A DNA stretch of 37,782 nucleotides from Promethearchaeota archaeon (GCA_019894975.1 JAGXNO010000037.1:1-37782); one strand, 5' to 3'; positions 1 to 37,782 are shown, counted from the stretch's first letter. Notes: generated by a model not told the origin, from the sequence alone. Made by a program: numbers and translations.

Positions 1-2
1 AT

Positions 3-980
3 ATGGAAGAAGACCCCCTAGGTTTCGATTCCGAAGGGAATCCTGTTTTTCTTAAAGATATATGGCCCAGTTCAAAAGAAATTGCAGAATTGACAGAAAA
101 ATCGATATCTCCTGAATTATTTAATAAAGAATATAAGGAGATATTTAAAGGCTCGGGTTTATGGAATGATTTAAAACCTTCAGCGGAAGAAGTATATCAT
201 TGGGACAAGGATTCGACTTATATAAAAGAACCTCCCTTTTTTATAAATTTTCCCTTAAAAGCTCCTCTATTGGAAGATATTCACAATGCAAAAATCCTAG
301 CTTTGTTAGGAACATCTGTCACTACGGATCATATATCTCCCGCTGGTGCAATACCTAAGGATATACCGGCAGGAACATATCTACTCTCTAAGGGTATAAA
401 AGAAGAAGACTTTAATTCATTTGGTTCTAGACGAGGAAATCATGAAGTTATGATGAGAGGGACATTTGGTAATATCCGTATTAGAAACAAACTAGTTGAT
501 AAAGAAGGGGGATGGACAGTTGATTTTTTGACTAATGAAATTAAACCAATATATGATGCTGCTATGGACTACATAAATAACAAAATAGATCTTATCGTGA
601 TCGCTGGAAATGATTATGGTATGGGAAGTTCTAGAGATTGGGCTGCAAAGGGTACACAACTTTTGGGTGTTAAAGCAGTTATTGCTGAATCATATGAAAG
701 AATTCATAGAAGTAATCTTGTTGGTATGGGTGTATTGCCACTACAATTTAAAAATGGAGAAAATCCTGATACATTGGGTCTAAATGGTTCAGATGTTTTT
801 AGTGTAGTTGGAATTAAAGATATTGAACCATTTTCTAAGGTAAAAGTAATAGCCAAAAGAGAAGGGCAAAGCGATATAAAGTTTGAAGCAATAGTAAGGT
901 TAGATAGTAATATCGATGTTGAATATTATAAAAATGGTGGAATACTCCAAACAGTTTTAAGAAAAATGCTGAAAAGATAG
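3..980 (+). CDS. acnA: Aconitate hydratase A (AcnA/IRP-like), C-terminal part; 5' end lies outside the window
   Basis: VFLKDIWPS, STYIKEPPFF, TTDHISPAG, FNSFGSRRGNHEVMMRGTF, GSSRDWAAKG and ERIHRSNLVGMG are AcnA motifs. Confidence 0.95.
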   Translation: MEEDPLGFDSEGNPVFLKDIWPSSKEIAELTEKSISPELFNKEYKEIFKGSGLWNDLKPSAEEVYHWDKDSTYIKEPPFFINFPLKAPLLEDIHNAKILALLGTSVTTDHISPAGAIPKDIPAGTYLLSKGIKEEDFNSFGSRRGNHEVMMRGTFGNIRIRNKLVDKEGGWTVDFLTNEIKPIYDAAMDYINNKIDLIVIAGNDYGMGSSRDWAAKGTQLLGVKAVIAESYERIHRSNLVGMGVLPLQFKNGENPDTLGLNGSDVFSVVGIKDIEPFSKVKVIAKREGQSDIKFEAIVRLDSNIDVEYYKNGGILQTVLRKMLKR

Positions 981-985
981 AGAAT

Positions 986-2086
986 CTAGTTTAGTAATTG
1001 TTCGAAATGCCCTATTATTCTTAATTTATTTTCGAATTTATTAAGATCACATAAAATTCCACGCAACCCACTCCCATTATGAAAAAGAGGTTTATCAAAT
1101 TTTAATGTTAAAATGCCTGAGTTACCCGGTATGATCTCATTTCCATCGATGATTTTTAAAGGAGAACTTTTAATTTCAACTATTCCATGATATTGAATTG
1201 AATCATTAGATGCAATAATACCTTTTTTGGGTCGGAAAAATTGATTTATATAGACTTTAGCTCTTATCTCTTTTTCTCCTTTGAAGATTCCTTGGGTAGT
1301 AATAATATTATCTCTACTTATTTCACTAACAGATATATTTCCTTTTAATGCTAATCCAACTCTATCCCCTTCATGTGCTTCCTTAAAATCCCTATCGTGT
1401 TTTTGAATCCCTCGAATAATAACTTTCTTTGCAGCACCACTGTTTCCTGTTAACTCTAACATCTGGTTTGAGTGTACCGTTCCATTTTTTACTATTCCTA
1501 AAATTACCGTTCCTATACCTTTCACAGAAAAAGCATGGTCAATCAATATCTTAGTGTAATTGGATTCATTTAATTCGGTATTAAATACTTCCAGGCCAAG
1601 ATCAACAATCTTTTTCTTAACAAAATTATAATCATCCTTCTGTCTAATTTCGAAGATTTCAGTTCCTTTAAGTGAAGTATTGCTTAACAAGGACTCAATT
1701 TTTTCTTTGATCTGAAGTAATTTCCATTCCGAATTAGAATTAATCCCATTTAGTATGATTAAAGCCTTTGTAGTGGAAATTTGATGGAACATATCTAAAC
1801 CCACCAGAATTTCACCCACAGATGCATTTAAGCCTGCTTCAACATCAATAACTAAAATGTGAATGTTAGTTAAGATTAATGTTTGTAGAAATGGTTTCAA
1901 TTTTTCTGGATAATCTATTGGTGTTAAAGCAATGAAAACCTCACCTAATTGAGAATCCAATCTATTATAGAATTGGATATCTGAACTTGTTCCAGGGGCA
2001 CCTAGAGCTTGTCCTAATAACTTTCGATATTCGAAGTTATCCCCAAATATTCCCACTAAAAAAGTTCGTTCTTTAGCTTCACTCAT
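986..2086 (-). CDS. Archaeal SelB-like translation factor (aSelBL type) with degenerate G-domain
   Basis: EF-Tu/SelB domain II motifs IDHAFSVKGIGTVILG, IRGIQKHD and GDRVGLALKG; no GxxxxGKS, DxxG or NKxD. ATG at 2086 (MSEAKER) preferred over the upstream TTG at 2113. Confidence 0.8.
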   Translation of the reverse strand: MSEAKERTFLVGIFGDNFEYRKLLGQALGAPGTSSDIQFYNRLDSQLGEVFIALTPIDYPEKLKPFLQTLILTNIHILVIDVEAGLNASVGEILVGLDMFHQISTTKALIILNGINSNSEWKLLQIKEKIESLLSNTSLKGTEIFEIRQKDDYNFVKKKIVDLGLEVFNTELNESNYTKILIDHAFSVKGIGTVILGIVKNGTVHSNQMLELTGNSGAAKKVIIRGIQKHDRDFKEAHEGDRVGLALKGNISVSEISRDNIITTQGIFKGEKEIRAKVYINQFFRPKKGIIASNDSIQYHGIVEIKSSPLKIIDGNEIIPGNSGILTLKFDKPLFHNGSGLRGILCDLNKFENKLRIIGHFEQLLN

Positions 2087-2157
2087 TAAAATTGTTAAAG
2101 AAAGAACAAACAAAAATTTTATGATTTAAACTCAAAATTAATGTTTAAAGATAATAG

Positions 2158-2313
2158 CTATTTGTTTTCTCTTTCAAAAATCCATAAAATGTTATCAAGA
2201 AATTTGAATTCCCAACCTTGCGATGCCATCTCATCAAGTTTTTCTTGAGCAGAATTTACAAGTTTTTCTACAGTCTTTCCTCCTTTAATGGTTACTACTT
2301 TATACTCTTTCCT
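2158..2313 (-). pseudogene. DUF4177-like small protein (51 aa) with AGG where the start ATG is expected
   Basis: Manual translation (R/M)KEYKVVTIKGGKTVEKLVNSAQEKLDEMASQGWEFKFLDNILWIFERENK; GGAGGT Shine-Dalgarno-like motif 6 nt upstream; no in-frame ATG/GTG/TTG upstream of the AGG. Confidence 0.6.
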
Positions 2314-2424
2314 AAGAAAACCTCCATTATTTGATTTGTATAAGTTTATATCATTCTTCGAGGTATATAATTCTTTTTTGAAAAAGATCTAAAGATTAAA
2401 TTTTTTAAAAAGAAGAAAAAAAAA

Positions 2425-2946
2425 TTAAAGTTTTTCTTGTTGATTTTTCATTGCAAGACCCATTTTCCGCCATGATTGTCTCCCCATCTCCCACATCTCT
2501 CCTTGGGTATTCTGACCTTTCAATTCACGCCCAATCCATTTTTGTCCTGCGGGGACTTTTTTTGCCATCCCGACAAAAGAATTAGCCCCAACCATTGCAT
2601 CGTCTTCCACTTTAACTCTAATCATTAATACCGATTTGATTCCCACAACAGTGTTATTCTTGAGGGTTGCTCCATGAACAATAGCTCCGAACCCAATTAA
2701 ATTATTATCACCAATAGTCGTCTTAAAACCTTCGGCTGTATTTATGATACAGGCGTCCTGAAAAACATTGTTATCTCCAATTTTAATCTTAGCAAAATCA
2801 CCCCGAATTATTACTCCTTGATAAACCACGTTATTTTGGCCTAATGTAACATCACCAATGATCCAAGCTGATTCTGAAATCCAACATGAAGGGTCGATAC
2901 TGGGGGTTTTCAAATTTCCATTAACTTCGATTGATATAATTGGCAT
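2425..2946 (-). CDS. Gamma carbonic anhydrase-like left-handed beta-helix protein (metal ligands degenerate)
   Basis: TPSIDPSCWISESAWIIGDV, IRGD and QD motifs, hexapeptide repeats; only one of the three Zn-binding His is recognisable. Confidence 0.85.
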   Translation of the reverse strand: MPIISIEVNGNLKTPSIDPSCWISESAWIIGDVTLGQNNVVYQGVIIRGDFAKIKIGDNNVFQDACIINTAEGFKTTIGDNNLIGFGAIVHGATLKNNTVVGIKSVLMIRVKVEDDAMVGANSFVGMAKKVPAGQKWIGRELKGQNTQGEMWEMGRQSWRKMGLAMKNQQEKL

Positions 2947-3111
2947 TTTTTTAATTACTATAAATCTTTTTAGTATTCTTAAAATTCGATTTTATAAAAA
3001 GTTGCCAATCACTTTTAGAAAAATATCATTTTAATCGAAAAGATTTATTTTCAGAAGATATTTATTTTACTAAGGAGATTTAAGATAAAAAGTAAAAAAA
3101 GTAAAGTTAAG

Positions 3112-3354
3112 ATGAAAGATAAGGTTAACACTTATGGTATTGTTGCAATAGCGTTTGGAGTTGCAGCTATATTTTTTATATCAGTTTGTTTTGAGTGTAT
3201 TCTAAAGTGGTACGGTTTACCCTTCCCAATAGGAGCAATAATCTTTGGGAGCATAGGGATATGGAAAGATAATAACCCAAAGATTGCAATAGTAGGTTTA
3301 ATTCTAGGGGTGATATTTTTTATAGTTAATCTTTTGATTGGAGTATCTTTTTAA
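3112..3354 (+). CDS. Small membrane protein (about 3 TM, DUF4190-like)
   Basis: Hydrophobic Gly-rich segments GAIIFGSIG and AIVGLILG. Confidence 0.65.
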   Translation: MKDKVNTYGIVAIAFGVAAIFFISVCFECILKWYGLPFPIGAIIFGSIGIWKDNNPKIAIVGLILGVIFFIVNLLIGVSF

Positions 3355-3368
3355 TTATCATATATTCT

Positions 3369-4130
3369 TTAAACTAACTGCCCATATAGCACTTCAGTAT
3401 CATATTCAATTCTTACTTTTCCTTCTGCTTCAAAAGTTTCGTAGATAATCTTCAGTTCTTTTAACATTTTTTCATAATTTGGATCCTCTTTTAAAGGGAT
3501 GTATGAAGCCGAAAGTAAACGTCCTGTTAAACCAGCAAAATCAAGATCTTGATAATTATGAAAAATTTCTTTTTTATAGTTAAAAAAAACATCAACGTTT
3601 TGCTCACGTTTTCTCACTTGCTTATAATCCGTTCCGTAGCTAGACACAAATTGTTCATATTGGCTTGAAAATCCTTTTTCTTGTTTTTTTCTGCTATTCC
3701 ATATTAGAACAACATAACCATCAAATTTAAGAATATCTTTGAATTCTTTTTTTGATTTGTCAATATCAAACCAATGAAATGCTTGTCCTACAGTTATCAA
3801 ATCTATACTATTACTCAATAGACTTGTATTTTCTGCGGAACTACTAATACTTATGAATTCAGGATAAATTTCTAAAATTCTTTCAGCAGCTCTCCTCATT
3901 TCAGTATTTGGTTCTACCCCAAATACTTTATTTCCGTTTTTTAAGAATAATTCACTCAAAATACCAGTTCCTGAGCCAATATCTGCTATTATAGATCGTT
4001 TTGATAATATCTTCTTATCTGTTAGAAAATTTATTATTTCTTTGGGATAACTAGGTCTATATTTGATATAATTCTCTACTCTTGAAGAAAATCTTTTCTT
4101 TGGATCGGTTAAATATTCATTATCTACCAT
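3369..4130 (-). CDS. Class I SAM-dependent methyltransferase
   Basis: YIKYRPSYP, DIGSGTG, VEPN and GQAFHWFD motifs. Confidence 0.92.
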   Translation of the reverse strand: MVDNEYLTDPKKRFSSRVENYIKYRPSYPKEIINFLTDKKILSKRSIIADIGSGTGILSELFLKNGNKVFGVEPNTEMRRAAERILEIYPEFISISSSAENTSLLSNSIDLITVGQAFHWFDIDKSKKEFKDILKFDGYVVLIWNSRKKQEKGFSSQYEQFVSSYGTDYKQVRKREQNVDVFFNYKKEIFHNYQDLDFAGLTGRLLSASYIPLKEDPNYEKMLKELKIIYETFEAEGKVRIEYDTEVLYGQLV

Positions 4131-4177
4131 AGAATTAAATTAAATAAAAAAAAGAGATAAATAAAATTATTGGTTTA

Positions 4178-6103
4178 TTAAGTATGTTTTTGCTTTATAT
4201 GGGGTAATTTGCCACCAGTTTTTAACTCTTCAATTTCAGTTTCACTTAATGAATGAAGTAACGAAATTTCTACATTTTTAGTTAGATTTTTTAATGTTAC
4301 TTTTCCAGTCTGTAATGTTGTTAAGTCGACTTCAAATTTATCTCCTTGGTCAATGCTATTATAGTCTTCTTTGTTTTCAAATGTTAACGGTACGATTCCA
4401 AAGTTAACAAGATTGGCTAGATGAATACGAGCAAAAGACTTAACGATTACAGCCTTTAATCCTAGATATTTAGGGGCTATTGCTGCATGTTCTCTACTTG
4501 AACCCTGACCATAATTATCCCCACCAACTATAAAACCTCCTCCCTTTTCTAGTGAGCGATCATGAAATGATTCATCTACAACGTTGAATACGAATTTACT
4601 AATCTCTGGGATGTTACTCCTTAATGGAAGAATCTGTGCTCCTGCAGGCATTATATGATCTGTTGTAATGTCATCCTCGACTTTTAGTAAAACTTCTCCT
4701 TCTAAATTATCAGGTAAAGGACCAAATTCCGGTAATGGTTTGATATTAGGCCCTCTGACAATATCTACATTTTTGGCTTCTTCAATGGATAAAGGAGGGA
4801 TAATCATATTATCATTTACTATAAATTTCTCTGGCATTTCACTCTTAGGAAGTTTTCCAAAAGATCGTGGATCAGTTAATTTTCCAGTAAGAGCAGATAC
4901 TGCAGCGGTTTCAGGACTCACAAGATATGCTTGAGCACTTCTAGTTCCTGATCTACCCAAGAAGTTTCGATTAAATGTTCTTAATGTAATTGCATCGCTT
5001 TTAGGTGCCAACCCCATTCCAATACACGGCCCACACGCGTTTTCTAATATTCTAGCACCCGCTTTTAGTAAGTCTAACATCTCTCCCGAATGAATCATAT
5101 GCTCTACTACTTGACGTGAACCTGCTGAAACAGTTAATACAGTAGATTCATCAATTGTTTTTCCCTTTAAGATACCAGCAACAGCTTTAAGATCTCTTAG
5201 AGAAGAATTAGTACAGGAGCCAATACATACTTGATCAATTTTTAGCCCCTCAATTTCCTTTACTGTTTTTACATTCCCCGGACTATGTGGTGTAGCGACA
5301 AGAGGTTCAAGCTCGCTTAGATTAATCTCAATCTTCTCGTCATATTCCGCATCATTATCTGGTTCTAATAATATCCATTGATCTCCTCTTTCCTGAGCTT
5401 CCAAGAATTCTTTTGTAATCTCGTCAGATGGAAAAATAGATGTTGTTGCCCCGGTTTCAGTTCCCATATTTGTTATAGTTCCTCTTTCTGGGACTGTTAG
5501 AGTTTTTATTCCCGGCCCAGTGTATTCTAAAACTTTGTTGACTGCACCTTTAACTCCGATTCTTCTTAAAATCTCAAGAATGACATCTTTAGCAGAAACA
5601 AAATCAGGTAATTTACCCGTAAGATATACATTGACAACCTTTGGCATTTTTAATCGGAATGCCTCTCCCGCCATAGCAGCTGCTACATCAAGACCTCCCG
5701 CTCCAATAGCTATAGATCCAACTCCTCCTCCTGTAGGAGTATGGCTGTCACTTCCTAAAAGTGTTTTTCCAGGTCTTGCGAACCTTTCTAAATGGACTTG
5801 ATGACAAATACCGTTTCCTGGACGAGAGAAGTATAGACCATACTTGGCAGCTATACTTTGTAGGTACCTGTGATCGTCTGGGTTCTTAAAATCGGTTTGT
5901 AAAGTGTTGTGATCAACATAACTAACCGATAATTCTGTTTGTACACGATCAATGCCAATAGCTTCAAACTGTAGATAAGCCATAGTGCCTGTTGCGTCTT
6001 GTGTTAACGTTTGATCAATCTTAATCGCAATATCCGTTCCCTTTTCTAACTTACCTTCTACTAAATGTTGTTCTAAAACCTTTTCGGTTAATGTTTTTCC
6101 CAT
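4178..6103 (-). CDS. Aconitate hydratase, short single-chain 'Aquifex/putative' type
   Basis: QDATGTMA, DHN, GNGICHQVH, DSHT, GSCTN, CGPCIG, RNF, TTDHIMPAG and GSSREHAA motifs; 641 aa. Confidence 0.92.
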   Translation of the reverse strand: MGKTLTEKVLEQHLVEGKLEKGTDIAIKIDQTLTQDATGTMAYLQFEAIGIDRVQTELSVSYVDHNTLQTDFKNPDDHRYLQSIAAKYGLYFSRPGNGICHQVHLERFARPGKTLLGSDSHTPTGGGVGSIAIGAGGLDVAAAMAGEAFRLKMPKVVNVYLTGKLPDFVSAKDVILEILRRIGVKGAVNKVLEYTGPGIKTLTVPERGTITNMGTETGATTSIFPSDEITKEFLEAQERGDQWILLEPDNDAEYDEKIEINLSELEPLVATPHSPGNVKTVKEIEGLKIDQVCIGSCTNSSLRDLKAVAGILKGKTIDESTVLTVSAGSRQVVEHMIHSGEMLDLLKAGARILENACGPCIGMGLAPKSDAITLRTFNRNFLGRSGTRSAQAYLVSPETAAVSALTGKLTDPRSFGKLPKSEMPEKFIVNDNMIIPPLSIEEAKNVDIVRGPNIKPLPEFGPLPDNLEGEVLLKVEDDITTDHIMPAGAQILPLRSNIPEISKFVFNVVDESFHDRSLEKGGGFIVGGDNYGQGSSREHAAIAPKYLGLKAVIVKSFARIHLANLVNFGIVPLTFENKEDYNSIDQGDKFEVDLTTLQTGKVTLKNLTKNVEISLLHSLSETEIEELKTGGKLPHIKQKHT

Positions 6104-6274
6104 TTTTAGATACCTAATTGTTATGGTAATTTAGGTTATAGTTATATTATATACATCACAATTTAAGAATTTCGCATTTAATTTGTAACAAGCCAAGAAT
6201 TTATTAGAATAGGATTATTAACAAAATTAACGATAGTTATTTAAATTCAATTGATCATAATAAAGTGAAATAAA

Positions 6275-6700
6275 ATGTCTGAAGAGTATATAAGAGGTCA
6301 GATCAGCGCGAAAGAGGATGAAATTACGCGTATTGAAGAAGAAGCTTCAAAGAAAGACGCTTCAGCAGAAGCGGAAATTGAAGCAGAATTTGATTTACAA
6401 ATAGAAGAAGCGAAAACAAAAGTAGATGAAGAAGAAGGTTTGCGAGATGAAGCTATTCAAAAATCGGAAGAATGGACTCAAAAAAAGAAAGAAAAAATTG
6501 CTACTGCTAAAGATGCAAATAAAATATTTGCAAACCTAAAAAGTGATAAAGATAAAGCTCTCAATGTGAAATTAAAAGAAATTGAGAACGACAAAAAATC
6601 CCAAATTAAAGAAGTACAGGGAGAAATTAAAACTCTACAAAAGCAATTAATCGCTTTGGAAAAAGAAAAAGACAAACAAGCCCAAGAAGCTGAAGATTAG
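6275..6700 (+). CDS. Hypothetical coiled-coil protein
   Basis: E/K-rich heptad-like 141-aa ORF followed by a T-tract. Confidence 0.75.
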   Translation: MSEEYIRGQISAKEDEITRIEEEASKKDASAEAEIEAEFDLQIEEAKTKVDEEEGLRDEAIQKSEEWTQKKKEKIATAKDANKIFANLKSDKDKALNVKLKEIENDKKSQIKEVQGEIKTLQKQLIALEKEKDKQAQEAED

Positions 6701-6735
6701 GCTAACTGTATCATTTTTATACAAGATTTATGTTA

Positions 6736-6757
6736 TTTTTTTTTTTTTTTTTTTTTT
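6736..6757 (+). terminator. Poly-T tract (22 T), likely archaeal terminator
   Basis: Run of 22 T about 35 nt after the stop of 6275..6700. Confidence 0.55.
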
Positions 6758-6934
6758 AATTTACTACAATTCAAAACCTGTAATTCATTGAGATCAAAGT
6801 TTTTATAATTGATTATTTTAACAGGTTTCGGACTATATAATAATTATAGAGTAAATATATGTAAAGGTATAGAAGATATCAGTAAGATCATAAAGAATAT
6901 TACCCTAATTAATGATAAGCGAATATAACTAAGA

Positions 6935-7102
6935 TTAAAGATTTAAGGGTAATTTTTGACCTTTTTCATTAATTTCATCTTTTAATACGTCAGGATGCAA
7001 CCTTAGCTCATCGTAAAGCCAAGACATAAGTCGTAATTTTGAATTATAAATTTCGACTTCCTCTTCGAAAAGTTCCATATTATTGTTACCTTCTGTATTC
7101 AT
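6935..7102 (-). CDS. Small hypothetical protein (55 aa), not in the ORF track
   Basis: Manual translation MNTEGNNNMELFEEEVEIYNSKLRLMSWLYDELRLHPDVLKDEINEKGQKLPLNL; protein-like composition, same strand as the upstream gene. Confidence 0.45.
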   Translation of the reverse strand: MNTEGNNNMELFEEEVEIYNSKLRLMSWLYDELRLHPDVLKDEINEKGQKLPLNL

Positions 7103-7184
7103 TATATTCCAAGAGATCCAGGAAACATATTTATCAGTGTAATACCAAGGTAATATCGAGATTATATCTTTTTTTTTCTTATAT

Positions 7185-7598
7185 TTAACTCTTCAAATAT
7201 TTAGCCTTAATATCATCAAGAATATAAACTACTTCTTCGATTGGATTACCATTTATGACTTTATCCAGTTTTTCAATTAATTCTTTAGGATACAAAGGGA
7301 GCTGTGAAGTACTCGTTCTATATTCTTTAAATTCATCAGTTACAGAATATAATGAATTGCTTCTTTTTACTTCTAATTCTCTCGATACAATATTTACAAA
7401 AGATTCAACCATCTCGTTATAAATATTATCTTCGATTTTTTGTATCTCATAATTTATATCAGCAATAATATGATCATATTTTGTATTAACATCTTGAATT
7501 TCTTTTTCTCTTTCCCTGTTTATCTCATCAATTTTAGGCTCTAAAGCTTTTTTTCTCTGTTCTAACTCTTCAAGTTTGGAAGTTAAGTGACTAATCAT
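7185..7598 (-). CDS. Hypothetical protein with N-terminal coiled coil
   Basis: 137-aa ORF with heptad-like N-terminal half. Confidence 0.7.
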   Translation of the reverse strand: MISHLTSKLEELEQRKKALEPKIDEINREREKEIQDVNTKYDHIIADINYEIQKIEDNIYNEMVESFVNIVSRELEVKRSNSLYSVTDEFKEYRTSTSQLPLYPKELIEKLDKVINGNPIEEVVYILDDIKAKYLKS

Positions 7599-7877
7599 GT
7601 TACTGAGTAATAAAAGACACTATTTAAAGAATTAGTTGAATCTCCTTAGGAAATAGGATTGTAATTTAAGCTTTAGTTTTTACAACTTGGTTCACTTTTA
7701 AAAAAATCTATCACGCAAATCAGAAAAATCAATAAAAGGATGTTTCTCCTCTTGAACCTTGACTTAGCGATTCATTTGTTACTAAAAGCTTTAAGAAAAG
7801 TATTTTATAATATAACAAGTATCTTAAGTTATAAATAAAAAAGTTTTCTAATCAACCTATATTTGGAAGTGATTTAA

Positions 7878-8351
7878 ATGGATTATACACAAGCCCCTCA
7901 TTTAACTGATAAAGAAATGGATGATTTTTTGAAAGAAGCTCCGACCGCAATAATATGCAGTATTAATGAAGATAATACCATACATGGAGTTCCTGTTTGG
8001 TTCAAGTACGAAAGTGGACAATTTATTATTGCAACTCCAGAAAAGAGTCAAAAAGCTAGAAATATTGCAAAAAATATCAATGTCACCTTAATCGTTTATG
8101 TAGAAAGTCCAGCTATTAAGGGTGTTATCGTTTATGGTAAAGGTGAAGTAGATCTCAAATCGTGGGATCAAGAAGCCGCTAGCATGCTTGAGAAATACAT
8201 GTCAAGTGAAGAGGCTGAAAAGTGGTGGCAAATTCTTAATGAGCACGCGAAATGGGTGAAAATTGTAGTTAAACCAGAGAGGATGGCATCGTTTGATTAC
8301 GCTAAGGATGCAGTTTGGGATGAAATGACAAATAAAATGGGATGGGAGTAA
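7878..8351 (+). CDS. Pyridoxamine 5'-phosphate oxidase-like split-barrel protein (flavin/F420-binding)
   Basis: FLKEAPTAIICSINEDNTIHGVPVWF, KARNIAKNINV and VIVYGKGE pattern. Confidence 0.85.
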   Translation: MDYTQAPHLTDKEMDDFLKEAPTAIICSINEDNTIHGVPVWFKYESGQFIIATPEKSQKARNIAKNINVTLIVYVESPAIKGVIVYGKGEVDLKSWDQEAASMLEKYMSSEEAEKWWQILNEHAKWVKIVVKPERMASFDYAKDAVWDEMTNKMGWE

Positions 8352-8551
8352 GAAGTAATATTAATTTAAACGTCAAATATCTGAAGAACTCATAATTTTC
8401 TTCATATTATTGAAATTAATGAGGTAAACTTCTTAATCATAAACTATATTAATTCTTCTAATACTGCGAAGGAACTAGAATATAATTTGATATATAGAAT
8501 ATAATAAGATGGAATTATAAAAATTAAATTTGAAAAATCGTAGTGATAAAG

Positions 8552-9460
8552 ATGGTCAATAAGATTAGATTGCCAGAACCAGACGAAAACTTAAAGTTCA
8601 TTGATGTCCATTGTCATTTACCTTTTCCACGCCCAAAAAATGATCGATTACCCTCAGATACAGAACAGATCTCAACATATTTTAAATTGGGGGGGCAATA
8701 CTTAGTTACAAGCACAATCGATATGCACACATTGAATAAAACACTTTTATTCAAGAAGAATAACAACAAAAATTTTGGTTTCACATGTGGGTTTGCACCC
8801 CAGACAGTAACTTACACTCCTAAAGAGAAATATAAAGAAGAATGGAGTAAGTGGATAGAATTTATTCAAACCAATCAAGCTGAATACCTAGCAATAGGTG
8901 AAATTGGTTTAGATTTCCATCATGCAAAAACACTCGACAAACGAATGAAACAAGTAGAAGTTTTCAAAAAAATTTTGGAACTAACAATCGATTTTAACAA
9001 ACCTTATGTTTTACATGTTAGAAATGCAGCTGAACATGAATATGATAGGCAAAATCCGAAACATAGATTTAATAAAAAGGATGGTGTAAATAAAGAGATA
9101 TTGAAAATATTGAATGATTTTAAAATAGCACCTAAAAGAGTGATGTGGCATTGCTTTTCAGGACCAGATGATTATGGAAGAATACTACCTCATCAAGGAT
9201 ATATTCTTTCTGTACCGAGTTCTGCTTATGGTTTCAATAGATGGCGAGGAGCTACTCAAAATTCTCCTTTAGATTCATTAGTAACTGAAACGGATTCTTA
9301 CTACCAACATCCTTACAAGAGAGGCCCGATAAATGTACCTGCCAATGTAAGATACGCAATAGCGGCTATCGCGTACTCTCATAACGTTTCACAAAAATTA
9401 GTGAGTGACAAAACAGTTGAAAATGCAATAAGATTTTTTAATCTAAAAATTGAAAATTAG
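8552..9460 (+). CDS. tatD: TatD family metal-dependent hydrolase/DNase
   Basis: DVHCH, GEIGLDF, LHVR, WHCF and ETDS motifs; start may be the GTG at 8543. Confidence 0.88.
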   Translation: MVNKIRLPEPDENLKFIDVHCHLPFPRPKNDRLPSDTEQISTYFKLGGQYLVTSTIDMHTLNKTLLFKKNNNKNFGFTCGFAPQTVTYTPKEKYKEEWSKWIEFIQTNQAEYLAIGEIGLDFHHAKTLDKRMKQVEVFKKILELTIDFNKPYVLHVRNAAEHEYDRQNPKHRFNKKDGVNKEILKILNDFKIAPKRVMWHCFSGPDDYGRILPHQGYILSVPSSAYGFNRWRGATQNSPLDSLVTETDSYYQHPYKRGPINVPANVRYAIAAIAYSHNVSQKLVSDKTVENAIRFFNLKIEN

Positions 9461-9530
9461 AAACGTTAAAAAATTAGAAACTCATTTCTCTAAGTACAAC
9501 TTTAATTTTTAACTAAATAAGGTGAATGAT

Positions 9531-10043
9531 TTGAAAATTTTAGTAACTTATTATTCCCAAACAGGAAATACAGAAAAAGTTGCGAAGAGTATCTATGATG
9601 GATGCCAAGGGCAGGATGTAGAAATTTTACCTATTAAAGAAGTAGATCCTTCCAGTTTGGATAAATATGACTTAATGTTTTTAGGATCTGGTATTTATGC
9701 GAGTAGGGTAAATAAAGCACTCGCAGATTTAATAGCTGCGGCGCCCCAATTACCACCAAAGTTTGTATTTTTCAATACTCATGCAAGTAAAGTAGCCTAT
9801 CAAGATGGTTTTAAAGTGGTAAAAAAGAATATAAGTGAGTCTTCAGAAATAATTGCCGAATTTGATTGTTGTGGTGATAATATTGGAGTACCAGAAGCAA
9901 TGCAAAAATCTATGTTAGAAAGATTACCTGAAGATAAAAGAAAAGAAGCAGAAGCACATCAAATATGGCTTAAAGGAAGACCAAATGAAGAAGATCTTGA
10001 GAATGCTAAAAAATTTGCTGAATCAATAATAAAAAAGCTCTAA
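9531..10043 (+). CDS. Flavodoxin family protein
   Basis: YYSQTGNTEKVA phosphate-binding loop; C-terminal GRPNEEDLENAKKFA; AGGTGA SD precedes TTG at 9531. Confidence 0.88.
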   Translation: MKILVTYYSQTGNTEKVAKSIYDGCQGQDVEILPIKEVDPSSLDKYDLMFLGSGIYASRVNKALADLIAAAPQLPPKFVFFNTHASKVAYQDGFKVVKKNISESSEIIAEFDCCGDNIGVPEAMQKSMLERLPEDKRKEAEAHQIWLKGRPNEEDLENAKKFAESIIKKL

Positions 10044-10178
10044 ATTTAACATATATAATTTATAATCTCCATTTTATTTTTAAAATAAATCCTCAAAGAA
10101 TAGTCTAAGATTTATTTATATACTAATGAGTATAACTCATTCATAACTTTTGTAAAATAACCATAAAATTTGAGAAAA

Positions 10179-11270
10179 ATGAGAAAAAACTTAAAAATAG
10201 CATTATTGATAGCATCGATTGTTATTGTTGGGGGAGGAGGTATATTTGGGATAATAGTTGCGGTCACTTGGGGTGAATATAAATATACGGATACATATTA
10301 TTATGATCCTCAACTGCCACCTTCAGGTATAGAAGAAGTGAGCTTTAGCAGTGATATAGGAGGTATAGTTATAAATTACAATACAACTCCCACTAACAAT
10401 TATGTTAAGATAGACTTGGATATTAAACTAAAGGGAGCATTTGTAAATGGTAAATCCTTTTCAGATTTCTTTAGACCAATAATATGGATAAATGACAGTA
10501 TTTCCACTACAACTTTCTCACTTGAAAAAAAGCCTTCCACCTGGTTTTTATTCCCTCTGATACAAAAAATCAATATATCTATAACTCTTAGAACTGATAT
10601 TATATATGATATTTCAGCATTAACTAGTACAGGTTCGGTTGAGATGAATATAGCTGAAAATGTTATTCTTAATAGCACCAATTTAGCGACATCCACAGGT
10701 TCTGTATATGTTCAAGCTGAGAATAACAGTATTCTCTTTGGTGATTTGGATTTAAGAGTAAGTACGGGAAGTATTAATTTATTTGCTAAAGGAGTCAATT
10801 TTTCCTATGGTTTTAAAGCAGTAACCTCTACAGGATCATTGAATTTGAATCTTACTAACTGCATTATAGGAGAAGATATCAAAGGAAAAGCTTCAACGGG
10901 AGGTATTACTTTAAAAAGTTATAATGTACAATACGATAAGAACTGCGTGTGGGATATTGAGACAAATACAGGTAGCATTGATATAGAAATATCTCAATTT
11001 ATTGAGATGGGTGCAGATATCACAGGAACTATAGAAACTTCAACGGGAAGTATTGATTTAGTTTATATAGATAATCAAGCAAGTGTAGGGGCGAGCTTTT
11101 TAGGGAGTTGGTCGACAGGGAGTTATACTCGTTCTAGTAGTGGAGGGGGATTTGTAGCTACAAATATAAATCCGTTTGCTTCACTAGATTATGGCACCGC
11201 ATCAAGTACATATACTTTAGATTTAACAGTAAGTACTGGAAGTATCGATGTTGATGGCACCAGTTCATAA
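10179..11270 (+). CDS. Membrane-anchored DUF4097-like beta-solenoid (putative adhesin-like) protein
   Basis: N-terminal TM helix; repeated (T/S)STGS(I/V)xL motifs. Confidence 0.75.
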   Translation: MRKNLKIALLIASIVIVGGGGIFGIIVAVTWGEYKYTDTYYYDPQLPPSGIEEVSFSSDIGGIVINYNTTPTNNYVKIDLDIKLKGAFVNGKSFSDFFRPIIWINDSISTTTFSLEKKPSTWFLFPLIQKINISITLRTDIIYDISALTSTGSVEMNIAENVILNSTNLATSTGSVYVQAENNSILFGDLDLRVSTGSINLFAKGVNFSYGFKAVTSTGSLNLNLTNCIIGEDIKGKASTGGITLKSYNVQYDKNCVWDIETNTGSIDIEISQFIEMGADITGTIETSTGSIDLVYIDNQASVGASFLGSWSTGSYTRSSSGGGFVATNINPFASLDYGTASSTYTLDLTVSTGSIDVDGTSS

Positions 11271-11322
11271 TATTAAAAAAATATTAAAATTTTTTTTATT
11301 TTATTTCTACAATATAGTAATG

Positions 11323-12684
11323 CTATCTTGTCTTCAAAATCGTCATTTGAGCCAAAAATAATTTTCTAAAAACCTTTCTTATAAAACGAATTCTAAATAA
11401 AATTCTGATAGTCCTTAACATTAAGAATCTTTTTGGTTTAAAAGTGCTCTTAGTCTTATCATAACTAATTTGCTTTATAAAAAAGTTCTTTTGTAAGATT
11501 GAAATTATCAATTGATATGTTATTATAGCAATTATATCCCAAGCCCGTTTTATGTGAATCTCAGGATATTCTAATTGTTCTCCCATAGCCATTCTAACAA
11601 TCTCAATTATGTGGTAAAGATCAATTTTGCTTCCTATAAGTTCCCGAATCGCCCACAATAAATAAATACACCCTCCACAGTAGGAAACTAAAGCATCAGC
11701 ACCAGTTTCTTCAGCTTCCTTAAACTTTTTACTTCCTTCTGATATGATGTCAAAAGGGATTGATAAATTTCTTACCCAAGATGCTCCTGCGCCAAAACCA
11801 CAACAAAGAGAATCTTTTTTGATATGCTCCATTTCCTTTATCTCACAACCACAAATTTCCAAGATTTTTCTGGGTGGATCCCAGTACTTTCCTCCTGAAG
11901 CTTTCGAATAGCAATTATCATGAACAGTAGTGCTAAACTTTAATTTGTCTACAATCGGAATTTTTCCAGTTTCTAGACTATTTAACATCCAATCATTAAA
12001 ATTAATAAATTTCTGTTCATGGTTAACTTTCATTTCTGTTGGGTGAACTTCTGAAAAGATATATTGGACAGCATCTAAAGTATGGGCAACGTTTTTAACT
12101 CCCCAGTTTTCAAAATCATTTCTACACTTCTTAGCAATTTTCTGAACGATATCAAGATACCCTCCTTGGTATAAATAAGCACCTCCTTCCCAATGGTCAA
12201 TTAAATCAATTGGTTTAAAATAGTCTAATAGTTTACTCCCCCCTATTATGAAAGGAAATAAATGTGTGTAATTTCCAATTACTAAAAGATCATCATCTTT
12301 TTGTGGAGTATAACTCATCCACTCAGAAATCCACATTTGTTCTTTATCAGAGAGAAAAATGTTAAGTAATTGCCAAATATTGGGTGTTTCCGTAGGACAT
12401 ACAAATTTATAAAGTGGAGGGGCTCCTTGTTTTTTATAAAGGGAGTTCCATCGTTCAAGAATAAGTTGATAGGGGTTGGCATTTTGAGGACAATAAAAGT
12501 TACATGAGAAACAGGTATTGCATTTTGAAAGAACGTATTTAGATTCTTCTCCTTCAATTAAGGCTTTAAATTCTTCTTTCGCTAAATCTAGGGGCAATTT
12601 TAAAACAGGGCACAGGTGTAGACATTCACCACATAAATTACACAATTCTTTTCTGAAACCAGATATTCTATTAGTAGATACCAT
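11323..12684 (-). CDS. Fe-S oxidoreductase, HdrD/GlpC-like (2x[4Fe-4S] plus CCG domains; first CCG domain lacks Cys)
   Basis: CNLCGECLHLCP, CNTCFSCNFYCP and HDNCY..CCGFG..YCGGC. Confidence 0.88.
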   Translation of the reverse strand: MVSTNRISGFRKELCNLCGECLHLCPVLKLPLDLAKEEFKALIEGEESKYVLSKCNTCFSCNFYCPQNANPYQLILERWNSLYKKQGAPPLYKFVCPTETPNIWQLLNIFLSDKEQMWISEWMSYTPQKDDDLLVIGNYTHLFPFIIGGSKLLDYFKPIDLIDHWEGGAYLYQGGYLDIVQKIAKKCRNDFENWGVKNVAHTLDAVQYIFSEVHPTEMKVNHEQKFINFNDWMLNSLETGKIPIVDKLKFSTTVHDNCYSKASGGKYWDPPRKILEICGCEIKEMEHIKKDSLCCGFGAGASWVRNLSIPFDIISEGSKKFKEAEETGADALVSYCGGCIYLLWAIRELIGSKIDLYHIIEIVRMAMGEQLEYPEIHIKRAWDIIAIITYQLIISILQKNFFIKQISYDKTKSTFKPKRFLMLRTIRILFRIRFIRKVFRKLFLAQMTILKTR

Positions 12685-12686
12685 AT

Positions 12687-13958
12687 TTACCAAGCATCTC
12701 CATAAGATGGTGGGTCTTCAGCAATTTCGGCTATTTTAAATGTTTTTTTAGAAAAAATGTGGGGAACCTGTTTCCGTAGTGTTCCCCAGAAGAAGTGCTT
12801 TGCTCGTTTTTTTTTTGCTTTTTGTGTGAAGGAAGGCTTTTCACCAATTGCCATTTGCAATAATTCAACGATATGATAGATTCTTATTTTTTTTGCATAT
12901 AGTTTTTTATTTGCTGTAAATGTTGCTAAACATCCCGCACAATAAACGCACACAGTTTTAATTTTTGATTTTCTAAATTCTTTAAAATTTCTTAAAGCAG
13001 CTGATCTTATTTTAAATGGTTGATAAGATGAATCCACAGAAAAGCCCGCTCCTATACCACAACACCGCATATTTTCCCTACATGCTTCTATTTCTATTAC
13101 TTTTACACCAATCATATCAAGGATTTTCCGGGGTAAATCCATATAATCATCTCCAAACATTTTAGAATAGCATGAATCTTGTATTGCTACAGACAAGTTC
13201 AGCTTGTTTTTTATTTCAATTTTCCCGTTTTTGAGTTCATCCCATAAGTATTCAATATAAGATTTAATCTCTTCAAATTTATATGTAAGACCATAATGTG
13301 GAAGTACATTTTTAAATACAGCTGTACCTGCAGTGCACAAAACTAATAGTTTCTTAGGGTTTAATGTTTCGAACCATTTATTCAATCTTTTAGTAACTTG
13401 AAACAATTCATCACGATAGCCTGTTCGAAATAATGTTTCCCCACAACAATATTCCAAACGACCTCTTATATCTAAATCTTTAAAAAAACTTGCTTGTGAT
13501 AATTCAGCAAAAGTGATTATATTGCAACCAGGATAGGTTAGAGTATCATCTTTTAATGGTTTTAATGATGCCCATGAAGATACTAAATCTCTTGTTTTCT
13601 TTGGAAGATGTTCCATAACATGAGATCGAAAGTTCGGATAATGAGGATGTAAAGTCATATAATACGTTCCCCTCTTCCTCAAACCTTCACTTTTGTATTG
13701 ATCATTCCACCTTTGCAAAATTAAACTCGTGGGATGAGCTTCCTCAGGACAATAAAAATTACATGAAAAACAACTTTGGCATTCCGTTAAAACTCTTTTG
13801 GTTTTCTCTCCCGCCAGCAATCGTTTCATTTCTTTGATCGATTCATCTTTAGAAAGATTTAGAACAGGGCATCTGTAAAAACAATCCCCACATAAAGTAC
13901 AAGCTTCTTTCTTAAAGGGAGCGAAAAATTCTATCCCAATAGGTACTAGTTTAGTCAT
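12687..13958 (-). CDS. Fe-S oxidoreductase, HdrD/GlpC-like (2x[4Fe-4S] plus two CCG domains)
   Basis: CTLCGDCFYRCP, CQSCFSCNFYCP, YPGC..YCCGE..LCTAG and QDSCY..CCGIG..YCAGC. Confidence 0.88.
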   Translation of the reverse strand: MTKLVPIGIEFFAPFKKEACTLCGDCFYRCPVLNLSKDESIKEMKRLLAGEKTKRVLTECQSCFSCNFYCPEEAHPTSLILQRWNDQYKSEGLRKRGTYYMTLHPHYPNFRSHVMEHLPKKTRDLVSSWASLKPLKDDTLTYPGCNIITFAELSQASFFKDLDIRGRLEYCCGETLFRTGYRDELFQVTKRLNKWFETLNPKKLLVLCTAGTAVFKNVLPHYGLTYKFEEIKSYIEYLWDELKNGKIEIKNKLNLSVAIQDSCYSKMFGDDYMDLPRKILDMIGVKVIEIEACRENMRCCGIGAGFSVDSSYQPFKIRSAALRNFKEFRKSKIKTVCVYCAGCLATFTANKKLYAKKIRIYHIVELLQMAIGEKPSFTQKAKKKRAKHFFWGTLRKQVPHIFSKKTFKIAEIAEDPPSYGDAW

Positions 13959-13994
13959 ATTTTAAACAACAATGTTAAATTATAAGGAAAAAAA

Positions 13995-15245
13995 TTACGG
14001 AAAAATTCCTCTTAAATCGTAAGCTCTTGCAATCCTTGATACTGCAATGATGTATGCCGCTGTACGAAGTGGTACATTTCTCTCTTTATATATTTTAAAT
14101 ACATCCTCAAAAGCTTCGATTATGATTCTTTTTAACTCTTCATTAATTCTATCTAAATCCCAAAAGTATGATTGAATGTCTTGAACGTATTCAAAATATG
14201 AAACACAGACACCTCCAGCATTTGCTAAAATGTCTGGAATAACATGTATTCCTTTTTCAAATAATATTCGATCTGCTTCAGGGGTAGTAGGGCCATTAGC
14301 ACCTTCTAAAATAATTTTGCAATTAATGTCTTCCACATTTTCCCTTGTAATCTGATTTTCAAGAGCAGCAGGCACTAAAATATCGCACTCTGTAGCCAGC
14401 AATTCTGCATTGGTAATTAATTTATTCCTATCATCCTTATAATCCTTTAAGTATTTACCTTGTTGGGTCCACTCTAATAATTTGTCAATTTCTAATCCTT
14501 CAGAATTATAAAGTCCTCCTGATATATCTGAAATCGCTAGTATTTTACAACCCCTTTCATATAACAAGCTTGCAATCCAACCACCGACATTACCAAATCC
14601 TTGAACTACAATAGATTGAGTTTCTAATTTCTTATTTAACTTTTCGCACATCTTATCAATTACAAAATATAAGCCCATCCCTGTAGCCGAATTTCTTCCC
14701 ACTGATCCCCCAATTTCAATTGGTTTTCCTGTAACAACTCCTGGTACAGCCCTTCCCTTTTGCATGCTGTATGTATCCATGATCCAAGCCATGATCTGAG
14801 CATTAGTATTTACATCTGGTGCTGGGATATCAATATCTGGTCCTATTATATTTATTATTTCCGTAGTAAATCTTCTTGTAAGTTTTTCTAATTCCTTTCT
14901 TGATAACTCTCGTGGATTCACACATATCCCACCCTTAGCTCCTCCTAAGGGTAATTTTAAAAGGCTACACTTCCAAGTCATCCATGTAGCTAATGCTTTT
15001 ATCTCATCGAGATTCACATCTGGAGAAAATCTTAAACCCCCTTTTCCAGGTCCTCGTACTGTAGAATGATGTACCCGATATCCTTCAAAAATTTGAAGTG
15101 ACCCATCATCCATGATAATAGGAATGCTAACGATCAAAGCTCTTTCAATTCTTTTAAGATATCGTGTTATATTGGCATCCAATCCCATCTCTTCTGCTAC
15201 AATATCAATTTGTTTCTTAGCCATTTCAAATGGATTTAAATCCAT
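13995..15245 (-). CDS. gdhA: Glutamate dehydrogenase (Glu/Leu/Phe/Val family)
   Basis: GPGKGG, TWKC, GGAKGG, PAPDVNT, GRNSATG, GFGNVG, EGANGP and PDILANAGGV. Confidence 0.95.
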   Translation of the reverse strand: MDLNPFEMAKKQIDIVAEEMGLDANITRYLKRIERALIVSIPIIMDDGSLQIFEGYRVHHSTVRGPGKGGLRFSPDVNLDEIKALATWMTWKCSLLKLPLGGAKGGICVNPRELSRKELEKLTRRFTTEIINIIGPDIDIPAPDVNTNAQIMAWIMDTYSMQKGRAVPGVVTGKPIEIGGSVGRNSATGMGLYFVIDKMCEKLNKKLETQSIVVQGFGNVGGWIASLLYERGCKILAISDISGGLYNSEGLEIDKLLEWTQQGKYLKDYKDDRNKLITNAELLATECDILVPAALENQITRENVEDINCKIILEGANGPTTPEADRILFEKGIHVIPDILANAGGVCVSYFEYVQDIQSYFWDLDRINEELKRIIIEAFEDVFKIYKERNVPLRTAAYIIAVSRIARAYDLRGIFP

Positions 15246-15276
15246 ATTTTCTCACCTCTTATTTTAAATGTATAAC

Positions 15277-16530
15277 TCATGGAAACAACCCCCGTAGTTC
15301 ATGTGCTCTGGCTAATCTCTCTGCTCCGATAGCATAAGCGGCTGTTCGATACGATATTGATTTTCCGTCAGATAAATTTATTACAGATTCAAAAGCTCTA
15401 AGTAAAATTCTTTTCATCTCACTATTAACTCTTTCTAGATTCCAAAAATATGATTGAATATCTTGAATATACTCAAAGTAGGAGACACATAAACCTCCAG
15501 CATTAGCAAGGATGTCTGGGATTACTAATATTCCTTTTTCATTTAGTATGGTATCTGCTTGTGAAGTAGTTGGACTATTGGCTCCTTCTAATATTATTTT
15601 GCAGTCAATATCACCGGCATTACCACTAAAGATCTGATTCTCTGTAGCTGCGGGGACTAAAATATCGCATGGTGTCCTAAACAGTTCTTCATTCGTAATG
15701 ATACCAACATCTTCATCCTTATAATTCTTTAATAAGTTCCCCTGTTGTTTCCAACTAATCATTTTATTGATATTTAGACCTTTATTTGAAAAAACTCCGC
15801 CCACTGAATCCGTTATTGCAATTATTTTACAGCCAACACTACTTAAAATTTGGGCAACTACACTCCCAACTTTACCAAATCCTTGAATTGCGATGGTACT
15901 TGATGTTAAATTGAAATTTTGCCTTTCACATAAAGATTGTAGAATATAATACATACCGGTTCCAGGTGCGTCTGTACGCCCAACTGTTCCCCCTATTTCT
16001 ATTGGTTTCCCAGTTACTACTCCAGGGATAGATCTACCTTTATTCATTGAATATGTATCCATGATCCAGGCCATTTCCTGTTCTCCAGTATTCATATCTG
16101 GAGCCAAGATATCAATATCTGGTCCAATCATATTTAATATTTCGGATGTATATCTTCTGGTTAATTTTCTCAACTCATCTTGTGATAACTTTTTTGGATC
16201 TACTCGAATTCCTCCTTTCGACCCTCCCAGAGGTAATCCTAAAAGGCTGGTCTTAAAAGTCATTAAAAATGCAAGTGCTTTAATTTCATCTAAGGAAACA
16301 AGGGGAGAGTATCTCAAACCTCCCTTAGCGGGACCACGTAATGTCGAATGATGAACTCTAAAACCTTCGAAAATTTCTAGCCTACCATCATCCATTACTA
16401 CGGGCATAGAGACTATTAAAGAACGCTCTACTTTCTTTAAATATTCAAGAGTGTTCGGTGCTAAGCCAATGACTTTCGCTGCGATATCAAGTTTCTTCTT
16501 AGCGCTTTCAAAAGGATTAATATTTCTCAA
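15277..16530 (-). CDS. Glutamate dehydrogenase paralog (more divergent)
   Basis: GPAKGG, TFKT, GGSKGG, APDMNT, GFGKVG and EGANSP; TTG start. Confidence 0.92.
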   Translation of the reverse strand: MRNINPFESAKKKLDIAAKVIGLAPNTLEYLKKVERSLIVSMPVVMDDGRLEIFEGFRVHHSTLRGPAKGGLRYSPLVSLDEIKALAFLMTFKTSLLGLPLGGSKGGIRVDPKKLSQDELRKLTRRYTSEILNMIGPDIDILAPDMNTGEQEMAWIMDTYSMNKGRSIPGVVTGKPIEIGGTVGRTDAPGTGMYYILQSLCERQNFNLTSSTIAIQGFGKVGSVVAQILSSVGCKIIAITDSVGGVFSNKGLNINKMISWKQQGNLLKNYKDEDVGIITNEELFRTPCDILVPAATENQIFSGNAGDIDCKIILEGANSPTTSQADTILNEKGILVIPDILANAGGLCVSYFEYIQDIQSYFWNLERVNSEMKRILLRAFESVINLSDGKSISYRTAAYAIGAERLARAHELRGLFP

Positions 16531-16679
16531 ATTAGTTTACCTTGAAATTATAATTTAGAATTTAACTAATTATTATATCTGTAGAATGTAATTTTTTTTA
16601 AAAATTAAACTATAAAGAAAATCTTAAAAGATATAGAGCTTTAGATTTTTATAAATTTTACAAGAAGAATCGAAATACA

Positions 16680-17954
16680 ATGAATTCAGAATTTGAGAAA
16701 AATTTAAATAAATATGTTGATGTAATATTAAAGGTTGGCCTTAATTTACAACAAGGACAGCGCCTCCTAATTGGTGTAGATAATCCTGTTAATTCCGGAA
16801 CTCCTGTCGAATTAGCCCCATTTATACAATTAATTGTGAAAAAAGCTTACCAGATGGGAGCAAAGTTTGTAGAAGTGCTGTGGAGTGATCCTCAACTAGA
16901 CCTAATTAGATATCAATATGCTCCCAAAGATTCGTTTGAAGAAGTTTCAATATGGCGTAAGGAAGCAGCTTTAGAATATGCTACTAAGAGTGATGCAATT
17001 TTAGCTATTGCCGCTCAAGACCCTGAAATATTTAGTGATCAAGATCCTGCACTATTAATGACTCAGGCTCAAGCTAAATCAATTCTTTATAGACCTTTCA
17101 TGCAGTTACTCATTAAAAATAATATGAATTGGTTGGCGGTTTCGGCCCCAGTTAATGGCTGGGCAGAAAAGGTTTTCGCTGAACCTTCTTCAGATAAAAT
17201 TAAAGCAAAACTATGGGATAAGATATTTCAAATTTGTCGTATTGACCAAGAAGATCCAATTTTAGCGTGGGATAATCATATAAAAAATCTTCAAGCTAGA
17301 TGTGATTATTTAAATGAAAAACAATACGAAGCACTAAATATAAAAAGTCCTGGAACAGACTTGACAATAGGTCTAGCTAGGAACCACGTTTGGGTGGGAG
17401 GAAATACTAAAAGTCAGAATGGAATAACTTTTGTTCCAAATTTACCAACTGAAGAGATTTTTACTATCCCTGATAAAAATAAAGTACACGGAACTGTAAG
17501 AGCAACCAAGCCACTATTTATTAATGGTGCCCTTATTGAGGATTTTTCATTTACATTTTCAAATGGAAAAGTCATAGAATATGACGCAAGCAAGGGTAAA
17601 GAAGTTCTTGATAATTTGTTAAATTATGATGAAGGTGCTAAATATTTAGGTGAAATAGCTCTAGTGCCACATAGTTCCCCTATATCTCAAACCGGATTGC
17701 TTTTTTATAACATATTAATAGATGAAAATGCCTCCATTCATATTGCTTTGGGTTCTGGATATAAATTTAGTATAGAGAATGGAGAAGAAATGTCTGATGA
17801 TGACTTTATCAAAGCTGGAGGAAATAATAGCATGCTTCATATGGATTTTATGATAGGTTCTAAGGAAACCAATGTTGATGGAATCCAAGAAGATGGAACT
17901 GTTGAGCCAATTATGAGAAATGGGGAATGGGTTTTTAACGTCTCTTCAAAATAA
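16680..17954 (+). CDS. Aminopeptidase, peptidase M29 family (AmpS/AmpT)
   Basis: PNLPTEEIF, LGEIALV, DENASIHIALGSGY and HMDFMIG. Confidence 0.93.
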   Translation: MNSEFEKNLNKYVDVILKVGLNLQQGQRLLIGVDNPVNSGTPVELAPFIQLIVKKAYQMGAKFVEVLWSDPQLDLIRYQYAPKDSFEEVSIWRKEAALEYATKSDAILAIAAQDPEIFSDQDPALLMTQAQAKSILYRPFMQLLIKNNMNWLAVSAPVNGWAEKVFAEPSSDKIKAKLWDKIFQICRIDQEDPILAWDNHIKNLQARCDYLNEKQYEALNIKSPGTDLTIGLARNHVWVGGNTKSQNGITFVPNLPTEEIFTIPDKNKVHGTVRATKPLFINGALIEDFSFTFSNGKVIEYDASKGKEVLDNLLNYDEGAKYLGEIALVPHSSPISQTGLLFYNILIDENASIHIALGSGYKFSIENGEEMSDDDFIKAGGNNSMLHMDFMIGSKETNVDGIQEDGTVEPIMRNGEWVFNVSSK

Positions 17955-17974
17955 GTTAAACTTTTTTTTTTATT

Positions 17975-19012
17975 TTATAGGTTTACAAGACAATATTGCA
18001 CAAACTTCAAGGGATCATTAGCACATCCTCCTGAATCAAGACCTCCCAATTGCTCGATAATCTTTTGAGGGATGGCATTATCTACAATCCATAAATCTTT
18101 TAAATTGGTTAATGATTCTAATCCTTTTATCTGAATTATTTGATTTTGATTTAGATCAAGCGTTTCTAATTTTGTTAGCGGTTCTAATCCTTTAATTTCA
18201 CCAATACTATTTTCAGATAGAAATAAGTTCTCTAAATTTGTTAGTGAATATAATCCTTTAATATGGTTTATTTTATTTTGTTTTAAATTCAGGATTTTCA
18301 AATTATTGCAATGATCCAACCCTTTAATTTCTGATATCTGATTTGAATTTAACCAGAGAGTTTCTAAATGTTCCAGAGCATCAAGATTCTTTATTTCTTG
18401 AATTGAATTATTGTTTAGATAAAGACTTTTTAAGTTTTTTAGGTTTTCAGATCCTTCGATACTTGATATCTGATTACCAGCAATGTTCAATACTTCTAAA
18501 TTCTTTTGATTATCTAAGTTTTCTATTTTCTGTAATTGATTCCCCGCAATCCACAATACTTCAAGTTTATCTAATTTATCAAGTCCTTGGATTTTTGAAA
18601 TATTATTCCAGGATAAATCTAATCGTTGTAGTGAAGTGAGATTTTCTAAACCTTTTAATTCTTCAATCTGGTTCCCTCTAAGATATAATTCTTTCAGATT
18701 AGTTAATTTATCTAGACCTTTGATTTCCTTTATTTGGTTACTGATTAAATGTAGGATTTCAAGATTCTGTAGGTTATCTAATCCTTTTATCTCCCTTATA
18801 TCATTGCTCCCAAGATTTAAGATCTCAAGTTCATTTAGAGCATCAAGCCCTCTCATAATAATTATTTCATTAGAACTAAGTTCTAAATGTTTCAAACCAT
18901 CGATTTTATCCAACCCTATAATTTCCTCAATATCTCTGATTTCTAAAAGTCCTAAATCTAAAAATCCATTGTTTACTTCAAATTTACTTCCTGCCCATTC
19001 CACAGATTTCAT
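17975..19012 (-). CDS. Leucine-rich repeat protein (SDS22-like 22-aa repeats)
   Basis: About 12 tandem LxxLxLxxNxIxxIxGLxxL repeats; C-terminal cap PLKFVQYC. Confidence 0.92.
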   Translation of the reverse strand: MKSVEWAGSKFEVNNGFLDLGLLEIRDIEEIIGLDKIDGLKHLELSSNEIIIMRGLDALNELEILNLGSNDIREIKGLDNLQNLEILHLISNQIKEIKGLDKLTNLKELYLRGNQIEELKGLENLTSLQRLDLSWNNISKIQGLDKLDKLEVLWIAGNQLQKIENLDNQKNLEVLNIAGNQISSIEGSENLKNLKSLYLNNNSIQEIKNLDALEHLETLWLNSNQISEIKGLDHCNNLKILNLKQNKINHIKGLYSLTNLENLFLSENSIGEIKGLEPLTKLETLDLNQNQIIQIKGLESLTNLKDLWIVDNAIPQKIIEQLGGLDSGGCANDPLKFVQYCLVNL

Positions 19013-19204
19013 TAGAATCGCTTTAAATTATGAAATTAAATATTAGAAACTTGTAATTTCATTATTTAGATATAAAATAATTATACAAGACTTTTAATTT
19101 ATTTATTTTCTTTATGAAAAACTTATCAAATGTTTAAATGAACTTTGAAAATATTCTATTCAATAAAAAGAACTTATTAAAACCTTATTCAGGTTCGTTA
19201 TTAT

Positions 19205-19357
19205 ATGAATGCAATAGTTTGTAAGGAATGTGGATATTCATTTGAAAATAAAGAACCGGGAAAATATTTTTGTCCTAATTGCTCTAAAGAAATGAAGTTT
19301 ATCAAGTTTGAAGCTTTTTGTGGGGCTAAACCAAATGAACTTCATGAGATAAATTAA
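19205..19357 (+). CDS. Small zinc-ribbon protein (50 aa), not in the ORF track
   Basis: MNAIVCKECGYSFENKEPGKYFCPNCSKEMKFIKFEAFCGAKPNELHEIN with CxxC..CPxC; supported by a tandem homolog. Confidence 0.8.
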   Translation: MNAIVCKECGYSFENKEPGKYFCPNCSKEMKFIKFEAFCGAKPNELHEIN

Positions 19358-19384
19358 ATAATAATCCTTATTTATCTTTATTAT

Positions 19385-19543
19385 ATGGGTTTATTTTACG
19401 CTGTTGATAAGGAATGCGGTTATAGTTTTAAGAATAGAGAACCCGGTATCTAATTCTGCCCTAACTGCAATAAAGAGAAGAAATTCTTAAAGCTTGAGTT
19501 ATACGATGGAGTTAAACCTTCAGAGATTCATGAAAACGATTAA
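19385..19543 (+). pseudogene. Tandem zinc-ribbon paralog with an internal TAA at 19451-19453
   Basis: MGLFYAVDKECGYSFKNREPGI*FCPNCNKEKKFLKLELYDGVKPSEIHEND; colinear with 19205..19357 on both sides of the stop. Confidence 0.75.
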
Positions 19544-19581
19544 AAGTTAAAGATTTAAGTTTCCATGGTTTCTTACTTTTT

Positions 19582-20289
19582 ATGGCAAATGCATTATATA
19601 TGAACGATTCCTACCTTAAAAGTTGGGAAGCAAAAGTAGTTGCTGTTAAAGATGACAAATATATTACACTAGACAATACAGCCTTTTATCCTAAGGGGGG
19701 CGGTCAACCCTGGGATGAAGGTTTTATCACTAAAGATCAGGAAAAATTTAGGATTGTTTATGTTGGTAAATTTTCAGGAGAGATCAGTCATGAAGTCGAT
19801 AAGCCAGGCTTAAAAATTGGTGATACTGTCTCTTGTGAACTTGATTGGGAACGTAGATATATATTTATGCGGTATCACACCGCATCTCATCTCATCTCTA
19901 ACATACTTTATAATGACGCTGACGCTAAGATCACTGGTAATCAAATCGAGATGGAAAAAACAAGAATGGATTTTTCTATGACTGATTATTCCCCCGAAAA
20001 ATTAAATGCTTTTGTAGACAAAGCCAACAATATAATAAACCAAGATCTTCCTATTACAATAGATTATATGACAAGACAAGAAGTCTTAGAAAAACCAGAA
20101 TTAGCTCGCTTAGCCGTTGGGTTACCTGAAAATATAAAAGAATTCCGTATTGTAAATATCGGGGATGTTGACAAACAAGTAGATGGTGGAACCCATGTTG
20201 ATCATCTAAAAGAAATTGGGACAATTGAGCTGACAAAAACAGTCAATAAAGGTAAAAATAACCGAAGAATGTATTTTATTCTCAAATAA
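19582..20289 (+). CDS. alaXM: Alanyl-tRNA editing protein AlaX-M
   Basis: TAFYPKGGGQPWD, MRYHTASH, RMDF, DGGTH and KGKNNRRMY; 235 aa. Confidence 0.92.
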   Translation: MANALYMNDSYLKSWEAKVVAVKDDKYITLDNTAFYPKGGGQPWDEGFITKDQEKFRIVYVGKFSGEISHEVDKPGLKIGDTVSCELDWERRYIFMRYHTASHLISNILYNDADAKITGNQIEMEKTRMDFSMTDYSPEKLNAFVDKANNIINQDLPITIDYMTRQEVLEKPELARLAVGLPENIKEFRIVNIGDVDKQVDGGTHVDHLKEIGTIELTKTVNKGKNNRRMYFILK

Positions 20290-20381
20290 TCTTTTATCAA
20301 ATCATATCTTCTTACAAAATTTTATATTATTGAATATCTAATCTTATTGTAAATATCACCCTCGAATATTTCTTCTATTCT

Positions 20382-20525
20382 ATGAATGAATCTGGAAAAA
20401 AATTTAGGTATAAAATTACAGTAGTAGGGGATGTAAGGGTTGGGAAGACGTCCCTGATTTCAAAATATACTTTAGGTACTTTTGAAATGGATTATGTTCC
20501 TTTCTATTTTGCTTTTTTTCTTTAA
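20382..20525 (+). pseudogene. N-terminal fragment of a Rab/Ras-like small GTPase
   Basis: MNESGKKFRYKITVVGDVRVGKTSLISKYTLGTFEMDYVP then T-rich codons and a stop; G1 P-loop intact, homology ends just before the G2 Thr. Confidence 0.8.
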
Positions 20526-20643
20526 TATCTTTACATAAAAAAAATATAACATTTATTACTTGATAAAATCTAATTAGTCTATTACAATTTTTTTTGGATT
20601 TTTAAAAAGCTATTGAATTTTATGTAAACTGAGGGATTTTAAT

Positions 20644-22473
20644 ATGTTGGAAACTCCAGATCAAAAAAAATCAAATCTTATAGATGTTAAGGAATTTGGT
20701 AAACGATTTCAAGAATTTATGAAGAAATATGGTAAAATCTTGCAAGAAGCGCTAGCACTTCCTCCAGTCAGAAACACCTCATGGGGTACCTACGTAGAGG
20801 ATAATGCAAATCAATATCCAAACAATACTGCAATTAAATTTGAAGATATTTCGTTAACGTACAAGCAGTTTAATGAAATAGTTAATCAATATGCAAACTA
20901 CTTCATCTCTCTGGGATTGAAAAAAGGAGATATTGCTAAAGTCCTAATAAAGAATCGTGTAGAATATTTACTTGTATATACTGCAAATGCTAAAATTGGA
21001 GTAATTTCCTCCTTAATAAATACTGATTTGCGTCAAAAAACTTTAATCCATTGTTTAAACCTAACCCCTGGTAAAATTGTAATAGTAGGTGAAGAATGTT
21101 ATGATGCGTTCAATAAGGTTAAGTCTGAACTCAATTTAACAGACTCTTTAAAATTCTGTTTTATACCTGATTATAGAGAAATTGATATTCCTGAAGAATT
21201 CATTGATCTCCCTACAATTGTTAAAGATTTTCCTAAAGAAAATCCATCAACTACGACTGATGTACTCAACACTGATGTTCTCGCTTATCTATTTACTTCA
21301 GGAACTACTGGTTTACCCAAAGCCGCTCGTTTAACTCACCAAAGAGTTATAAGTCCTGGTTTTGCTTTTGCAAACCTATTTGCGGATCTTACTTCTGAGG
21401 ATACTATATATATACCACTACCCTTTTTTCATGGTACAGCTATTATGACGGGGTGGTCATCTATTTTGATGAATGGTGGAGCTTTAGCAATAGCCCGCAA
21501 ATTTAGCACTTCTCATTTTTGGGATGATTGTCGTAAATATAATGCAACAGCTTTTAATTATGTTGGAGAATTATGCCGATATTTAATAAATGTACCTCCT
21601 AAACCTAATGATAAAGATAATTCTGTAAGAGCCATCATTGGTAATGGATTACGACCAGAAATATGGAATGAGTTTAAAGAAAGATTTGATATACCTCTGG
21701 TTGGTGAATTTTATGGATCATCTGAAGGTAATATTGGATTTCTTAATCTTTTAAATTTCGATTGTACCGTTGGATATTCATTCGGAACGTTTGCTCTTGT
21801 TGAATACGACGTTGATGAAGATAAGCCTATAAGAGATGAAAAAGGATTCATGAAGAAAGTTAAGCAGGGAGAAGTCGGTCTTCTTTTAGGTGAAAGTGAA
21901 GGACCTAATAAATTCGCAGGATACACAGATAAAAAAGCAACGGAAGCTAAATTATTTCGGAATGCATTCAAAGAAGGAGATGAATGGTTTAATACGGGAG
22001 ATTTAATGCGAGATCAGGGATGTAATCATGCTCAATTTATAGATCGTCTAGGGGATACTTTTCGATGGAAGGGACATAATGTATCTACGACTGAAGTAGA
22101 AGAAATCCTTAACATATTTGATCACGTTTCAATGTCTTCTGTTTATGGTATAAAAATCCCTAACACCGATGGAAGGGCAGGAATGGCAGCGATAGTGCCT
22201 GAATCCGATACCAAGAGTTTTGACTTTCAAAAATTAGGAAGTGTTTTAAATGAAAACCTTGCTCCATATGCCATTCCAATTTTCATTAGACTCAAATCAG
22301 ATTTAGTAACTACATATAGCTTAAAATTTAAGAAACTGAATCTTAAAAAGGAGGGATTTAATATAAACAGCATTGAAGATCCTATACATATCAAACTACC
22401 AGATAAAGCTGAATACGTTCCCTTAACTAAAGAAATCTATGGTAACATCAACAATCATAAATATAGCTTTTAG
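20644..22473 (+). CDS. Long-chain acyl-CoA synthetase, FATP/VLACS family
   Basis: YLFTSGTTGLPKA, YVGELCRYL, GNGLRP, EFYGSSEG, FNTGDL and DRLGDTFRWKGHNVSTTEVE. Confidence 0.93.
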   Translation: MLETPDQKKSNLIDVKEFGKRFQEFMKKYGKILQEALALPPVRNTSWGTYVEDNANQYPNNTAIKFEDISLTYKQFNEIVNQYANYFISLGLKKGDIAKVLIKNRVEYLLVYTANAKIGVISSLINTDLRQKTLIHCLNLTPGKIVIVGEECYDAFNKVKSELNLTDSLKFCFIPDYREIDIPEEFIDLPTIVKDFPKENPSTTTDVLNTDVLAYLFTSGTTGLPKAARLTHQRVISPGFAFANLFADLTSEDTIYIPLPFFHGTAIMTGWSSILMNGGALAIARKFSTSHFWDDCRKYNATAFNYVGELCRYLINVPPKPNDKDNSVRAIIGNGLRPEIWNEFKERFDIPLVGEFYGSSEGNIGFLNLLNFDCTVGYSFGTFALVEYDVDEDKPIRDEKGFMKKVKQGEVGLLLGESEGPNKFAGYTDKKATEAKLFRNAFKEGDEWFNTGDLMRDQGCNHAQFIDRLGDTFRWKGHNVSTTEVEEILNIFDHVSMSSVYGIKIPNTDGRAGMAAIVPESDTKSFDFQKLGSVLNENLAPYAIPIFIRLKSDLVTTYSLKFKKLNLKKEGFNINSIEDPIHIKLPDKAEYVPLTKEIYGNINNHKYSF

Positions 22474-22502
22474 AAAGAAATTGATTAATTTTTTTTGAAA
22501 AC

Positions 22503-23348
22503 TTATTCCATATCTTCTAAAACAGGCTCATCTTCGATAAATTCACAACTTAAACCTATTTTTTCAAAATATGTACATAACGCAATACATGCGAACTTTT
22601 CAGTTGAGTAATGGGTTCCACCTATTATATTAATTCCTTTCTCTTTTTCAAACTCATGTATTTTTTTACTGAAATCGTTCAGGACAGTTACACCAGTTAC
22701 ATATGTATTGATTCCCAAATCTACAATTTCCTCAATCCCTTCTAGATTATTGCCACCCCCGCCAACAACCGCAACTTTATGATTTAATATTTCTTCAGAA
22801 CCATAGTTCCATAGTTTCGTAGTATGTCCTACAACAGACTTTAATTTTTCAGCTAATTCCTCAGGAGTAGTTAATTTAGTTGTTCCAACAACGCCAACTT
22901 TGGCACCGAAATATTCGTAAAACTCACCTTCAATATCAAGTTCTAAAGCTTTAGCCAAACTTGTACCTGTAGAATACTTTCCATTTCTATCTAAGGGTAC
23001 GTGAATGCTGTAAATTGAAATTTTCTTTTGCTTTAATATAGGGAGGAGACTTTTGCTAATATTTTGGAAGATTGAAGGCTTTCTAATATCCCAAATCATT
23101 GGATGATGAGTAACTAAAAGGATATTTTCTTTACCTAACTCTAAAATCTGGTTTAAGACTTTATCACTTGGAAATACAGCAGTATACATAGTATCGATTT
23201 CTTGAGAGTTATCTAACATGAGCCCCATATAGCGTTTCTTAAAGTTATCACTAATATATTGATTGTAATCCATTTCCTTCCAATCATCTTTACATTTATC
23301 AAGCTCGAAATCAGAATCAAGCTTTTTGTATAATTTTTTTGCTTTCAT
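22503..23348 (-). CDS. Nif3-like dinuclear metal centre protein
   Basis: THHP, HVPLD, VGGGG and GTHYSTE motifs. Confidence 0.88.
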   Translation of the reverse strand: MKAKKLYKKLDSDFELDKCKDDWKEMDYNQYISDNFKKRYMGLMLDNSQEIDTMYTAVFPSDKVLNQILELGKENILLVTHHPMIWDIRKPSIFQNISKSLLPILKQKKISIYSIHVPLDRNGKYSTGTSLAKALELDIEGEFYEYFGAKVGVVGTTKLTTPEELAEKLKSVVGHTTKLWNYGSEEILNHKVAVVGGGGNNLEGIEEIVDLGINTYVTGVTVLNDFSKKIHEFEKEKGINIIGGTHYSTEKFACIALCTYFEKIGLSCEFIEDEPVLEDME

Positions 23349-23448
23349 TGTATATTCTCATAACTATTTTTACATTCATTTTAAAATAAAATGTAACTCA
23401 ATTTTAATATATTCATTCGTAATGCAATACTAATCATAAGTGGATTTT

Positions 23449-23880
23449 ATGTCAACAAACGAGAATAAAAAGGAAATTGAGGAAATAGTTAACCGAGAGA
23501 CAAGAGCTTGGGATACAAAAGATGTTGATCTCCTAATGACTATTTTTCATCCTGATATGGTGTGGCCATGGCCCAAGACACCACAGTCCCATGATCCAAT
23601 GGATTGGGTTTTAGAATGGGGAAGATATAATTACGACCGTTGGAGGGATGGTTGGTTAGAGCTTTTCAACACTCATGAGCTCGCACATAATGTAAGGAAA
23701 ATTAAAAAAATCGAAATCTCAACACAAGGTGATGGCGCATTTGCTGTAGTAGATATAGATACTTTATGGATCGATTCCAAAGGAAAAAAAAATCATTGGA
23801 AAGGTCGAGTTTGTAAAGTATATACAAAGGTTGAAAATGATTGGAAATTAATAATGCATACAGGAGTTCTTGAGTATTAA
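23449..23880 (+). CDS. SnoaL/NTF2-like (DUF4440-type) protein
   Basis: AWDTKDVDLLMTIFHPD and VYTKVENDWKLIMH NTF2-fold pattern. Confidence 0.8.
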   Translation: MSTNENKKEIEEIVNRETRAWDTKDVDLLMTIFHPDMVWPWPKTPQSHDPMDWVLEWGRYNYDRWRDGWLELFNTHELAHNVRKIKKIEISTQGDGAFAVVDIDTLWIDSKGKKNHWKGRVCKVYTKVENDWKLIMHTGVLEY

Positions 23881-23897
23881 TTTAAACCCAATTAATA

Positions 23898-24842
23898 TTA
23901 TATATTAAAACCATCATCAAAATCATCAGATTCCTCAAGTTCAAATCGTTCTTTTTCCTCTTCTTTTTTCTCTTTTTTAAGTTCTTTTCGTTCCTTATAA
24001 GTAAGTTCATCATATCGTTTCACATATATTTCTTCATACCTTTCTCTCAATGCTTCAATATCTTCTACTTGACCTAATTTATCTTCAAGCCCATCTTCAA
24101 AGAAATAATTCTTTTTGAATTTTTTAGCAGGAATACCGACATAGATCCACTCCTTTTCTAGAACTTGCCCAACGGTTGTTACCGAGTTTGCTGCTAATAT
24201 ACAATTATGCCCAATATGAGTACCAGGCATAACTATTGAGTGTGACCCAATTCTCACCCCATCCTCGATAGTAGTTTTCCTCATTATTAAAAGATTTCCA
24301 ATGATGCAAGATGATTGTACAATTGCTCCTTGACCGACTACAACATCCTTCCCAAATTCAATCATTTCTGTATCAACCCAACCTTCGAATAGTGAATTTG
24401 AAATTTTAGTTTTTACCCCAAATGCTTTAAAGCAAATATTATCTAAAATTCCTGGGAAGGGGAATCTATGTGCAAGCCAAACAGGCCATTTCTTAATCGT
24501 ATTGCGAAGACTCCAATAGCGATAGTCTCTATCCGCTTTAACTCTTAAGAATACTCCTTCCCGGGGTTTATAAATTGCATTAATTATCATCAATAATATT
24601 TTGGTAAAAAATATTGCAGCAAATACAATTGTTACATACATTAGAATAGCTAAAAGTGGAAGATATGTATAAAAATGAACTGGTCGAGGGTCGATTGGCA
24701 AAAGTTGCCAATAAACCCAAAGTTCTAATAGAAGTGGTATAATGCTTGCCCAAATAAGTAGAAAATATAAAATCAAATAGCTCTTTTTTGCTAAAACTGA
24801 CGCTGTAAAAGGTCCTATACGCATTGTGTTTGGAATACTCAT
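23898..24842 (-). CDS. Membrane LbH acyltransferase-like protein, module type C
   Basis: 2 TM helices, KPREGVF..DYRYWSLR, then hexapeptide repeats (IGSHSIVMPGTHIG, WIYVGIPA); ATGA overlap with the upstream gene. Confidence 0.8.
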   Translation of the reverse strand: MSIPNTMRIGPFTASVLAKKSYLILYFLLIWASIIPLLLELWVYWQLLPIDPRPVHFYTYLPLLAILMYVTIVFAAIFFTKILLMIINAIYKPREGVFLRVKADRDYRYWSLRNTIKKWPVWLAHRFPFPGILDNICFKAFGVKTKISNSLFEGWVDTEMIEFGKDVVVGQGAIVQSSCIIGNLLIMRKTTIEDGVRIGSHSIVMPGTHIGHNCILAANSVTTVGQVLEKEWIYVGIPAKKFKKNYFFEDGLEDKLGQVEDIEALRERYEEIYVKRYDELTYKERKELKKEKKEEEKERFELEESDDFDDGFNI

Positions 24843-26704
24843 TTTTTCTCATCCTCTTTTTCTGAATTAAATAACTCTTTTTTATCCTTATCTATATTTA
24901 CTTCATGTTCCATCTCATATTTTTTTGCCCCATCTACATCACGCTTTAATATAACATCTCTCCTTTCTTCTGCATATTTATTTTCCTTCAATTTAATTGC
25001 TGGATAACCAAAGTATACCCACATTGGTTCTAATATTTGATTTACTGTTGTCGAAGAAAGTGCCCCTATAACAGTTTCTTTTCCAATTATTGTCCCTGGA
25101 GCAATAGTTGTAGCACCACCAACCATTATATAATCTTCACATACAACTCTCTTTATAATTAAATATTTTCCTACAACCATTGAAGACATTATGGTTGCGC
25201 CCTGACCAATTAAATTTTTCCTCCCAAATGTAATGAATTCAGCATCACACCATGCATCATTAAGATGGCTGGAAGAATCCATATCAACACCAAATAATTT
25301 CAAAGCGACTAAATCGGTCCAAGGAAGAGGAGAATTATGCATAAACCATAGAGCTATTTTCTTTATTTCAGTTCTCAACATCCAGAACTCGAAATCTTTA
25401 TCCCCAATTTCTGCTTTAAAAATCCCTTCTTTTGGTTTATGTATTAGATTTACAAAAATTAAAAATAATTTACTGAAAAGAATACAAGCTAGAATAAATA
25501 AGTAAATAGAACTGATTATTGCAATAGGAAGAAAAGATAATATAAACACCCAATTTTTATCCTCCAAATACCAATACCAAAGTATTGAGACTATTAATCC
25601 TGCTAACCAGAAAATTGGCAAGTAAACTGCCAAAAACTTTATATTAACTCTACTTATAGCAGAACTTGTAGTGAAATCGAGAGCTAAATCATCAGTTGTT
25701 AATCTTTCAATATCAATTTTTTCTTCTTCTAAATCCTCGATTTTTTGTTCTATTTCTACTGGTTCATCAGAAACATTTTTCGAAAACTCTTCTGCTTTTA
25801 ACCTTTTTAAAAGTTTTTTATCTTTATATCCTTCAATGTTTTCATTCTTTTCCAAATCCTTTGGAGTTAATCCTAAATAGAGCATGATTTTCTTTCTAAA
25901 TATTTTTCTCATAGGTATTCCCCAATAATAGTTGTTGCCTTTGATAATACTATGTTTACTTGTAGAGGCTAATGGTAGAAAATAAGATTCATTCATTACT
26001 TCTGATCCTGGGCCAATTCCCGTCATGGCAGCTCCAGTTACGTTATCACCGATATTAATTTTAAAATAGATAATATTTCCAAAAACCCCTTGAACTAAAT
26101 GGCTAGCTAAGGCAGTATTGACACCTATATAACAATTTGATCCTATTTCAACAAATTTATCATTAACTAATGATTCTTCTAAAGTTGAACCCTTTCCAAT
26201 CTTACTAGAACCCACAAAATTGAAAAACCAATTGCTTAACCATGAAAAAGCACCTTTCACAAAGCTATTTTTTCCATATTTGATCATAAAACTTCTTATA
26301 TGATAATAATTTGCTGTTCTACTACGAATATTTCGAGGAATTAATCCAGATTTCGAGGGAGACATCTTTTCAGTAAATTTCCAGAAAAATCGCGTGAATA
26401 AACCTACCAAAAATAAATGAAGTAAATAACATCCAATAAGTACTAAGGGCATTGAAAGAAAAGTAACTAATGGTCTGGCTTGTATAAAAATATCCAGAAA
26501 ATTAGTAGTTTCTAAAACAAATGGATAGAAAAATTTAAGAAGATACACGAAAAAGAAAATGCCAGGAATTACCCATGAGGAATAAAAAATACACATAAAT
26601 ATCAAAATATATAAGTGAAACTGAAGATTTACATCTTCTTTAACAACTTCATTCTGATTAGGGGGGGGGTCAATATCTTCAGATTCTTCACTCATTTGTA
26701 CCAA
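24839..26704 (-). CDS. Membrane LbH acyltransferase-like protein, fused modules A+B
   Basis: Two TM-hairpin + hexapeptide units; the halves match 34579..35499 and 33686..34582. Confidence 0.8.
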   Translation of the reverse strand: MVQMSEESEDIDPPPNQNEVVKEDVNLQFHLYILIFMCIFYSSWVIPGIFFFVYLLKFFYPFVLETTNFLDIFIQARPLVTFLSMPLVLIGCYLLHLFLVGLFTRFFWKFTEKMSPSKSGLIPRNIRSRTANYYHIRSFMIKYGKNSFVKGAFSWLSNWFFNFVGSSKIGKGSTLEESLVNDKFVEIGSNCYIGVNTALASHLVQGVFGNIIYFKINIGDNVTGAAMTGIGPGSEVMNESYFLPLASTSKHSIIKGNNYYWGIPMRKIFRKKIMLYLGLTPKDLEKNENIEGYKDKKLLKRLKAEEFSKNVSDEPVEIEQKIEDLEEEKIDIERLTTDDLALDFTTSSAISRVNIKFLAVYLPIFWLAGLIVSILWYWYLEDKNWVFILSFLPIAIISSIYLFILACILFSKLFLIFVNLIHKPKEGIFKAEIGDKDFEFWMLRTEIKKIALWFMHNSPLPWTDLVALKLFGVDMDSSSHLNDAWCDAEFITFGRKNLIGQGATIMSSMVVGKYLIIKRVVCEDYIMVGGATTIAPGTIIGKETVIGALSSTTVNQILEPMWVYFGYPAIKLKENKYAEERRDVILKRDVDGAKKYEMEHEVNIDKDKKELFNSEKEDEKK

Positions 26705-26834
26705 TTCATCTTAGTTTAAAGCATTATACAATAAATTTTATTCAATTAAAAAGCAATTGATACTTATAATACTTTAATAGATATTTTCGGTTCCTTTTAA
26801 ATTTATGAATCTCAGTTAAATAAACGAATTTCGC

Positions 26835-27230
26835 ATGAAAAATAGATGTAAAGACTGTGGAAAATGCTGTTTAGAGACAGAAATGATTCTCTCTCAAAAT
26901 GATATTAACTCAATAACACACAATCATCAAAGTAATATTAAGGTGAAGGAATTTGCTTTTATGAATAATTCTAAGCAATATCAATTGAAAAATAAAAAGG
27001 GGCATTGCGTATTTTTAGAGTCATCCTTAAAGATTTGCACGATTTATCAATATCGACCTCAAGGTTGTAAATTTTATCCTTTGATTTTTGATTTAAATCG
27101 CAACATCTGCAAATTTGATGAAGATTGCCCTAGAACAATTCTCTTCTACAAGAATAAGGAAAAATTAAGGACAACTTGTAAAAAATTAAAGCGATACTTG
27201 AAAATAGAGCTAGCAATAAAGATTAAATAG
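26835..27230 (+). CDS. YkgJ-family cysteine-cluster protein (CxxCxxCC)
   Basis: CKDCGKCC, CVFL and CTIYQYRPQGCKFYP. Confidence 0.88.
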   Translation: MKNRCKDCGKCCLETEMILSQNDINSITHNHQSNIKVKEFAFMNNSKQYQLKNKKGHCVFLESSLKICTIYQYRPQGCKFYPLIFDLNRNICKFDEDCPRTILFYKNKEKLRTTCKKLKRYLKIELAIKIK

Positions 27231-27246
27231 AATAAGTCAGGTATCA

Positions 27247-29076
27247 TTATACTAAATCTTTTTTATCTTCATCTACATTAACCTCATGTTCTACTTCAAA
27301 CTTTTTCTCTTCATCAACATCTCTCATCATGAGGATTTCTCTCTGTAAATCAGCATACTTATTCTCTTTTAGTTTTATAACAGGAACTCCAAAATAAATC
27401 CATCCCGGTTCAATAATTTGGTTATAAGTGGTTGTACTAATTGCACCTATGACAGAATCCTTACCAACTATCGTTCCGGGTGCTATAGTTGCTTCACCGC
27501 CAATGACAGCATAATCACCTATTATAACATCTTTTATCAATAAGTATTTTCCTATAACCATTGATGACATAACAGTCGCACCCTGTCCAATAATAACTTT
27601 ATCCCCCAATGTAATAAACTCACTATCACACCATGAATCCCACATCGTACTCGAAAGTGTCATTTTTATTCCAAACCACTTAAAAGCTATTATATCCATC
27701 CAAGGGAGAGGCCAGTTACGTATCAGCCATAGAACAATCTTCTTCAGTTCAGTTCGTAAGCACCAGAACTCGAAATCTTTATCTCCTAATTCTGCTTTAA
27801 ATATTCCCTGTTTCGGTTTATGGATAAGGTTGATTAATATTAAAAATAATTTACTAAAAAATAAACTAGCCATTATAAAGATAAACCACATCAGAAAGAC
27901 CATCAACCCCAAGAAAAATGCAAGGATGTACCATATTTTGACATAATAGGTAAATGTATAAAACATTATAGTCACTACCATACCAGAAAGCCAGAAAATA
28001 GGAATATAAACGGCTAAAAATTTAATATTTACTCTTGAAATTGCACTGCTTGTGGTAAAATCAACTGCCAGATCTTCTTTTGTTAAGGTGTTGATATCAA
28101 TTTTATCAGTATCAGAATTTACAATTATTTGTTCTTGCGTGGGGTGTTCTTTAGAGATTATAAAAGATTCTTTAGATTTTGAATTTGGTAATGAGGAATT
28201 ATCTCTATAGCCTTCAATATTTTTGTTTTTCTCCAAATCTTCAATTGATATATCTAATAGTTCCATAGTTTTTTTTCTGAAAATTTTCCTTAATGGCAGG
28301 CCCCAATAGTAATTATTTCCTTTTAATACACTATGTTTAGTAGCTGAAGCTAATGGAAGTAAGTAAGCATTATCACTGACTTCTGTTCCAGGACCAAGTA
28401 TGTTCATACCAGCTGCTGTAAAATTATCTCCTACTTTTACCTTAAAATACGAAATATTGCCAAAAACTCCCTCAACTGCATGACTAGCTAAAGATGTGTT
28501 TGCTCCAACATAACAGTTCTTTCCCACTTCAATAAATTTATCGTTACTTGGAGACTCCTCGAATGTTGTACCCTTTCCGATTTTGCTTGCCCCGATAAAG
28601 GTGGAAAACCAATTATTTAACCACGGAAAAATTCCTTTCATATATACATTCTTCCCTTGCTTAATCAAAAAAGATCTGATGTGATAATACTTTAAAGTCT
28701 TGCTTTGAAAATTTCTTGGTATTATTCCATCTTTGGTTGGAGACTTTTTTTCACTATTAATCCAGAAAAGACGAGTAATAATTCCTACAAGAAATAATCG
28801 GATAAGATAGCAGCCAATAAGGACCAAGGGCATAGTTGTAAATGCTACTACTGGTTTAAATTTAGTAAATAATTCTATGAAATTAGTAATTTCTAAGAAA
28901 TTTGGTAAGAAAAAAAAAATCATATACCCTATAAAAAAAAGGGCAGGGATAAGTAATGAACCCAAGTAAATAGTGAAAAGCATAACGAGGTAACTAAAAT
29001 ATTGAAACTTAATTTCTTCTTTTATAGTTTCATTCTTTGACCCAATTTCACTTGATGTAATCTCAGTTTCTACCAT
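27247..29076 (-). CDS. Membrane LbH acyltransferase-like protein, fused modules A+B (second copy)
   Basis: Colinear with 24839..26704 (DFTTSSAISRVNIKFLAVY, GDKDFEFW, ASHAVEG). Confidence 0.8.
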   Translation of the reverse strand: MVETEITSSEIGSKNETIKEEIKFQYFSYLVMLFTIYLGSLLIPALFFIGYMIFFFLPNFLEITNFIELFTKFKPVVAFTTMPLVLIGCYLIRLFLVGIITRLFWINSEKKSPTKDGIIPRNFQSKTLKYYHIRSFLIKQGKNVYMKGIFPWLNNWFSTFIGASKIGKGTTFEESPSNDKFIEVGKNCYVGANTSLASHAVEGVFGNISYFKVKVGDNFTAAGMNILGPGTEVSDNAYLLPLASATKHSVLKGNNYYWGLPLRKIFRKKTMELLDISIEDLEKNKNIEGYRDNSSLPNSKSKESFIISKEHPTQEQIIVNSDTDKIDINTLTKEDLAVDFTTSSAISRVNIKFLAVYIPIFWLSGMVVTIMFYTFTYYVKIWYILAFFLGLMVFLMWFIFIMASLFFSKLFLILINLIHKPKQGIFKAELGDKDFEFWCLRTELKKIVLWLIRNWPLPWMDIIAFKWFGIKMTLSSTMWDSWCDSEFITLGDKVIIGQGATVMSSMVIGKYLLIKDVIIGDYAVIGGEATIAPGTIVGKDSVIGAISTTTYNQIIEPGWIYFGVPVIKLKENKYADLQREILMMRDVDEEKKFEVEHEVNVDEDKKDLV

Positions 29077-29212
29077 AGCGGATTAGAATTTTGAGAGTTT
29101 TTTAATGATTTTTATGATATAATTAATAAATAAGAACCTTTCTCTAAAAAATTCGATGATTAGAATAAATGATCCTCAAACAAATAAAAAGAACCAAAAA
29201 ATTGAATGAATT

Positions 29213-30220
29213 TTAAATGTGGATAATAGTTTTAATGTGGTGATGAATTTCTTCAAAAGAGCTAACAGCTTTTTCGATATCTTCTAGTTTATATTTTTTA
29301 GAGATTAATTTATCGACTTTTACCTTTCCAGAGGTTAATCCATCAATAGCCTTGTCAAAAGGTCCACATCTACTACTATAAATTGTTAATTCACGAATAA
29401 CAACATCAGTCAAGTCTATAGGTGTATCAATACCATGAGTGCTTTTTATATGAATCTTCCCTCGAGTTCTACAGGAGGCAATTACATTTTTTAAGGCTAA
29501 AGGATTACCTGTAGTATCTACTACTATATCTGCACCTAACCCATTTGTTAGACCTTTAATTTTATTTGGGATATTTGGTCCTTCAAATCTATTTAAAGGA
29601 TAGTGAGCTCCAAATTTCTTAGCTAATGCTACTTTTTTATGAGAACCATCTACAGCAAATATTTTTAATCCTTTTGACAATGCAACTTGTGTCAACAATA
29701 ATCCTAATTTACCGAGTCCAAATATTGCCATCGTTCTATCATTTTGATCTAATGGCATTACCTCAAACGTCTGATATGCTGCTGCTAAAGGCTCAATAAA
29801 TGTGGCATCATCATACGATAATGAATCCGGTATTTCATGAAGCATGTAAGAATCAACTGCTATATATTCAGCTAAAGCTCCATCAATATCAATTCCTAAT
29901 GCTTTTCTGGATACACATTGCGAGTGATTGTCCTGTTTACAATAATAACATTTAAAATCAATATTGCTATTAATTTCTGAAGTAACTCTTTTATTTAACC
30001 ATTCTTGATTAACTTCACTCCCTACTTTAATTACATCGCCAGCAAATTCATGACCAAGAATAAGTGGGGTGGGTGTAGGTAAAGTTTTGTTTATAATAGC
30101 TAAGTCTGTCCCACATATCCCCACAGACTTGACACGAATCAATACTTGAGATTCATTAATTTTAGGATCTTTTACGGTTTTAACTGTTAGATTTTTTCCA
30201 TCAAATACAGCAGCTTTCAT
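29213..30220 (-). CDS. Zinc-dependent medium-chain alcohol dehydrogenase
   Basis: GICGTD, LGHE, DxxCxxC..C structural site, IEPLA and GLGKLG. Confidence 0.92.
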   Translation of the reverse strand: MKAAVFDGKNLTVKTVKDPKINESQVLIRVKSVGICGTDLAIINKTLPTPTPLILGHEFAGDVIKVGSEVNQEWLNKRVTSEINSNIDFKCYYCKQDNHSQCVSRKALGIDIDGALAEYIAVDSYMLHEIPDSLSYDDATFIEPLAAAYQTFEVMPLDQNDRTMAIFGLGKLGLLLTQVALSKGLKIFAVDGSHKKVALAKKFGAHYPLNRFEGPNIPNKIKGLTNGLGADIVVDTTGNPLALKNVIASCRTRGKIHIKSTHGIDTPIDLTDVVIRELTIYSSRCGPFDKAIDGLTSGKVKVDKLISKKYKLEDIEKAVSSFEEIHHHIKTIIHI

Positions 30221-30462
30221 ATTTTAACTAAAATAGATTTAATTTAAAATGACATTAATCTATGTTTACATTTTAAATTTTTTATCTAAATATTGAATTT
30301 ATGCAATAATGAGAAAAGAAAAAATAATTAATATATTATTTTAAGCTAATTTCAAACCAGACATATTCATCAGAACATTTGAGACAAAAATCAAGAATAA
30401 TTTAATACTAATTTAACTGCTTGCGCATTTTTACGTCTTTACATCTTTCCTAAATGATCAAC

Positions 30463-31728
30463 TTACACCTCGAAAGCCCATTCTCCATTTCGCATTATAG
30501 GTTCTGTGGTTTCATCTTCTAGTATTCCATTTACATTCATATCTCTTGAACCAATCATAAGATCAAGATGAATAGAACTTTCATTACCTCCCGCAGCCAT
30601 GAATTCTTCTTTAGTAAGTGTTCTCCCATTTTTTAGTGAAGAACGAAAACCTTGACCAAGCGCAATATGATTTGAAGCATTTTCATCAATTAGGAGATTG
30701 AAGTAGAGCAAATCTGTCTTGGATATTAGAGAACTATGAGGAACCAAGGCTATCTCTCCTAACCTTCGAGCTCCTTCATCAATACTAATTATTTTATTTA
30801 TAATATCATTACCAACTCTAGCATGTGCTTCTATTATACGCCCTTTCGAAAACTTAAGAATGCAGTCTTCGATAATTTGACCCTCAATTAAAACAGGTTT
30901 AGTAGTTTTTACAATTCCTTCCACCTGATCTTTAACTGGAGTCGTAAAAACCTCTTCGGTTGGTATATTTGGTTGAAAACTGATTCCATTGTTTGTTTGT
31001 AGGCTTCCTCCCTCCCAGATATGGTTCTTAGGCAGCCCAATTGTTAAATCTGTTTCTGGAGAAATAAATTTTAAAGCTTGATACTGCTTGTCATTTAAAT
31101 AATTACATTGTTTCTTGAGATTTTCATCATGCTTTTCCCAAGCAGATACTGGATTTTCTTCTTTTATTCGACAAATTTCAAAAATGATATCCCACAATTT
31201 CTGAACTCTTTCATTTGAATGAATGTGTGGAAGTATCTTATCTGCCCAAGGTTGGTTTGGCGCAGCAATTATTAACCACTTGTAATCAAATTGGTTAGTA
31301 AGATCTGAAAGAGGTTTAAGGTGCTTAAGTAGGAAGAGTTGAAACTTTAAAATTACACTAAGGTCCACCCCTTCCAATAAATCAGGCCTCGGGCTCATTA
31401 TGTCAAGATAGGCATCTCCTGCTTGAGCTATATCGAGTTTCGCATCAATTCTCCATTTTGGATATAATCTAAGGGATTTTTTAGACCCGTATTTAAATCG
31501 TATTGGGCGTAATTGCTCATCTGCCCATACTACATCAACTAAACTAGCACCCATCTGATATGCTTTTTTCGCAATTATTCGTACTAACGGAGCTGCTTCG
31601 AAAGATACGCCGTCATGAGCAATACTCGGCCCTCCAATTAATAATCTCTGTTTAGGCTGAAAATTCAATCCGACTTTTAATATCACTTCAGCATATTTTT
31701 CCAACTTTTTTTCAAACTCAGATAACAT
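30463..31728 (-). CDS. Aminopeptidase, peptidase M29 family (second paralog)
   Basis: PNIPTEEVF, LGEIALV, DENASNHIALG and HLDLMIG; ATG at 31728 after a GGTGG SD. Confidence 0.92.
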   Translation of the reverse strand: MLSEFEKKLEKYAEVILKVGLNFQPKQRLLIGGPSIAHDGVSFEAAPLVRIIAKKAYQMGASLVDVVWADEQLRPIRFKYGSKKSLRLYPKWRIDAKLDIAQAGDAYLDIMSPRPDLLEGVDLSVILKFQLFLLKHLKPLSDLTNQFDYKWLIIAAPNQPWADKILPHIHSNERVQKLWDIIFEICRIKEENPVSAWEKHDENLKKQCNYLNDKQYQALKFISPETDLTIGLPKNHIWEGGSLQTNNGISFQPNIPTEEVFTTPVKDQVEGIVKTTKPVLIEGQIIEDCILKFSKGRIIEAHARVGNDIINKIISIDEGARRLGEIALVPHSSLISKTDLLYFNLLIDENASNHIALGQGFRSSLKNGRTLTKEEFMAAGGNESSIHLDLMIGSRDMNVNGILEDETTEPIMRNGEWAFEV

Positions 31729-31906
31729 TAAACTTCCACCAATTTTGGATAGAAACAATTATAATATTTGATATTAAGGTCAAAATCCTTTATATATGTA
31801 TCCCGGATCTTAATAATTAATAATCGAGTGATTATATGAAAAACATTTAAGATTCAATTTGAATTCCTACACTTACTCTATTAATATATGATATTAGAAA
31901 GATATC

Positions 31907-32023
31907 ATGAAACTGTTTTCCTTGCTAATCAAACCCGCATCGGCAGATTGTAACCTAAGATGTGAATACTGTTTTTATATAGATTATATTTGTTTAAAAT
32001 ATAATGCAAATCAAACCGAGTGA
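31907..32023 (+). pseudogene. N-terminal fragment of an anaerobic sulfatase maturase-like radical SAM enzyme
   Basis: MKLFSLLIKPASADCNLRCEYCFY (KP..CNLxCxYCFY signature), then a stop after 38 aa. Confidence 0.8.
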
Positions 32024-32024
32024 A

Positions 32025-32810
32025 TTAATTTGCATAAAATTTCTTTCTTCTATCCGTAAAAATATCATTGAACTTATTGAGTTTTTTATCTCTTGCTTTT
32101 TCAATATCAATATCTACAAAATCTAAAAAACTCTTATTAGATGGAGCAGTAGAGAGTATTTGGCCATTATAAGATGTAATCTGACTACCACCTGTAAATT
32201 TAAAGTTATCCTCCCCTCTAGTTTCTTTTCCAATTCTATTAGCCGTAATAGCATAAACTCGATTTTCTAAGCAGCGAGTCACCATTGCATTCTGGCAGTA
32301 TGGTAGGACTAAATTAGCAGGGTGAGCTATTATATCGGCACCTAGTAGTGCAAGTGACCTTGCAGTTTCAGGAAAGATCCAATCAAAACATATCATAATA
32401 CCTATATTAATCCCTTTAACATCATAAACTTTGAAAGGTTTATCCCCAGAATCAAACCATAACTTTTCTTTGTAATATAAATGGAGTTTTCTATAAGTAC
32501 CAATTACTCCATTTTTTGATACTAACATTGCTGAGTTAAATACCTTATCCTCTTCTTTTTCTGGAAATCCTCCAACAACAATAGCGCCTGTATTTTTAGC
32601 CAATTTAATTAGAAATTGAGATGTAATACCATTGACATCTTCAGCTAATGAATAAACCTCTTCTTTTGATATAAACGTGTAACCGGTCGAGAATAATTCT
32701 GGCAATACAAGAATATCTGCTTTCAGATTAACTGATAAGTTCTCTATTTCCCTAAAATTTTCTTCTTTATTACCAAAGATAGGATTTGTTTGAATATATC
32801 CAACTTTCAT
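32025..32810 (-). CDS. Carbon-nitrogen hydrolase (nitrilase superfamily amidase)
   Basis: E-K-C triad: LPELF, YRKLH and ICFDW; ANRIG. Confidence 0.92.
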   Translation of the reverse strand: MKVGYIQTNPIFGNKEENFREIENLSVNLKADILVLPELFSTGYTFISKEEVYSLAEDVNGITSQFLIKLAKNTGAIVVGGFPEKEEDKVFNSAMLVSKNGVIGTYRKLHLYYKEKLWFDSGDKPFKVYDVKGINIGIMICFDWIFPETARSLALLGADIIAHPANLVLPYCQNAMVTRCLENRVYAITANRIGKETRGEDNFKFTGGSQITSYNGQILSTAPSNKSFLDFVDIDIEKARDKKLNKFNDIFTDRRKKFYAN

Positions 32811-32831
32811 TGTCTTTGTGATAAATTACGT

Positions 32832-33689
32832 TTAAATTTGTTTATCTATTCGCATTGTATATAAATCTTCAGTTTTTATATCACTAGTTACTTCCTTTTC
32901 TATTTCCTCTATGATAACACTTTCTAAACCATCTTCAGAGAACACATTCTTTTTAAACTTTTTTGCAGGAGCCCCTAAGTAAATCCATCCCTCTTCTAAT
33001 TCTTGACCTACTGTCGTCAAAGAACTTCCTGCTAAAATTGAATCTTTTTTCATATGAGTTCCAGGCATAATTATGCTATGAGCACCAACTACTGCATTTT
33101 CTTCTAGAATGGTTTTTCTCATAATAAATAAATTTCCAACTATTACAGCTGATTGGACAATTGCACTTTGACCAATAACTACATTTTTACCAAAATCTAA
33201 GAATTCCGTGTCAACAAATCCTTCAAAAAGAGAGTTAGAAAACTTAGTCCTAACTCCAAAAATTTTTAAACATATATTATTCATGAAAGGAAATGGAAAT
33301 TTATGTGAAATCCAGAGTGGCCATTTCTTAATTACACTTCTTATACTCCAATATCGATAATCTTTATCAGAAGAATGTCTGAGAAATATCCCTTCCCTAG
33401 GCTTGTGGATAAAATTAACAATAGTTAACATTAGTTTTGCAAAAATGAGAGAAACAAATATCGCAGATAAGTACATTACAAAAACCATGAGAGGTAAAAA
33501 GAGATAAAAATGAACATTATATTCATATCCTATATTATAAATATCCCACAATAGCCAGAATTCGAATTGAATCGTAAAAATACTGATCCAAATCAATAGA
33601 ATATAAAAGATTAAATATCTCTTTTTTGCCAATGTTAGAGTCGTATTAGGTCCTACTTTTAAACTTGAGGGCACAGACATCCTTTTCAC
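32832..33689 (-). CDS. Membrane LbH acyltransferase-like protein, module type C (second copy)
   Basis: Homologous to 23898..24842 (LAKK.Y, KPREG, DYRYWS, SNSLFEG.VDTE); GTGA overlap. Confidence 0.8.
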   Translation of the reverse strand: MKRMSVPSSLKVGPNTTLTLAKKRYLIFYILLIWISIFTIQFEFWLLWDIYNIGYEYNVHFYLFLPLMVFVMYLSAIFVSLIFAKLMLTIVNFIHKPREGIFLRHSSDKDYRYWSIRSVIKKWPLWISHKFPFPFMNNICLKIFGVRTKFSNSLFEGFVDTEFLDFGKNVVIGQSAIVQSAVIVGNLFIMRKTILEENAVVGAHSIIMPGTHMKKDSILAGSSLTTVGQELEEGWIYLGAPAKKFKKNVFSEDGLESVIIEEIEKEVTSDIKTEDLYTMRIDKQI

Positions 33690-34582
33690 TCCTCCTTATT
33701 AGAATTATTTAGCAATTTTTTTTTATCTTCATCAATATTTACTTCTTGCTGAACTTCATACTTAGTTTCTTCATCTACATTCTTTCTATAAATTATATCC
33801 CGTCTTTGTTCAGCATATTTGTTTACTTTTAATTTTCTTGCAATATGTGGTCCTAGGTAGATCCAACCTGGTTCTAAATATTGATTTGGAACAGTTGCAG
33901 TAAAAGCACCTACTACTGATTCATCGCCCATTATAGTTCCTGGGGAAATATTTGATACCCCTCCAACAACAGTATAATCACCTAGAATAACTTTTTTGAT
34001 AATTAAATACTTACCCACAACCATCGAGCTCATTACCACACAGCCTTGACCTACTGTAACATTTCTCCCAAATTCAATAAATCCTCCATCCGCCCAAGCA
34101 TCTTGCATGTGACTGGAAAAGTCTACTCTAATTCCTAACCATCTAAACCCCCACATAACAATCCAAGGTAATGGTCCATTATTCATAAACCAAAAAACTA
34201 ATTTTTTTAACTCTACTCTCAATCTCCAAAATTCAAAATCTTGATCACCTTCTTCGGCTCTAAAGACCCCTTCTTTTGGTTTATGAATCATATTTATCAT
34301 GAGAAGGAATCCTTTTGTAAAAAGTGCGACACCAAAAACAAACACAAAATATAAAATAAATATCCAGACGGGTAGAAGAAACATAGTAACTACCCAATTA
34401 TTTATTATCATTGACATATCAAAAAAAAAAGCAGTCGCCATATAACCTGAGGCCCATATAATAGGAATATAGAAAATTAGAAATTTGATACCGATTTTAC
34501 TAACAGCACTAGTAGTTACGAAATCAATGGCATAATCAATCTTCTCTGAATTTAATTTCTCTTTATCTAATGAATCACTCAT
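33686..34582 (-). CDS. Membrane LbH acyltransferase-like protein, stand-alone module B
   Basis: IDFVTTSAVSKIGIKFL, HKPKEG, DFEFW and MSSMVVGKYLII match the C-halves of the AB fusions. Confidence 0.8.
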   Translation of the reverse strand: MSDSLDKEKLNSEKIDYAIDFVTTSAVSKIGIKFLIFYIPIIWASGYMATAFFFDMSMIINNWVVTMFLLPVWIFILYFVFVFGVALFTKGFLLMINMIHKPKEGVFRAEEGDQDFEFWRLRVELKKLVFWFMNNGPLPWIVMWGFRWLGIRVDFSSHMQDAWADGGFIEFGRNVTVGQGCVVMSSMVVGKYLIIKKVILGDYTVVGGVSNISPGTIMGDESVVGAFTATVPNQYLEPGWIYLGPHIARKLKVNKYAEQRRDIIYRKNVDEETKYEVQQEVNIDEDKKKLLNNSNKEE

Positions 34583-35499
34583 TTATTTCTTCTCTTGATT
34601 TTTTCTTTTTTTTTAATTTCTTGCGAACTAATTTTTAGTTCTTCTGCTCTTTCTAAATCTTCTTCAGATATTTGTAGGTAATCTATAACTTTTCTTTTGA
34701 AAATCTTTCTTAAGGGGGTTCCAAAATAAAAATTATCTCCTTTCAGAATATTATATTTTGTAGCTCCTGTCATAGGTAACCACCATGAATTGTTACCTGT
34801 GTCTACACCAGGAGCAAAACAGTTGAATGCTGCAGCAGTAACATTATCACCGATTTTAACTTTAGCAAATGATATATTACCGAACACTCCTTCCACTGCA
34901 TGGGAACTTATTGCCACATTAGTGCCCAAATAAGAATTTTCTCCGATTGAAACAAAACGATCCCCTGCAATCTGTTCTTCAATTACAGATCCTTTGCCAA
35001 TTTTATTGGTCCCTATGAAATTAAACATCCACTTGAGTAACCATGGAAACGGTCCCCTTGAAAAAGCATTTTTAGGATATTTTATGATAAAACTTCGAAA
35101 ATGATAATAGTTTAAAGTTTTACTTGGAATATTCCTTGGAATTATTCCTGATTTAGAAGGGGATCGTTTCTCTGAAATACTCCAAAACCATCGAGTAATT
35201 AAAGCTGTAATAAATAAATGGATTAAGTAGCAAATTATAACTATTAAAGGTAAGGTTAAAGAGGCTATTAAAGAAGGTAAATTCGTAAATAACGAAATAA
35301 AGTTTCTTACGTCTAAAAAGAAAGGTAAATAGAGTAGCATAATAAACATCATAAATATTATAGCAGGTATTAAAAATGAGCCATAGTAGATGATAAAAAA
35401 GGCTGGTAAATACCAATTTAATTGTAAGTCTATTTCTTCTTTGATGAGATGATTATTAGGTTCAATGGTTTCTTTTTCAGATTCTTTTGGTTCACTCAC
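34579..35499 (-). CDS. Membrane LbH acyltransferase-like protein, stand-alone module A
   Basis: SPSKSGIIPRN, YYHFRSF and SSHAVEGVFGNI match the N-halves of the AB fusions. Confidence 0.8.
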   Translation of the reverse strand: MSEPKESEKETIEPNNHLIKEEIDLQLNWYLPAFFIIYYGSFLIPAIIFMMFIMLLYLPFFLDVRNFISLFTNLPSLIASLTLPLIVIICYLIHLFITALITRWFWSISEKRSPSKSGIIPRNIPSKTLNYYHFRSFIIKYPKNAFSRGPFPWLLKWMFNFIGTNKIGKGSVIEEQIAGDRFVSIGENSYLGTNVAISSHAVEGVFGNISFAKVKIGDNVTAAAFNCFAPGVDTGNNSWWLPMTGATKYNILKGDNFYFGTPLRKIFKRKVIDYLQISEEDLERAEELKISSQEIKKKEKIKRRNK

Positions 35500-35675
35500 A
35501 ATGTATACCTTTTAATGTAATTATAATAATTTTCGGTTGTTTTCTCACTATTTCTTTTGTATATACTCTTGAGTATTTAAAAATTTTCAGATTAAAAATC
35601 GTAGGATAAGTGGAAAAAGCATAATAATTATATATAAGATCTTCATAAGTTCACAATAAAGAGGAGAAAATATCA

Positions 35676-36518
35676 GTGAGCGATAATAATTTAATAAGGG
35701 ATAAGATTCAAGAAGAAATTGAGAAGAAACTGGATTTATACTTAAGAGAGCATAAAAATGAAGCTTTTACAATAAGAGCTTTAAAAAAAAGATTAGAACC
35801 ATATTTAAAAGATTTTAGTGATAAAGATCTAGAAAATGTTTTAACTCAAATGAGCTCTAATCAAAGAATTCTTTCAACTCAACACAACAACGAGAAATAT
35901 TATTATATTACTGTGGAACTAAATAAATCGAAACAGGCTTATGAGGAAGTTCCTTCAATTGTAAATATCAATCATAAAACTAAAAAGCTTCTAATTAGAA
36001 TGCCAACTAGACAAGGATTAAGAGAAGAAAGATTAACAATAAAAGATTTGATATATTTGAATCATAATAGTAGCGTGGGAATTACAGTTTTTCTGGGGAT
36101 TACGTTAGGTATAATCCTGATTTATTTTAGTAATATTTTTGAAGGGATGTTATCAATTAGTATAGTTATTATTACTGCCTCAATAATTCAAGAATTAATA
36201 GCAAAACATACTGTTTCAAATGAAAACAGATCTTACAATCTACCTATTTACGGTATTATCACAATAGTGATTGATATTATAGGTTTGGTAGCAATAATAT
36301 TTTCGGGGGGATTATTTCCTATCCCTTTTTTTTTTATTGGGTTTTTTTCTGCTATCCCTATTTTATTAACTGCAATTATATTTGCATTTCTAGGTTTTTA
36401 CTATAGAAGGGATTTAAGACCATACTTCGCAATTCTAGGATTGTTTCTTACAATTTTTTTAATTACAATATACCTTTTACCTATAGTATATTCCCTAATA
36501 TTGTTGGAATTTTTTTAA
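35676..36518 (+). CDS. Hypothetical membrane protein with soluble N-terminal domain
   Basis: Helical charged N-terminus (possibly winged-helix-like), about 5 hydrophobic segments in the C-terminal half. Confidence 0.7.
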   Translation: MSDNNLIRDKIQEEIEKKLDLYLREHKNEAFTIRALKKRLEPYLKDFSDKDLENVLTQMSSNQRILSTQHNNEKYYYITVELNKSKQAYEEVPSIVNINHKTKKLLIRMPTRQGLREERLTIKDLIYLNHNSSVGITVFLGITLGIILIYFSNIFEGMLSISIVIITASIIQELIAKHTVSNENRSYNLPIYGIITIVIDIIGLVAIIFSGGLFPIPFFFIGFFSAIPILLTAIIFAFLGFYYRRDLRPYFAILGLFLTIFLITIYLLPIVYSLILLEFF

Positions 36519-36565
36519 TTACTTTTCCCTAATACTACTAAGATTAGAATTGACAAATAAAATAC

Positions 36566-37372
36566 TTATTTTTCCTTTTTCGGGAACCAAGGAAAAAATG
36601 CACTTGTTCTTTTTTTATACTCCGCATACTTGTCATCAGCTCTGTATCGAAAGTTTAACAATCTTATTCCTGAGACTTTAATAATCATATAAGTAATGAA
36701 GAATGGACCGATGACAGAAATAAAGCCAAAAGGTACTGCTAAAGCGATTACAAAGATTCCCCACCATTGAATAACTTCTCCAAAATAATTTGGATGCTGA
36801 GTATACTTCCATAATCCTCGGTCCATTACCTTCCCCTTGTTTTCAGGATTTCGTTTAAATTTATAAAGTTGGTAGTCACCGAGTGTTTCGAAAAGGAAGC
36901 CTATAAACCAAATGATTCCACCAAGCCATAGAGTAATTCCTGAGAAATCTAAAATCTTTAATGAAGGATTATCACTCGTATTTACAAACCATACTGGGAA
37001 GGCGACAATAAAAATTACGAGTCCTTGGAACATATACACCCGTATAAAACTTTTCAAAACTATATTAGTTTTCCATCGTCTTCTCATAGCTTGATACCGA
37101 TAATCTTCTGGTTTGCCTCGATTTCTTATAAAAACATAGGTTGCTAACCTCATTGCCCATATAAAAACTAAGATTGTTACGATAATTTGCCGAATGTTTA
37201 CCTCATTGATGAGAATGGTATATATGACTAAGCTGGATAGTGCTACTATGAAATATCCCGGCCCATAAAATACATCCATTAATCCATTATTCTTCTTAAT
37301 TGTCCCAATGACAAAAGCTATAAAGAGGTAAACAAGTAGAAATAAAGCAGAATAACCAATAGTTGTTAACAT
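36566..37372 (-). CDS. DUF1295 / steroid 5-alpha reductase-like membrane protein
   Basis: EDYRY, ETLGDYQL, GLWKYTQHPNYFGE and TSAFFPW. Confidence 0.9.
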   Translation of the reverse strand: MLTTIGYSALFLLVYLFIAFVIGTIKKNNGLMDVFYGPGYFIVALSSLVIYTILINEVNIRQIIVTILVFIWAMRLATYVFIRNRGKPEDYRYQAMRRRWKTNIVLKSFIRVYMFQGLVIFIVAFPVWFVNTSDNPSLKILDFSGITLWLGGIIWFIGFLFETLGDYQLYKFKRNPENKGKVMDRGLWKYTQHPNYFGEVIQWWGIFVIALAVPFGFISVIGPFFITYMIIKVSGIRLLNFRYRADDKYAEYKKRTSAFFPWFPKKEK

Positions 37373-37782
37373 TTTAATTGAGAAGAAATAAGTTTCTCTT
37401 ACTTAAAATTTTACTCTATGGAACACCAAATACAAATTAAAAATTTAATTCTCTTTTTTTGTTTAAATTCGATGACATATTCAATTGGTTAATCATAATC
37501 AAATACCGACATAAAAACAATAAGAACTTATAGAGATAAAGCAATAAAATTATTACACTTTTGTTAAATATAATTAATAGATTTACACAATTGTACAATA
37601 GTGATGAATAAAAATCGAAATCAATAGCTTAATAAAAATCAACAATAATTTTATATTTGAAGAATAAATAAAAATATAGGTAGGTTAAGGCAATTAAATT
37701 GTTATTTTAATAAGACAGCCGATAAAATTACCAATTTAATTTATCAACAAAAAAGGGATAAATAACATGACCAATAATTCGT

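Follow-up and report, generated by a model that had tools for sequence, protein, structure and literature searches.

What do six minus-strand genes, made of eight copies of a single membrane-anchored unit, build in an Asgard archaeon, and where did they come from? The window (the whole stretch of DNA that was analyzed, 37,782 nucleotides) holds these genes together with their neighbors (Table 1). An initial annotation had described the unit as a transmembrane (TM) hairpin joined to a hexapeptide beta-helix, had sorted the copies into types A, B, and C, and had suggested a 1:1:1 membrane complex resembling a split terminal domain of epsilon-poly-L-lysine synthetase (Pls). ORF coordinates and BLAST agree with the modular description. 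Related loci, found in Promethearchaeota genomes at 53 to 88% identity, identify the host as a Promethearchaeota (Loki) archaeon, in line with the Asgard origin that had been suspected.

Table 1. Module genes and neighboring features of the window, with positions counted from its first nucleotide
Feature	Position	Strand	Description
A1	34579..35499	(-)	TM hairpin and left-handed beta-helix (LbH); His-bearing; putative catalytic subunit; 306 aa
His200 of A1 (SSH motif)	34900..34902	(-)	Placed by alignment with LacA His115 and the His of QTHLF in Pls C3
B1	33686..34582	(-)	TM hairpin and LbH; 298 aa; His replaced by Ser
C1	32832..33689	(-)	TM hairpin and LbH; His replaced by Ala; likely start ATG 33680
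AB2 fusion	27247..29076	(-)	609 aa; His199 at 28480-28482; without its own C gene
AB3 fusion	24839..26704	(-)	621 aa; His202 at 26099-26101
C3	23898..24842	(-)	314 aa; His-less subunit; charged tail
Carbon-nitrogen hydrolase (PF00795)	32025..32810	(-)	21 nt 3' of C1; probably same operon
DUF1295 membrane reductase-like gene (steroid 5-alpha-reductase/ICMT-like)	36566..37372	(-)	Possible partner of the triad

Once the fusions AB2 and AB3 are split, the six ORFs yield eight homologous modules, which all-against-all BLAST sorts into the three types: identity within a type is 48 to 57% for A, 49 to 62% for B, and 54% for C, and between types it is 31 to 39% for B and C and 20 to 25% for A against either. 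Every module has two hydrophobic segments, at least one with a Kyte-Doolittle value of >2, as well as a P..G linker, a Y/F-H/W-x-R helix, and a hexapeptide region with a G-x-P end. The hexapeptide regions match PF00132 in Pfam (above the cut-off for AB2 and C3), and the AlphaFold2 model of A1 shows two long helices and then a beta-helix (pLDDT, 81; pTM, 0.68). A left-handed beta-helix (LbH) is thus supported by PF00132, by the AlphaFold models, and by Foldseek matches. The loop between the two helices is short and basic residues cluster right after the second one, which by the positive-inside rule is consistent with an LbH on the cytoplasmic side. The ORFs had also been described as coupled. 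ATGA overlaps at A1/B1 and AB3/C3 bear this out; the GTGA overlap of B1 and C1 is probably not a real start, since the Met of a later ATG, 5 nt past the B1 stop, is kept by at least 90% of 42 homologues and probably marks the true beginning of C1. A scan for sigma-70 promoters and for terminators stayed at or below chance, with a sigma-70 model that does not suit archaea. Elsewhere in the genome there are five further modules, counting a pair on contig C105 as two; contig C94 carries a C+A fusion and then a B gene, and contig C153 carries a lone, His-bearing A-like gene. The A module of the C94 type has a shorter loop, and its function may differ.

Genomic evidence strongly supports a 1:1:1 complex of A, B, and C, inferred from cyclic gene order, natural fusions, and a model of one such fusion. 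The A-B-C order extends to other genomes: of 52 related loci, nearly all have it. Of the adjacent module-gene pairs counted across related loci, 76 are B>C, 54 are A>B, 4 are B>A, and 2 are A>A, and none is A>C or C>B. The four B>A pairs are tandem AB fusions. Natural fusions all obey the same cycle, whether AB (hundreds), CA (C94, a related locus designated L046, and others), or C-A-B. The last is a complete protein of 797 aa, encoded in two Promethearchaeota genomes (P0203 and P0348) at the chromosomal place that the CA|B locus occupies in the genome studied here; both arrangements are flanked by a zf-AN1 gene on one side and by SAM synthetase, RNase HII, and fibrillarin genes on the other. 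Because the triple fusion and CA|B share this position, the split and fused states are interchangeable. AlphaFold2 modeled the triple fusion with a pLDDT of 80 and a pTM of 0.82 over three modules, higher than the pTM of 0.68 for A1 by itself and consistent with a single packed unit. This model and each A+B+C set have six TM helices in three pairs, with an LbH after each pair. When A1+B1+C1 was predicted as a complex, a control retaining A scored so close to the real set that the prediction counts neither for nor against assembly. The third subunit is probably shared by AB2 and AB3, because AB2 lacks a C of its own and relatives place two or three AB fusions ahead of one C3. Among the matches listed, the longer relatives of A1 were two-module fusions only, with no NRPS fusion.

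The three subunits differ at one residue of the beta-helix. A loop His is kept in 250 of 252 A modules, and it is found in 3 of 246 B modules and in none of 57 C modules. At the aligned position B has Ser in 243 of 246, and C has Ala, Ser, Thr, Phe, or Val in all 57. The few exceptions to this pattern may be mis-split CA fusions. In alignments, His200 of A1 falls on the loop His that is the established general base of galactoside and maltose acetyltransferases (His115 in LacA), and also on the His in the QTHL(F) motif of Pls module C3. In Pls C1 and C2 the His is absent from all eight aligned synthetases, Acinetobacter PosA included. Because the catalytic His of the LbH survives in A alone, as it does in C3 alone among the Pls modules, each A+B+C set likely has one active site, with A as its only catalytic subunit; the case for this is fairly strong. 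Strong conservation of B and C (mean column identity, 66%) indicates that they are maintained pseudo-enzyme subunits and not decaying copies.

These patterns bear on two other views of the assembly. Most LbH enzymes are homotrimers, and lone His-bearing modules do exist, on C153 and in "Ca. Freyarchaeum," so A, B, and C could be separate homotrimers that are merely co-regulated. We find this hardly credible, given the missing His in B and C, the strictly kept cyclic order, and the AB, CA, and CAB fusions, which would make homotrimers geometrically awkward. The products might instead form a nonenzymatic or carbonic-anhydrase-like membrane trimer that acts as a ligand sensor, a scaffold, or a metal site, with the gamma-CA/CAL heterotrimer of plant complex I as a parallel. 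There is precedent for LbH heterotrimers in which no site or a single site is live (PMC8290278), and the modules give weak gamma-CA matches. The zinc-binding three-His set of gamma-carbonic anhydrase does not appear in the lists of conserved residues, however: the LbH of A has one His, and B and C have no such set. With the single, acyltransferase-type His of A almost invariant, this view seems very improbable, and we continue with a heterotrimeric acyltransferase.

Is this trimer a Pls terminal domain taken apart? A profile likeness to Pls was indeed found, with TIGR02353 matching at E values from 1e-14 to 0.02 (best score, 53.7 bits against a curated cut-off of 423.1). There is a structural likeness as well: outside the archaea, the Atlas entries closest in shape to the A1 model were NRPS clusters with carrier (PP-binding) and hexapeptide domains, at TM-scores of 0.58 and 0.55. 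Homology to the Pls/PosA terminal module is therefore real but distant. Profile comparison gave E values of 3e-18 for A-B and 1e-66 for B-C among the Asgard modules and 2e-10 to 4e-16 between Pls modules, against 5e-8 or worse for Asgard-Pls pairs. In two trees, one of them built with a mixture model and a 42%-GC PosA gene, a branch supported at 100/99 divides Pls C1 to C3 from the Asgard modules; both trees are unrooted, with long branches and differing composition, and this deep branch could be inflated. AU tests rejected the grouping of A with Pls C3 (p = 8e-5) and that of B with Pls C1 (p = 6e-47). B and C also group at 100/99 with the one "BC" gene of the sister family, beside His-bearing relatives, and for this reason the B/C duplication is placed inside Lokiarchaeia. 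The "BC" clade is an argument for separate triplication that is independent of the deep Pls/Asgard branch. On sequence evidence, the Loki system is thus a triplication parallel to that of Pls and not a set of Pls fragments. A split Pls by descent was not supported, given the separation of the two triplications in the trees, the rejected module orthology, and the far closer similarity of A, B, and C to each other than to any Pls module. Sequence and fold searches of the PDB found no structure of a Pls terminal domain or of a TM-LbH protein.

The distribution of the modules gives a picture of how the triad may have arisen. The C alignment matched 111 of 111 genomes of the host's family, 12 of 12 from the rest of the order, and 3 of 7 from other orders of the class, with up to 14 module matches per genome among the 111. 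Strong matches to the A alignment, among 151 genomes of the phylum (GTDB based), are confined to the host's order; weak single matches occur in 8 genomes of three other families. By these matches the triad is not pan-Asgard among the genomes searched. A range across Hod-, Thor-, Hermod-, and Odinarchaeota, taken from the titles of records 70 to 88% identical, was rejected, as strong A matches come from one order only. Simpler forms are found in other lineages. In "Ca. Freyarchaeum deiterrae" the modules are single and unlinked, five in all (four were aligned, all with the His), and a Helarchaeota-type genome has a module pair with the His in both. The cultured Promethearchaeum syntrophicum has an A gene (DSAG12_00342, QEE14529.1) and then one His-less BC gene, and "Ca. 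Harpocratesius repetitus" has the same two-gene form. The simplest reading, in an order inferred without a root, would be a series from a homotrimer through A:BC at 1:2 to A:B:C.

We then considered what the complex acts on. Of 50 related loci, 40 have a C-N hydrolase gene 3' of the triad, and 30 have a DUF1295 gene linked to the triad on either side. An unrelated ribonucleotide reductase gene lies beside the triad in 27 of 50, which makes both of these links weak; synteny alone was therefore rejected as functional evidence. The C-N hydrolase would fit an amide product. A GH3-like protein of 546 aa with a CHxSGTT motif, a candidate adenylating enzyme, is encoded near module genes in 31 loci. 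It was discarded as an obligatory partner: searches of the studied genome and of 16 among 60 relatives did not find the gene, and in several genera it sits on a different contig or at a distance of about 100 kb.

The idea that the modules are detached from NRPS adenylation and carrier domains stood. The six proteins contain no adenylation or thiolation domain, and in the 95%-complete genome PP-binding (PF00550) and PPTase (PF01648) domains were not found and no NRPS A domain (TIGR01733) scored over the cut-off. The genome has about 20 acyl-CoA-ligase-like genes, among them a long-chain acyl-CoA synthetase at 20644-22473, above the long-chain cut-off and 1.4 kb from C3. LbH acyltransferases hold the pantetheine arm of acyl-CoA or of an acyl carrier between subunits. 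With no carrier protein found and many acyl-CoA ligases present, acyl-CoA is likely the donor, at moderate confidence. The same absences make polymerization, the other activity put forward at the outset, unlikely. A Pls-like amide polymerase or ligase would have to join amino or acyl units that a separate enzyme, such as the GH3-like protein, supplies as CoA thioesters or adenylates, with the C-N hydrolase trimming or recycling the product. The layout of six TM helices and three LbH as in the PosA model (PMC10522769), the one-His-in-three pattern common to Pls, the GH3-like neighbor, and the amidase-family gene that follows C1 all speak for it. The want of carrier, PPTase, and A domains, the patchy GH3-like gene, unlinked in several genera, and an origin separate from Pls make it quite improbable.

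For the acceptor, the matches point in more than one direction. YvoF (NF058585) is the first or second NCBIfam match of A1, B1, and both fusions, with an E value of 5e-15 for the fusions (best score, 55.6 bits against a cut-off of 300), and a haloarchaeal YvoF acetylates ether lipids (PMC9179154). The WcaF model matches at 1e-9, and the nearest solved folds are maltose and galactoside O-acetyltransferases and AntD. Since the YvoF, TIGR02353, and WcaF matches are weak and alike in score, they do not name the acceptor. The TM bundle and the YvoF match suggest a membrane-bound molecule and, weakly, a lipid. The same complex could acetylate sugars, in the manner of WcaF, HpsU, or AntD, on lipid-linked glycans or surface polysaccharide precursors. 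Sugar O- and N-acyltransferases are its closest solved folds, the WcaF match agrees, and a membrane anchor would suit dolichol-linked acceptors. The annotated conserved neighbors include no glycosyltransferase or sugar-nucleotide gene, however, and we regard this as rather unlikely.

An acyl-CoA-dependent acyltransferase for a membrane-bound acceptor is the best reading, and we predict this activity as probable, if only modestly so. A, B, and C would assemble 1:1:1 as a pseudo-threefold ring, with six TM helices in the membrane and three LbH packed at its cytoplasmic face. The general-base His would come from A only, leaving one working interface of three, and B and C would be pseudo-enzyme partners that shape the site of A. 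The donor would be a pantetheine thioester, most likely acyl-CoA, and the acceptor a hydroxyl or amino group of a membrane-bound molecule (the head group of an ether lipid or some other lipid-linked compound) that the TM bundle would present. Because A and AB paralogues outnumber the shared C subunits, several specificities are suggested. In a bolder form, which we think unlikely, this would be a Loki machine for fatty-acyl or aminoacyl ether lipids (ester/amide hybrids) or for a carrier-free polyamide, independent of Pls and evolved from a His-bearing homotrimer through two subunits to a three-subunit, one-site complex.

The modules belong to the LbH acyltransferase superfamily and, if they act as predicted, make up a conserved Lokiarchaeia family of stand-alone heterotrimers anchored in the membrane, probably with one active site each and apparently undescribed. 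Their architecture is that of the Pls terminal domain, but by profile score, domain content, and module orthology they are not Pls synthetases. We found nothing relevant on the Asgard module family or on a Pls structure in the literature, our coverage of which is incomplete. The modules carry only generic annotations, though they occur, in several copies, in 111 of 111 family genomes. This analysis adds three points: an origin independent of Pls, a triple fusion that occurs naturally, and a two-gene form in an organism that has been cultured. The same asymmetric design appears to have arisen twice, by internal triplication in bacterial Pls and by gene duplication in Loki, where intermediate states persist in living lineages. 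The small stand-alone modules could serve as a simpler stand-in for the terminal domain of Pls, and the two-gene version in P. syntrophicum makes lipidomics and expression tests feasible. Should the acceptor be a membrane lipid, the complex would bear on Asgard membrane chemistry.

Among known systems, the terminal domain of Pls/PosA (TIGR02353, which covers epsilon-poly-L-lysine and delta-poly-L-ornithine synthetases) is similar in having three repeats of a TM pair, two helices, and an LbH in pseudo-threefold arrangement (six TM helices and three LbH in the AlphaFold description of PosA, PMC10522769), with the loop His in one repeat, C3 in Pls and A in Loki. The Loki set differs in that its proteins lack adenylation and carrier domains, none of which turned up in the rest of the genome either, in being spread over one to three genes, and in modules that are not orthologous to C1, C2, and C3. 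YvoF is likewise an LbH protein, an O-acetyltransferase acting on ether lipids (heptaprenylglyceryl), but it has about 170 aa, no TM hairpin in its model, and one gene in place of three subunits. Maa, LacA, and AntD are the best solved folds (TM-score, about 0.55 to 0.60 depending on the target), with the His at the same loop position; these, however, are soluble homotrimers with three equal sites. The gamma-CA/gamma-CAL of plant mitochondrial complex I, like the Loki set, is a membrane-attached LbH heterotrimer with one full catalytic interface, so the principle of a one-site LbH heterotrimer is already known (PMC8290278). Unlike the Loki set, it uses zinc three-His chemistry, attaches through an amphipathic helix, belongs to complex I, and has no TM hairpins.

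On contig C94 of the source genome, we found a third complete A/B/C set. Its arrangement, CA followed by B, is the A-B-C order circularly permuted, and in other genomes a full C-A-B fusion occupies the equivalent locus.

The CxxCxxCC protein gene lies between AB2 and AB3 on the strand opposite to both, a position retained in 12 related loci. Between the ABC and AB loci, relatives frequently carry heliorhodopsin and UvdE genes. A long-chain acyl-CoA synthetase gene is found close to C3 in 8 of 20 related loci. We also considered a GH3-like protein of a related locus (L039), in which the CHxSGTT motif is conserved, as a candidate uncharacterised adenylating enzyme. A Pfam search with it returned no match; 44 of 60 family genomes have one copy each, and it was not found in the source genome.

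Features in the window, on other contigs of the source genome (G000; L001-L003, excerpt numbering) and in related genomes (L025, L039, L073)
Feature	Position	Strand	Remark
C+A fusion, then B	G000:C94:18925-21217 (= L001:6926-9218)	-
Pair of related modules, two genes	G000:C105:17355-18937 (= L002:7356-8938)
Lone A-like module	G000:C153:21695-22498 (= L003:7696-8499)		His-bearing
Small CxxCxxCC protein	window 26835-27230	+
Heliorhodopsin and UvdE UV-endonuclease	L073:453-1289, L025:7711-8619
546-aa CHxSGTT protein	L039:10620-12260	-	Atlas neighbours GH3-like
Long-chain acyl-CoA synthetase	window 20644-22473	+	NF006134 above cut-off
AlaXM-like tRNA-editing protein	window 19582-20289	+	score slightly below cut-off
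Leucine-rich-repeat protein	window 17975-19012	-
Glutamate dehydrogenases, two in tandem	window 13995-16530	-
Fe-S/CCG-domain (HdrD/GlpC-like) oxidoreductases, two side by side	window 11323-13958	-	both with weak family matches only

The lone A-like module of C153 is kept throughout the order. A distant protein, P0340 (922 aa, JGI), consists of three modules, each seemingly with a His. The C105 pair, with a His in the first module and none in the second, is probably a two-subunit enzyme in its own right; orthologous pairs are present in Promethearchaeum and Harpocratesius.
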